Assembly: GCA_046563655.1 (NCBI GenBank)
Contig: CM102286.1
Location: 2,852,001-2,916,000 of the forward strand
Length of the DNA stretch: 64,000 bases
DNA from: Yuukianura sp. NJ FZ-2021
Taxonomy: Eukaryota
Direction: 5' to 3'
Within the stretch, counting starts at the first letter, position 1. Each line of letters begins with the position of its first letter. Under the pieces are notes generated by a model that was not told the origin of the DNA, did no database searches, and worked only from the letters and a program-made list of their open reading frames with translations. Of the stretch, positions 1-64,000 are shown in pieces. The translations under genes were made by a program, and so were the position numbers.

Positions 1-373
1 TTTGTAAACTCATAATTAACCCTGTTAGGCCCGCAGTCACGAGCCCATTAGTGTCACCTCCTTCAGCACAGAAGTGGAAGTTAGGCTATCAGTTTAGCTT
101 TGTTAGGTTAACCTGAGTACCATACAGATTAAGTTAGGTGTATAGAAAATGATAGGTTGGAATCAGAAACCATTAAGGCTTATAAAATAAATTTGACCTC
201 CAGCGTTTTCGTTGCCGCAGGCAATTTTGTTTCGCCTTCTTCCGATATCGTTTTACATTGGTTTTTACTACGGGGCTATTCGAGACTTCGGGAAAACTAA
301 CTTTTAGGTTAGGCGTGGGATTACTTTTGAGGAAAATGAAGTCAAAGGGCTTTGTTTCTAGCCTGGATCATAC

Positions 374-533
374 CTTTAATAAAGTCCAAGCTCTCCTGGA
401 GCCCGCGTGTGTCCGTGTCACAGTCATCTAGAATGTGGACTCCGAGTTCAATTCCAGGCAGGATTTGTCCATTTTCCTTTGCGTTGATGTAGTCTACTGT
501 GTACAGCATTGTTTCCAACGCCTGGATTCCGCC
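374..533 (-). CDS. mtt: mGluR/mangetout-like receptor, second coding exon (gene continues beyond the window start)
   Basis: Acceptor TTGCAG| at 534, encodes GGIQALETMLYTVDYIN...LPGIELGVHILDDCDTDTRGLQESLDFIK, donor G|GTATGA. In frame with exon 1; classic mGluR ligand-binding-domain sequence. Confidence 0.88.
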
Positions 534-3500
534 CTGCAATATATCGTAAAAGTTCAGACTCCCGAAACAGCAATTTGACACAGAAACAGAAAAAAAAAGT
601 TTTGCAAGGTCCCTTGACAACCGAACTGTATTTCCTACCACAGATTTTCCAATAACTCGGGGATTGCAAAAAAATTGCTTCAAATGACTGTTTTCCCCAG
701 TTTTCCCTTAATTCCAATTGCTTAAAATGAAAATAATTACTATAGGAAAAAAGTTTTTCAAATTTTTTTAACAAAATGAAACACATCGAAAAATTGGACA
801 ACCTGGTGTAGAAAAACTTTTTTTTTGTTTACGAACCTTGAAGTTTTGGAAGGGAAAAATGATAAACCGAATTAGTCTACAATGCTCTCCATTTCCTGCA
901 CCTTCCTAGGCTAAGATGGAAATCATAAATTCTGTCAAGATTTTTGAAATATACTACAAGTAAGTCTGCTTCTACGCGAGTTAATCGATTAATACCAGTG
1001 GTTGATTTATATCAGTTAACAATGAAATTGAGCGTAGAGGCAAAGGTTGTCTGTGGTTGAAGTGGAGGCGGGTGGCGGATCAATTTCATTCGGTTTGATG
1101 CGGCTGACACGACGTGAAATTGGGGCTGAGGGCCCTCAGCCCCTCAGCAGACGTGCCACAAACCAAACAGCACTGCAAGAATAATGTACGAAATAGACAG
1201 ACTGTGACGTTAGATGAAGCGTGGAACGGAATTTTGTTGACAGGATTCATTAACACTACGGACTTGGAAGTGTGAGTTCAGGTGTGTTTGTGTACAACTT
1301 CATTTTTCCATAGTTAGTGAATTTCAGAGTTCGAACCCCACAACTCATTTCAACAATTCAAAATTAAAAAAAAACACATTTCGAGGAAAAACAACTCCAA
1401 AAATGTATTTTTCAACGAAATGTATCTGACTTAATTTAGAAGCGTTTTCAGAAAAGCATTTCAACACTGCAGGCTTCGCAGTTTTGAAATTAAACAAAAA
1501 CAATTTGAGTAGCGTACTCCAGTGTTCAAAATGAAATTGACCTGGCGTACATAACTCTGCTCTTAAACAAATTGTTTTTTATCTTCAAACATTATACTTT
1601 GTTCAACGCGAACATTTATTGCACCACAACAACTTTTTTTATAAGATTTATTAGATTTAACCTTAAAAACAAAAGTAGATAAAGACTTCAACGTCAAAAG
1701 CATAACAGTTTAGTCCAAAAAGTTGGAATTGTCATCGGATATGGACATGAAGCACGAATTCAGCGGGGGTTTGCAGAACAAGATTTTACTACAAAATGGC
1801 AGCAAATCTTAGAAAAAAGGAGCAAGAAAACATAAATCTGCCTCCAAGTGGAGAATTATGTAGTTTTCTAGCTCTTTTATTTAGGTAATTACACATTCTG
1901 AACATGGAAGAGGGATGGAGACGTGGGGTAAGGCTTCAGCTAGCGTTGAAAGTTGCTGTTAAGACTTAAGGGCTGCAAAAGTGACTCATTCAAGAGCTTT
2001 TGGATTCTAAGCACAACAGTCGCAGTGCTGGAGCGTTTTGTGCCAGGCTAAAGAATTACGGCCCAACAATTTAATCTTGGTGGCGGTTACTTTGTAGGGT
2101 GAAATGAAAAGTCGTGGCGGAAATCAATTACTTTTTCTCACAAAATGTTCTTTTGGTGTCACCATTTTAATCTTTTAATGGCACACAAAACAATTTCAAA
2201 AAGTCTTCATTTCCCTAAAGGAAAGCTACTATTAAGATTTTTGGAAATTTTGAAAAAAAAAAAAAAAAACTTTCACCTTCGTTGTTTCCGTATCATTGTT
2301 CTGCTTTCACGTTAACAGCATTGACAAAAAATTAACTTTCACCAAGGGTAGGCTGGGTGAGCAATAGTTATAATTTATTCTTGTTTTGGACCGCATTTTT
2401 TGCATATATTTATGATATACTAGAACGTAGCTCTCTTGGCTTAAGCAACTTACTTTTGAATTTATTAAAATTTGAAGTTATGAGGAAAAAAATTATTTAA
2501 CGAGTTCTACTTTCAAGAAGGCGGTGTAGTTAAAATGCTCAAAATAATTAAAAAGGAAGTAATTGTTTTCTAATCATGAAGGTTTTATAATGTGATAGAA
2601 AGTTTCAAAAAACTTAATTTTTTTTAAACTTTTGTTTAAGTTCATAAGAACTTTAGACAAAAACTGACTTTTGATCGTTTCTGTTGCCGAATAGTTTTTA
2701 ATTAAGTTGTTTTGTTCATTTTTGTAAAGTTCGTACATGTAGGATTTGGAAAAAGAGTTTGAAACTAAAATCATTTTTTTCTTTTTAGGTACACTTTAAA
2801 TCAAATTTTCTTTCAACTTTGAAGCTTGTTTGTTCTAATTTGATTTACCAAAAGCCACGCTTTAAAACTTTTTTACTTTGTGTCTTTTTGTTCACTTTTT
2901 TTTTGATTTTCTGTTGTAAATTGTTGGACAGATTGAAAATCGCTGGATTTGATCTAATTTATGAACTTGACTCTACAGTAAAGAGGGTAATACGAACAAA
3001 ATGAAAATTGGATAGCAATAAGCGGAAAGTTGGTCAGAAGCCAAACCAGAAAAAAAAAGTGAAGTAGACCAAAAGGATTACGAGTTCAAGATGAGGATTG
3101 GATTTTTTAGAAGAAAAAGAATAAAAAAAATGAAATCGCGGAACCGGTAAAACGTTCAAGTTTAATTTTGGGTTGAAAATTGTAAAAAAAACAAAAACAA
3201 AAACAAAAGCCGAAAAATAAATACTTGAGGTACTGTTGCGTATAACAGTTCAAGTCCAAGTCTAAGAAAATCCAATTTCAAAATATGGCTTTCTACTTTA
3301 TTAGAAACAAGGAGAAAGTTATATTTTTGAAAAACAAAAAAATAAAAGTAAATGTCTCTAGAGAAATATGTGAAACGGAGGGAAAAAAGGAAAAAGTAAA
3401 TAAAATTCATTCATTTTTCTCACTTATGTTTTCTAGCCTAACGAGAAAGTCTGAGAAAGTGAGTTTACTTTTTTCCTCTGTAAATAATTTCAGCACATGG

Positions 3501-4099
3501 ATTAAGTTCTTGAGGAGATTATAATCACAACTTCTTGTTTTCCTGTAATCAAAACTAGAGGCACACACACGGATTCAGTTTCTACTAAAATGAAATACGT
3601 GTTAGCATTTTTTTTGTAAGTCTGTAGGGCTTTAAGATTTCCAAAATCTAGTTTTCTCACTTCTTTTTTTAAGGCCTAAAAAAGTTTTACAGGAAATGTT
3701 GAACAGAGTTCAAAGTCTCTCTTTTTGTTGCCATTTCCTGTTCAATCCAGTTCGAAAAGTTTCTTTCCTTAAGGGCCGGCTGGACAAACAAATCCTACTC
3801 AAATTGAAACTGAAACGAAAACTTTGAAGTGGGAATGCGTGCTTTAGAACCATAATAAAAGTGTTTCAATAGTGTGAAACTTTACACGCGCTTTTACTTT
3901 CATTCTTTGATCCAAAGAAAAAGTTTCAAAACCAAACATATAAAAATGTGAAATGATAGGCTGAAGCGGTGAGATAATTTTGAATCAAGAGTTTGTTCAT
4001 GATTTGCGGTTCATTGGTTCAGGCTTTTTGAAATTTGAAACAATTTTCTCTTATCAAGTTCGATAAAGCTTGAAATTTCAAAATTTGAAGTTTTCGAAC

Positions 4100-4966
4100 C
4101 TGCGGCATAATTGGTCCACACGTAACAGAGTCTGGCCCTCGTTCATGTACCATCATCAGTCCACCTATGATTATGTCACCGTCGATTTCTGACACTTTTT
4201 TGGAAGGACGCGGAGCACTTACACCTTCCAGAAGTAACAACGATGGTGATTGACCTTGAGCCACCAAAGTTCGATTTTCGGGAAAATTTGACTTATTTTC
4301 AAATTTTGGATGTTCAAATTTTGAGTCTTCTATAAAATGTGGCTCTACATTTTCACTAAAATTTTGAGTTGAATTTGTCCCTACTAAACTCTTAAGTGAC
4401 GATCGTCTTTGTCTTGCTCTAAGGCCTTTTAAATTTTCAATCAACTGAGAAATTGTTAAATTTTGTAAACCCCCAGGATAACTGTAGTCATGAAACAAAA
4501 TCTGGTCAGCATGGTCCCAGTCACTTTGAAATTTCCCACCTCGTCGTTCACTGCTATAGTACCTATTTAAAACACGCGCCGTGTGCCTAATCAGTTGGTT
4601 TCTACGGAAGGTCAAGTTGGGGTCACCAGGGCCCTTCAAGGGGTCAACTGAATCTGTCAGTTGGTTACTAAATGGAAGTCGAGAGAACAGTTTGTGTCGA
4701 ATGGCATTGACATGAATCTGGTCCTCAGCGTTCAATGGTCCAAGCAGCAAGTGACTCCGACGTCGTTCATGTCTCAGGGCCGTCGCAGGACCATTTTCAA
4801 ACTTTTTCAACTGATAATTTTTAATTGGCCAATCAGGAGTAGTGTCAATCCCCTTCAACTTCAAATCCTGCTGTTGCGATGACTTTTTGCCGCCATTTCC
4901 AAAACTCCCAGTTAGCACAATCAGAAGAACCAAAACCGCTCGGGAATCTGACATTCCCCGCTTCAT
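4100..4966 (-). CDS. mtt: Class C GPCR (metabotropic glutamate receptor-like, mangetout/mXR type), first coding exon
   Basis: ATG at 4966, hydrophobic signal (AVLVLLIVLTGSFG), long N-terminal extension, then the Venus-flytrap start DGDIIIGGLMMVHERGPDSVTCGPIMPQ, ending at donor CAG|GT (4100/4099). This GGLMMVH...TCGPIMPQ motif is recalled as typical of insect mangetout. Confidence 0.8.
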
Positions 4967-6009
4967 TTTGCCCTCCAAGCAATTTGTTCTGTTTGACACA
5001 TTTGTCACAACACTTTCACTTTTTAACTTTTTTCTCACTTTTTGTAAAAATTTCTTTCACTTTACAGTTCAATTGAATGCTAAAAAGTTCATAGGTAAAA
5101 TAAGAAAAAACAACTTTTATTTGAGATGAATCAGCTTGCTCCGTAGATGGAGGAGCCAATCAGACGCAAACGCGGGAAAATTTAAAAGTTACATTTTTAA
5201 GTTGCATTTGTTGTAAATTCTTTTCCCTTACTGTCTTTAGTTCTCTTTTTTAATCTGAAGGAAGAGTGAAACACTAGAACTCTTCCCTTTCCAAAGTGTG
5301 TGAACTGAATGAAGTGGAATGGAGAAAGCGAACTTTCTCTGCCCAAACTGCGCCTTTCCCCGTCTTACTTTGTAAAGTAGAATTTCAGAGGTAGGTTTTC
5401 GACAACAGTAGGCTAACCTTAGCCTACTGAGCATAACCTAATACACCTTATTTATTCTTACAGTGATCAATTCCAGTTAAGTCAAAGGTTGACACCTTCA
5501 AGCTAAGAAAGTTTGAAGTTACTTGGGCGTGAAACTTTATTTATTTAGGTAGAACAAGAAGGAGCACTTTAGCTGTGCAGTAAATTAGAGGCTTTCCTTT
5601 CTTCTTCTTTTGAGTGAAAGTCGATTTTCAAATTTTCCGCGAAGTAGATTTAAGCCTTTCATTCACTTTGGAGGAAAGACTTCGCGGGAAGTTTAAGGAG
5701 ATGGAGGATTTGTGGTAAAATAGGAAGGAATTGAATAATGTGATTAATCAACGCTATACGTCTTTTGGACGATGCTTTTAAGGCTGTTCTTTGTTAAGCG
5801 CATAGAATTTTTTAGGTTAGAAGTTCCGCCATTTTTCTTATAAAACGACTCATGCGTCAGTTAATCTAGAAATTTACATAATCTTGTTGCATTTTTGAAA
5901 ATGAGTGCATATAATCTATAGGACAAAACTGACTCTGACCACGGAAGTAGTTAATTAAGATGATTTTTTTTTCGTTTTACGAGGCATTGAAGTCCATTTT
6001 TTTGCCTTT

Positions 6010-6055
6010 AAGCAAATTTCTCGATTTCTCGATCTCGAAATCGAGAAATTTGCTT
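6010..6055. repeat. Perfect inverted repeat (19-bp arms, 8-bp spacer)
   Basis: AAGCAAATTTCTCGATTTC-tcgatctc-GAAATCGAGAAATTTGCTT read directly. Confidence 0.8.
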
Positions 6056-7069
6056 CTTGCGAAATTTTTTCTTCTAAAGCAAGCCTAATATAAGAAATCA
6101 TAATTTCTAAGTCCGAAAAAATATAATTGGCAAATAGCAATTACAGAATCTGTAATTGTAGTTAACGATAAGTAAAGTGACCTTGGACCTAATAAGCACT
6201 GTACAGTATTTTTGTCATATGCCGTTTTCCTTCTAATATGGATTGTGTAGTAGTACACTTCAAGTATGGACAGCGCGTGCCCTCTGCACCGCTACAATTT
6301 CAACCCTGTCCTAAAAATACAGTGATTCGCAATTAATTTAATTAAAGTGGTTAAATTAACATCGTTAATTATTATAGTTAGATTAATTAGTTATTTTTTT
6401 TAAATGAAGAAAACTTTAGGTTTGCAGTTTGCGCAGATTACTGCGTGCCGTTTCCAATCCAAATTACACGAAACAGTAGAATTGAAAAAGAAAACCAACA
6501 CGTACATTCCACTAACACTATCGTCAGTTTTTACAAATATTCCAATTTATGAAAGCTAATTTTTTTGATGACTTTCACCTGCACTTTGGAAAGTGTAATA
6601 AAAATTTACGTTTTCAAGCGACTGTAAAAAGAAATTGAAGGTTTACCGTGTTCAAGGTTATTCTGTCATTCAAAATTTACTGGCAACCCTCATTCATAAA
6701 CACGAAACTAGACCAATTTTCATATTTTTTACATTCACAAATAGGAAATGCCGTGCATTTAGATTGTCGACTAAACACAAATCGATTAATTTGAACTACA
6801 TAGGAACTTATTACCACCTCCACTTATTTTTTTTTCAAAACGTAACGTTTAAACATAACTTCTACAACACTCACCTCCTCTACTATCAATCACATTTTAA
6901 TAATTTAGTTTTCAGCTACGCTTCAAAAATTGGCAGCAAAACCGGCAAAAATTTGCAGTTCTGGCAAAATCCTATTTTAGCACGTTGGCGCCCTGCAGTC
7001 TAGCGTTGAAAAGGAAATTGATCCCCGTGCATCCAAAACATACTCAATAGAAGTTGAATAGCTCTATTT

Positions 7070-8107
7070 TGTTACGAACCCAACCCGGTGGCTCCACTCT
7101 AACGGCTCCACCAGGTGGGTTCGTTCCCACTCTAAAGGTAGGTGGGACAGAACTACGCTTTGACATCGAAACAAAACTAACTAACTAACTAACTCTAGGG
7201 GTATCACCCGTAGGCGTCCCTCCTAGAATCGGTGTGACCCAGCAAAGGTCATAGTGGGGTCACTCGGATGAGGTAAGTGGCTACAGCCACTTCATCCACC
7301 AATGGTCATGGTGGGGCCAGGGAGGGCTTGACACCACCACCGCTAAGTTACGGTGGCTGGCCTGGTGTCTTGTAGGTGGGAAACCTAACCTAACCTGGTT
7401 GGTCGCACATTGAATTGGCTAAGAGCCGAAGAGAGAAAGAGATAGATGGAAAGAGAGAGAGAAAGAGATAGTGAAAGGAGGAGAAAGGGAATGGCTACTT
7501 ACCTGAGGCCTTGGCTGAGATGAACACGATCGGACGGTCGTGTGGAGTCCCTTGGTTCCTCCAGGAACGTCCGTAGTTGCTTACTCCAATCCTTCTACCC
7601 TCTATCTCCAGCTAAACCTGTTCTCCGACAACTAAGGCTTAGAGAGTTCGATGGAAATAATTTGATAGTCAAATTAGCTGGAACAGTGGTCACTGTGAAA
7701 TAGTCTGTGGTTTAATCTCTACTTAAACTGTCGACATGCTTTGTCGGGACACAAGCCAGAAATCCGTAGGAAGCCAAATCGGAGACTGACCCGGAGGAAA
7801 AGGACGCGAGTCCTTTTGTTCAGCTCTGAAGTGAGGGCCCTTGGTGACAAGAGCCACCCTCACTTCAGGCAAGCCTTTGTCTTAGCTTGTTGCTAAGTGT
7901 GAGTTTGGGTTGGAAAGCCAGGGCTAATTCTAATTAGCCGTGACCCTCTCGTCCTCCTTCCAGAATCTTCCTTTCCTTCTGCCGAAGGAACGGAGGATTC
8001 TGGGAAAGTGAATGACCGCACGTGGGACTGGCCATTTGCTCAGCCGTGACCTGGTGGGGCTGGCCACCTCCGTCGGGTCACGGTGGAGACATAGTGCTAC
8101 AGCATAG
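7070..8107 (-). repeat. Additional variant LTR copy in tandem with the 3' LTR
   Basis: Near-identical to the other LTRs, but differs around 7948-7955 (ccctctcgtcctcc vs ccctccggttcccc) and ends ...catagtgctacagcatag instead of ...catagtgttacagccgtaaca. Confidence 0.92.
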
Positions 8108-9148
8108 TGTTACGAACCCAACCCGGTGGCTCCACTCTAACGGCTCCACCAGGTGGGTTCGTTCCCACTCTAAAGGTAGGTGGGACAGAACTACGCTTTG
8201 ACATCGAAACAAAACTAACTAACTAACTAACTCTAGGGGTATCACCCGTAGGCGTCCCTCCTAGAATCGGTGTGACCCAGCAAAGGTCATAGTGGGGTCA
8301 CTCGGATGAGGTAAGTGGCTACAGCCACTTCATCCACCAATGGTCATGGTGGGGCCAGGGAGGGCTTGACACCACCACCGCTAAGTTACGGTGGCTGGCC
8401 TGGTGTCTTGTAGGTGGGAAACCTAACCTAACCTGGTTGGTCGCACATTGAATTGGCTAAGAGCCGAAGAGAGAAAGAGATAGATGGAAAGAGAGAGAGA
8501 AAGAGATAGTGAAAGGAGGAGAAAGGGAATGGCTACTTACCTGAGGCCTTGGCTGAGATGAACACGATCGGACGGTCGTGTGGAGTCCCTTGGTTCCTCC
8601 AGGAACGTCCGTAGTTGCTTACTCCAATCCTTCTACCCTCTATCTCCAGCTAAACCTGTTCTCCGACAACTAAGGCTTAGAGAGTTCGATGGAAATAATT
8701 TGATAGTCAAATTAGCTGGAACAGTGGTCACTGTGAAATAGTCTGTGGTTTAATCTCTACTTAAACTGTCGACATGCTTTGTCGGGACACAAGCCAGAAA
8801 TCCGTAGGAAGCCAAATCGGAGACTGACCCGGAGGAAAAGGACGCGAGTCCTTTTGTTCAGCTCTGAAGTGAGGGCCCTTGGTGACAAGAGCCACCCTCA
8901 CTTCAGGCAAGCCTTTGTCTTAGCTTGTTGCTAAGTGTGAGTTTGGGTTGGAAAGCCAGGGCTAATTCTAATTAGCCGTGACCCTCCGGTTCCCCTTCCA
9001 GAATCTTCCTTTCCTTCTGCCGAAGGAACGGAGGATTCTGGGAAAGTGAATGACCGCACGTGGGACTGGCCATTTGCTCAGCCGTGACCTGGTGGGGCTG
9101 GCCACCTCCGTCGGGTCACGGTGGAGACATAGTGTTACAGCCGTAACA
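8108..9148 (-). repeat. 3' LTR (1041 bp)
   Basis: Same sequence as the 5' LTR; preceded on the minus strand by a polypurine tract. Confidence 0.95.
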
Positions 9149-9161
9149 CCACCTCTCCTCC
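9149..9161 (-). promoter_or_regulatory. Polypurine tract
   Basis: Minus strand GGAGGAGAGGTGG immediately before the 3' LTR TG; preceded by a hairpin AGCTGAT-GGGAC-ATCAGCT. Confidence 0.8.
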
Positions 9162-10697
9162 AGAAAGCTGATGTCCCATCAGCTTCTGATAGATTCCGGG
9201 TTACATAATTACCGGTGTGAGTTTCTGGCTTGGTTTACATTGGGACAAGTTGTACAATTTGTAACTTAAATGAAAGATTTTTCATTTTTCAAACAGTTTA
9301 AACTCATTATTGGGTTCTAATATTAGTAATGTAAACTTTAGAACTTCCGGAGGGCTTAACTAACATTCTCCTCATACGGAATTTTTTTCTTAGTCAAATT
9401 TAAAATTTAAAGTAATTTAAGTCAACCTAAAAGCATTCGCTATAATTATTTTGGAATACGTGGGAATTACCAAAGCAATGAATATTAATAGCCAATGGCG
9501 GCAACGGATGTTGTGGCATAGGAGTCAGTGGTTAGGATATTTGTATATCGGGGTATCTGGTAGACGCTTCTGATGGTACCACTATCGTATTTCTTTTACC
9601 GATTTACTTCCAATAGAGAGAAATTACTTAGCTTACGTAACTTACACACTTGACATTAGTTTTTTTTTTTTTTTTTTTTTCAGCTTATAAGCCTTCTCTA
9701 AGTTTAGGACCTTAAATGATTTACATGGCAATAATAGTTGTGGTGTACTTGGTCAAACATATATCAATAGCTATGACATACGTCCTATGTAACTTGTCAA
9801 TTACATACGAACTAGTTAGATGATATCGTAAAATACTTATTCAATTTATAACTAGATAAATTGTCATAGAAGGATAGAAGGCAGTTCATGCTCGCAACAA
9901 GTTAGTTGAAAAGTTAGTAGTTAAAAGTTGGCAGCTAGTTAGGAATAGAGATATAGCTGATGATTCTAGTTTACATAACGTATATAACTTATATAGTTGT
10001 CATGATTTACATAGCGTACCTAACTTAGATTAGTTATGATACAATGGGGTTGTTTTCGTTTGTGTCAAATTTTGCACAAAATGATACGAGTTGTAAATTA
10101 TGCAATATTACATGGATAATTCAGCATAGAGAGATAGACAGAGACAGAGAGGCAGAGAGAAGTATTTCGGAATTTACACGAGGATAGAGCTAAAATACAT
10201 ACTATAATTTGTACAGACCCTTCGACCCGGTCACATGGATATGCGAGGACGCAGTGATCCTGCTGGTGAGTATATAGAATATCAAATGCGTTTCTAATTA
10301 CAAGTGTATTAGGATTGTAAATCTCATAAGTAAAGTTATATCTTGGGGCGTACTCTATGTTTTATACGCTACTTACTGTTTTAGTGTTTTTGTGTTAGTG
10401 TAATTTGTATATACAGTTAATACTTCCATGTAATCTAGTTGATTCATACCGATTTACGGCGTCTGATTTGGAATCATAAACATATATATGTACAGTTATG
10501 TAAAGTTACAGCGAAGTATGGTGCTACATATTTATAGCTATTTGATCCATCAGCCAAAATTTTAAGTAGTACAGCGTATTAGTACCATCAGAATAGGGCA
10601 AATGAACAAAAGAATTACGACAGGACAGTGTTCGTATTTGTATTCATGAGGTTTTGGAACCGGGAGTGGGCAGTGGGAGAGTGAGGAGACTCATCAT

Positions 10698-10902
10698 CAG
10701 ACATGTCAAAAATATTTACTAAAAACTAGCAAAATATTTAATTAAATACAATATTTACTGAAAACGCTGGAAATATTTGCGAACTTAACATGAAGTAAAC
10801 GTTAAGTACATTAAGTAAGTGAATATTTAGGAACGGAAAAGCCCGAAATATTGATTTTGTGAACATTACAGGTATGGGAACTAAATATTTTTGCCATGTC
10901 TG
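10698..10902 (-). mobile_element. hAT-type MITE nested in the LTR element
   Basis: TIRs CAGACATG(T/G)CAAAAATATTT; perfect 8-bp TSD CTCATCAT (10690-10697, 10903-10910); homologous copies at 44941 and 47292 in the opposite orientation. Confidence 0.85.
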
Positions 10903-11074
10903 CTCATCATTGTTCTGGATTACCCACGAGTAAAACATTATTGGGTATGGAGTAATCGTCTCAATTCTACGTAACTCGCTTCCCGTATTTTTCTTTAACC
11001 TAAAATAAGAGCATAAAGCTAAATTACGACATGTAATTCAAGAACATGAAGATCTTAACCTATGAAATTGGAAA

Positions 11075-12610
11075 TTAACATATGTCGTGAGGATGACCGA
11101 AGAGAATAGTTGGTTGGTGGTCATTGGAGTCATCATTTCGGGGGTAGTCTTGAAGTAACTTTTCGTAGCCATCAGTGAGGAATGGTGCTCCGCTCGATGG
11201 TAGTCGTTCTGAGAAGAGGCCGATGGGCGACGGCATTCGGGGTATTTCGACTGTGTCGGCTGAGGTGGACTGGGTAGGTTCGGTTTGGGTTGCCGGGGAA
11301 GCAGTGTCTTCGGGCGTCGGAGAATCGGTCTGTGGCATCTCGGGTATCTCTTGTTGTCCCCACTGGGTGTCCTTCAGAATTCTTTCGGTTACCAGAGCAA
11401 TAGGAGTCGACTGCATTCTGTATTGTCCATGGGTTTCCAGTGACCTTTCGTCTTTAGGCTTCACCCGCAAGTTCTCCTTTGTTGGATGACCATGGTAGTC
11501 ATAGGCATATCCTCGGGCTGAGCATCCGGGCATGTTGGTGTCTCCTGGGGTCGTCACTACCTTTGGCTGAGGGGCTGGAGGCGGCACGTCATATCCCTCA
11601 TGGCTCGGAGGATTCCAAGTTTTAGGCGGAGTTCGGCTTTTCGAAGCGTGGTGAACATCTAGGTTGAATGTCGGTTGGAACTTGTCAACTTCGGCTGCTC
11701 TGAATACATACTCTCTGTCTGCAACGTCCATGTCAGTGTTTCCAGCTGACTCAGCAAGCTCCAAAAGATTACGAAGTTGGGACATCGTTTGTGGTGAATG
11801 GAGACTGATCTGTCTTTTGATACCAGGGTGGAGGCCCCGCAGTGTATATTTGACCCGTAGGGTGTCACTCATCTCTGGGTCTACTCGGTCAGCTATATTC
11901 TGCATGTGGACGAAGTAACCCAAGGAAGTTTCTCCTTGTCTTTGTTCCCTTGACCAGAGTAGCCACTCATTGTCCTGGGCAGAGGGTGAGCTTGTGCCGT
12001 GTTTCTTGAACTGTGTCGCAAGTTCTTCCCAAGTCCATTGACCTTTGCCTTGTCGCTGGCGTTCATTGGAAGCGGCACTGTACCAACGGCTAGCAAAGCC
12101 AGACAAATATAATGGGAAGACAATGAGCTTATGGTGCTCATCCCATCCGTTACAGACGCTGATGTGATCGAAGCTTTCCAAATAAGCTTTTGGATCTGAG
12201 CCACGTCGCCCGGTAAATTGTTGTGGATGAATTGGGATTCTAACCGGTGGCAAATCAACGTTCATCGGAAAAGGATCATTGTCGCTTCCGTTTCCCGACG
12301 AATGTAAATAATCGTCATCTTCATCCTGTGGCTGGGGTTTCTGCGCCTGGCTCACAGTATGTTCTGTGGTCGTGTTAGATTTGGGCAGAAAGATTAGGCC
12401 AGAATTTCTGGAACCACTAGCGAGGGCCGGTCGGCTGTTTCTTGTGGCAAGAGTCGGTGTAACGGATGTTTGAGAGGGTTTTGATGGTTGAACCTCAAGA
12501 GTTCCATCGCCACTCCCTTCAGTTTCGTTTGAAGACGATTCTTCAGACTCAGTATAGTGTTGTCCGCTTTTTGCAAAAGCAGCGTTACGCTGTTGTGTTA
12601 GCTTATCCAT
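11075..12610 (-). CDS. gag: Retrotransposon Gag (capsid domain, Ty3/Gypsy type)
   Basis: Uninterrupted ORF of about 510 aa from ATG 12610; capsid motif FTGRRGSDPKAYLESFD...NGWD...LYLSGFASRWY...TWEELATQF...REQRQGET...LRGL; no CCHC knuckle. Confidence 0.9.
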   Translation of the reverse strand: MDKLTQQRNAAFAKSGQHYTESEESSSNETEGSGDGTLEVQPSKPSQTSVTPTLATRNSRPALASGSRNSGLIFLPKSNTTTEHTVSQAQKPQPQDEDDDYLHSSGNGSDNDPFPMNVDLPPVRIPIHPQQFTGRRGSDPKAYLESFDHISVCNGWDEHHKLIVFPLYLSGFASRWYSAASNERQRQGKGQWTWEELATQFKKHGTSSPSAQDNEWLLWSREQRQGETSLGYFVHMQNIADRVDPEMSDTLRVKYTLRGLHPGIKRQISLHSPQTMSQLRNLLELAESAGNTDMDVADREYVFRAAEVDKFQPTFNLDVHHASKSRTPPKTWNPPSHEGYDVPPPAPQPKVVTTPGDTNMPGCSARGYAYDYHGHPTKENLRVKPKDERSLETHGQYRMQSTPIALVTERILKDTQWGQQEIPEMPQTDSPTPEDTASPATQTEPTQSTSADTVEIPRMPSPIGLFSERLPSSGAPFLTDGYEKLLQDYPRNDDSNDHQPTILFGHPHDIC

Positions 12611-13155
12611 GCTGACAACAGCTGCAACAGACAACAATTCTCAGATTAATCGTTTATTAAACTCCTAGCTAGTAAATCCCGCAGAAAGATGAAGAATCAG
12701 AGTAGAAAGAGAACAGTCTAGGATAGATGGCCTTAAGTAGCCTTTAGTTGTAGTCCGGATATCAGATTACGCTACTTCGTAATTTCGGAATTCGGAAAGA
12801 GCTTACTGATTCGCTCTAGGTTGTCGACGTTGGAGGTTGTTCGGAGTAAAGCATACTATTTGTATTACTAAAATAACACACTCATTCGAGTCTCATTAAA
12901 GCATACCTTAAATTTACTACATTCAAACAACAGTCATTCAGAGTAACATTCAACAGTCTGGGCCCAGTATTCAAGAAGAAACATTTTTACGAAGCATTCA
13001 AAATTTATAACTTAACATTCCGCAATCAAAACAATCAAAATCAAAACAGTCAAAATCATAATAGTCAGTCAGTATCGATACAGTCAAACACAAACTGTCA
13101 ACGAACAACACCGTGAACGAATCTGTAAGTACAGGACAGTGAGACCTTGGGCTCA

Positions 13156-13317
13156 GCTTGACCGTCAGGGTTAATTGTTAACCCAGGGTGGACTAGTTAG
13201 TCTCTCACCTGAAGCGTACCAAGAAATATTACAGAGCAGTCAGACTTTGGATTTGGCTTGACCGTCAGGGCTATTTTTATAACCCAGGGTGGGCTAACCT
13301 AGCCTCTCACCTGAAGC
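13156..13317 (-). repeat. Two ~60-nt direct repeats with conserved stem-loops in the retroelement leader
   Basis: Copies at 13156-13215 and 13256-13317; differences fall in loops or preserve base pairing. Confidence 0.75.
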
Positions 13318-16300
13318 CTATCAGATCATAGCAGAACAGAAGGCGCCATCAGATTCAGAACAGAAGTCAATTATGTTTCTATTCCAGATTAAAATATTCT
13401 GGAATTATGCAGAAGTCAGAACAAATATCCGTAGATTCCAAAATTTTGAAGTTCCGGAATTAAAGAGGAGACAGAGAAGAGTGGGATTTAGCTTAGGAGT
13501 TTCTCATTCTAAATGTCAAAATTTTACGGAAATGAAGTATACTTTCTTATGTCCGAATATGAGCTTTTTAGAAACCAGACGGACGTCGGAGCAGATCAGA
13601 CGTTTTTGAATTTTGAAACGTAAAGTTGGCTGGAGAGGCCGAAGTTTTGATTTCAGAGGTTAGATATCATGTTTCTAAGTCATCCTGGAATTAGATTCAC
13701 CTTTGAGCACAATATACTTCGGTGTTAAATTCCGGTGAAATTTAGTGTTATACTAAATCAATTCGATTATCCGTAAGTAAAACAGGGTATGCTATAGTAG
13801 GCGCCGAACCAAGTGCGGCTTATAATTCCCTTGGGTAGAGAATTTTAGTTCTAACCTGAAACAATTGTAAGTTGAGCTTATAGGCAGCTTCAAATTTCGG
13901 TTAAACGCGTTGAGGTTATATCATTATTCAACGACGACATTTTTATTTATATGAGTTAAAACATTAGATATAAGCTGTGCAGAAATGATGAGGCACACAA
14001 AGGGTTATTGTTTGCTCCTTGAGAGCAAAACTTTGCAGAAACAACAGTATGAAGAGGCCTGGCACCCAAAAGGCCATGGGTGTGATTATTTGGCTAAACT
14101 TTCCAGCTTGGACATTAACAGCGGAGAACTACCCCAAAAGGTCATGGAGTGTTCACTTGATGACTGTTGTCTAGTGACTGGAAGCTGAGAGTCACCCTAA
14201 TAATCATCGGGTGCTCTTTATTGATAGCTGGAGTTTTAAACTTAATATTTACTTATGTTTATGTTAACCGAAGTTTTAAATCTTATAACCTATTGTCTTG
14301 AGGGATTGATTGGAGGAAGCAATCGCAAGTCAGAAATGCAGCTACATTTAGTCGAACTCAAAATTTTAATTCACCTGAATTCCGATCATATTAAAATTCT
14401 GATTTTGGTTGGATTGAAATAAAGTAATTTCAAAACTAACCTAACCTAGTTGAGAAGCTGGGGTTGTGGGAAAATTTGAAGATGCAGGTCACTCAAAAGG
14501 TCATTAAGTGCCAACTTCTGGTTAATTAGTACTTACTTTGATTCATTACTAGCATTCAAGTATGGCAGAGGAGTATTACCAGAATTTGTCAGAAAATGTA
14601 ACGGAAGTGGATAGAAGAAGTGATTTTTCTTTGTATTAAGTTAAATTCAGAAATATTAAAATTTCACTTGTTATACAAGACTCGAGGGGGAAGGCGGGGG
14701 GGGTAGGGGGGGGGTTGTGGAGGGGCTGTTCAATCAAAAGGTTGATTGAGTGTCACTATGGTTCTAAATCGTATCGAACATTGATCGTTAACTTGTAGTT
14801 AACCGGATAAAGTTAATGTAACTTGGCTGAGATTTAAATTTAGCTTTCTGAAGTTAACCCTGTTAACCTAATCACTAACTCCGGTAAAGTTAGTGAACTG
14901 AGATTTAGTCAAGTCCGGACTTAACTAATTACTCATTGTTTGAACGGAGATTTTGAATTATCAGTGGAACGGATTACACTAAGTTGTATGACTTTAAGTT
15001 TAGTTAAGTCGTTAGTGTCAGTTCAGAACTCATAAAGAATAAGTTTTTGGAACATAACAATAAAACTAATGGGAAGTTGGGGAGACAAATCGTCTTTCCC
15101 ACGTCTATTTCTGAAAGTTGACCTCAGGGTCACACACCATTTGGTCCCAAAAGCACGCACTTGTTGCTATGCGCACTTCTTGTAGGGTGATGAGTCAGGC
15201 TGAGGGCGTTGGCCATTGGTGGGTGTGTTACTAGGTGGCAACGGGTCTGTTACTAGGTGGTAACAGCCACACGGGAATTGAAATTACGAATGAGGATTTA
15301 ACTTAGTTACTAGCGAGATACATTCAGTCGAGGCATTGACCTCGCATCAGGTTGCTGCAGTGACCGGCCCCACTTTATGTGGGTCTTAGGTAGAAACTGA
15401 AGATTTTAGGTTGGAGCCAGCATCCAGGCGTTGGCTCGACATTTACTTGTTGCTAGGGTATTTATGAATTTCTGTCGGATGTAAGTAATGTACTTTGAAC
15501 ATAAGTTCTGTTTGAATACTTAATTTAAGGATTTTACTAGAAAATGGTGGGATGAACTGTAGCCGATGGTTGTCGGGTCATTCGCATTTTAGTGACAATA
15601 AATGCGATTTCAGTGGAGGGTGATTATTCTGCCTCCATACTTTAAAATCGGAATTAGAGTGGGTCACCGTGGGTCTTGACGTGGTCCCACCCGATTGTAT
15701 CTGAATTTAAGAATTGTGGGGGGGATGTGTGGCAAGACACCATTCGCACTATATTGCGATAGCGACCTGTCTTCCGCTAGGATTTGCGATGAGTTCGAAT
15801 TCGTCGTCGTGGACAATTTTCCCTCTCATAGTCCGAAACTCGGAGATGGGCTTGGTTGAAGTCACCGCAGGTCACGGGACTATTCCACCTGAATTTAATG
15901 AGTTTTTAACCTACCTATTACCAAGCCTGAATTCAAGCTTCAAGGAAATCACTCTGGACTCAGAAGATTGATAGTTGATTCCTCGGAATAAGTTACAAAG
16001 CTTATGGAAATATGATTTCCTTTCAAAGATGCGTACTAATAATTATTACCCGATTTAACTATGCGTAAGCCAATATCCTTCCAATTAGCATAAAAGGATT
16101 CTGTACAACTTATTTTTGTTGGACCGTGGGTCACACGATATCGCAACTGCGACTTTTGGATTTTGCAATATATTCCCCCCCATAATTTGGTGGGGCGGTG
16201 GGTCCGTCTTTGTAGGTGGAAGACCAACCATACCAGTTTCTCCTTATATAATTTTAACGCTAAACTTATTAAAACTAAAAAAAATCTGAAATTTTTAAGG

Positions 16301-16436
16301 CTTAGAAAGACATTGCAACTTGAAAAATGAAAGGTGTATTATGAAATTAGCAATTTCCGATGCGAAAGCGTAAATTCTGAACAACGGAACAGAATTATGG
16401 TATTTAAGAAAGGGTCACCAAAGTTTCAGCCGTCTG

Positions 16437-16445
16437 AGCCCCCAC
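16437..16445 (-). promoter_or_regulatory. Primer-binding site, tRNA-Pro-like
   Basis: Minus strand reads LTR-aaagTGGGGGCTCagacgg; TGGGGGCTC is the first 9 nt of the known tRNA-Pro PBS (TGGGGGCTCGTCCGGGAT). Confidence 0.7.
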
Positions 16446-16448
16446 TTT

Positions 16449-17489
16449 TGTTACGAACCCAACCCGGTGGCTCCACTCTAACGGCTCCACCAGGTGGGTT
16501 CGTTCCCACTCTAAAGGTAGGTGGGACAGAACTACGCTTTGACATCGAAACAAAACTAACTAACTAACTAACTCTAGGGGTATCACCCGTAGGCGTCCCT
16601 CCTAGAATCGGTGTGACCCAGCAAAGGTCATAGTGGGGTCACTCGGATGAGGTAAGTGGCTACAGCCACTTCATCCACCAATGGTCATGGTGGGGCCAGG
16701 GAGGGCTTGACACCACCACCGCTAAGTTACGGTGGCTGGCCTGGTGTCTTGTAGGTGGGAAACCTAACCTAACCTGGTTGGTCGCACATTGAATTGGCTA
16801 AGAGCCGAAGAGAGAAAGAGATAGATGGAAAGAGAGAGAGAAAGAGATAGTGAAAGGAGGAGAAAGGGAATGGCTACTTACCTGAGGCCTTGGCTGAGAT
16901 GAACACGATCGGACGGTCGTGTGGAGTCCCTTGGTTCCTCCAGGAACGTCCGTAGTTGCTTACTCCAATCCTTCTACCCTCTATCTCCAGCTAAACCTGT
17001 TCTCCGACAACTAAGGCTTAGAGAGTTCGATGGAAATAATTTGATAGTCAAATTAGCTGGAACAGTGGTCACTGTGAAATAGTCTGTGGTTTAATCTCTA
17101 CTTAAACTGTCGACATGCTTTGTCGGGACACAAGCCAGAAATCCGTAGGAAGCCAAATCGGAGACTGACCCGGAGGAAAAGGACGCGAGTCCTTTTGTTC
17201 AGCTCTGAAGTGAGGGCCCTTGGTGACAAGAGCCACCCTCACTTCAGGCAAGCCTTTGTCTTAGCTTGTTGCTAAGTGTGAGTTTGGGTTGGAAAGCCAG
17301 GGCTAATTCTAATTAGCCGTGACCCTCCGGTTCCCCTTCCAGAATCTTCCTTTCCTTCTGCCGAAGGAACGGAGGATTCTGGGAAAGTGAATGACCGCAC
17401 GTGGGACTGGCCATTTGCTCAGCCGTGACCTGGTGGGGCTGGCCACCTCCGTCGGGTCACGGTGGAGACATAGTGTTACAGCCGTAACA
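16449..17489 (-). repeat. 5' LTR (1041 bp)
   Basis: TG...CA ends with 7-bp terminal inverted repeat; no difference from 8108-9148 found by eye; followed on the minus strand by the PBS. Confidence 0.95.
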
Positions 17490-17778
17490 ATTTCTCGTTT
17501 GATTTGAAGAAGAAATGTAGTAACCGGAAAATAGAGTGAAAATGGAGTAAATTGAGGCAGAGACGTTTATATTTCCCGCCAAAAAAGCGAAGATTCTAGT
17601 GGAAAGTGATTCCTTGTTTAGTTTGAGGTCTTCATTTCCAGGGGAAAAGTCGATGAGGGGTAAATGGTTGGTGTATATATTACTTTTCTGGGTTTCCTCT
17701 TTCTAGGAATCGTATAAATGTGCACTATTCGAGCCAAATGGTTTTTATTAGACTCCAGGGAAGATGCTGCTACCCAGG

Positions 17779-19260
17779 CAAGGTTCCTTGACAACGAAAA
17801 GTCCATTTTTTTAACAGGTTGGGTACTACCTCGCTTATTGACAAACGAAAAAAAAAATTAGTGCCAATTTATTAGTACCAATACAAAAAGTTGGTAGCAA
17901 ATCGTACACAAAATTTAAAAAGTTCGGCTGTATTGCTATGACTACGATGCCCTAAAACGAAAAGACACAATTGTTGCAAAATCAAAAAAAAACATGAGGT
18001 ATTACCCAACCTGTTAAAAAAATCAAAGTCAACAAACCTTGTACCCGGGTATCTAGAAAAAAAGTGAAAGAATCTGAAAACGGATAGACGGAGATAAGGC
18101 TCCTTAAGGATTCAAGTCTTATTGCTGCGTGAAGGAAGCTCCCGCAGAGATTTGCAATTGAGAATTGGACTGTTACCTTTCTTCTGCCAGTATTACTGGC
18201 TGACTGGCCGTGAAGGAGGTCACCGGCGGTGGGACAACGGTGGGACATTTGCATCTTGAAGGATTCATCGTCAGATAACGCCTGACTCTAATGTTTTGTT
18301 GATGGTTATGACCTGGATAACAGTGAAATGGAATAGGAACAAACAAGATTCCAATGGAACACACCGTGGAGGAGGAAATTGTAATAAACGGAGAAATTGG
18401 CACACTTCAGTGCCAGATTTATATATGATGTTTCACCATTTTCAAAAACGTATTTTGAATTGGATCCAGGATTCTCAGAACTTTTTAGTTAAACGGCAAC
18501 ACTTTGGAAAGCAAATACCATTTCCCTAGTGAGATATTTACTTCTATGCATACGCAAAGAGGGTCCAGATAGGATCTGGATGCTAATGAACCAACAAATA
18601 ACAACTTGGCAACCACCACGTTTTCCCAACAAAACTTTGCTTCCAAATTTTCCATTCACTTTCCAATTCAGTTTTCAGTTTGTTCTGATTTTCAAACCAA
18701 GTTAAGCCAAACCCCGCCCTTCATTTTACTGGGTAAGATATTAAAAAGAATGCTTTCAAGCCAAGTTAAGCCACCCCCCCACCTCTAAATAACATAATTC
18801 CAAATTCCAAAAAGTTAAAAGTTTACTATGACAATCACTCTTTCTAAATAACATAATTCCAAATTCCAAAAAGTTAAAAGTTTACTACGAAAATCACTCT
18901 TTCTAAATAACATAATTCCAAATTCCAAAAAGTTAAAAGTTTACTATGAAAATCACTCTTTCTAAATAACATAATTCCAAATTCCAAAAAGTTAAAAGTT
19001 TACTATGAAAATCACTCTTTCTAAATAACATTTCAATCGTCAGTTCAATCTATTTTAATTTCAAAAAAAATTTCAACGGGTGACGTCACATTCAAAATTC
19101 ATTTTGCCGTGGTTACCAAACAAATTTCCTGTTCTCACTACCTGTAGTATTCTATTTACCTTGGATTGGTACCAATTTTTTATTAGCATTTTTTTCTCAA
19201 CAAGCGAGGTAGTACTCAACCTGTTAAAGAAAATTAACTTTTCGTGGTCAAGGAACCTTG
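17779..19260. mobile_element. Degenerate non-autonomous DNA transposon with ~100-bp imperfect TIRs
   Basis: CAAGGTTCCTTGAC(A/C)ACGAAAAGT...TTAACAGGTTG(G/A)GTACTACCTCGCTT at 17779 and its reverse complement ending at 19260; partial inverted copy near 17996-18022; no TSD found. Confidence 0.6.
18784..19031. repeat. 59-bp tandem repeat, about 4.2 copies
   Basis: Unit TCTAAATAACATAATTCCAAATTCCAAAAAGTTAAAAGTTTACTATGAAAATCACTCTT starts at 18784, 18843, 18902, 18961 and 19020. Confidence 0.95.
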
Positions 19261-19405
19261 CTAGAAAGAATTCAAAAACCCAAAATTTTGTCCATGTTGA
19301 AGTTAAATTTTGACAACAATTCGAAGTTAGTGAAATATTTGGGCTCAAATGTTTTTTACTACTACTTCGCTAAGGAAGCTAAGCACAAGTTCAATCAGAT
19401 TGGGC

Positions 19406-19499
19406 CACATTGGGAAAAATGAGCTCAAAATGCGACAAGGTTTTACATGTGTTTAAATGGGATCTCTTGTCGCATTTTTTGCTCCTTTTTCCCAATGTG
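19406..19499. mobile_element. Transib-like MITE (94 bp)
   Basis: TIRs CACATTGGGAAAAA...AAAATGCGACAAG and complement; 5-bp GC-rich TSD TGGGC (19401-19405, 19500-19504); CAC...GTG ends. Confidence 0.75.
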
Positions 19500-19508
19500 T
19501 GGGCGTCA

Positions 19509-20959
19509 TTTTAGTCTTCTGGAGACGCATGTCTACGACATGCTGAAGAAGACTATTGATACGACTTTGTCCGTCCGTCTGTCTGTCCGTAACGTTTTTT
19601 AGGACCCTTTGCGATCAAATATTACATCCATTATTGACGGGGTGTCCTGCATCGCCCAAGTGTTTTCATTAGGTCTACATTGCACTTAAAGCCGTACATT
19701 AACAACGCAGAATTGGGCGGCTACTTTACGTACCCGCAGTATCGTGGCTCCGCAAAACTGTTTTGGTTTCGATTGCACTCAAGGTATTTATAAACAACGG
19801 AGTTTTGATCTGGTCATTTTCTTGCAGTATGTTTAGTTACGTTGTTAAATTAAGACTGATTAGAGGGTAGAAAATGCGGCTTAAATTCGTAACATGTAAA
19901 CAGTGAATGACAAGGTTCGAATTTTCAAATTTTCCAACATATACCATTTGTAATTTTCCAACATATACCATTTGTAATTTTCCAACATATACCATTTGTA
20001 ATTTTCCAACATATACCATTTGTAATTTTCCAACATATACCATTTGTAATTTTCCAACATATACCATTTGTAATTTTCCAACATATACCATTTGTAATTT
20101 TCCAACATATACCATTTGTAATTTTCCAACATATACCATTTGTAATTTTCCAACATATACCATTTGTAATTTTCCAACATATACCATTTGTAATTTTCCA
20201 ACATATACCATTTGTAATTTTCCAACATATACCATTTGTAATTTTCCAACATATACCATTTGTAATTTTCCAACATATACCATTTGTAATTTTCCAACAT
20301 ATACCATTTGTAATTTTCCTACATATACCATTTGTAATTTTCCAACATATACCATTTGTAATTTTCCAACATATACCATTTGTAATTTTCCAACATATAC
20401 CATTTGTAATTTTCCAACATATACCATTTGTAATTTTCCAACATATACCATTTGTAATTTTCCAACATATACCATTTGTAATTTTCCAACATATACCATT
20501 TGTAATTTTCCAACATATACCATTTGTAATTTTCCAACATATACCATTTGTAATTTTCCAACATATACCATTTGTAATTTTCCAACATATACCATTTGTA
20601 ATTTTCCAACATATACCATTTGTAATTTTCCAACATATACCATTTGTAATTTTCCAACATATACCATTTGTAATTTTCCAACATATACCATTTGTAATTT
20701 TCCAACATATACCATTTGTAATTTTCCAACATATACCATTTGTAATTTTCCAACATATACCATTTGTAATTTTCCAACATATACCATTTGTAATTTTCCA
20801 ACATATACCATTTGTAATTTTCCAACATAGAACATCAATTCTATGAAAACGGTTTCTCAGTTCGTCCACAGTTTTCCGGTAGGCCGGTCTCAATGTCGTA
20901 TCAATTGTCAACTCCCTCCAGAAGACCTATGCTCAACCCTTGAGCATTGCCCTACCTTG
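19509..20959 (+). mobile_element. Non-autonomous Helentron (HINE/DINE-1-like) element with central tandem array
   Basis: 5' T-run plus subTIR GTCTTCTGGAG with nearby partial inverted copy, (GTCY)n microsatellite at ~19569-19590, 3' subTIR CTCCAGAAGAC (20916-20926), hairpin ATGCTCAA-ccc-TTGAGCAT and end CCTTG|TTT. Confidence 0.8.
19928..20829. repeat. 24-bp minisatellite, about 37.6 copies
   Basis: Unit AATTTTCCAACATATACCATTTGT; a single substitution seen at 20320. Confidence 0.98.
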
Positions 20960-22696
20960 TTTAAAGTGGCCCTGACATACACAAGAAACAGATTTTAAAA
21001 TGAGGTTGTTAAAAAAGTTATTTTAATTTTTCATACGTTTTCTTTTAAGTAGCAAAATTTTAGAACATTGAAAAATTTGCCGCGGGGTGAATAACATGTG
21101 CAAAGTGATTTTCTGGAAAGAGGATTAAGAATACCCGGGTATTAGTGAAACTTGTCGCCCAAGGGCTCTATATCCCAAAATTTTGAGTCCTGGGAAACTG
21201 GTTTATAAAGCGAGTGGCCGCAAAAGTAATTTGGCGAATAAATTGATCCGATTTTCTACCAAAATCGGCCAAATTGGGCCTGTGGTCTGAACGGTGCTTT
21301 AGTTTATCTTCGTAACCAAGGTGATTTATGAACAGCAGAAAATGGAGGGCAGAGAAGCGCTTTCTTTTGGAAAGCTGCTTAGACCCGCTTCTTCCAAAAT
21401 TGTGTTTTTGGAGGGAATGAAAGTAATGGGAGATAAGTTGGTTATATTGTTCTTATGGAAATGGATAATGGTGACCTTAATGGTCGGAACGTATGTGGAG
21501 ATGCTTCTTTAGCGCCATTTTGATCCAATGAAAGTAGGATTTTCCCGCATTCAACTTCAAGTTGAAAACAAACATGATGATGAAGATGATGATGATGGTC
21601 TGAGTGAGACCGCATTTCCCTCCCATTTTCAAGAAAAACAAAAAGTATTAAAAGAAAACAGCGAGGGATATCGCTGGAGACGTTTTTTCTTACCCGGGTA
21701 ATTGAAAGTTTGCGCTGCTCGCAGCGTTCCAAAACAAAATAAATGCAATAGATGCAAAAAATATCATTTCCTTGGTCATATTTGACCCCGTTCTTCTGCA
21801 TAATTGAACAATTTTCTCCTATATAAATTATTTTTTGACAAACCAAGTTATTGGTTTGTCCAAAAATAATCACGATTCGTGATTTGCAAAAAACGACATC
21901 TTCAAATTAACTTTTCCTTCTCAACGAAAAAACAACTTAAAAATAAGCCCGACTTTACGTTGGAGTAATATCTAACGACTCTGTTCTTCCTCAAGGAGCC
22001 AAACAGTGTCAAGAACTTGACGTTGACACTCTCAAAATAGAAATCAAGATACGAGGTCAGGTTGATTCGAGCAACTCAAGGTTAAATTGGTTGGAAGTCA
22101 ACACTACTTTCAACTTGAGACATTCAGTTTTAATTAAACTTCGTCTCTAATTGGACTTATGGAGCTCTGAACCTACTTTGAACCTAGCGTTAATTTCATA
22201 TTTCATGTCTTTTAAGTGAATCATTTTTTTAATATGCAAGAACCACAAAGACACTAAATTGTACCACTACGGAAACCAATTGCGTTTAGTATGTAGCTCA
22301 ATTCGTGACTTCCAACAGTGTTTTTCCCGATTTTTGTGTGTGCTTTGGAATGTGGCTTTTAAAGTTTAAATCTTCGTATACTGTTCAGAATGTTTCGAGA
22401 TTACTCACGATCAGTTTAAAATGACGCAAACAATTGCCCTACTTCAGACACGGAAGCTCAATTTGTAAAAATTTGGCAGTAGTATGGTACAAGTATTCCC
22501 TTTAAATTTAAGTAAGTAGACATCGACGTGCGTGGAATGATAACTATGTTATCGCTTCTACAAACAATGACTTTAGATAAAGCACTTTAAACATTTCACC
22601 AGTGTATTCAATGCCACTGGAAGTAAAAGAGTTTGCGCAGAGTTGGTGCAGTTAATTTCTAAAAGGCGAAAAATATTTTCAAAATTCAAAACAAAA

Positions 22697-23713
22697 ATGG
22701 CTCGTTTTTTGAGTCTAATTGTGTCGTTAGTCCTTATTGTAGCCTCAACCAGTTATGGGCAACAGTTTGTGCTTCGTAGCAACACAGGCGCAGAAGACTC
22801 TTCCACGGTCATAGGAGTTTTAGGCTCTAGAGTCGAGTTGCCATGCGTCGTCGACGTTTCTGCGCAAGATCAACACTTCATCTGGCAAAAGAAGCTGAAC
22901 GAAGATACTTGGCTTGACATGGCCGAACTCTGCGAAGAAAATAAAAGATGCAAAGTCATTACAGAAATTGGATCGGGAAATTCAAAAAATATGACCCTCG
23001 TTTTTCAAAAATTGCGCCGATCCGATCTGGGCACTTTTTCCTGCGGCGTTCCTCTGGATCGGTCAACAGCTGATGTCTATTCGATTGAACTTGATCCAAA
23101 CGTGTACCTTGTCTTGAAAGAACCGGTTTCGGTAGAACACGAATTTCCTTTCGGTATGACCAGTCACACGGTACTGGTCGGTGACGACCTAACGTTAAGT
23201 TGCCACTTGACACGTGACCATGGACCGGTAGAAGATCAACAATACAGAGTCCGGTGGTGGATTCTTGGACAATGGCGGAATCCTTGGGATCTACCTCCGA
23301 CACAGTACACCTACGACGAATCGACAGAATTCTCGAACCTAACACTCAAGAACGTAACGATGGAGGATCGTGGAGAGTACGAATGCATCCTATGGAATGC
23401 TCACAAGTTTCCGGAATTTACTCCCGACAAGATTGAAGCTAGATTGTCCGATCATGAAGACGAGCCGCCAGTGATCTTGGTTCGAGTCAAGGAGCGCAAT
23501 CAGTGGGAGCTTCCGACGATTACAATTGGGGTTGAAGTTGCTCTGATTCTCATTATAATGATTCTGGTTGAAACGACGAAGTTGCTGCCAGACGGAGACA
23601 ATAGTAGTGACGGCAGTACTGATGAAGAGCTCAAGGCCATTCGTAAGCACAACACAGCCTATTTCGAAGAAGACATCCAACCAATGTCACATGATGAAGG
23701 CAAACCCATGTAG
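22697..23713 (+). CDS. Basigin/neuroplastin-like two-Ig-domain type I membrane protein, intronless
   Basis: Signal peptide, two Ig folds (LPC..W..DLGTFSC; LSC..W..DRGEYEC), juxtamembrane VRVKE, TM helix containing Glu (TIGVEVALILIIMILVE), acidic tail, AATAAA after the stop. Confidence 0.8.
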   Translation: MARFLSLIVSLVLIVASTSYGQQFVLRSNTGAEDSSTVIGVLGSRVELPCVVDVSAQDQHFIWQKKLNEDTWLDMAELCEENKRCKVITEIGSGNSKNMTLVFQKLRRSDLGTFSCGVPLDRSTADVYSIELDPNVYLVLKEPVSVEHEFPFGMTSHTVLVGDDLTLSCHLTRDHGPVEDQQYRVRWWILGQWRNPWDLPPTQYTYDESTEFSNLTLKNVTMEDRGEYECILWNAHKFPEFTPDKIEARLSDHEDEPPVILVRVKERNQWELPTITIGVEVALILIIMILVETTKLLPDGDNSSDGSTDEELKAIRKHNTAYFEEDIQPMSHDEGKPM

Positions 23714-24258
23714 CCTGAAAAATAAAGTAATAAAATTTTCGTCAAACTGCGAAATTATGAAATAATAGGTTTTATGAATCATAAATTTTCGTCTGATCAT
23801 TGTTAAAAGCGTGGAAATTTTTAACCCTCATGAAACTACAACAAAAATTACGACCAATAAACTCTATAAATATTTAAAAAAAAACACATTCATTTTAAGC
23901 AGTAGTGCTAAATCGGTATACCATTCCTGAGAAAAGCAGACCTAAATCGAAGTTTTTGCTGTAGTTTAAATTGAGCGGTGCAAAAATGTCAGTTTTTACA
24001 GTAAATTGTGGTTAATCGTGATTCGTGAGGACACTTCAATTTTTTCGGCCTGCGCAAGGACCTACTACGCTAACCACCGGAAACACTACTATAACTTAAC
24101 AAGGTGGTTTCAACGGAAGTTACGTTGGTCATAGCGTTAATTTTGGCAACTAGCGTTAATTACAATTGCTTATAAGTTGCAGTTACTCGAATTCAAACTT
24201 AGTTTTTTGAAAATTCTAAGCATTTGAACAATATATTGCCTTGCCTTGCATTGTGAAC

Positions 24259-24627
24259 ATGAAGCTGTCCATAGTCCTGTCATTGGTTGTTGTTGCCGGG
24301 ATGCTGACAATGTCAGCAGAGGGCATTAAACTATTTAATCGCTACAATACATGTAATCCTCTCGACTGCGGATTTACCATGGGCAAACTTTGTTGTGACG
24401 GAACGCTGTACCACAGTCTCTGTGACCTCTACGACGCTGCATGTGCCGCTGGTAAACTTTTTTTCCGAAAACAGACAACAAAATTTGAAATTGAAAGTAA
24501 CTTTTAGAATTTAAAAATTGTAGGAAACAAATCCTTGGACGAATTTTGCAAAGGGCGTAGTGTCTTTTTGAGGCCGCAGCAAGGCCAACCCGCACCGACG
24601 ACGTGCGATTCCGTTCAGTACTACTAA
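24259..24627 (+). CDS. Small secreted Kazal-like Cys-rich peptide (exons 24259-24451, 24524-24627)
   Basis: Signal peptide; C-NPLD-C...CCDGTLYHSLC-x6-C Kazal-like core; phase-1 intron G|GTAAAC...TGTAG| gives GNKSLDEFCKGR...TTCDSVQYY*. Confidence 0.75.
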
Positions 24628-25234
24628 AAACTTTGTAAAGTAGTGAAGTAATTAGACTGATCAGTACTAATGTCAACGTTTAAAATGATTTCGAAATAAA
24701 AAATATTGAACAAAGGCTTCTCTGAAAGAGAATACAAAGTCAATTTTGTTTTTACTTAAGCTTGAGATTAACAGTTTTGTTTAAATTGTATTTCTAAATG
24801 GAAATCATTAAAGGCATTTTGGGAAAGAAGTTTTCAGAAAGACAGAGTTAGTTACTGAACTATCAGAGCTTTTTTCTTACATTTACTATAGTGTCTTAGT
24901 ACTTAGAAAGTAATTGAAGTAATGGAGGTGCTACTACGAATTTAGCAATTCATGTCTACGCGTTTGTTCTGCAGGAGATTACATTAGCGCGAAGGAGTTG
25001 TAATAAGTTTTTAGGTAAGAAATAGTTATAAAAAGGACGTTCAGCCTAATCGTAATGTAGTTCGAAGTTTTTGAACTTTAAATGGAAGTAAGTAGTGAGT
25101 TCATTTAAATGCTACTTAAGTTAGTTACAGAAGAATATTTAAGGTAATCCTATCTGAGCAGACAACCAGAATAAGTTCTATAGCAGTTCTTCTTAAATTT
25201 TGGCAGTGGAAGTGCTCCAGTTCCAACTTCATAT

Positions 25235-27846
25235 TTAAGGCACATGATCAGCATAAAGGTTCCTTTTCGGAAAGCTCGGAAACCAATTATTTCTTGATCG
25301 TGTTCTGAGGCGCGACTGGTCGAAACTTCTGAGTTCCAACTGGACAGAATCTGGAATATTGTGTTCCGCGTGGAAAGATTCTAAGATCAGTCACTTCATC
25401 AACGAACTTTGCCGAATATCGGTATAGAAGGTAGTCGATCTGCTCCTCTAGAGATTTAGGTGACAAAATTGTTAAAATATTGCCAGTAAGTTTAACAATG
25501 GTTTGTACAAGAAGACTTACGATCTAAAGCCCAATCTGGAACAACTTTGTCAGCCCGATGCTCAAGGGCCTCCTCGTCATAATCCGCAAGTAAAGTGATG
25601 TCGTAACAAGTTAGCTTGTTCTCCTTGTTTTCTTTAACTTCTTGATGCACTGGAGCCTTAGGTGTAGGCGGAAGCAGAAATAGACCATCCGGTGTCCGTA
25701 TGTCCGACATAGGCATCTCTTCGTCTTCATGTCCATCATCATTCAAAATCATACCGCTCAAATCTTGAACGACTGAGCTGAGCAAACGAGCATCATTTTC
25801 AGACTCCTTGACGACACTTTTGGAGCTTGATGGCACGACATCAACTGTATTAGTGAAAGTAGTCCGTTCTTTCTTGACGACGACGGGTACAGGCTCCGCC
25901 TTCTTTTGAACTGACGGTAAATTGACAGTAATCTCAGCCTTGGGAACAGGAACAGTAGCAGTTGAACTGGTGGTTTTCACTGGAACAACATAAGTTGCAT
26001 CCAGTACATCGTTGGCATTGAAGGTTAAGTTGTTGACAGTTGGAACTGGAACTGCCACGGCGGGAGCTACAGGTTCCGGTTCGGGAGTTGGAGCTTTCAC
26101 AACTGGCGGTGGTACTGGTGATTTGATCTTCTTTGTGACGTTTTTAGCTTTCTTTGACGCATCGTTACTCAGCTTAACACTGTCACCTCGCTCTTTCAGT
26201 TTCTTCTTTACTGGTTTCTTGGAATCCGCATCCATAAAGTTAAATTTTGGAGCTACAGTTACAGTTGGCTTAGCACGAACCGGAGAGTCAACATCAGTGT
26301 CGGGTGACCTCATGCGTTTCCTTAGTACATTATTCATCTTGAGTTTGGCTCTGGTAACCCGCGATTCATCTAAAACGAAAGTAAACACTTTCAAGTCTAT
26401 ATTGTCATTGTCACCTAACGGTCTAAAATTACCATCGTAGAGATACATAAAAATATCAGTTACATTTACCTTTGAGAGTTGCAACTCGTAGTGGCGTTGT
26501 TGGGTTGAATCCGGGAGTCATTACTCGGGTGGCCTTAACCTTTTTCACTTTACGACCACCTTTGTAGACAAAAGTAAGGTTAGGTTAGGCTAAAAGTAAT
26601 CGATATTCGATAAGCTAACAATTTAAGCAAAAATAAAATAAACTCACTTTTTGCTGCCTTGACCATCATTGGACTATTTTTGAATACATCCTCCCTCTCA
26701 TCCTTCTTGTTGGTAGCCTTCTCAAGGAGAGCTTCCAGCTCCAGTGTGTTTTTCTGTTTTCATAAAAAGAAAGTAAGAAATTAAACGGTTTTCGTTTTAG
26801 TCACTTTGTAAGTTCGTACTGTTTGTAAGCTTGGCTTAAGCGCCAAGCAGTGTGAAGTCTGGTCTTACCTTATGAACTTCCATCATCTCATTGCGGGATG
26901 CAGCAGAAGAACATACGTCAGAGTACTCAGTCAGGAACATTCTTAAGTTTTCTCCGTCTCGGTTTTTTCGGCCGGTTCGGCCTGCCTTAGCCTTGGTTTC
27001 ACGCCCTCCTGTTTTGGCTGTCGGAATAGGAACAGGATCAGTATCAGCTGTTTGCATTACTCTCCCACTCGGTCCTTGTTCTTGGGATTCTGCTCTAACA
27101 TTTGGGTTTGGCTTTATCGTTGGCTCTGGCTCGTCAATCGCTGGTTTCGACGCGGGTTTAGGCTTCACAGGCGCCGGTTTATTAAACAGTTCGCCGGTTT
27201 TAGTTGGAGCCGATGATCCAGTTGGCTTTTGCTGTGGTAAAGTAAATTTAGATGAAGGTTCCGTTTGTGCTGGGACGTGAGCAGGTGAAAAGGCTGGTTT
27301 AGTTGTAGCTTCCTTTGGCAATACTTTTGCAGCAGCGGAGTAGCCCAAATTAGTTGACGAAGATGATGATCCTAAACCTTTTGACACAGGTTTAGAGAGC
27401 GGTGCTGGTACATTCGCTTTTGATGAAGATCCTGCAGTAGCAAGGTTAGAAAACGATCCGGACCCGGCTTTCCTTGCTTTGGATAAGGACCCCTCTTTCA
27501 CCACCTTATTGGTACCCAGAGTACCTGCTGCAGGCAAATTAGTAGACGATCCCCCTCCTCCCGCGCCGATTTTCAGTTTAGACGAGGGGCCCTTTTCGGA
27601 CAGACACGGAGATGATACTGCACTGGCTATTTGCGGTAGCCTTGGAGCAGCTATTTTGAAGCCGGTAGGTGTCCCTGTCGGTGGTGGTAACTTTGATTTG
27701 GATGTATTAGTATGATGCTTGGCCTTAGCCGCTGGACGGCCTCGCTCTCGCTCGGTTTGTTGCCGTCTCTCGGTCTGTTGACCCCGCTCATTCTGACTCT
27801 GGTTGGATGAATCCTGAGCTCGTGACTGTGACCTCGTAACAGGCAT
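25235..27846 (-). CDS. Multi-exon low-complexity basic protein with INCENP IN-box-like C-terminus
   Basis: Exons approx. 27846-26869, 26753-26648, 26569-26470, ~26414-25521 and ~25448-25235, with GT-AG borders. C-terminal YDITLLADYDEEALEHRADKVVPDWA...IF...FRKR resembles the Aurora-B-binding box. The gene is well supported; the identity is tentative. Confidence 0.6.
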
Positions 27847-28493
27847 CCTTAAGAAATAAAGCACATAATAATTTTAACCTAAATACATCTAAAATGGAGC
27901 CATTTTACTGTATTTAGTTTATAATTTTGCGAATCAGTCAATCAATCACCATCACGAACTAAATAAAAGATTGCTGATTACCCGTCACGATAGCTCCCAC
28001 GGCCAAAATATGATCCTCCAAGATTCCGGATTCGGATGACAAGACAGACAGACGACAGCGACAACAAGAAGATGAAGAACAAATAAAAAATGAACGATCA
28101 CATAAGAAATTGGTATTTCCGTGAAGACAGGCAAAGCAACAGGCAATTGGGATTGACTTGAGAGGGAAAAAACTGAACCGACAAAGGCTTAGTTCAACTA
28201 AAAGTTACTCTGCGGAATACAAACTATTTACCACACTTATCAGAGCTGGGCATATTTAAATTTTTCAAAATTTTTTGTTTCAAATTTTTTTGAAACGAAA
28301 CAATGTTAAAGCTTCACTTCTTTGAAACTAATGTTTGAAAACATTAAATGCATTTTTAATTGTAGTAATCGGATTCTAAAAATAACTTTTTATTTTAATG
28401 CCGTTCAATACACTGCTTCAATTGCAAATGGACCCCGGAATTAAATTGTCCCATAAATTTTGCAATTTATTTGTAAAAATTTGGTCAGTTTTT

Positions 28494-29213
28494 CTAATTA
28501 AACTCCTTAATTAAGAGCAGTAAAGATAAAAATATGAACATGGTCATCGGGTGTAACCCACATGCAGAAGAGCCATCATCGTCTTCGATATTAGTACCGT
28601 TTCGAATTTCAACTCGATCCAACATGGCGTAGCCTTTCTTAATTCCAGAATGAATTTGAATTTCCACCATCTGAAATTGAAATATCGCCATTTTAGAAAT
28701 TTCCAAATTAATACATTTTGCATAAAATGTTGATTGGGGAACCTTTAAATTTTCAGGAAACGTAGACAGGTCATAAGTGATGTCGCCCTGAAACAAATTG
28801 GATGCTCCGGAAGTAATTTCGTCAACTAAGGTAAAATCCGTAACGGTAGCATTCTCTTTCAGTATAATCCGAATCATAGCGTCTTCACTAACGATACCAC
28901 GGACAAGCATATAAAGCGGCTTATAATCTTCTACGTAAAACGGAAGCCTGCAAAATGTAAGTTTGCATGAACTCCAAAGTCCGGTTTCTCCGGTAAAGTT
29001 AACCGGCGTCTCTGGTCCACCGCCACATCCAAATCCATAGTACAGCGCATCTACAGAATCACCGTAAGTACAGCTTTCAGGTGCCGCCACTTCCATCCAA
29101 CCTTCTTCGTACAAGTCTTCGTCTTTGTCCAGTGTAACGTTACCGGACTGGGAACGTCCGAACCGAACCGAAGAACAAATTATGAAAACGAACAGAACAA
29201 ATTTCATTCCCAT
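28494..29213 (-). CDS. Secreted/GPI-anchored protein, possible divergent MAM-like beta-sandwich (intron 28671-28742)
   Basis: Signal peptide; C-terminal small residues plus hydrophobic tail; in-frame 72-bp intron AAG|GT...TTTCAG|; GYAMLDRVEI resembles the last strand of a MAM domain. Confidence 0.7.
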   Translation of the reverse strand: MGMKFVLFVFIICSSVRFGRSQSGNVTLDKDEDLYEEGWMEVAAPESCTYGDSVDALYYGFGCGGGPETPVNFTGETGLWSSCKLTFCRLPFYVEDYKPLYMLVRGIVSEDAMIRIILKENATVTDFTLVDEITSGASNLFQGDITYDLSTFPENLKVPQSTFYAKCINLEISKMAIFQFQMVEIQIHSGIKKGYAMLDRVEIRNGTNIEDDDGSSACGLHPMTMFIFLSLLLLIKEFN

Positions 29214-30548
29214 GATTTTCAACTACTGTACTAAATTTTGAACTTTTGGTCAAACTGCGTTTAAAGCCTATGACTATTCTAACGTGCCAACAGTAGTCAC
29301 GACTAATTGAAAACCTTCATTTTTATTTCATTATTTAGTTTCAGATTTTAATCAAAAGGTTCAACTTTTTTGTAAGAAGATTAGATTAAATTTAGCCATT
29401 TGGAATTGTGTCAGAGTAAAGTACAAAGTATTTGAAACCTTTTTATCAAACACTTATATTTTGCGAAACTTTCAGCTCTTTCCAGTTTTAAGGTTTATAC
29501 TCAAATGTTAATACAAGCAATTATTATTGAATGATATTTAAATTTTACTTAAAATATTAATGCAAACCAAGGTAAATAGATGCAAACAACTTTCATTTTT
29601 AAACTGAAGTTGTTTGTAAATGTGGAAGTTATTGTTTACGCTAAATTCTTACTATCTAGTGTATAGAATTGGCACTTCCGGCAAAATTTTTAACGTAGAG
29701 TTTTTAACGTTGCGTGTGTTGGAATAACAATACTGTAAGCACAGTGTTTTAATTTCTAGTAAAGAGAAAGGCAAAAAAAAATTGGCGAATCGGCGTCACT
29801 TTCACTTCGGTGGAATTTGTACTATGGAAGTTAATCATGCAAAATCTTGAGTAAAACAAAACGTTCCAGATTTTTTTTTAAATTGAAAATTGTATGTAAA
29901 CACCTTTTTTTTGCATTTAATCGTAAAAAATCAAGCATGGAATTACAGAAAAACGCGTGACACACTCCATCAACAGATATATTTTGTGGCAAAGTTTGTT
30001 TTTCTTTTTTTCTTAGCGGACTTGTCCTTGTAGGTCAAGAAAATGAAAATGTGGGCATGTACAAATACAATCCAGCTTTAAGAATGAAAAGACCGAGCAT
30101 CGCTACTATAGCTTGGTTCCCTTTCAATACAGATCTGACCCATTTCTGGTTTGTTGAGACTTCAATTTACGTATAGCAATCATCCAGCAGGCTTTTATAT
30201 TCGCTCGGAAGACAAAAAAGTTGTTGTTGAAAAGCAGGTTTTACTATGGGGGATTACTAAAGTTTAGGGTAAGACATGAAGACACGAAAACATTATGACA
30301 AGTCGAAGATTATACAAGTTTATTTAAAGATAAACAAGTCATACAGTTTAACTTTTCGCTTGATCTGAAGTTTGATGCAGTGTCAACGTGTAGGCATTTA
30401 GTAGTACAATGTGCAATACGATACAAGAGTACATTAATCCCAAAAGACTATAGAAGCTATAAAACTTTCAGAGTCAAGTTGTAGACGCTAATGCATTTTC
30501 ATCTAGAATTCAGTTCAAAGGTACAAGAAACAACTTAAAAGTGACACG

Positions 30549-32491
30549 ATGTCTTCCAACTCAGCAACCTCTTCCGAAGACGACCAAAAAGTAAGAATAA
30601 AAAAAAATAGTTACAAATTTAACGTATTTTTGTACGACTCATTTTGATTTCATTTTCCAAAACTTTTTGTTTTGTATTCAGAGCGACTTTCTTTCAAACG
30701 CGGAATTTGGCGGAAGGTTACCGCTTGTAACCAAACTACGAATAAGAAATTTCATGTGCTTCAGGTCCCTTGACCTGAAGTCCTTGAATCAGACTTCGAT
30801 TCCCTACGAAGGGGGAGGAGGTGACGGCAAAACGGCGTTTGCCATTTCTATGTTACTAGGGCTCGGCTACGACATTTTGCTGGAGAATGAAGACAGGAAG
30901 ACGCTTTGTGGTTTCGAAATTTCAAGTAAGGAAGTTTTTTTTTAATCAAAATACAATTTTGTTCAAGAATTGGAAAAACTAAATTTGAAAATACATTGTT
31001 TTTAACTTTAGATGTTGTACGTAATGGAGAACCTACTTCTGTCTTAGAAACAACAATTTCCCTACAATGTTCCGAACATTTGATGTCAATGTTCGGGCCT
31101 TACATGACAATTCAGCGTATAATTTTTAAAGGGCAACCCCTCAGCAAAAGCCCAATTCAATTGGCAGCTTCGGATTCGGAGGGAAATTGCTTCGAACCGA
31201 AGAAACGAGTAACGGAAGCTGAACTTCGGATGACCTTGGACATCCTGGGAATCTCTCCAAAGTGGTTTCGTTTAATGCTTTTAGATGAAACCAATCTTAC
31301 TCACCTTATTGATCATCCGTCCGAATGGTTAGTTAAAGTTTAGATAAAGTTTGACCTTTGACATGAAATTTCAATACATTATTGAAAATTTAATTGAGTT
31401 TTACTTACAGGTATGAACTGTATGAACAAACTTTTTTGTTCACAAAAAGAAAGCTCCTCAAAGACTTTCTAGCTTTCGAAAGTCACATTGAGAAAATGGA
31501 AGGTGACTTGCATTGGAGATTGATAGTAAGACCTTGGAAAACACAATGTCACTTTGTAAAACAATTTTGTTTTTTTGGAAATTTTTAAAATATGACCGTT
31601 TTTTTATCGTAGGTTGACAATCAATTGAATACTCAACTGGAACAACCGTACCTGGTGGATTCTCCAATAACCATAAGAGATCGTGAAAACGATATACGAG
31701 CAATTACCAAAATTAGAAATTCTATGAGAGCCATCGGAACTGAAATTGACGTAATGCTTTCCATATTGAAATAATTTAACAATGATTTTAATTCAAAATT
31801 TTCAAAAAATTTAAAAATTAAAGGGTGTTCTAGAGAAGTGTTAATTTCAGTTTTTTTTAAAGTCATGCCGCAGTGTTCACGAAATTTGCCGGAATGAATT
31901 GGAGGAGCTGCATATTACATTCCAGTACAGGATCTCCAAGATCTTCAGAAAATTTCTGAACAGTCAGCAATTAAATGTAAGTGCTCTTCAGAAATTAAAA
32001 AAAAACACAAACACATGTAAATCATTGCTTTTCATTTTCGAATCTTCCAGGGCGATATAGTAATAGATCTCAGCCTTAAGAAAATGGCAATTTGGATCTC
32101 CAATTCGAGTAAAGAGAGTTCACCGAGGACAATGTAAGTTTTCTGAATTTACAAAAATTCGCTGACCTTTGATTTCAATTTTTCATTTGCTTGTTTGGAA
32201 TTCAACAGAGACGAAACGCAATTGATGTGGGATAAATTGCCAATTTCAAGAAAGAAATTGGCCATGACGGGTCTCTATCTGGCTCTGTGGGAAGTCAACG
32301 AGAGCTGTCCAATCTTCATTGTTGATTCTTCCAGTCAAAGTGCAACGGAATTTAAACTTCCACCCCCCGTTTTCAAAATCTTTCGTGAATTGATGCAAGA
32401 AAAAAGTGTGAATACAAGGACAAAACATCAGCAGTTCTTTTATACTACAAAGGCCTCCTCAGAAGTTCCACTTATTGAGCTCAGCGATTAA
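30549..32491 (+). CDS. SMC5/6-like head-only protein, 444 aa, 8 exons
   Basis: Exons 30549-30590, 30682-30925, 31012-31327, 31411-31525, 31613-31750, 31863-31976, 32051-32133 and 32209-32491 splice in frame (1335 nt). N-terminal KLRIRNFMCF...GGGGDGKT...LLGLG; C-terminal LYLALWEVNESCPIFIVD...QQFFYTTK. Confidence 0.75.
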
Positions 32492-32832
32492 CTAATCTTG
32501 TCAATACCAAATAGACTTTCATTAAGTTAAGACAAATACAATTACAAATTTGATATTTTTGTACGCCGTAGACCAACGTTTACGCTAAACTATGCTACTT
32601 AATTAAGTACAAAGTTTTATGAATTGTTGTGATCAGATGCAATAAATTAGTTTGTAGATGCACACAAAATAGCGTATTTGACAGGCTGACAATACTTTCA
32701 GAGACATAGATTGAGTTTCAGTTTTACTTTTTATAGTCTATAAATTATATGTTATTGTAGTAATTTGGTAAATTTTATTCAATTGATGCGATGGAAGAAA
32801 AAAGTCACGTGAATCGGTTGTTACAACGTAAA

Positions 32833-33287
32833 CTACCCGGAAACGTAGTAGCACCTCCTACGACGCCGGTAACTATTACAAACAGTTCCATATCGAATTG
32901 GTTTATATCTTCGGTGACGATATGGAGAGCGGAAATGATGGCGGTTTCCAATTCGTCTATGTTGACGTCTACTGTCATATCGAACATGGCGTCCCAAGCT
33001 TCTCGTAATTCGTTGAAGTACTAGGTTACTCTGGAGTACTTTAGAAACAAAATCATATAATTTTATATTTAAAAAAAGTTGGTGATATTTTTAAAAAGTT
33101 AAAATTTTAGACATTTACCATTTTCCTTTTCTTGCTGGAGGTTTATACCATGGTCGATTTCTTTTTGAGGATCAAACTTATCATTTTCGTACTTTTGTGT
33201 CCGAAACCAATTCACTGGTGTAGAAAACGCTGTACAAAATATTGATACTAACACGACAGAGAATACTATCAGACCAAGTCTATCCAT
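32833..33287 (-). CDS. Secreted prepropeptide with Arg/His-rich cationic mature peptide (candidate antimicrobial peptide); exons 33287-33119, 33038-32833
   Basis: Phase-1 intron G|GTAAAT...CTAAAG| yields 124 aa: signal, pro-region, RITR site, then a cationic peptide ending ...CNSYRRRRRCYYVSG*. Confidence 0.75.
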
Positions 33288-34061
33288 TATGAAAAGCGAA
33301 TTCCAAAGGTGCAACTTTCGCGCGAATTTTTGTGCTCAACACTCCTTTTATAACGCCACAACAATTCAAAAGTGAACAAACTCTGAAAGAGTTTTAACGA
33401 AGCTTTTTTTCCAAATCATCTCGACAATTGCAATTTTAAAAGGAAAACAACATAAAGGAAAACCTGTTTTTAAGAATTTCAGCTTCAATGGAATCCTACG
33501 CTTGTGCCAAAATTCATAATGTGCAAAAGGATTTGTAATTTGTAGGTAGATCTACGGGGTTGATGACCTCTGAGTTGTCACTTCCGAAATAATAACGTAC
33601 TCAAAATCTCAACACAGAGAGTTTTTCCGGCAAAGTTTTACTTTCCCTAGCATAACATAATTTGAGTGGATGTTGACAGGCATGTTGCAGGTTACTTCCC
33701 TAACCTAAGACTTTAGCACTTAAAAATCCATAAATTGGTATCCGAAAACCGGTTTATGTTCAAAAGTGTGACCATAATTTGTTATTGTGGTTTAACGGGA
33801 TGAAGGATCTTCTTCATCGTCGTTTCGGTGGTTCACAGGTTCCCAGTATGTGGGCGGAATAACATAAGAAATTTATGCTAAAACTTTTGTTTTTAATGTT
33901 AAAGTCCAATGATCTCTGACTTCTTAGAAATATCATAAATACTAAGAATGTACTCAAAAACTAAAAGTTAGAAAATAGGAAACGTCAAAAAGCAGAGTTA
34001 AATGAACTGAAAACTTAAAAATCGTAGTACAGCGCATGAGAAAGTTTATTTGCTTTGTAGA

Positions 34062-34319
34062 TCATTTTCCTACGCAATCGCCATGTTCGTTACAGTAGAC
34101 CTCTGAAGCACACTCGCAGGCGAATTCCTTCCCTTCATCATCGTTCGGACTGCAGCCATTTTCCGTTTGACCTTCCGTTTCACACAGAATGGCACAGTCT
34201 TGACAGTCGTAAATCAGCGTCGTCTGTAAAGATCCACTCACTCCCGGTACAAAGACATTCAGTGAATTCAGTACAAGCAGAATGACAAATACGAACACTT
34301 TTGAGGACCTCTGCGGCAT
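34062..34319 (-). CDS. Small secreted acidic 8-Cys peptide (CxxxC...CxC motif)
   Basis: Signal peptide followed by a Cys-rich mature region; single coding exon; acceptor-like TTGCAG just upstream of the ATG. Confidence 0.75.
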   Translation of the reverse strand: MPQRSSKVFVFVILLVLNSLNVFVPGVSGSLQTTLIYDCQDCAILCETEGQTENGCSPNDDEGKEFACECASEVYCNEHGDCVGK

Positions 34320-35481
34320 CGTATCTGGTTCTGCAATTTTGTTTGAAATAAATAATTTATAATGTGCTTAGAATTGTTTACTTTTTCTTTTTGTGATTTT
34401 GGAAATATAAAAGTGATCAAGTAAGAATCTTACCGTTAATCGATTTAAGTTTTGATATGTGTAATGCAATTTGCAAAAGAGAACAAAAATTGAATAGAGG
34501 AAAACCAAGCAGAAATCCAAGAAAGCGAGTAGCGTTTCCACTTAATTAAAAACTGCAATTAGAACTCACTTTTATACTTCGGGCAGCCACTAATTTGCCT
34601 TAATTGAGTGACCTAGTTTAAAGTAAACTCAATTCAAATTATAAACTGGACCCATGCAAACAGAACTAGATATTTCGATGTGTATGTGTAACATTTTTGA
34701 GTATCGAATGAAAACTAATGAGCTATAAGAACTGTATTTATAAATTATATTTGGAATTAATTGGAATACGATTCAAAAGCATCTAAGAAATTCTTCGAGC
34801 TCATTTAATTAAGTGTTTGGCGGAAACACAATTTTTGAAGAAAAAAAAATAGAAAATTGCTACAACACTTGAAAATAAAGTGTTCCAAAGCCAGGTATGC
34901 TTTGTTTTCTACCGACTTTGGTTACATCTTTAGGCAATTCGTACAAATACGAGACTTGATCTTTCAGCAGCTTAGTTCTTTTTCGTTTTTCCTTCGAAAA
35001 GGCCCCACGCTTAAGCATTTTGCATAAAACTAACGTGCAGTCTTACAATTTTCATTGCCAACAGTATTGAGCAACGTGACGTCTAGAACTAACAGCGTCG
35101 TATCGTAATTTGATCCACTTAAAATTTCGCGAGACTGACTCAATTTCACAGCATGTAGGATAAAAACGTGCTTTCTCTCATGTAACCTCCCACACGTTAG
35201 AGTTGTACCATTTCAAATTTAATTAAAAACTGGCAGCAGTTTAATTAAAATCAACATGGTTTCGAATTTATTCTGTTTTTTTAAACATATTTTTAAACAT
35301 ATTTAAACTTTTAGATTAACCGACATGACATTACGCTTTAGATTCATTCTTTATTTGACTCAGTGAACAGATTAAGTGCAGAATTTTAATTGTTGCGACG
35401 TACCAAAAACTCTTACCTAACAAATTAACATTTAATTTTAACAATTAATTAGTTAAATATAACTACTCTAACTTAAATTAT

Positions 35482-37485
35482 CTAAGAACATTCAATCGGG
35501 CTTCTTTTCTGTGGTGAATTAAAAGTTGAAATACGTGGGCAAGGGAATGAGGATCCGTCAAAGCTACTTTCACTGCTGCTGTCTGAATGCTGTTTCTGGG
35601 GACTCATGCTCATGCGCCCAAACCGTCTCAGAATTCTGGACATTGAGAACCTTCTCTTCGCTGGTTTACTAACAGCATTCACAATAAAACTGAAACTTTG
35701 TTGTACTTCGGGTGAATTTTCAGCGACTGACAGTTCATAAAATTGAATTCCAAATTTCGAGGCCAAGGAGACGCCATCTTCTCGCTCAACGGCTCTCACA
35801 TGAACCAAATCACATTTGTTTGCAACAAGAGTCACTGGAGGCAGTACTGAATAGTGGGCAGAGAGCATCGAAAGTGCTTGAGTGGCAAATTCAAATGAAC
35901 TTTTGTCTGTAATGGAGTAAGTGAGAATGATCCCATCACAAGGTACTTCAGACAGAGGAACTCTAGGGGTTGAAATATCAACTATTTCCAGTTCCAAATT
36001 GGGATTTCCAGGCAGAATCTGATGGTAGACCATGTCTAAAATTTAAACAAAAACAGAATTGTTGATACTTTTTCATCATAAACACAATTAATTTTTAAGA
36101 CTTGTTTTTCTGCTGACAGTTCATGAGTTATCACCAGGTTTGTTTCCAAAAACTTTTCTGTTTTTGAGAAAATTGCAAACTTGTTGACTTTTTTCTGTTT
36201 TCCAAAATTTTCCGCAAAGACTAAAACTAGCAGACCACCGGAAAGCATAAAAGTCAGAACTTTTTGATGGATTAGTTCTTCCGATTTGTTTTTGTTACGG
36301 TTCGGTTGAATTTGAATTTTAAGGCGAAAGGTTGTAGGTCACGGGATGTTTTCGTTAGAAAAACCTTGCCTGCTGTAGTGTCTTTTTTAAAAAGTTGTTT
36401 AAGTTTTAAAACCTTGGAATTTTTGAAGTTGAGGGACCTTGTACTAAACAAGTATCCAACAAAGAATCCATTCTGCACTTGCTTTGGCATTACGAAAAGA
36501 GTTTGAAGGGGGAGTGACAGAATAGGCGTTTCATGTTGAGGTTTTTCAAGACATTTCAAATCCCACTGGAATTTAGATCAAAAAAATATTGCTTTGCACA
36601 CTTTGGTTTGGAACTAATCCAGGAATTTTTGTGAAACGGTGAAGGTTTTCACATGGCGCCGTCCAAGCATGTATGTTACATTACATATGTTGGAAATTCT
36701 GCAAAATAAATTCAACAGTTGAGAAAAAGGAAAATTTCATTCATCCGATTTACAAAATCACGACAACTTTTCAGCCTTCGCAAAAAGTCAAGATTTTTGG
36801 AAAACTTTTTGAATATTGAGAAGCATATGCGGCGCCAGACACAAAAAATTGGGACATCTAAACAAATCTTTCCTCAACTTTTGAAGTTATCATCGTAGTA
36901 TCAAGACGAATGAAAAAACAAACTTTTTTTTGAAGTTTTAAACAATTTTGACGCAATTTTCTTTTAAATTTTGGCAAAATGGGACCACACTGGAGCTTTA
37001 TGTAAAATTCATGAATCTATCATTTGGAAAAAAGAAATTTGGAACGTTTTGATATAATAAAAGCAAATCTTTAGCTTTTGAACTTTTTTTGACATACTTT
37101 TTGAATTTGGTTTCTTATTGTGTGGTTCTGCGCGCGTGTTTAAATCTAATCTGATGTTCAACAAGTTTGCAATAGTAAGACAATTTTTAGAAAACTGCCA
37201 AACTTGTGTATTTTACTTGAATATTAAAAATTTTTCACCTGAATTCGAGTTGTACTCGCCAATGAAGCGTTTTGTGAGGTACCGGACTGTCAAAGCTAAA
37301 AATTCAAAAATTAAGAATTACAATCTTCAAGTACTTCAGGAAGTGTCAATAAAACCATAAAAGCTGTGCTCAATAAACATTCGGAGAAAGTTATTTTGAA
37401 AAACAAAATTTTTACCTGTTTTTCCAACCTGCTTGCCACCAATCACAGATATCCGAATTTTTGCTTTTTCGTCGGAACCCTTCAT
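35482..37485 (-). CDS. RERG/RasL11-12-like small GTPase (exons 37485-37416, 37295-37239, 36035-35482)
   Basis: G1 GGKQVGKT, ALTVRYLTKRFIGEY (RERG-family signature), NKCD (G4), ELSVAEN; phase-1 introns join the exons in frame. Confidence 0.9.
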
Positions 37486-38549
37486 TTCCAATGTGTACTT
37501 TGATTTCTCCAAAAAGTCTAAACTTGTTTCCTTTTTTCAAATGCGCCTTGAAGTTAGCTTGAATTGTCTTAGTTTATTTTCAGTGAATGTTCACAACTTA
37601 AGTTGTTATATGATGCACAGCCTGAGAGCAACTGTTCTAGAGGCACAAGCCGACAGCGGGTTAATATCCGAAATTATGAGAAAGGAATCCGGATTGAAGA
37701 GGACCGCGGCGGCGGGGCACCAGCAAGCTGCTCGTGGCGTCACTTCTTTTTGGCAGGCGTTTCTGCTGAAAATGAAAAACAAGTTGGACATGACGAAACG
37801 ACAGGGCACAGGGTTCATTAAATGTGTATTCAGACCTACACGCTTTGCGGTCCATTTTCCAGCCCACAACCGTTTAATTCTCTAGAAGCGGTTTTCAATG
37901 GCATACTTTTTGATTCTGACAAAGGATGAACTCAATTCAACTACTTTCTCTACTTTCTTCTAGGAGACACGCGGAAAGTGATACACGCTTTTCCTTTTCC
38001 GAAAATAAAATAGAAAAGCGTGCAAAACTTTTGACCCTAAAGCCTTTAACAAATGAACCTGACTATTATTCATTTTTTACAAGAAAAAAAATCAAACTTT
38101 TCAATATAGTTTAGAAGCTTTGTTTCATGGAGGTACTAAAATTTAAATTTGAAAAACTCTGTTGAAAGTCCACCTAGTCCTTGAAATTGTTTTCTAAATG
38201 TGCCAGGTCAGTGCACTTGTGAAAAAATGTAGCAATTGGGTTCGAGGTCACCGCTAATGGTTAGCATGCATCGAGCAGCCGAGTGCTAAATGCTTCACAA
38301 ACACTGTTTTAGCTTTACAACACCCGGGAGAAGTTAACGTGTCAAAAACGGATATAATTGGATCAACACATTATCGATTCTCACTACATCTGCTGGCAAT
38401 TTCAGATTAGATACGCAGCAAATGTGTTTTTCCGATGTGGACCTACTCCAGTTTGCCAGTAATTAATTTTTCCTACTCTACTCTTCATTTTTGCATGTCA
38501 GTTGGACAGTTCTGGACGTCAACAATTTAATTGAGAGATACATAAAGCT

Positions 38550-39232
38550 ACATGTACTTTAGGTGAGGACGAAAGGACGCAGAAATTATTTCAAGTGAGA
38601 AGCTGCCAAATAGGTGACTTGTAATGCACAAATAAGAGTTTTACGATTTCGATGATTTTTATATTGAAAAGTTCTTTTTGAATATAACTAACTTCCTGTA
38701 GTTTGAAATTTTATTGATTTATTTTTTGAAGTGTACCTTACTAGAATGTTATGTGTGATGCATTTTCTAGAAACAGAAAGGAAATTGTGGTGTCCCAATT
38801 TAAAAACAGCAGAGCTGTGCGTTCCGATTTCCCATCTACAAAGTTCCTGCCAACAAACACGATTGGACCAGGATAAAAATCACAATTAACAATCAATCAG
38901 AGTCTTACGAATTCAGATGCATGTACTATATGTGATAACGAAAGAAAGCACAAATTAGTTCAAGAGAGAAATCTGCCAAGTGGCAAGTAGGTTACTTTTA
39001 TTTCACAAGTTAAAAGAGTTCTATGATTTCAGTGATTTTTATATTGAGATGATATGATAGTGTACTTCGAATACAAAAAACTTCCTGAATTTTGAAATTT
39101 TATTGATTTGATGTTTGAATTGTACTTTGTACTTTAGAACTTAAGTGATGCATGAAAAGTACGAGAAGCGGAAATGAAATTTGTAGTGTTCAGATTTAAA
39201 AAAAAAAGCTGAACTGTGGCTTCCGATTTCCT
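38550..39232. repeat. Degenerate ~300-370-bp tandem duplication (non-coding)
   Basis: 38550-38833 aligns by eye with 38918-39232 (e.g. GATTTTTATATTGA, AACTTCCTG..TTTGAAATTTTATTGATTT, TTCCGATTTCC). Confidence 0.75.
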
Positions 39233-39323
39233 AACCAAAAAAAAAATCTACGTTAAACATTTTTTTTATTTGAATCAATTTCGAAAGTTTGGAACTGTGA
39301 TGAAAATCAGATTACCAAAATTT

Positions 39324-40088
39324 TCACAATTTGTTGAAAAATTGAACAACAAAGAAAAGTAGTGCAGAAAAAGTAAGAATTGAAGAAGCAAAAAGTGATG
39401 TTCCACCGCATACGCAAAATCCTTCTTTGATTCTGCGCTGAACGTATGCTTCGACATTTGACTCTGCAGAAGGATCCGAATTTACTTCTTTTTCCAACGC
39501 TTTCGAAAGTCCTTTGAGTGTACATTCTTCCCGCGTCGTTTTGGTGATACACTTAGCCTTATTGGCGCATCGATTGTCATATTTATTGAAATCTGGTCCA
39601 ACTGTAATGGAGTTTTTTGATTTATGCGCCAATTGCAAGAGTTCACTATGTGAACAGTAAGATCCAGGGGCAGCCAGGCACGAGTCTCCTTCCAATTTAA
39701 ACGTAACATTAATTCCTTGTCGTTCTACTTCGCCGCAGTCGCAGTAGCCCTTTGAAGTACACTGGAAATTCTTATATCCGTTGCAATAAAAACCTGGATA
39801 ATTGGCAATCGGCTCCAATATGTCCTTGATTTCATGAAATATTCGTTGAGCATAGTCACTCGACTGGATTCCGGTTTTGAGCAATTCAGCCTTTTCCAAA
39901 ATTATGTTTTCAGCATCTCTGAACTGTTGTTCTGCTGCTAGGTCGCAAGATTCCTTGTGACCCAGAGTCAGTTTTTTTAAACTCGCTTCTGTGAGGAATT
40001 TTAACTCTTGTTTCACTTGGGAATCATCATTGGCAACGCAAAAGCCAAGCAGTGCCACCAAAACTGCAGAAACCAAAATGAGCCTCAT
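39324..40088 (-). CDS. Cys-rich GPI-type surface protein, paralog A
   Basis: Signal peptide, 12 mature Cys in a family pattern, hydrophobic C-terminal tail. Confidence 0.88.
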   Translation of the reverse strand: MRLILVSAVLVALLGFCVANDDSQVKQELKFLTEASLKKLTLGHKESCDLAAEQQFRDAENIILEKAELLKTGIQSSDYAQRIFHEIKDILEPIANYPGFYCNGYKNFQCTSKGYCDCGEVERQGINVTFKLEGDSCLAAPGSYCSHSELLQLAHKSKNSITVGPDFNKYDNRCANKAKCITKTTREECTLKGLSKALEKEVNSDPSAESNVEAYVQRRIKEGFCVCGGTSLFASSILTFSALLFFVVQFFNKL

Positions 40089-40520
40089 TTTTTTGCCAGA
40101 ATAAAACTATTTCGATTTTTGATTTTTTTGAAACTGCTCAAACACTGTTTCTGGAGTGACCATCCAGGTTTACTTTGTATGCGTTTTAATGCTAACCTGG
40201 AACGGGAAAACGGAAACAAATTGTGGTGTTCAAATTCTTCAAAAAATAACTGAACAAACCCTGCGGCTTCATATTTCCTGTTTCGCAAATTCTCAAGACA
40301 TCGCCTTGGTTGGTTTAGCAAAAAAAAAAGTGCTGCTCATTTTAAAATTCAAAATCAAATTTTATTGGGTTTTGTCCAATACAGTTTTTGTTTCCCCAAG
40401 CGTAAAAACTCAAAGCTTAACATTAACATCAAAGTATTCAAAATATGAAAACAGGTCGTACCTTACACCACTTGAGTCAATTAACTTGAAGTTAATTGGC
40501 TAACATGAGTTCTAATAAAG

Positions 40521-41276
40521 CTAATAAACTGCAGATTTCATAAGAACGAACAAGGCCATGATTAAGGTGAAAACAGGAAATGCCAAAGTTGAAAAAGATC
40601 CACTGCAGAGGCAAACTCCTTCTCTAAATTTCTGAAAAGCGAAATCATGTAAGTTTTCAACTTGACCTTCTTCATCGAACAATCTCTTGGCTTCGGCTTG
40701 CATTGCTTCCAATGTACAAACTTCACCATTACTCTTGACAACACAAGAAGCATTTCCAGCACATCGAAAATCATTCTGCGCCACAAGAGCCATTAGAGTT
40801 CCGAGTGGATTGTCTTGTGATTGGCTCATGAGTTCCGCCGGAATACAAATTGATCCAGAAGCAAGGAGACATGCGTTGCCGTCTTTTTGGAAACTCATTT
40901 TGAATCCATAGGTTTCATCTGCTCCTGCGCAGTCGCAAACTCCTTCCGCAGTGCATTGGAGATTGTGGTTGCCATTGCAGAAGGTACCATTAATGCTATA
41001 CATGGTCTGACTAATTGTAGCGAATTTCGTTTCAAATTCTTCCAGAGTAAAAGTTTCCATCCGAATTTTGTTGAACGAATTCAAAAGTTGTGCGCTATGT
41101 TTTCCTTTTTCCTGTTCATTTTCATAGTGGCAGGGACTTCCGTAAGTCAAATTGCTCCTTTCATTCATAGATGACAGAAGCAGCTTCGCGACGGTCAGTA
41201 TTTCATTCGTGTCTAAGCTAGAAAGCACTTCGGTTGCAAACATCATGGACAACAGAACTCCGGCCTTCCAGTACAT
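40521..41276 (-). CDS. Cys-rich GPI-type surface protein, paralog B
   Basis: Same Cys pattern (FCNG..NLQC...CDC...CL.A.GS.C...RCA..A.C...CT...C.C), signal peptide and hydrophobic tail. Confidence 0.88.
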   Translation of the reverse strand: MYWKAGVLLSMMFATEVLSSLDTNEILTVAKLLLSSMNERSNLTYGSPCHYENEQEKGKHSAQLLNSFNKIRMETFTLEEFETKFATISQTMYSINGTFCNGNHNLQCTAEGVCDCAGADETYGFKMSFQKDGNACLLASGSICIPAELMSQSQDNPLGTLMALVAQNDFRCAGNASCVVKSNGEVCTLEAMQAEAKRLFDEEGQVENLHDFAFQKFREGVCLCSGSFSTLAFPVFTLIMALFVLMKSAVY

Positions 41277-42162
41277 AGTGGTGGTTTGGAAAGAACTTTA
41301 AAAAAAATTAAAAGAAAAAATGTTCGATTAATTAACTAATTGCGGATACAAAGGTGTCACAAAAAATTTGTTGAAAAATACAAAAGGAAATTTGACATAT
41401 TTTTTTCTTATTTCTCCTAGAAATCTAGTCGGTGATTTGTTTTTAATTTTTTTTTAAAACGTTACATTGTTCAATACATATTTTAATCCTTAACTTACTA
41501 GGTTCGGTATGATTCAAATGGTTTGCCTTTCACTTTAAAGAAAGTTTTGTTTAGTTATAGCTTCACTTTGGTTTTGAAAATTTTACTTCCGCTGAACGGT
41601 GTGAAATATTTTTACGTTTCTTCTATGCTTTGGTTTAGCTTAGAGAATGTATTTAATGTTACCTGAAGTAAGTCTTACCTAACTTCTATATACAAGTACA
41701 TTAAGTGGTTACCTCGAAAGCCACGCAAAAAAACGTATAAGCAGAAAGTCCCTCAACAGAGTACAGCAGTAGCACAATTAGCGCCGGGTTGAGGAAAAGC
41801 TTTCTTTTTAAATAAGATGAACCAAAAGGAATTTGTTTGACTAATGAACAAACCAGAAAAGCCGCGCTTCACAATTTTTTTTACAGTGTCAATTTTTTCG
41901 TTCACGTAACAATTGCAGTACGACTAGTAGCAACACTAGCATAACAAGAAAGCATAAATTTGAATCACATGTCAAAACTGAAAAGTTCAAATCGAGATTG
42001 GTATTTATTACTATTCTTGCTTTCTCAAAACAAATCTTTTAAATATTCGGCAACACTGCAATCAAATCCTGATCAACTACTGTAATGCTAACAATTTCTC
42101 AAATAATTTTACAACAAACGAAAAAAAGAACTTAAGCAGAGTGCAGAATCAAAAATTGATGT

Positions 42163-42843
42163 TCACGCGCACACGCAGAATTGTTCTCTGAGTCTGCGCC
42201 TTAGAAATGCTTCAGCATTCGGCAGTTGAGCAGGATTGGCTGCTAATTCTTTCTGAAGCGCTGTAACTATTCCATCAGATGTACATTCTTCACGGCTACT
42301 TTTGATGACACAGGAAGCCTTATTTGCACATCGAGTATCAAATTTGTCGGCTCGAAATGCTCCACCCAGTGCTTGGTGACCAACTTTTAAAAGTGTAGCA
42401 TGTGTACATACTGATCCAGGTGAAAGAAGACATTTGTCGCCTTCGGCTTGGTACTTTATCCCAGGTATTCCTCCAAACGGTTTGTCTGTCTCACAGTCGC
42501 AGTAGCCCTTAGAAGTGCATTGTAAATTACTGAAAATGTTGCAAAACTGACTTCGTGTTTTTCCAACAGAGTCAAATAATTTCCGCAATTCACGAAATGT
42601 ACGCTGGTTCTCAGTCTTTGATTGTGTACCGGTCTTAAGCTTTTCAGATTTTTTGGCAATTTTTTCTTCAATCTTTGCTGCTTGTTGTTCTGCACGAAAG
42701 TTACATCGTTGGTTATGACCCAGAGTGGCTTTCGTTTCAATAATGTCCAGAAAGAATTGAAGTTGTTGCAAATAAGAAGTGTCATTTGCAACACAGAAGC
42801 CTACCCATGATACCAGAATTACAGAAACCAAACCAAATTTCAT
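42163..42843 (-). CDS. Cys-rich protein, paralog A' (no hydrophobic tail)
   Basis: Closest to A (GFCVAND, TLGH, QCTSKGYCDC, RCANKA); stops right after CVCA. Confidence 0.85.
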   Translation of the reverse strand: MKFGLVSVILVSWVGFCVANDTSYLQQLQFFLDIIETKATLGHNQRCNFRAEQQAAKIEEKIAKKSEKLKTGTQSKTENQRTFRELRKLFDSVGKTRSQFCNIFSNLQCTSKGYCDCETDKPFGGIPGIKYQAEGDKCLLSPGSVCTHATLLKVGHQALGGAFRADKFDTRCANKASCVIKSSREECTSDGIVTALQKELAANPAQLPNAEAFLRRRLREQFCVCA

Positions 42844-43355
42844 TTTTTGTAATTGAATCAAAATGTTTCAATTCTAGTGTCTTCAGGTTATTAAAAACTT
42901 TTCAAATGTTTTCTTTTTAAATAACCTCCCGGTTTACTGCCCAATGCTTTAAATGCTGTTAGAGCGGGAAAAGGGAAGTGAATTGCGGTGTTCATATCCT
43001 GCGAAAGTAAGTGAACAATCCATGTGACTCCGGGCTTCCTGTTTTACAAATTTTCAAAATTCTGACGAGGAAGGGCGTATCCTTCCCAAATTTGAACAAA
43101 ATACAACTAGAGTTTACAAGTACATTTAAATTTGGTTATAACTTAAACACAAACGTTAATAATTTCAATACATTCCGAAATTAATTTTTATTAAAAATTA
43201 AAATCGCTAATGATCTCACAATTTTCGATACAAGCAAAGCATGCTTTCCTAAATACTCAAAGTTTAGCGTAACACTAACGACTTTGGAATAACAAAATAT
43301 ACTATAATGTATACACTTGAAGTAAAGTTAATTAACTAACATAAACTCCATTAAG

Positions 43356-44108
43356 TTAGTAAACTAAACATTTGATAAAAACCAACAAGGCCATGATTAA
43401 AGTAAAAACTGGAGACGCAAAATTTGAAAAAGTTCCTTTACAAACACAAACGCCCTCTTTGGCTTTCTGGAAAAAGAATTCAACTGGATTTTCAACTGGA
43501 CCTTCCTCAGCCTCCAGTCTTCTAAATTCCGTTTGCATTGATTCCAGCGTACAGAGTCCACGGTTACTCTTGACAATACAAACAGCATTCCCAGCACATC
43601 GATACTCATGCTGTACAGGTTTAGTTGTAAATGGATTGTTTAGTCTTGATTTTTCCATGAGTTCTCCAGGAGCACAAAGTGATCCAGGAGCAATGAGACA
43701 TACGTTGCCATCCCTTTGAAAACTCATTTTGAATCCATAGGATTCATCTGCTCCTGCGCAGGCGCAAACTTCGTCAGAATTGCATTGCAGATTTTGGTAG
43801 CCATTGCAGAAAACAGTAGGAATGGAGGCTATGGACTGAATGATTGAGACCAATTTGTTTTTGAATTGTTCCAAACTGAACGACGCGTCCATCCGAATTG
43901 TGCTCATCAAATTCAAAAGTTGCTTTTCATATTTTTGTTTCTCTTGTTCACTGGCGTAGTTGCATTTGGAACCGTAAGTCAAAACGTTCTTTTCCATTAG
44001 GGATTCTAGCAGCGGCTTTACCTCGGCTATTAGTTGATTGGGATCTAGACTAGAAGCGACATCGGTTGCAAATATCAAGGAGACCAAAATCCACGTCTTC
44101 CAAGTCAT
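43356..44108 (-). CDS. Cys-rich GPI-type surface protein, paralog B'
   Basis: Closest to B (CAGADE.YGFKMSFQ.DGN, RCAGNA, PVFTLIMAL). Confidence 0.88.
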   Translation of the reverse strand: MTWKTWILVSLIFATDVASSLDPNQLIAEVKPLLESLMEKNVLTYGSKCNYASEQEKQKYEKQLLNLMSTIRMDASFSLEQFKNKLVSIIQSIASIPTVFCNGYQNLQCNSDEVCACAGADESYGFKMSFQRDGNVCLIAPGSLCAPGELMEKSRLNNPFTTKPVQHEYRCAGNAVCIVKSNRGLCTLESMQTEFRRLEAEEGPVENPVEFFFQKAKEGVCVCKGTFSNFASPVFTLIMALLVFIKCLVY

Positions 44109-44940
44109 AGCGGTAGCTTGAATTTTTTTTTTTTTTTTTGAAAAATCTGTAAAAGAAAAACAAAACTAAGTTTTAGACAGATGAAGACGAACTAACTAAA
44201 TACAGAGCGTGCCACAAAAAGTAGAAAAAGTTAGTTTGAAAAATTCGTTTTCGACGAAATCCGTTTTTAAACTTTTTGGGCTTTTAGTGGTAACGTATTT
44301 TTCCTTTTCAAAATTCTTTCAAATAGAGTCTTACTGCAGAATTTGAATTCTTCAGGTTCCACTTTTTGTAAAAACTGAAAATAAAGATTAGTTTTGTTTG
44401 ACTTTGGCTTCACTTAGGTTCTGACAAATTTATTTCCAATGTTGAAAACTATTAAACAAATTCTTATCCTTCCGGAATGGTTTGGTTTAAACCAATTTTC
44501 AAAAAATCTTCTTTTTCTGAACTTCTTGCACGAAGGTTGTCAAAATATTAGTAATTTGTATCTGTCTGTACGTCGTTACCGCCAAGGTCAAAGAAAAGTG
44601 ATTTAACACAAACTGTAACCAATACTCCTCCGCCTGTTCATTAGCAAATCACTTTTCGTTGTTTATGGGTTGGTTTTGCACTGTTTAACTTATAACTTTG
44701 GAGGTTAACGAAACAAAATGAAAAGTAGCTACCTAAGCCTGTCCTGGAGCTAATGCTGATGAATAATTTAAGCTTTCCTGAGCTCTAAATGACAATAAAA
44801 TAGCTCACCTACTATGCAAAAGACTTTGGATTTAGTAAAGGTCACGTACAAAAGGTCACCTAAGAATGAGTTTCAGATGCACAATGTGGTTCGGCGTCCA
44901 ATGAAAACTTGTGTGGTAAACAAAAACTGTCACTGATGAT

Positions 44941-45136
44941 CAGACTTGCCAAAAATATCTTGCTCCCACGCCTGTAATGTTCGCAAAATCAATATTTCAG
45001 GTATTTTTTATTGCTAAATATTTATTAAATTTCCCATGCCCGTTAGTGTTAAATTCGTAAATATTTCGAGCTTTTTCAGTAAATATTGTATTTATTATAT
45101 TTCGCTGGGTTTTAATAATTACTTTTGGCAAGTCTG
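44941..45136 (+). mobile_element. hAT-type MITE, copy 2
   Basis: TIRs CAGACTTGCCAAAA / TTTTGGCAAGTCTG; TSD CTGATGAT vs GTGATGAT (7/8 match); internal homology to 10698-10902. Confidence 0.8.
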
Positions 45137-47291
45137 GTGATGATGAAAGTCCGGAATTGATTTTCAAATACCAAAGGACATTAAAATGGTTGGCGTTTGT
45201 CAGAGGACAATGGCTTTTCACTAGTTTGAACAACTAAAATTAAAAATTGAGCAACCCGGACTGTCACGTTAGGTTTTTGACTAACCTTGTCTAACATTGG
45301 AAACACGTCTATAAAACCGCATGAGGTTGTCTGTTTAGATGCTAATAAAAGTTGTACAATAAGCCTTAAGTGTATCCCGGATGGACTAATGACCTTACCT
45401 TTCTGCTTCCCACCGGATGGAGAAAGTCGAATTTTAGAATGCTGGCGGAGAAAGCCAGGTCTGTCGTTATGCCAACTCTCTTCCTGGCGCCTAGAGATGA
45501 ATTACTGGCTTCCTTCTTAGTGTTGCGGACTGTTTGTAAGGTACAAGAAAAGTAGACGTTAGAAGTACCAGCAAAATAGCACGACCAACTTTTTAGAGAG
45601 AGAGTATTTTGGGCGAAATTGGAAAACTCCGGGAAAAGGTGAGTTTTAGGCTTCTGCCGCCACCACCGTCATGTTGGAAACTGGGAACTTTTAAATTTGA
45701 CTTTCTCTATTACTCTGAACGGAGATGTCAGCTAGCGAGATGCGCTTCGGCTGGAGTCTCCTGGAAAGATTGCTGATGATGAGATCTCCCTTACCCTCAC
45801 GTAAGCACTGGAGCGTTCCGTACTTAGAAGCGTAACATGGCGGGGGTTTTTGGAATCAAGTTAGTTAGGTTGGATCGAAGGGAAGGCGTTGTTTTGAAGG
45901 GATTGTGGCCTATATATGGGAATTAACGGCCTTAGCCTATTCTGCAATTCAATAAGAACATAGCGTCTTTACAAAGGATTTCTTAGATGAACCGAGATGT
46001 GCCAGTTAGAAATGTCTAAATTTTAGGAGAAACCCTGCAGCTAAGGCATAGTTACCCCACGCAACGCTGTTCACTTGGCTGGAACTGAGGAATATTAATG
46101 CTTTTTTCATGAAATGAATCATGACGATGAGTCAAACCATCAAATCTCAAAACTAGTATAAATTATTGGAGCATAAAAATTTCATGGTGTTGGAAAAGAT
46201 GCGCGTCTTGAGCGTATTCCTGGCAACGTTTCCCCCTCTACTTACTTTCAAGTCAGTTTCTCAATTGAAACGAAGCTGAATTACAAAAGAAAACTTCAAA
46301 AAACGGAAATAGTGACAAATTGATCTAATCTGTTTCCTTCGAATAACAAATTTCAAAAAACGGAACAATTTTCAGCTATAAACAAAACACATAAGCAGTT
46401 GCTTTACCCTAAAAGATGAAACTTTTCAAATTTAAACTAAAAAAAATCGTCATTTTAGCATATTTTGAAACATATTCATTAAACATAAACCAAACACAAA
46501 CAAAAAATTGGTGCTAAACGTGCAAAGTTTGGCTTAGATTGAATCACTGTCAAAACCTATTGAAGAAAAACTTTCGCTTTTTTTGAAACTTTGACGGTTA
46601 TTACTTAGGATCAGTAATGGAGAATTTACATAAACTTTGAAAAGAGCGCTAATAATTCTTTGAGCCCCAGTGGCAGTTCACTTTGAACATGAAATATTGA
46701 TAAAAAAATAATTATGATGCTCTCCTGCCGAGTCATTGATGTAGAAAAAATGGCTTCTAGCCATTCCGTTCCCGTAATGATTTTTGGCACATAATGATGA
46801 AGAAAAGCGGCGTTTTTGCAAGTATTTGTTTGCAAACTTTCTCTTAGCTTTTGAAGTTAGAATCCAGGCAGTGCTAAATTTTAGACAGCAAAGAGCCGAC
46901 TTTTAGGAGACTGTTGAAACAGAGAAAAGAACAAAAGGATTTTGTTTGTTCTAGTTTAATTGAATTTTCAAGTAACAGTTTCCACAAACCATTAATTGTC
47001 CCGGTTTCTAGAGATGCTTTCCCACCGCAGATATTTAGCCAAAAGGCGTGTTCCAACTAACAAATCTATTTGAAGACTGGAGTTGCCGCGCAATTCAAAA
47101 TTACAAAAAAGGAACACGAGTTGTTTACGACTTTCACAAAGTCAGAGCATTCTGGATGTATCCAGTTCCCTTATTCTGCACATTTTCTTAATCAAGTTGT
47201 TTACAAGAGCATCCCAGAATTAACCTTTCAGTTTTCAAATTAAAAGTGAATTAAAAAAATGTTCACTCTTAGTGTTTTTTTATATAATTAG

Positions 47292-47485
47292 CATACATGC
47301 CAAAAATATTCAGTTCTCATGCCTGTAATGTTAACAAAATCAGTATTTTGAATTTTTTGTTTCTAAATATTTATTTATATACGATGCACTTAATGTTAAG
47401 TTCCTAAATGTTTCGAGCTTTTTCAGTAAATATTGTATTTATTTAAATATTCCTTTGATTTTCAGCAAATATTTTTGGCAATTAG
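47292..47485 (+). mobile_element. hAT-type MITE, copy 3 (eroded ends)
   Basis: CATGCCAAAAATATT...CCTGTAATGTT...TTTTCAGTAAATATTGTATTTA...AATATTTTTGGCA shared with the other copies; no clear TSD. Confidence 0.7.
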
Positions 47486-50400
47486 AGTAAAATATTTGCT
47501 GGGAATGAATATGTTGAGAAGAGGGGAATGTCACATGTGAATTGTGATTGCGGAACTTTTCCATTACGGTTATCCAGCCATTGTTCTTAAGTGATGAAGG
47601 GACTTGGCAATACTCCATGACACTTTCCTCTCTTGCAAAGTGCCTAACCAAAAAAAAAGTTAACCTAAAATATTTATGGACAGAAGAGGTCAACCTTCAT
47701 GGGTTCATGCGCAGAACGCTCCAGCGTCGTCTCGTTCTGACTTGGATTCTTTACTTTTACTTGCGTAGTTCACAAATCATAAAATGTAGTAAGAGTTATG
47801 TACAGAACTCATTCAACAAAGTATATTTTTGCCTGCACATTTTTAGTGTGTAGTACAAATTATTGTGTTTCAGTTGTTTAAAATTCAACAAAAAAGATGA
47901 TTCGTTTTAGCTTTAACTTGGTTACCGAAACTCAGATTTCAAAACAAAACTTTCACCGTGTCCAGTCTAGTGCAGGCTACATCTAGGAATGCTCTGTTGA
48001 TGCTGCTTTCTAGATTATGCTATTTTCTCTTACAGAGGGCGAAGCTGTACCGCAAAATTTTGAGAAACCAATTCAAAAAGCTCTGAACAACACAGAAAAC
48101 CAGATGGCGACAACGTCGCTCTAAAAATGTTTTGAACAGGGTATTGTACAAAGAGCATTTAGTTTACTTTTATAGTTTAAGTTAACGTTCGCATTAATAT
48201 CGTAAATATTGTTGAATTTGAATTCATATTATGTGAAAATTTTGATTTTTAAAACATTTGTCATTTGAAATGAAGTGGATTTACGAAATTTGAAAATGTG
48301 GGGAAACGTATTTTGTTTGTGCACGTTTCGGAAATTATTTCATAATTTACGCAAAACCAGGCGATTTTTAATTTTGTTAATTTGAAAAACAAAATTTTTG
48401 GACTAAACTGTTTACAGCGTCGGAAATGCTGAAAGTGCTTGGCAAACGCACAGAGAGTTGCCTCTGACTCTACTACTACCCGGGTAAAACCCGTTTGAAC
48501 CTTCAGTTCGTTCCTGGTCGTTGATAGCAGAGGTTCTGCGTTGCTTCTGCACAGTCCCAATGCTGCATGGTGCAAACTCTTTGAACTTGTTCTTTGCTCA
48601 CCGACAAACGCCTGTTCCTGTTTCAAATTTACTTTGAAATTGAATGTCTGTCTCTGAGTACTTTTTTAAACGAAAGAAAGTAACATCATTCCCAGTTCAA
48701 ATTTTCTCTTTGAATTGAAAAGTTGAAGTGGAGTTTAGGTAGGATGGGCGGTTTTGAAAGTCCCTCAGAAAACGACGGTTGTTTAGTTATTCGAAACTTG
48801 TAGTTGAACTATTTTTGTGCATACAAAGTCCCACCACAGCCACCACTGACTACACTAGTCGAAAAACTTTTATGCCGCCACTTTCATGTGTCCCAGTTCA
48901 AACGAGAGGAATCTCAAAGCCTAATCCAATTTAATCGAATTTCTCAGATCCAAGTTTACACAAACTCTGCTCCTTTTCATAAACACAAACAACATACACT
49001 TTTCCAAATTTTTCCGCCTAAACAAACGCTTTCTGCTGGCCCACGCAACATCAAAGCAAATTCAAAATGACGCAAATTACAGGTAAAAATATTTGCTCTT
49101 TCTGACATTTTTACATTTCATTTATTTTCAGCACTCGAGTAATACATTGAAATTGTCTAAAAAACTTGAAAAACTAGCTACTGCTTTTTATTTCAATCAA
49201 GGTGCTTCAAGTTCTTAAAAAAACGAAAAAAAAAGTTCTGATTAAAACAAATCGTTTCGAAAAAGATTAAAACACAAAAGATAAAAAAACTCAAGTGGGT
49301 TTGCTTCTACTAAGCCTATTCACAAAACCTTGCTTTTGATGTTTGGTTTTTCATTAATTACAAGTCAGTGAAAGCCGTTTTTAGAACAAAATTTCTCAGT
49401 ATGTTTAATTTGTGCTAATTAGTACACGTTTTATGTAAAAAAATTTTTTTTTGCTCGTTGTTCAATAGTAGAGAGTCAAATATGCTTTTGAAGATTTTGG
49501 TTTAAATTGCTTAACATCTAAAAAAAAGTTAAAACATAAAACTGTTGAAATTTTGTACAATTCAGTTTGAACTTTTGACAAGGTTCCCCTTCAATTGTTG
49601 CCGCATTTTAGTTTAACTTTGTGAAGAAAAGGACAAGTATTTTTGTGAATGATGAGATTGGATGAAAAGGAAAACTTTTCCATTAGAAAACTTGTTTTTC
49701 AAAATTTTCAAAGAATGGAAGAGACAACAGATGGAGAAAGTTGGGCAGTCAGAGCAAGTTCCGCCACGAACTGTTGCTTTTGTTTTTTTACTCAAATTCT
49801 ATTTCCAAATTACTCTCCAGTTTCATCAAGCCTTTCTCTAAAAACATGCAGGGACTTCAAAAGAAAAGAGAAAGTAGGAGATTTTCTATTCTTTTCCTTC
49901 TGTTTCCGGAAGGCCTTAAGGAACTGGCAGGGGGCCCTTACTTTTACTTAAAAGTGTTACCTGCTCTCTTACTCCTTTGATATCGCGGCAACTTCACAAA
50001 CACAAAGTGCCTCAAAGCGTAAAATCTTAATGAACTTCCTTTCCCCAAATCCTAATTCCTTAGGAAGCCCTTGGTCTAATTTAACTTTCAACTTTGCATT
50101 TACTTGAACATCTTACATTAAAAACCCTACACAAATCTTAAGAAATGAAACCAAGATTTCAGATTAATGTAACGACTCTGAAAACAAATTTTTGGGAATG
50201 TTTTAATTTTTAACACACAGCCCTCTTTACGCAGAAAAATGCCAAATTTTCTGGAAAAAAATGACTGAATTTTTCTCACAAAAATGTTTTTCGTTTCAAA
50301 TTTAATTTTTTGGCCCAAATAGGCGGTAATTTAATTGAGTATTTATGGCAGTAGAAGATGTCTAAATTTTTTTTAGACTAAAGACATTTGTTTCTAACAT

Positions 50401-53400
50401 TTTTTGAAAAAATTATTTAGGTAAAAAAACTTTTTGAAACTTTCTGAAAACTTTTTTTTAGTTTCAGGAGAATGAATTGATTTTGGAGCAAAAGTAAATG
50501 GAGGCATTCAGCCTGATAACCACAAAAGTGGAGAAAAGCAAACAACTTTTTTTTTCATAGTAAAACAAAAAATTCTGAAGAGGATTGTTCAACTTTTCTG
50601 TCGTTTCTGAAGTCAGTTGTACCCGAAAAGTGCGTTTCTCTCCCACGGGACAGTTTTGAATCAAAGTTATTCTCCAAAGTAAATGATTATAACTCAAGTC
50701 AACATGAGACAGAGACAAGCTTAAAGTCAACATTTAACTTTCTCCACCGAATCAAATATTCGTTTAACAATGGCGTAAAGTTACTTTCTCCAGGTACTTC
50801 CTAGCCTAACTTTAGTTAGCCTAACATGACTCTCCCAACTGGAACTTTGTCAGAGACAAGGGAAGTAATGGCCACAGATAACCATGTCCAAAACTCCAAC
50901 TCCGCCCCATAAACTTTGACCTTTTTTGTTCCTTCCCGCCTTTTCTTCTCCGTTCCCGCCACAAAGTTTGAATTATTTACCTTGTAAATTGTTCCAGGCC
51001 GCCTGATTTGAGGCAAGACGGAACGACAGAAGCCGCTTATCGAAGCCAAGAAACCGTAATGTCAAGAACTTTGCTTTATGGGCAGAATCCAGAGGTGAAG
51101 GTTTTGAACCGTCTCTGACTGGCAGGACTTTGCTAAAAACCGTCGAGCAGAGCATACAAAATGGAAAAGGCGGCAAGATGGAAATAGTCCAAAAATTGGG
51201 AAAAGAATAATAAAAAGGAGGCCTGTTTCCCGCATCGTAGTTCGAAGTGTGGAACGTGATTTCCTCTAAGGAATTGAAGAATTCGGTCGTGGCGGGAAGA
51301 TTTTTTGAAATCACGCGTACACAAAAAGAACGTCTAGCTGGGCATCGTACGAAGATTTAAGGTGGTACCTCCAACTGCGGCGCACTACTCACAGTATACT
51401 GTAAGTGGAGAAAGTAAATTAGGATGTAAGAGAGATTTTGGCTGAAATTACTCTAGTCTTGGTGGCCGGAGAGCGTCAGCGTCCAGAGTCAAAACTTTAC
51501 GAATCTCCAAATCTTTTCAAATCCCGCGCTCTTCCTTTTTCGAAACTAGAAAGTTCATTTCAGTTTCAGCAGAGAGGAAAGTAAAGAAAGTCAGTGAAAC
51601 CTTAGTCAGTATATGGATTTTACTGTAGGTTGAAACCATGTTCAAGGAAGTTTACATTATTGAAACTGTTGTGGTCGGGAAAGTATAGAGACGAACAAAG
51701 CCTGATTTGTACATTCTCTGCACAAACCAATCACCTTTAGGTTCACATTGGATTTGAAGTCTGAAGCCGCTGAGGGACAATTTCAAAAAAAGCCGCCAAA
51801 AAGTCCACTTTTGTGTGAAACTTTTTGTCTAGTTTCTAGCTAATGCTGGAGATAGGAAAGAACAGGCATTAGCAACTAACTTTCAGGTAAGATTAGCATT
51901 GTTAGAAACTTTCACTTTTTGAACTTTCTTTTCTGAAAACCAAAGAAACAAAACAAAACTTGCCTCAACTTTTTTCTTTAACTTCTTTTACATTTCTAAA
52001 CTAAAGAAAGCACCGAAATATCGGTTTCATCGATTATATTTTGAATCAATTTCAACTCCAAAAGACATTAGAGTTCAAGCCCTCCCTTCAGACTACTTGG
52101 TTACAGTAATTAAATGCAAAGAGGTGTCAACACTCTGTTAGTGTTGTTATGTTAATCAAAGTATAGCTTTTGGTTTAAATTGGCCCGGTTACAAACCATT
52201 TCCACTGTCACCCATAAACTATTTCCAACATTCACAAAAACCGTGCTTTGAGCCCATTCTTAAACACTTTGTCCATTACTCATTCTCTCCAGTTTATCCG
52301 AGACAGGACGCCGAGAGAATAAGGGTCCCTGTTCAAAATTACAATTTTGGAAAGCTAAGGGCCCCTGCATTCCAGTGTGTGTTACATTAAGTTCTTTTTT
52401 ACTTTAAAGTTAGGTCTCTCGTGTGCTCTACTTTTACGGAATGTTTAAAGTTCTCATTTCCTTGATTGAAATCTATTTTGTAGGTCATAAATATTAGAGC
52501 TGATAACTTTGGGCGGGAAAGCCTTTCTTTCTTTTGTCATTCGGGTACAAAGGGAATTGGGATTGGATCCAAGTGAAAGTGCAAAGGAGGAACAAGAGTC
52601 CTTGTTACACTGTCTATAGGTTCCATAGAAACATGTCTTCTGTGTGCTCATCTTCTACTTTTAAAGCTTATTCCTTATTCTAAGAATTCACTTTCACTGG
52701 AGAAAGCACAGAGGATCTGCTGCTTCTGCTATAAAAAATTTTCATAAAAACAAATTCTCAAGAAAAAACGAAATTTGCATTCAGATCAGTCCGGAAACTT
52801 TTTTCGTTTTCAAAAGAAGGAAAAAAGTTGGGCTGTGACAAAATTTGCAAAAAGTTGGGCGTGTAACGGAACTCGGAGTTACAGTGTCGTAAAACGTGTA
52901 ATATTCATAAGATTCTTTTTAAGTAAAAAACTGTTATAAATACTTCAGCTGCTTTACATTTTTGCCAAATTTGAACTCAAAGGTTTTACAAAGTATAATA
53001 AGAAAAGGTCACATAAATGTTGTGACTCAAGTTTGAGAAAATTCTTTTGACTTTTTTTAAAAATGTTTCAAATTAGCTCAAATAAAATTTTGACAAATAC
53101 CTTTTTTTTGCAAAGCTACCCTGGCGTGGCACCTAAAGCATAAGTCAAGTCTAGATATTAGGCGGAAGATCCAGAATAAAATTTTGGTACAATTTTGTTT
53201 TAAAATTCAGAGACGTGAGATTGGACAAAATCCAAAAATGACACATGGAAAAAAGACGTATTGTGTTTTTTCTTTAAAAAATTGTGAAATGTTGTATCAA
53301 ACACGTTTCATGCTGCCGCCAGTGTAAATTTGGATTCATTTCAAAAGAGAAGCAAAAAAGGGCTTTGAAACTTGCCATTTTCTTTACTTCCGGATTTCCT

Positions 53401-56400
53401 TCTCTTTCACTACTTTTTTTCTCTCTGTGTGTCTAATGTCATCTGACTTTTTCTTTGTGGGTTACGAACCAAAGTTTTTTCATGTTCTTTTTTTTTACTA
53501 AAATTTTCCCTCCGATTTTCCGTCATACACGTTCGACCCGTCGTTTCCAGTGTTGTACTCTCATAAGAACATGCATTGGATGTCAGCCCTTCTGCTGGAA
53601 CTTCCATTCTGTGGTTCCACTTTGGGCAAAGTGTGCACTTAGAAAGAAAAGGAGAAAAACTGACGGCCAAGTTATGTTTCCTCCATCCGTGCTCAGAATC
53701 AAAACTAATTCTCAAACTGGGAAAATGGACATGGCCTCTGCATGGCTCATCCTCTCCAGTCGTGCTAGGAAACTTTCATTAGATTAGACACGACTTTCCT
53801 CTTCTCCCACAACCGGACTCGGAGTGTCCAGTCTGTCAAAGTCAATGGGCGGACACTGCGTCCAAACTCTGGAGACTCAATTCTGGAACTGGACTCATTC
53901 TCGTCCACCACAAAAACAAATTCCACCGTCCGTAAATTTAGAAACAGAGGTTTTTGGAAAAGCAGCGGTTTCAAACTGCATCAATTCCAAAAACCAAGTT
54001 TCGTTTTCCCTGTCAAAGCCTTAAATTATCCTGCTCTTTCCGGGTTCCGATTAGAACCCGGGTGAAAGCAAAAAGAGAAAGTAGAAGAGTAGAAGACGCC
54101 GACAGTGGCAGGGAGGAAGACGCCGTGTGAAGAGCAACACCTTTAAATCTTCTGCCATTCACGACCAGCACGAAGAGGCAGAACAGAAGATTGAAGATTT
54201 TGGACTGTGAGAAAATGGGCTCCAAGTGTATGGGAAGCTACAGAGGAGCTAATCAATATCAGATGATCATTGCTTTCCCTTAGTAAAGGAGAGAGAACGA
54301 GGCTAAAGGCGGAAAAAGTAGGAAATCGAAGCTTTTCCAACGACCCACACCTATCCTGTTCCATTTTGAGGAGGTTCAAGTGCCACTTTTGGAGGGCCTT
54401 GGAGCCCTTTGCAAAAGAAAGTGAAAGTGGATTGACTTTGGAGCCAAGTCGAACGGCATTAGGTACACTTGGTTCATTGGTAAGCAGGAGACATGTCTCG
54501 GAGGCCCTTGCACCTACTATTACTCGGAGAAAGCGGATCATCACTTTCACTTCCGATTTTCTCGGTTTTACTGTGTTTTCAAAAAAAAATGTTATTTTTT
54601 GAACAAAAGTTAGCCTGAAGTGCAAGAATCTTGCTTTCATTTTCTTCATTTCAAAATGAAAACTGGGAGTTTGAGTGAAGCAACCAGATTTAGATTTTTG
54701 TAGAAAGTTTTTCCCAATACTGCCGCAAGGCTAAAAAGTTGATGAAAGGAAATCGAAAAATGTTCATGTCAAATGAATGAGATGCTAGGTTTTATGTTTC
54801 AGTTTTTTTGTTGTTGGTGTTTTTACGTTGTTTTTCAATTTAGCGTAATTGTCTCTTCTTTGTATTGCCTGACCCAAGTAGTATACTTGGAAGTTTATGT
54901 TTGGCTTAAAGTGCAGTCTAGAATGAACAGAAGATGCTGTCTGCTTGGGCTTTTCCCCATGGAGGGAATGCGGTGGCTCGAGCGGGAAACTTTGAATTAT
55001 TTAATTGATCTCAATTATTCAGCGAACTTCTTGGTTCTGGCTAGCTCTTCTGTGTCTCTCCCAGTCCAACTTCTTTCCAAATTTTACATTTTACGGAGCA
55101 AAGAGAAAGCATTGGCGGATGAATTTCTTTTTGAATCTGGATCGTTTAGAAAAATATTTTTGCTAGAAACCAGCTATAATCTTGTTTTAAAAAAACACTA
55201 AAGAAAGTTTGTATATGGACTAACCATATAATAATAACCAGAATTTTTCTTAGATACTAAATTAAATGAATTGGATTGGAGTAACGGAGGGGAGGAGAAA
55301 TCGGTGATAAGGCACGCATACCCTCAACTTTCATCCTTGTAACTCCTGTTAATTGGAAACCCTAATGAATTTTGTAAGAGTCGTTTTTTTCAAAAAACGG
55401 AGTCTCTCTTCAATTTTCTTCTTGCTGAGGGAAAAGGGCGGGAGTTTTAAAAATTGTCCTAAGTGGTCCCTCCTGTCTAGACTGTCGTAATGGGATGATA
55501 GGAAGACGAGGTTTGAGGCTTGGAACAAACTTGATAAAACTTTTACCCACTTTCTCCTCGGATGCTTCAAAAACGCCACGCTAGTGATGCAACTAAGCGG
55601 TAGCAATGGCGCAGAACTTTGGCGGTTTTATTTGAACCTGCCAAACTGTTCTCAACCTATCATAGCCAAAACCCATCAATTCCCATTAGGGCTCTCCACT
55701 TTACATATTTCAGCTACTTGTTACTGTTCTGCTCAATTGGGCTTTCACTGGAGAAGGAAAATAATGCTACTCTAAGAACTTTGTGAGCTAGTATACCTGT
55801 CATCACGAAGTATCAGTGAAGGATAATAATGTAGAGTGGAAGGCTCTGATCAAAATAAATGTTGACATGAAGGTTTGACAGGAAAACAAAAAACAATGGC
55901 CAAAATAGGGCAGTTGACATGCAAAACATGCCAAATTATGTTGACTCGTGAGGTCAAATAATGATACGTGGACAGAAATTTGAAAGCCAAACCAAGACAG
56001 GTCAAATTTGGACAAGAAAATGCCTAAAAGAGCCAATTTCAGTGAAAGCGGAGCACTGGAAAATGACACTAGTGGGAGCAGTTAACAAACCCAATTAAAG
56101 TAATTTGGGTAAAGTTGTTCACCCATGAACAAAACCAAAGTTTGAATTTGAAACTACTTATGCTACGTGTCTGTTTGTAGTGACGTAAATGACGCCAACT
56201 TTTTCAAAACTTTCAATTTTAACTTTTTGCGCAATAATTTTTCCGAAAAATAATTTAACATTTTGAAAAAAAAGTTCAACTCCTGCAATTTATTCTTCTC
56301 CATTACATCTTGAGAAAAAGTAAAAAAAAAAAAAAAATTTGCACAAGCCCAATTAGCTAAAATGAAGTTTTTTCAAATTAGTTTACTTTTTCACCTGACA

Positions 56401-59400
56401 TTTCACACTTTTCATGATTAACTTAAATTCCGTCTTAAGATTGGCCACAAGTGAGTTTGTTCACACCAATTTCGAGCTTAGTTAACTCAATTACTAATTT
56501 AGTTTGATTGTTCCTAATGAGTGAAACATTGCTTAACCTATTTGCTTTTCTTATCCATTCTACAATCATTTCTTCACCTACGTTTGGAAAATAATTTTGC
56601 ACAAAAAGAATAAAAACTTGTTCGTCGTGTCCAATTTATTTTTGAAATCAAAGGACCTAAAAGCGGCACAAAAGTCTTATCATCGAAATCAAACACTTTT
56701 GTATTCTCCTTTGAAACGGTACGTTACTATGCAAAAGTGGAACACCATGGAAACTAGCATACACAGGAACTGCTTTCACCATAAGCCATGGGAGTGCCAT
56801 TCCACTTTCTCTGTCGCCTTTTTGTGTGACTTTCTGATCAACTGATTTGGTTTCCCTTCTGGACAACCGTCGTTTTGCAAAATGTGTAACAAAAAGCTTC
56901 ATGTTCCAAAGCTCCTAGTCAACTACGTTAGGAATGGCCGAGGAGAAAGGAATAAATTTGGAAATGTTCCACTCGCTTTTCCCGGGAAAAGTTTGTTCTA
57001 ATCTTGCAGTAGTGTTAGAAGGCTTAATTAACCAAAACCAAACACACCCGCCCACCAGCAGAGGCGGCAGAAATTGCCGTGCCTTTTCAAACCACGAGTC
57101 CACGATGACACGACATACAACGAATGAACCAATAATTCATTGAAGGCTGGCCCATTACGCCTTGCTGTAACACTTTCTTTGAATCAATTTCATCTCCAAA
57201 TTGAGCAAGAAGGTTTACTTAATTTTTACTACGCAATTCTGTAAACTGTGCCACTTTCAACACACACACACACAATCAATATAAACAAAAAAAGACAGCA
57301 ACAAAAGTAGTGAAAGCAAAAAAAATTCTCAATTTATAAAAAGAAGCTTTTACGCTCACCAAAACGTCGAATTTGGAAAAATCGGTGCAAATTGTTCTAA
57401 ATCACGCCAAATTTTTTGACTTTTCACACCTAAAACAATGTTTAACTTTAATTGTAGTTTTCCACTTTCCAGAGTAATTGAACATGCCATGATCCATTTG
57501 AAGACTTAGAACAAAAAAACACTATTTTGCAAAGATTTAGCTACAAGATACAAAAGCTAAAAGTTTCTCTTATCGACAGAGACTGGAAATCCATTAGAAG
57601 TTAATAGAGCCATTTCTTTTTTCTTTTAGACAGAAGGTGGAGTAGACCTTGGAGACATTGATTAAGGGCTCACGGCCCCTTGGACTTTTTTGGCCAAGGA
57701 GAATTGGTTTCTAGTGCCGTTTTCAGTTTTCGTTAGTGGAGCAGTGTGAACTAAGAGTGAAAGTCCTTACACTTTGTTTTTATTACTTTCTCCTGATAGA
57801 GATTGAGATTGCATGGATAGGGGAAATTGTAGAATCAATTAGGAACAACTTCCACGTACGAAAAACTAAGGGGGAAAGGTTTACCTGGACTTTGGCTGGA
57901 GAAAATTTTTTATTGCCAAAATCCCATGCACTTTACTGTGCTAAGTTTTAGTCTTTTCCTGGCTTGTGGAGAAAGTTTGAGTAAGTACCGGTAGGTTGGG
58001 ATGAACGGGAAAAGTTGGAACAAACTCATGTTAACGCCTTCTCAAGCAAGTTCTTTACTCCATGTACTATAGGTTGTGAAAGCGATAAGAGTTTTAGGTT
58101 AGTGTGGTACACTAGAGTAATGAAAGCCGGAGATTGTGTCATTCTTTTGATTTCTTCCTTTTTTGTAGTTTATGTTAGGTTATAGCCAGTATTAGGTTTT
58201 AACCTATTAGGTTCTTGTGTAAGGTTCGTAGGATTTGTAGGGCAGAGATGGAACACACTTTCTCCAGCTCTCCAGCAACTTTCTTTTTTCCTCCAGGGAG
58301 AAATCAGTGTTAGGTTAGGTTAACCTAACATAGTTCCAGCCGTGTGTTACTATGTGGTCGGTGTGTTTGTGTGTGTGGAAATTTGTCCGTGAAAGTGGGT
58401 TTCTTGCTAGAGTGTGTCGACTTGAAGGGCCTTTGGAGCGCCGAGTGGAGCAGATCCATAGTTTTTGCATGTCAGAAATGATTGTTTACGACGAGACTAC
58501 CAGAAAATGGCAGGCGGGGAGAAAGTTATTTCCTCCCGAGCTTTCTCAACTAAAAAGGAGAATTTGAAGTAATCCTGCTGTGAAAATTGACTCTTTCTTT
58601 TGGTTGCGTTCGTGCAAGATTTTATGGAAGATTGATTTCTGCTTTCTTCAGACTTCTAAAGAAAATGTAAGATTTAAGTTCCATCTTTGCTTTGAATTTT
58701 TTTCAATAAATTATTACCACCAGTGTTATTTTTATAGCTAGAATAACAAAATTATGTGACCTAATTTCACAAACTTGAAATATTAAAAACCGATTTCATC
58801 GTAACGCGAATATTCAAATTGGACAATAAGGGTTACCCTCCAGAAATTTTTCAAATTTTTGGCACTGCAATCAAAATTAGACAAAATTTGTATTAGTCGT
58901 GGCACACCTAGACGCAGCTAATGGGAAAATGTCATCCAAAGATACTAAACTTAGGGGAATTTCCAGTTGAAATCCGTAGCTTAAGATCAGGTTCAACTCT
59001 AATCCAAGTCCTCTTGTGAGTATGACGCGAAGGCTTTGCGTCGTTTATACCTCTGCGACATACCCGAAGTTAGATTTTCACATAGCCTAACATTTTTTCT
59101 AGTGTGGACTTATCCGCATTTTGGCACTGGCTCTGATACCTCCCAGATTATTTTTGAGCATCAAAGGCTCTACGTTTCACACAGGAGAAAGTAATTGACC
59201 AAAATCTCCAATTTTCCTCACGTCAAACTTTGAGTATCTTCCAACCACCAAAATACTTTTTTGCGGTGGCCTAAAACAAGAAGAAAGTTTTTAGGCTTAT
59301 GTTACTGTATTCAGTCGACCATACATACTTTCACCAGAAAAAAAAAACTTACAAAAACTAAGTTTTTTGGGGATGTGCAAAACCAAATTTCAGTATTACT

Positions 59401-62400
59401 CGTTTTTCTCTTGTCCAAATTTGGAAACTTTTGGACCGAAATCTGTAAAAACTTGAAGTTTATGGTTTGAAAGTAACCCACAAGTGTAGGCAGAAGACAG
59501 TTTTGAGAAAATTGAATTGTGGTATTTAATATGATCCGAGATTCAAATTCGTATTTTAAAAAAATTAAATGACTGAGCTTCCTGTTTGGTTTCTTTTGAG
59601 TTGGATTTATTTAAAATTGAAAAAATGAGAATGTCTTGGAACATGTTTTTTTTGTAAGTTTTCCGCCATGTTTCCGTTTCCTGTAAGCCGTTCCGTATTC
59701 GGCGTTCTGTTTAAAATTGAAAAATTTTACTTTTCAAATTGAATTTGAAAACTCTGGAGATTGAATTTCGGAAATGGGAACTTAAAAAACTTTGTTTCAA
59801 AAAGCACTTTGAATTGAAAGTGTTCTTATATGACATTTGTCTTCTCCATTTCGTTTTTTCTACTTTTATATTTACGACTCTAAGCTGCTTCTTTTTACCT
59901 TAAAGTGATATCCTGCAGGGACATGCGTCAAGTGACAAGCGTCGCAGTTTTTGGTTGGTCTGACCTGCTGCTCTGTCCGTGTCGTTTCTGACAGTGCTGA
60001 CTGGCACTTGGAAGTGATGGAGTACAGTCTGTTTTACACAAAAAAGACCAGCTTTTTGTACAAGATGAACCGAAACGCTTTCTTTACCAGGAGAAAGTTA
60101 TCTTAATTTAGGATTCGAAGAAAGTAGATTTCCTGAATGCAGTGGACTATGCTGTACATTGTGTGATTGAAACCAGGTGAAGGTTTCTGTGAGCGTGACA
60201 GGGAGTGGAGATGCGTATCATCTCCAAAGTTGGTTTAATTCAAAAGTAGAAGACAGGTGAAAAGATTCCCGCGCCCAAAAACTAGTCCTTTTTTTGGTGA
60301 CTGCGTGTGTCTACTTTCACTTTAGTGTTTAGAAAGTTCCAAATTTAAAATTCCCCCGGGCGACTTTTCCCGCTCTGTGTGGTTTCTTCGCACAGTCAAT
60401 TCCAGCTTGAAGCTGTTCCCAGCCAGAGTCGTTTTCCAATTCCCTGTGCCCGAAAGAACTGCCATTATGAGCCATTTACATGCAGACTTTCCGTCCGGAA
60501 ACAAAGGCACCTCATAATGGAAATGCTATGCATGAATAGTCTACTGTGCGAGCAGAGGGAGGATCGACCTGTCTTTTCACTTTTTTTGTGGTTTTTTGAA
60601 AATGTAAGAAAGGACACGCACAGTGTCTGAAGTCGCATGTCGTGGACTGCCTGTGACCTTAATACTAAGAAATATGACCTTTGGAATTGTTTTCAAAAAG
60701 CGCGCGTAACTCGAAACCTGCCTTTTCCAGCTAAGTCATAAACAGGTCGTAGACCTTACGTCAACTTTTGATAAATTATGGGGTAATTTTATCCAAATTT
60801 TGAAAATTGATAATAAAAATTTGAGAAAAAGGCTACGCAGAGCTTACAGTACTCGCTGTGTTATTCACATTTTGACAAAATTTCACATAATTCAATCCAT
60901 TTCATTTTGTGAAAAAAGGAGTTTTTTTTAACGCAGCTATTTTAAAAATCAGAGAAACACATTAAAACAATTGAAAATTCAATTTTGAAAAACGCTAAAA
61001 AGAAAAAGAAAGTTTTTGTTTCATTTTGTTTTTATTTTTATATCGTTATTTCTTTTTCCCTCAAACGTTATTTCATCCTCCATGTATATGGATTTCCTCT
61101 GCCTTTTTCTTTTTTTTTAGTCCGAAATGAAAAAGCTGGAGAAGTTTTTTTGTTCATGAAATTGTTTCTTTTTTTCAGAATGAGGAGCTTTCCTCTTATG
61201 CCCAATTTTCTCAATGCCCTGAGACAGCAGTTTTTGTTTCTTTGCTTTTCCATCCGGAATGTAATCAGTAATCAGAAAAATTTAACATGGACAAGAGTAG
61301 TACCAGTGGTTAGGTTAGTGCAGGGAGGTTAGGGAGGAGGAGGAGGAGGAGGAAGGAGAGAGCCTCCGAGGAAAATCGAGATGAAAAACTTTGTTATCTT
61401 TTCCCCACTTTCTTTTTCCTCAACAGCACAGCCCATATATCCTTTCCCGCCAACTTTTCTTTTCCTTTGGAGAACCCCCTTAATTGAATTGTTTGTTTGT
61501 TTCTTTTTGCTGGACGGATTTTCAAGTTATCTCCCATTTTGCCGCTCTTTTTCTTCCTCTTTTGGACATAATGATGATTATTATCAGCGCGGGAATGGAG
61601 CGCGTTTTTTTTTTAAAATGTTTGTTCAGTTCTCTCCATTGAGTCTAAAAGGAAGAAAAAGCGGAAGTGAAGAATTTAATTAAGCTTTGGCTATGAAGCA
61701 CACTGAACAAGCGGAACTGCAAGACCCAATATCTTAGAAAAGCAAGAACTACGCGTTTTTAAGCTAGGTTGGTTAGACTGAAAATTGTTCTGCTCGAAGG
61801 CCCATCCAAGATTAGCCTCAGAGTAAACGGAGCTAATTTCCTTTATTAAGAAGTTTTTGTGGTTTGAATCAACCCGGGACGGGAGCAAAGGAGTTTGAGC
61901 CTGTGTAAACAGAAGGAAGAGATTGATGATGTTATTAGAAGGGATGAATTGGATGGTTTAGATCTGCCTCACTTCAACCAAAAACCAAAACTATCCTAAA
62001 GTTAACCACGATCCAAACTTTTAGCTTCGTCTTAAAAATATCTTCTTCCAGTCTATTGTCCAGCCTCGGAGGAATTTTCCGGAGAGAAGCGCGGTTTTAA
62101 GCCAGAGAAAGTCGGCGGGAACTCTAATTTGTTTGGATGGTTTAACGAGGCGAACTGATTAATAAAGTTAGGCGAGTTTTCGATATCTTCCCACCAAAAC
62201 CAACGAAAGTTAGGCTAGTCTCGATTTCATGTTCATAGTGAAAGTAGGAGTGGAGCGATCTGAGAAGTGGCGGTTGAAATCAAAACCAAGAGAACGCTTC
62301 TGTATCTAATTTCAGCGTTCCAGCTAGTGCTAAATACTTCCTTGTTCTGAGCTGAATTTTGTCTCGTCAGATAGTTTTGTGGCGAAGTGATCAAAATTTA

Positions 62401-64000
62401 GATTCAAATTAAACGAGAGGCATTGGAGGAGGGTGTGGAATTAGGCGATGATGCCATTGGAGGTTTTAGTGGGAATTTGTTCTGGATTTTAGTTTTCGCG
62501 GGCTTTTTGGTTTGGTTTTACTCGAGTTGAAATGAATTTTCCATTAGGGAAAACATTGTGGGAAGAAGGAAAGCTGGCTGGGGGAAGCAAGTGACTCTAA
62601 TCCCAACCTGAACCTAAATTCCCAATTTCAAAATCCTTATTAAGCAGTGTTTCTAAAGTAGAAATTGAAACTAGAATTACAAATTGAATCAAAGTTAGGG
62701 ATTTGAAATTATAAAATTAGAACCCTTTGCTTTACTAATTGCCAAAACGGAAAAAAAGCTTCTCCAAAGATGAAATTTTTAAAACAGAAGCACTTTTGCT
62801 AAAATTTTTCTATTTTCTAGAATTTTAGAACAAACGAACAACAATTAGTTTAACAGAAGTAATTAAGTTTTGACAGAAAACAGATAGAGAAAATTTGGAG
62901 AAAGTAGAGCATGACTCAAAATTTTTTCAACACTTTTTGAAAAATGATAATAACGTTTTTAGATACTTTTTTTTGAAAAAGTAGCGGTAAAAGTTTGGAA
63001 TGAAAAGAATGAGCCACTTTCTTCTGCATCCGAAGCGTTATTTTTTCTCCTTTCGCCTTTCACCACTTTTCTACTTTTCTTTGAGCAAAAGTCTTGTTTA
63101 CTTTGTCTCAAATCCATGTCTGACTGGATTCTGAAGCGTGACACGATGAAAGTGACTAGGAAATGTATTTACAGTGACTAGGAAAAGCTTAGAAAGTGGA
63201 ACTATTTTTTCTGCTAGCTGAATATCTTTCGGTATAAAAAGCCAGCAAAGGAAGCAACAGCGGAAGTACGGGACTTTGTAAAGAATTTCCTTATTTCTTC
63301 CTCTTTCCGCCCCAGCTCTTCTCCAGTCACGCTTTCTGTATAAGTCTTCCTTCCAAGAAAAAACTGAAAAACCCGCCAAGTTTAAATCTGAATGTTGTTG
63401 ATATTATCACTGCTTTCACCACCACTGAAGTCAAAAGAGGCCAATCCAAAATTCCTTTCAAGCACCATCATCTCCTTCTACTATGCTTTTTCATGGAATC
63501 CAAAATAGGAAAGTTAGTATTTTCAATTTGAGGTTCTCGAAAGCCAAAACCCTTCATTTCCATCTCAAAATCCGAGAAAATGAAATGTTTGAATTCTTGA
63601 ATTTTCCCGCCAAAACCAAATTCCCTATGGTAGAACAAGCTTCAAATTTTGAGTCTTTGAAAAGGAAGCAACACAGCAAGTAGAATATTATTAGATTGAA
63701 CGCAAAAGGGCAAAGGAATTTGACAGACAGGTAAAACGAAAAGAGATTTTTTGTTTGTTGTATTTTGTCAATTCTGAAAATCATTTCCGCATCAAAATTC
63801 AACTTAAGACTTTCGATTTGCCGAGCCTTACGGATGTTTGAGTTCGAAATTTAACATTCCAAACAAGACTAGCTTGGAGCCAAAATTCAAAATTTTGAGT
63901 TCAACGCTGCCTTTGGGAATTGAATTTGAGAAACATTTCATTCACCTTTTGCCTTTTCCTACTTTCTTACTACTTCCTTTATTAGTCTTTCTCAAATTCA

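Follow-up and report, generated by a model that had tools for sequence, protein, structure and literature searches.

The locus described here raises the question of how an LTR retrotransposon that carries a capsid gene and no enzyme gene could have moved, and what its Gag protein can still do. It lies in a 64-kb window (the whole stretch of DNA that was analysed) that also contains V-set/Ig, ANF_receptor and Ras exons near the element, in agreement with the animal genome named in the original prediction. The element, on the minus strand, probably derives from an LTR retrotransposon of the Ty3/gypsy type, is non-autonomous and was most likely mobilised in trans. It has kept the cis signals for reverse transcription and integration: its LTRs end in TG...CA, and a PBS-like site, polypurine tract and 4-bp target duplication are all present. 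One gene, gag, is intact, while protease, reverse transcriptase, RNase H and integrase are gone.

Read on the minus strand, the element consists of LTR C, the PBS-like site, the leader, gag, the trailer, the polypurine tract, LTR B and LTR A (Table 1). It is 9382 nt long (9.4 kb) from B to C and 10420 nt (10.4 kb) when LTR A is included. The 7.3-kb interior originally predicted is that between LTRs B and C (9149-16448), not that of the whole 7070-17489 span. No other copy or solo LTR of the element, and no pol-bearing relative, was found elsewhere within the 64-kb window.

Table 1. Features of the element and of its borders, from the right to the left end (positions in the 64-kb window).
Feature	Position	Strand	Description
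Right target-site duplication copy	17490..17493	.	ATTT, matches 7066-7069
5' LTR, copy C	16449..17489	-	TG...CA termini; 1041 nt, 1041/1041 identity with copy B
PBS-like site	16426..16444	-	TGG start; 4 nt downstream of 5' LTR C
Second PBS candidate	16412-16420	-	TGG-initiated; at +29 (first candidate at +5)
Leader	12611..16425	-	non-coding; 3838 nt with the LTR edge (16448) as starting point
gag ORF	11075..12610	-	511 aa + stop
Capsid (CA) core of Gag	11666..12238	-	aa ~125-315; two helical lobes
Post-capsid Gag tail	11078..11665	-	aa ~316-511; disordered, P/T/S-rich, acidic, without zinc knuckle
Trailer	9162..11074	-	AT-rich, non-coding; ~1.9 kb
MITE-like short repeat	10673..10927	.	nested in trailer; 46-nt imperfect inverted ends
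Polypurine tract	9149..9161	-	13 nt, 12/13 purines; adjoins 3' LTR B
3' LTR, copy B	8108..9148	-	1041 nt, identical to copy C
Extra LTR, copy A	7070..8107	-	1038 nt, head-to-tail with B; junction-side end rearranged
Left target-site duplication copy	7066..7069	.	ATTT, matches 17490-17493

The locus contains three LTR copies, which are long direct repeats with TG...CA ends. The identical pair of 1041-bp LTRs that had been predicted exists as B and C, but the copy that starts at 7070 is a third one, shorter and not identical. LTR A is 99.5% identical to B and C (1029/1034 positions over its first 1034 nt). It differs by five substitutions (7949, 7950, 7953, 7955 and 8097) and by the rearrangement of its last ~4-7 nt, and all these differences lie at most 159 nt from the A|B junction; the remaining 879 nt (7070-7948) are the same in all three copies. 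On the outside, the LTRs end precisely, with the 4-bp duplication next to them. The predicted target duplication is thus present, but it brackets A and C, and none is found around the identical pair; a match of 4 nt in such AT-rich DNA is expected by chance in ~0.5-1% of cases, as estimated from base composition. One simple integration event fails to account for the locus, as ATTT brackets A and C while B and C are the identical LTRs.

The complete identity of B and C argues for a young element, in keeping with the original prediction of recent activity, but a duplication, gene conversion or the assembly could also have produced it, in place of recent transposition. The third LTR would have arisen outside normal reverse transcription, or later than it, through recombination, an aberrant LTR-LTR joint or an assembly error. 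It is possible, though doubtful, that LTR A was created by the assembly, where sequence at a repeat or haplotype joint was falsely duplicated in tandem, and that the real element is a plain two-LTR element of 9.4 kb. The clustering of the differences near the A|B joint, next to 879 identical nucleotides, is what is expected for an error-prone contig or read end, and without LTR A the ATTT duplication would bracket a normal LTR pair. On the other hand, LTRs joined head-to-tail, with small deletions or fillers at the joint, have biological origins too, and are known from 2-LTR circle joints and from inter-element recombination. Multi-LTR elements are also reported for TRIMs (PMC4079214) and tandem arrays have been noted (PMC10886601), which likewise speaks against an artefact.

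Both the PBS-like site and polypurine tract lie on the strand of gag, and neither was found in the opposite orientation of the element. The polypurine tract is where the original prediction placed it, next to LTR B. The predicted PBS is better called PBS-like: it starts with TGG at a distance of 4 nt from LTR C, but no tRNA was matched to it, the 64-kb window having no tRNA genes. Self-priming of the Tf1 type was rejected, as the LTR holds no complement of at least 9 nt. Neither AATAAA nor TATAAA occurs in the LTR, which means that canonical TATA box and poly(A) signals are absent, and ATTAAA occurs once, at LTR position 395. The only matches of the element to RNA families are two of the LTRs to mir-616 (22 bits, for a gathering score of 100), which are below threshold and were taken as chance.

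The search for pol was negative whichever method was used, in keeping with the prediction that neither an ORF nor a remnant of it is present. Pfam found no pol domain in 48 hand-picked stop-to-stop ORFs of at least 40 aa (of 65 listed) in the interior, and nothing of protease, reverse transcriptase, RNase H or integrase when all six frames were translated past their stops (set as X). In tblastn searches with three gag-pol polyproteins, only gag matched at E<=1e-8 and nothing else appeared below E=1.7; with all 150 relatives as queries, nothing outside gag came below E=0.018. A degraded pol in the interior is therefore ruled out by these Pfam and tblastn searches.

The predicted gag of about 510 aa is indeed open over 511 codons, compared to 177 stops in one other minus-strand frame of the interior. 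The protein scores 24.6 bits against Pfam Retrotrans_gag (cut-off 24.1). phmmer retrieves 830 relatives at E<=1e-3 (best 6.6e-58), the nearest of which are only 44-47% identical; in word-index searches of proteins, Gag had no match at either near or longer lengths. In the AlphaFold2 model, 10-residue block means range from 83 to 98 over residues 121-310, with nine helices at 140-310, and the N- and C-termini have low pLDDT, in line with their predicted disorder. According to this model, the CA core is intact and adopts, with confidence, a two-lobed fold of the Arc/Ty3 type. An alignment of 41 sequences has four invariant columns, all of which Gag carries by definition, and nine nearly invariant columns, listed by the residues of the studied Gag. 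None of the late-domain motifs PTAP, PPxY, YPxnL and FPIV occurs in the protein.

Foldseek matches the CA core to the dArc1 capsid (1.1e-6) and also to rat and human Arc, the dArc1/2 capsids and the PNMA2 capsid, with the Ty3 capsid at 4.2e-3; the Arc-type matches reach E=1e-6, compared to E ~2e-2 for HIV CA. The profile of the Gag family matches Arc at 7.8e-9. Sequence and fold matches thus favour a Ty3/Arc-type over a retroviral capsid. In three gag-pol relatives, Pfam recognises domains from the Ty3/gypsy-type set, namely protease, reverse transcriptase, RNase H and integrase, with a chromodomain in one of them.

The part of Gag which follows the capsid is very different from that of its relatives. 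No CX2CX4HX4C zinc knuckle occurs in any frame of the interior, including downstream of the gag stop, as had been predicted for Gag itself. A knuckle is present in 100 of the 150 relatives, and reading the sequences of the seven best homologues reveals one at the C-terminal end of six, the seventh being a 216-aa fragment (Pfam zf-CCHC is detected in three of the six that were scanned, P0003, P0004 and P0007, and not in P0001, P0002 and P0006). Because six of the seven best homologues have it, the loss of the knuckle looks derived. The charge is also reversed: residues 311-511 contain 17 K/R and 27 D/E (net -10), whereas the tails of the homologues (at least 60 aa) are net positive in 34/34 cases (median +12, lowest value +1). 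The net charge of the whole protein is -19, and only 1/110 relatives is as acidic.

The tail shows a weak collinear match with the knuckle region of P0002, which was reached by 2/500 shuffles and in which the four zinc ligands are all replaced; the same test with P0001 was not significant (258/500). Clear homology ends at residue 375 and ~136 further codons are open, for which the chance is ~0.002 as estimated from base composition. A truncation of Gag just before the knuckle was considered, but the weak P0002 match favours decay in place instead, although P0001 gave no such match. As far as the protein sequence tells, Gag lost its nucleocapsid part in situ: there is no zinc knuckle, the tail is acidic, not basic, and Gag most likely has no nucleocapsid activity of its own. 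The original prediction that the element makes its own capsid and selects RNA in a different manner is therefore retained for the capsid fold only: since the whole post-capsid tail is acidic, unlike those of 34/34 relatives, independent RNA packaging would be unlikely, and not just different.

The ~3.8-kb leader and the ~1.9-kb trailer are both present as predicted; neither shows a Pfam domain in the scans of the 48 ORFs and of the six read-through frames, and the leader has no Rfam family. The leader has 49 ATGs, of which the longest ATG-ORF encodes 48 aa, a ~100-bp tandem duplication at 13130-13323 and, by a crude rule, one GTRAGT splice donor at 14536 and no strong acceptor. Because 49 ATGs lie upstream of gag in a leader of this length, ribosomes that scan the full-length RNA probably do not translate it; its mRNA is probably spliced or internally initiated. 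The region 9149-11074 (trailer and polypurine tract) is 66% A+T. The MITE-like repeat of the trailer has ~76% similar copies at 44931-45143 and 47284-47480.

With neither an enzyme gene nor the RNA-binding end of its Gag left, the element would depend on another one for its movement. It would have been copied recently with Pol supplied in trans by a related autonomous element. A Gag that does not bind or package RNA normally could co-assemble with the Gag of the helper, as a passenger or interfering subunit, or have a non-packaging function. In its most ambitious form, which is rather unlikely as a whole, this proposal describes an invertebrate Ty3/gypsy lineage that still transposes gag-only, whose Gag was remodelled by selection into an acidic, capsid-only protein without nucleocapsid function. 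Such a lineage would be a mobile intermediate toward genes of the Arc/PNMA type, or its Gag would interfere with or exploit helper particles, and a spliced or internal transcript would bypass the 3.8-kb leader.

It is unlikely that the element is a one-off, dead, rearranged Ty3/gypsy copy, in which local rearrangement and nested insertions removed pol and brought in unrelated sequence, its LTR identity resulting from gene conversion, assembly or a local duplication. The three LTRs and the aberrant A|B joint do indicate a rearranged locus, and the MITE-like repeat nested in the trailer, the single copy within the 64-kb window and the LTR without canonical promoter or polyadenylation motifs also point in this direction. 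An acidic Gag without knuckle could likewise be the product of a gene that decays within a dead element, but the open frame argues against it: the four knuckle ligands are replaced and the charge of the tail is reversed, and yet 511 codons are open, which suggests long persistence under selection rather than a recent accident. Moreover, a simple deletion of pol cannot yield this layout, because gag is 3.8 kb away from the PBS, and the precise outer LTR ends with their 4-bp duplication do not fit a mere rearrangement either.

More improbable still is that gag is retained for a role beyond packaging from which the host or the element benefits, either in a mobile gag-only element nearing co-option or as an interfering or restricting protein: this would account for a capsid fold that is kept, with all invariant family residues, while the knuckle and the basic charge are discarded in an open frame, and has a precedent in the Gag of BHIKHARI-1/-2, needed for zebrafish development according to the accessible part of PMC12067270, but the intact and identical LTRs show that this gag does not belong with the fixed, domesticated genes of the Arc/PNMA kind, and a single locus is seen in the 64-kb window.

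Gag-only LTR elements are likely raw material for capsid-derived host genes (Arc, PNMA, the BHIKHARI Gag), and they may parasitise or regulate their autonomous relatives. In this respect, a useful case would be a young copy of the Ty3/gypsy type with identical LTRs, which has kept the capsid fold and shed both knuckle and basic tail. It would open the questions of the role of a capsid protein that no longer packages RNA, and of whether the loss of packaging comes before or after that of mobility. A single locus is a lead in this direction, not a result.

The element has the TG...CA direct repeats (B and C), the polypurine tract and the target duplication (around A and C) of LTR retrotransposons. 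Its Gag capsid is homologous to that of Ty3/gypsy elements (Metaviridae), but the PR-RT-RNase H-IN order of pol is missing together with pol, so that the assignment to this lineage rests on Gag.

The top structural matches of the CA core are Arc, dArc1/2 and PNMA2, and mammalian Arc is not known to have a zinc knuckle either. These are single host genes without LTRs, whereas the gag studied here has not lost its mobile context: it lies between intact, identical LTRs, with a PBS-like site and a polypurine tract. With LARD-type elements such as Culex cqUNK (up to 14.6 kb; PMC3286476), the element shares a large (>4 kb), mostly non-coding interior, small tandem repeats and the lack of a recognisable master copy. 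The interior of LARDs has no coding capacity and those elements have no ORF at all, unlike this one, whose 7.3-kb interior contains a 511-aa gag.

The element was originally likened to the TR-GAGs. As described in the available text of PMC4350172, these also have LTRs, a PBS, a PPT, a target duplication and a single Gag ORF without RT, they are presumed to be mobilised in trans, and Pfam Retrotrans_gag is detected in some of their families. The likeness does not extend to size, since the same text defines TR-GAGs as shorter than 4 kb (with a search filter of 1-6 kb), compared to 9.4 kb here, or 10.4 kb with the extra LTR, including a 3.8-kb leader. TR-GAGs have 5-bp duplications and at least two copies, and TR-GAG1 Gag has kept its zinc finger (PMC4350172), whereas the duplication is of 4 bp here and the finger is absent. 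The host also differs: of 18 papers with the term, the 17 listed are all plant-titled, and this host is an animal.

That gag-only elements are known in plants only, as the original prediction implied, does not hold, since the general kind is already known in animals (PMC12067270). In the portion of that source which is available, zebrafish BHIKHARI-1/-2 are described as non-autonomous LTR elements with gag and neither pol nor env, and chicken ENS-1 as the nonautonomous ENS-3 retrovirus variant with ERNI as Gag protein. Similarly, the present element has gag without pol or env between its LTRs. The BHIKHARI-1/-2 and ENS-1/ERNI elements are young and polymorphic, and the C-terminus of the BHIKHARI-1/-2 Gag is glycine-rich rather than of the zinc-knuckle type (same source); youth, a conserved CA and the absence of a classical knuckle are thus shared features. 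No description of an invertebrate gag-only element of the Ty3/gypsy type was found in the literature searched, Repbase and subscription journals being outside the search. The BHIKHARI and ENS-1 elements are of retroviral origin (lokiretrovirus; ERV-L relatives) and the Bik-1 Gag has an N-terminal coiled coil, as PMC12067270 reports in its available part. By contrast, going by these descriptions, the Gag studied here is set apart by a sequence and a fold that are Ty3/gypsy/Arc-like and by its acidic, disordered ends.

The repeat at the ends of the Yuukianura element is present in three copies, as found by repeat finding and direct comparison. The locus, with its three LTRs, is a real gag-only LTR element; it has Ty3/gypsy ancestry, and its Gag is unusual, being acidic and devoid of a nucleocapsid. 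The original prediction counted two LTRs and overlooked the extra copy, A, which adjoins the 3' LTR, B; the 5' LTR is named C. B and C are identical at 1041 of 1041 positions and both have TG...CA ends. The claim of identical 1041-bp LTRs thus holds for this pair, but not for the copy starting at 7070, which is three nucleotides shorter, differs from the others at five positions over its first 1034 nt (7949, 7950, 7953, 7955 and 8097) and has its final few bases, on the B side, rearranged. Likewise, the expected target duplication exists as a 4-bp ATTT on both outer flanks (7066-7069 and 17490-17493), but these flank A and C, and no target duplication was found around the identical pair B/C alone. 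The predicted 7.3-kb interior is the true distance from B to C (9149-16448), but the coordinates proposed for the element begin at A. The element is young-looking.

The sole long ORF, gag, and the cis signals define the minus strand as the coding one; the plus-strand reading offers neither a PBS-like site nor a polypurine tract. The predicted polypurine tract was recovered next to B (12 purines out of 13 nt). For the predicted PBS there is a candidate, a PBS-like site that starts with TGG; the 64-kb window contains no tRNA gene to match it with. No complement allowing Tf1-like self-priming was found. The LTR contains neither AATAAA nor TATAAA and only one ATTAAA.

Features of the element and its surroundings (positions in the window)
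Feature	Position	Strand	Remarks
LTR copy A	7070-8107		1038 nt; abuts B
LTR copy B	8108-9148	minus	1041 nt; 3' LTR
Polypurine tract	9161-9149	minus	13 nt; adjoins B
gag ORF	11075-12610	minus	511 aa
PBS-like site	16444-16426	minus	TGG start, 4 nt after C
Second PBS candidate	16420-16412	minus	
LTR copy C	16449-17489	minus	1041 nt; 5' LTR
ANF_receptor-type gene exons (ligand-binding region)	342-707, 4019-5056	minus	
Tandem array	18784-19031		59-bp unit, 4.2 copies, 98% matches
24-bp satellite	~19837-20926		repeat fills ~1 kb open frames on both strands
Single-exon ORF	22577-23713	plus	membrane protein, one V-set and one further Ig domain
Two low-complexity ORFs	25492-27873	minus	341 and 345 aa; rich in P, S, K, A, V
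Ras-family GTPase exon	35482-36042	minus	C-terminal half of the domain, then serine-rich tail
Four tandem single-exon ORFs	39324-44165	minus	234-269 aa; two subtypes alternating

Normal reverse transcription produces two LTRs, and read-through of tandem LTRs would, according to the standard strand-transfer model, be expected to give four. The joint between A and B consists of an intact LTR end followed by an LTR start lacking about 7 nt, plus a few gained nucleotides. It resembles the imprecise LTR-LTR joints that are known from 2-LTR circles or end joining. Copy A may have come from recombination of one copy with another or with a circular cDNA and a subsequent LTR-LTR deletion; local duplication is another candidate. 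A false duplication in the assembly is also a candidate: all the A-specific differences lie within 159 nt of the joint, the remaining 879 nt being identical in A, B and C, and this clustering is compatible with an assembly or read-end artefact and equally with a repair-associated error. If A were an artefact, what remains would be an ordinary two-LTR element with ATTT as its target duplication, in line with the original description.

The interior consists of a 3838-nt leader, gag and a ~1.9-kb trailer (66% A+T), in agreement with the lengths first proposed. In 48 stop-to-stop ORFs of at least 40 aa, hand-picked among the 65 listed, Pfam detected no domain of a protease, RT, RNase H, integrase or envelope protein; nor did it in the six whole frames (with X at stops), where Retrotrans_gag in the gag frame is the sole match. 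When the three gag-pol polyproteins among the relatives (1399-2239 aa, in which Pfam confirmed PR, RT, RNase H and IN) were compared with the 64-kb window by tblastn, gag was matched and all the rest had E≥1.7. A tblastn search with the best 150 of the 830 relatives of Gag gave 31 matches outside gag, all with E≥0.018. As far as these searches reach, the interior is as free of pol and its remnants as had been claimed, and the tBLASTn search of pol against it, proposed as a check, returned the gag match only. A simple deletion of pol from a full-length element is ruled out as the source of this layout, because gag lies 3.8 kb away from the PBS. No Rfam family scores above threshold in the interior. 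The leader contains a tandemly duplicated unit of ~100 bp (13130-13323, about 80% identity). The trailer harbors a MITE-like AT-rich repeat (10673-10927) with imperfect 46-nt terminal inverted repeats, ~76% similar further copies of which occur in the window at 44931-45143 and 47284-47480 (size ~215-255 bp).

Gag matches Retrotrans_gag narrowly above the Pfam cut-off (24.6 bits versus 24.1) and Ty3_capsid below that family's own cut-off. Scanning 1.84 billion representatives in full with HMMER gave 830 relatives at E≤1e-3, the top ones being P0001 (560 aa, 44% identity) and P0002 (550 aa, 47%). Only 3 of the best 150 exceed 900 aa, which says little, since gag and pol are commonly carried by separate ORFs. 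The AlphaFold2 model, based on a 41-sequence alignment, has nine helices in residues 121-310 (mean pLDDT of 83-98 over 10-residue blocks) and low confidence at residues 1-125 and 320-511, consistent with the long disordered termini expected. Foldseek matches in the PDB are the capsid domain of dArc1 (E=1.1e-6), rat and human Arc, dArc1/dArc2 and PNMA2 capsids and the Ty3 capsid (E=4.2e-3). At the sequence level, Arc is matched by the family profile (7.8e-9). The alignment has four invariant columns, by definition carried by Gag, and nine nearly invariant ones, listed by the residues of Gag. Given the predicted fold, the Arc/Ty3-type matches and the conserved columns, the capsid part of Gag is intact.

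The absence of a CCHC knuckle from Gag, already noted, is supported by the comparison with its relatives: CX2CX4HX4C is found in none of the frames of the interior versus 100 of the best 150 of 830 relatives. In six of the seven best relatives, read by eye, a zinc knuckle occurs at the extreme C-terminus, beyond a long linker; the seventh is a 216-aa fragment. Among six of them scanned for Pfam zf-CCHC, P0003, P0004 and P0007 are positive and P0001, P0002 and P0006 negative. The loss of the knuckle looks derived. In a local alignment, the last 60 residues of Gag are collinear with the knuckle region of P0002, with all four zinc ligands replaced; the score of 40 was equalled in 2 of 500 shuffles (258 of 500, not significant, for the P0001 tail). 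This only hints at an in-place replacement. The charge is stronger evidence of nucleocapsid loss than the tail alignment: the 201-aa post-capsid region has 17 K/R versus 27 D/E (net −10), when all 34 aligned relatives with tails of at least 60 aa have a positive net charge there (median +12, minimum +1). The whole Gag has a net charge of −19, and only 1 in 110 relatives with lengths of 300-900 aa matches it in acidity. Past the last clear homology (aa 375), ~136 further codons are free of stops, with a chance of about 0.002 estimated from base composition. Judging from its sequence, Gag has lost the part that usually binds RNA, with a reading frame that is apparently maintained.

The locus thus combines an identical LTR pair and cis signals with an intact capsid gene; enzymes and nucleocapsid features are missing. 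From this one locus, we infer a non-autonomous, recently copied derivative of Ty3/gypsy, to which a related autonomous element would supply Pol in trans and probably also a nucleocapsid-bearing Gag. The element's own Gag may co-assemble with the helper particles, interfere with them or act apart from them. The leader contains 49 upstream ATGs (the longest upstream ORF is 48 aa), and translation of gag from genomic RNA by scanning is therefore unlikely; gag is predicted to be expressed from a spliced or internal transcript. Neither a helper, a second copy of the element nor a solo LTR was found within the 64-kb window.

The ANF_receptor, V-set/Ig and Ras domains encoded by nearby ORFs fit the predicted animal genome. 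The ANF_receptor domain occurs in metabotropic-glutamate-type receptors; the exon at 4019-5056, whose start is signal-peptide-like, has the retroelement about 2 kb upstream. Both tandem arrays lie to the right of the element, at a distance of 1.3-2.4 kb. The 341- and 345-aa ORFs, which have no Pfam match, are possibly exons of one gene. Each of the four tandem ORFs has a signal-peptide-like start, a common cysteine pattern and a hydrophobic C-terminus, and the two that were scanned match no Pfam family.

This kind of element is already known; what makes this one a variant worth a genome-wide follow-up is its remodelled Gag together with its very long leader. TR-GAGs are defined as plant elements of <4 kb that encode Gag in a single ORF, have 5-bp duplications and occur in two copies or more (PMC4350172). 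The Yuukianura element would work in a similar mode, but it exceeds the size limit of <4 kb. LARDs and the large Culex elements are described as having no ORF at all (PMC3286476), whereas the Yuukianura element keeps gag. TRIMs and tandem LTR arrays have been published in animals (PMC10886601). A Ty3/gypsy-type gag-only element in invertebrates was not found in the accessible literature, which leaves Repbase and much else outside. Gag-only LTR elements in animals are already published (PMC12067270): zebrafish BHIKHARI-1 and -2 are non-autonomous and recently active and have gag but no pol or env, the Gag of Bik-1, which is required in development, has a glycine-rich C-terminus instead of a knuckle, and chicken ENS-1, whose Gag protein is ERNI, is a nonautonomous variant of the ENS-3 retrovirus. 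BHIKHARI and ENS-1 are described there as derived from retroviruses (PMC12067270), whereas the Yuukianura element is Ty3/gypsy/Arc-like.

Follow-up and report, generated by a model that had tools for sequence, protein, structure and literature searches.

SMC5/6 is the least understood of the eukaryotic SMC complexes. To our knowledge, the regulators described for it are non-SMC proteins: Nse5/6, loaders of the SLF/SIMC type, and viral antagonists. Within the complex, the Nse4 kleisin binds the neck of SMC6 through its N-terminal domain. The closest described parallel to the gene analyzed here concerns condensin. According to Chao et al. (2017, PLoS Genet, PMC5373644), the C. elegans protein SMCL-1, which binds and inhibits condensin, resembles condensin SMC-4, occurs in some Caenorhabditis species only, combines an intact Walker A with an imperfect signature and a glutamate-less Walker B, and has neither a hinge nor a predicted coiled coil. 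The authors propose, with biochemical support, that SMCL-1 serves as a ‘poison head’ or regulates an SMC complex (PMC5373644).

Here, we analyze a gene in a 64-kb stretch of eukaryotic DNA (the window, with a G+C content of ~35%) that encodes a 444-residue head-only protein, probably descended from SMC6. We describe its gene model and family, dissect its two lobes and the linker between them, and weigh what such a protein may do.

Gene model, family and selective constraint

Eight exons on the forward strand, joined in silico, give a frame of 1335 nt with one terminal stop and a predicted product of 444 amino acids (Table 1). The seven introns, between 74 and 112 nt long, all run from GT to AG. 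Joining the exons thus reproduces the intact eight-exon reading frame with canonical splice sites that the original prediction had put forward, and every motif quoted there is present in the spliced protein. Upstream of the ATG, the nearest in-frame stop lies at 30504, and the first exon of a relative, L003, is likewise short. One choice of splice site affects the product: an in-frame alternative acceptor at 31851, used in place of 31863, would give 448 residues, four more. The 444-residue form is favored because the exon-6 equivalent is 114 nt long in all four intact relatives, and the acceptor at 31863 is favored because a second sequence type (described below) has a 1-nt deletion at 31851.

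The genes around this locus are animal-typical, encoding an Ig-domain protein, a Ras-family GTPase, an ANF_receptor-type ligand-binding domain, and a retrotransposon gag. A scan of the 64-kb window for tRNA and Rfam families gave no match, and the window holds no second copy of the 444-residue gene. A mobile-element context was considered and rejected, as inverted and long direct repeats are absent around the gene.

Table 1. Exons, motifs and 3′ signal of the predicted gene, numbered from the first base of the window; a slash marks an exon junction
Feature	Position	Strand	Residues	Remarks
Exon 1	30549..30590	+		ATG, 14 codons; N-terminal tail, weakly conserved
Exon 2	30682..30925	+		first beta-strand, Walker A, following helix, LGLGYD
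KLRIRNFMCF (exon 2)	30733-30762	+	32-41	first beta-strand
GGGGDGKT (exon 2)	30811-30834	+	58-65	Walker A
LGLGYD (exon 2)	30856-30873	+	73-76 (LGLG)	
Exon 3	31012..31327	+		remainder of head N-lobe
MLLDETN (exon 3)	31275-31295	+		Q-loop place, without glutamine
Exon 4	31411..31525	+		linker (‘neck’, 122 residues) begins; 115 nt in 5/5 members
EGD..WR (exon 4)	31499-31519	+		linker, conserved
Exon 5	31613..31750	+		mid-linker; both linker prolines
EQPYLVDSPITIRDR (exon 5)	31640-31684	+		contains the linker's only two prolines
Exon 6	31863..31976	+		return part of linker; alternative acceptor 31851
FRKFLNSQQLN (end of exon 6)	31944-31976	+	313-330 (as FRKFLNSQQLN/GDIVIDL)	spliced to exon 7
Exon 7	32051..32133	+	335-339 (MAIWI)	first strands of C-terminal lobe: GDIVIDL, MAIWI
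Exon 8 with stop codon	32209..32491	+		signature place, helix, Walker-B-like, H-loop place
LPISRK (exon 8)	32237-32254	+	361-366	signature-motif place
GLYLALW (exon 8)	32270-32290	+		helix
LYLALWEVNESCPIFIVDS (exon 8)		+	373-391	motif quoted in the original prediction
PIFIVD, then SSS (exon 8)	32309-32335	+		Walker-B-like
QQFFYTTK (exon 8)	32429-32452	+	425-432	H-loop place
AATAAA	32641..32646	+		likely polyadenylation signal, ~150 nt past stop

DNA contigs from the same sample, and from another organism, carry a second sequence type of the locus. Across 2271 bases of one 26-kb contig, this type differs from the window sequence by 151 substitutions and 26 gaps, a divergence of ~6.6%. Among the 40 differences listed of 305 to this copy, 27 are coding, 17 of them synonymous and 10 non-synonymous; under random change, about one in four would be expected to be synonymous. 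Ten of the 12 indels listed (of 44 in all) fall in introns or upstream, and the other two, both in exon 3, are a +1/−1 pair six bases apart. Between family members, pN ranges from 0.31 to 0.50 and pS from 0.73 to 0.82, the latter saturated, so that dN/dS is not estimable at this distance. A chance reading frame is excluded by the relatives, whose introns agree with its own in position and phase, the excess of synonymous changes, and the AATAAA signal downstream of the stop codon. Thus, judging from its sequence, the 444-residue gene is real and under constraint. The original prediction had called it maintained, a description that both the synonymous excess (17 against 10 of the listed differences) and a pN below the saturated pS uphold.

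Relatives were sought with an exhaustive HMMER search using exon 2 as the query and with a separate scan of metagenome contigs. The former returned seven short unnamed proteins of 34–61% identity, all in metagenome or run assemblies; the latter returned four loci, all from one metagenome. Gene models of the relatives were built by coordinates from the contigs, yielding four intact genes with undisturbed frames and six to eight exons each: L003, which is 52% identical to the window gene and has all seven intron positions and phases in common with it; the tandem paralogs L001a and L001b of one locus, L001; and L004. A partial copy, L002, lies at a contig end. Over the whole length of the five-member alignment, pairwise identity is 30–52% with few gaps, and intron positions and phases are common to the window gene and its four intact relatives. 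Every member has exons of 115 and 114 nt, and the lengths 138, 316, and 83 nt are found again in some of them; counted from the head exon on, the five proteins are 406–433 residues long. None of the window gene's neighbors shows synteny with the metagenome loci.

No annotated or named protein matching the family was found in the collections searched. Word-indexed searches gave no match for exon 2 or the query P0005 against longer proteins, nor for exon 8 against proteins of comparable length, and the titles and abstract openings of the literature searched mention no truncated SMC6-like protein or other SMC6 derivative. The family is conserved and previously unnamed; as predicted from the gene models, it is old, selectively maintained, and hinge-less in every member. 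Viral contigs contained no relative, whether the query was the alignment of the N-lobe or that of the C-lobe. A viral origin and a viral decoy were rejected for this reason, and the connection once suggested with SMC5/6 as a restriction factor against viral DNA finds no support in a viral collection devoid of relatives to either lobe. Three observations go beyond the original prediction, namely the existence of several family members, the loss of a canonical P-loop in two of them, and a published hinge-less precedent, SMCL-1 (PMC5373644).

Both tandem paralogs at L001 are preceded by same-strand open reading frames with C2H2 zinc fingers; for instance, the frame at 4937-5803 of that locus scores 47.1 bits for zf-C2H2_4 and 35.4 bits for zf-C2H2 in Pfam. 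The last zinc-finger frame ends at a phase-0 GT donor compatible with the phase-0 acceptor of the head exon, the putative donor/acceptor pairs being GTAAGT to TAG/GCT at 2133 and GTTAGT to TAG/TCC at 6423. This arrangement suggests that two of the relatives are zinc-finger–head fusion proteins.

Two lobes, a short linker and degenerate catalytic motifs

Remote searches were run with single exons, or with the naturally fused exons of relatives, as queries. For exon 2 alone, five of six phmmer matches in the PDB were SMC6 from yeast and human, at non-significant E-values of 0.33–0.79, and these matches covered precisely the first strand, the Walker A motif, and the helix after it. A profile of eight family sequences reached yeast SMC6 at an E-value of 1.3e-6 and human SMC6 at 3.4e-4. 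Its 28 PDB matches comprised 5 SMC6, 10 Rad50, 5 GajA, and 2 RecN chains, one PtuA, one OLD, and one further AAA ATPase, all at E 0.015 or weaker, and 3 unrelated proteins; Rad50 and RecN ranked behind SMC6, and SMC1–4, the SMC proteins of condensin and cohesin, were absent from the 28. A wider N-lobe profile, A5, in which MAFFT partly misaligned five fragment rows, matched yeast SMC6 at 1.1e-6 over SMC6 residues 82-203.

Predicted structure gave the same assignment. An AlphaFold model of the L001a N-lobe matched Smc6 over residues 82-228, and the top seven Foldseek matches were Smc5/6 entries, with an E-value of 4.2e-5. In the language-model Atlas, the neighbors of this lobe were AAA_23, SMC_N, Rad50, and SbcC clusters only. 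The lobe also aligned in hhalign with the N-terminus of RecN (E 1.4e-4) and of RecF (E 0.01). Exon 3, as a single query or as an exon-3-only profile, gave no SMC match in the PDB, and Pfam found nothing relevant in the seven single exons of the window gene that were scanned. The relatives matched Pfam AAA_23 below threshold, over profile positions 1–47, with 23.8 bits as the best score (the cut-off being 27) and 21.1 bits as another; neither SMC_N nor AAA_23 reached its curated cut-off in the single exons and relatives scanned. Residues ~30–200 therefore form the N-lobe of an SMC-type head, with SMC6 as the nearest relative. The strand and P-loop of an SMC head had been read here from the letters alone, with a comparison of the AlphaFold model against SMC heads by Foldseek as the way to check it; sequence profile and predicted fold both identify them as SMC6-like, the best matches of the L001a model being Smc5/6 entries.

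The stretch between the lobes spans residues 202-323. It contains two glycines and two prolines, the prolines near its center, in EQPYLVDSPITIRDR. It is probably a helical hairpin with arms of ~45–60 residues each and the exon 5 prolines at the turn, probably corresponding to the ‘neck’ of an SMC arm minus the rest. At just 122 residues, it leaves no room for a hinge. The gap had been put at ~100 residues; its shortness stands and the exact figure does not, and 122 residues accommodate neither the hinge nor the long coiled coil that the original prediction found missing.

Beyond the linker, the five-member alignment displays a consistent order of elements: a strand of G, D/N, and hydrophobic residues, an (I/L)W strand, a conserved W, the helix GL(Y/F)(L/F)A(L/F)W, and (C)P followed by three hydrophobic residues, D, and S/A; ~35 residues further on comes Q(Q)F, a hydrophobic residue, and T/S. 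In the window gene, there are 20 residues between the SR of LPISRK and IFIVD, and the pattern used for SMCL-1 is GG-x(20)-hhhhD (PMC5373644). Order and spacing in the C-lobe appear to match the signature, Walker B, and H-loop of SMC-type heads.

Neither exon 8 nor a five-sequence C-lobe profile matched the PDB at E ≤ 10, and the Atlas search with the C-lobe returned only noise, in the form of HTH clusters at 0.78–0.84. The C-lobe gave no significant hhalign alignment with RecN (E 0.72), and its alignment with RecF was not significant either (E 0.46); the register of the latter aligns W..TP with the RecF signature, PIFxVD with its Walker B, and QQF with the strand after that. An isolated AlphaFold model of the L001b C-lobe has low confidence (pLDDT 46), with two strands at the exon 7 equivalent, and Foldseek found nothing for it at E ≤ 1e-3. 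Its weak, non-significant fold matches are headed by the C-terminal chains of SMC heads and span nearly the whole model. A search independent of Foldseek, over 48,161 chains, ranked an SMC C-terminal chain first, JetC fifth, and another Smc head thirteenth, with unrelated helical proteins no more than one Z unit away from any of them. Homology of the C-lobe to the SMC C-lobe is plausible. Of the SMC6/5 C-lobe layout claimed for this region, the collinear spacing of motifs holds up, and the fold and profile evidence for homology is weak and non-significant.

The motifs themselves are degenerate throughout the family. Walker A (GxxxxGK[ST]) is canonical in three of the five members, namely the window gene, L003, and L001a, and is shortened in L001b (..QGVGKS) and L004 (..TGTGKS). 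The LSGG signature is absent from all five, with no GG in its place and LPISRK in the window gene. Every member keeps the Walker B aspartate (IFIVD, LFLVD, FFAVD, IFFMD, ILAVD) and has S or A in place of the catalytic glutamate, and none has a histidine at the H-loop place. The Q-loop place, in a register that is itself deduced, reads L-L-D in four members and V-L-D in L004, with glutamine in none. The absence of the signature (LPISRK) and of the Walker B glutamate, first noticed in this one gene, thus extends to all five members. Such a loss, common to the whole family, is old and shared rather than the decay of one copy. The predicted protein lacks the residues required to hydrolyze ATP or to support canonical head engagement.

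What a hinge-less SMC6-like head may do

We propose that the family represents an animal ‘head-only’ descendant of SMC6 acting as a non-catalytic partner of SMC5/6, a statement that, taken whole, we are somewhat inclined to accept. Its identity as such a descendant is likely; the mechanism by which it could regulate SMC5/6, a role of decoy or regulator that the original prediction had also raised, is tentative and less likely than not. The two lobes would pack into one ABC-type head, the C-lobe retaining the order and spacing of SMC elements with the signature, Walker B glutamate, D-loop, and H-loop histidine lost. This head would not hydrolyze ATP and, in members with a full P-loop, may still bind it through the intact Walker A. 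As a descendant of SMC6 with a neck-length linker, it would most likely still be recognized by the partners of SMC6, the SMC5 head and Nse4, and would occupy one or the other. Once docked, it may block, cap, or retarget SMC5/6, as SMCL-1 does for condensin. The predicted C2H2 fusions imply that some members may act at specific DNA sites, where the zinc-finger-fused proteins would exert the same effect. In its most specific form, the idea is that dead, hinge-less SMC6 heads, some of them C2H2-fused, dock on SMC5 or Nse4 to switch off, cap, or recruit SMC5/6 at chosen sites, and that they arose independently of the nematode condensin case; in all these particulars together, we regard it as doubtful.

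The alternative that survives best is that just the N-terminal ~170 residues come from SMC6 and that the linker and C-terminal part are an unrelated, lineage-specific domain, an unlikely origin by our estimate. The protein would then be, with the same low likelihood, a chromatin- or DNA-binding factor independent of SMC5/6 that uses a degenerate N-lobe as a scaffold. Significant similarity is indeed confined to the N-lobe, and the C-terminal part has no significant match by sequence or fold and models poorly in isolation. However, the N-lobe of SMC and Rad50 proteins is half of a split domain and is not known to be stable without the other, C-terminal half. The C-terminal part also presents its elements in the expected order, with strands, a helix, an hhhhD motif ~20 residues past the place of the signature, and a Q-F-hydrophobic strand ~35 residues later; the weak fold matches it does have are led by SMC C-terminal chains aligned over nearly the whole model, and the best RecF register in hhalign coincides with the motifs.

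An autonomous switch of the RecF/RecN type, in which an ATP-bound head self-dimerizes on DNA, for instance in repair or silencing, and leaves SMC5/6 untouched, is in our view improbable. The family does follow a RecF-like plan of a head with a short, helical, hinge-less arm; the window gene, L003, and L001a all have a canonical Walker A; the N-lobe can be aligned with the N-termini of RecN and RecF; and the apparent fusion to zinc fingers suggests a protein that acts directly on DNA. Against this, ATP-sandwich dimerization of ABC heads requires the signature motif, which all five members lack, and two of the five have a shortened P-loop. In addition, the affinity of the N-lobe to SMC6 over Rad50, RecN, and RecF points to an SMC6 duplicate that likely keeps the partners of SMC6. 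Finally, a decaying partial duplicate of SMC6, or a set of functionless exon-like frames over-interpreted as a gene, would agree with the lost catalytic motifs and with the lack of an annotated match in the collections searched, but is very improbable and strongly disfavored given a frame intact over eight exons here and over six to eight in four relatives only 30–52% identical, the synonymous excess, listed indels (12 of 44) that avoid exons, a pN well under the saturated pS, and the presence of a polyadenylation signal.

Should the proposal of a head-only SMC6 descendant that partners with SMC5/6 be correct, the family would provide a compact natural ‘mini-head’ for structural work and a genetic handle on how SMC5/6 heads engage and how the kleisin binds. 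Through the apparent zinc-finger fusions, SMC5/6 activity could be directed to specific DNA sequences, which would amount to a sequence-targeted, SMCL-1-like layer of control for SMC5/6.

Comparison with SMC6, RecF/RecN and SMCL-1

The likeness to SMC6 (PDB entries 7tve, 7qcd, 7yqh, 8i4x, and 9lwi) consists of the RNFMC strand, Walker A, and the following helix, with the family N-lobe collinear to about SMC6 residue 203–228. Unlike these SMC6 chains, which are 1091–1157 residues long with long arms and a hinge, the window protein has 444 residues with its lobes 122 residues apart, and it is devoid of LSGG, the Walker B glutamate, the H-loop histidine, and the Q-loop glutamine. The predicted protein is thus not a canonical SMC6, failing on the hinge, the arms, the signature, and the Walker B glutamate.

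With the E. coli copies of RecF and RecN, the family has in common an ABC head interrupted by a short helical insert, the lack of a hinge, and alignable N-termini. RecF and RecN, however, are active ATPases with a signature and Walker B, and the present family is nearer to SMC6. In hhalign, similarity does not run the full length of either protein: the N-terminus alone aligns, and the C-lobe is not significant.

By comparison with the description of SMCL-1 (PMC5373644), the window gene fits in its SMC homology, its shortness, an intact Walker A next to an imperfect signature, a glutamate-less Walker B, and the missing hinge; both are maintained genes, and L001b and L004 depart from SMCL-1 in lacking an intact Walker A. 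The two cases differ in that the present family is closest to SMC6 and keeps a 122-residue linker, and in that it has several paralogs, some of them without a canonical P-loop and two apparently fused to C2H2 fingers. An origin independent of SMCL-1 is suggested by SMC6 being the nearest relative, with five SMC6 chains and no condensin or cohesin SMC among the 28 PDB matches. If the proposal holds, the family would be a second and independent example of the SMCL-1 principle: regulation of an SMC motor by a crippled copy of its own head. By analogy, SMCL-1 is the closest precedent for this head-only, SMC6-like family (PMC5373644).

Zinc-finger ORFs beside the L001 head paralogs

In L001, a metagenome contig with two tandem relatives of the head gene (the eight-exon window gene for a hinge-less SMC6-like head protein), each head paralog is preceded by C2H2 zinc-finger ORFs. 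These ORFs end in phase-0 GT donors, which for both paralogs match the first head exon's acceptor; the fit, read from the sequence, suggests that L001 carries zinc-finger–head fusion genes duplicated in tandem.

ORFs in the window of the head gene and around the head paralogs in L001
Feature	Position	Strand	Detail
C2H2 zinc-finger ORFs	L001:284-2097	same as head paralog	upstream of paralog 2133-3817
C2H2 zinc-finger ORFs	L001:4657-6355	same as head paralog	upstream of paralog 6423-8085
Additional zinc-finger ORF	L001:9256-9834		
Retrotrans_gag ORF	window 11075-12640	minus	521 aa; 24.5 bits (cut-off 24.1)
Two long ORFs	window 25492-27873	minus	341 and 345 aa; low-complexity, Ser/Pro/Lys-rich
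Four tandem paralogous ORFs	window 39324-44165	minus	234-269 aa

Sequence types and repeats

At window 30400-32700, examined in sequencing runs X1, X2, X4, and X5, the same sample contains the exact sequence together with divergent contigs, which fall into classes 95–99%, 90–95%, and <90% alike (in X1, 29 exact pieces and 25, 30, and 23 in the three divergent classes). A type ~6–7% divergent is also present in a run from a second organism. The divergent types may represent multiple haplotypes or paralogs, or the sample may have been pooled. Within intron 5 of the head gene, a short A-rich stretch (31785-31822) is matched by several unrelated long X4 contigs, and is thus a dispersed low-complexity repeat. 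Elsewhere in the window, a ~1 kb array of a 24-nt unit (19837-20926) is open in all six frames; translated in one of them, it gives repeats of the 8-residue peptide VYVGKLQM.

Other neighboring ORFs

The four tandem paralogs, none of which has a Pfam match (0/4), share signal-peptide-like starts, numerous conserved cysteines, and a hydrophobic C-terminus; they make up a lineage-specific family of secreted or membrane-anchored proteins. The Retrotrans_gag ORF, ~18 kb upstream of the head gene, is a retrotransposon remnant or copy. Neither of the two low-complexity ORFs matched Pfam; at the end of the first lies a ..VPDWA.. stretch, which may resemble the C-terminal box of INCENP-type proteins.
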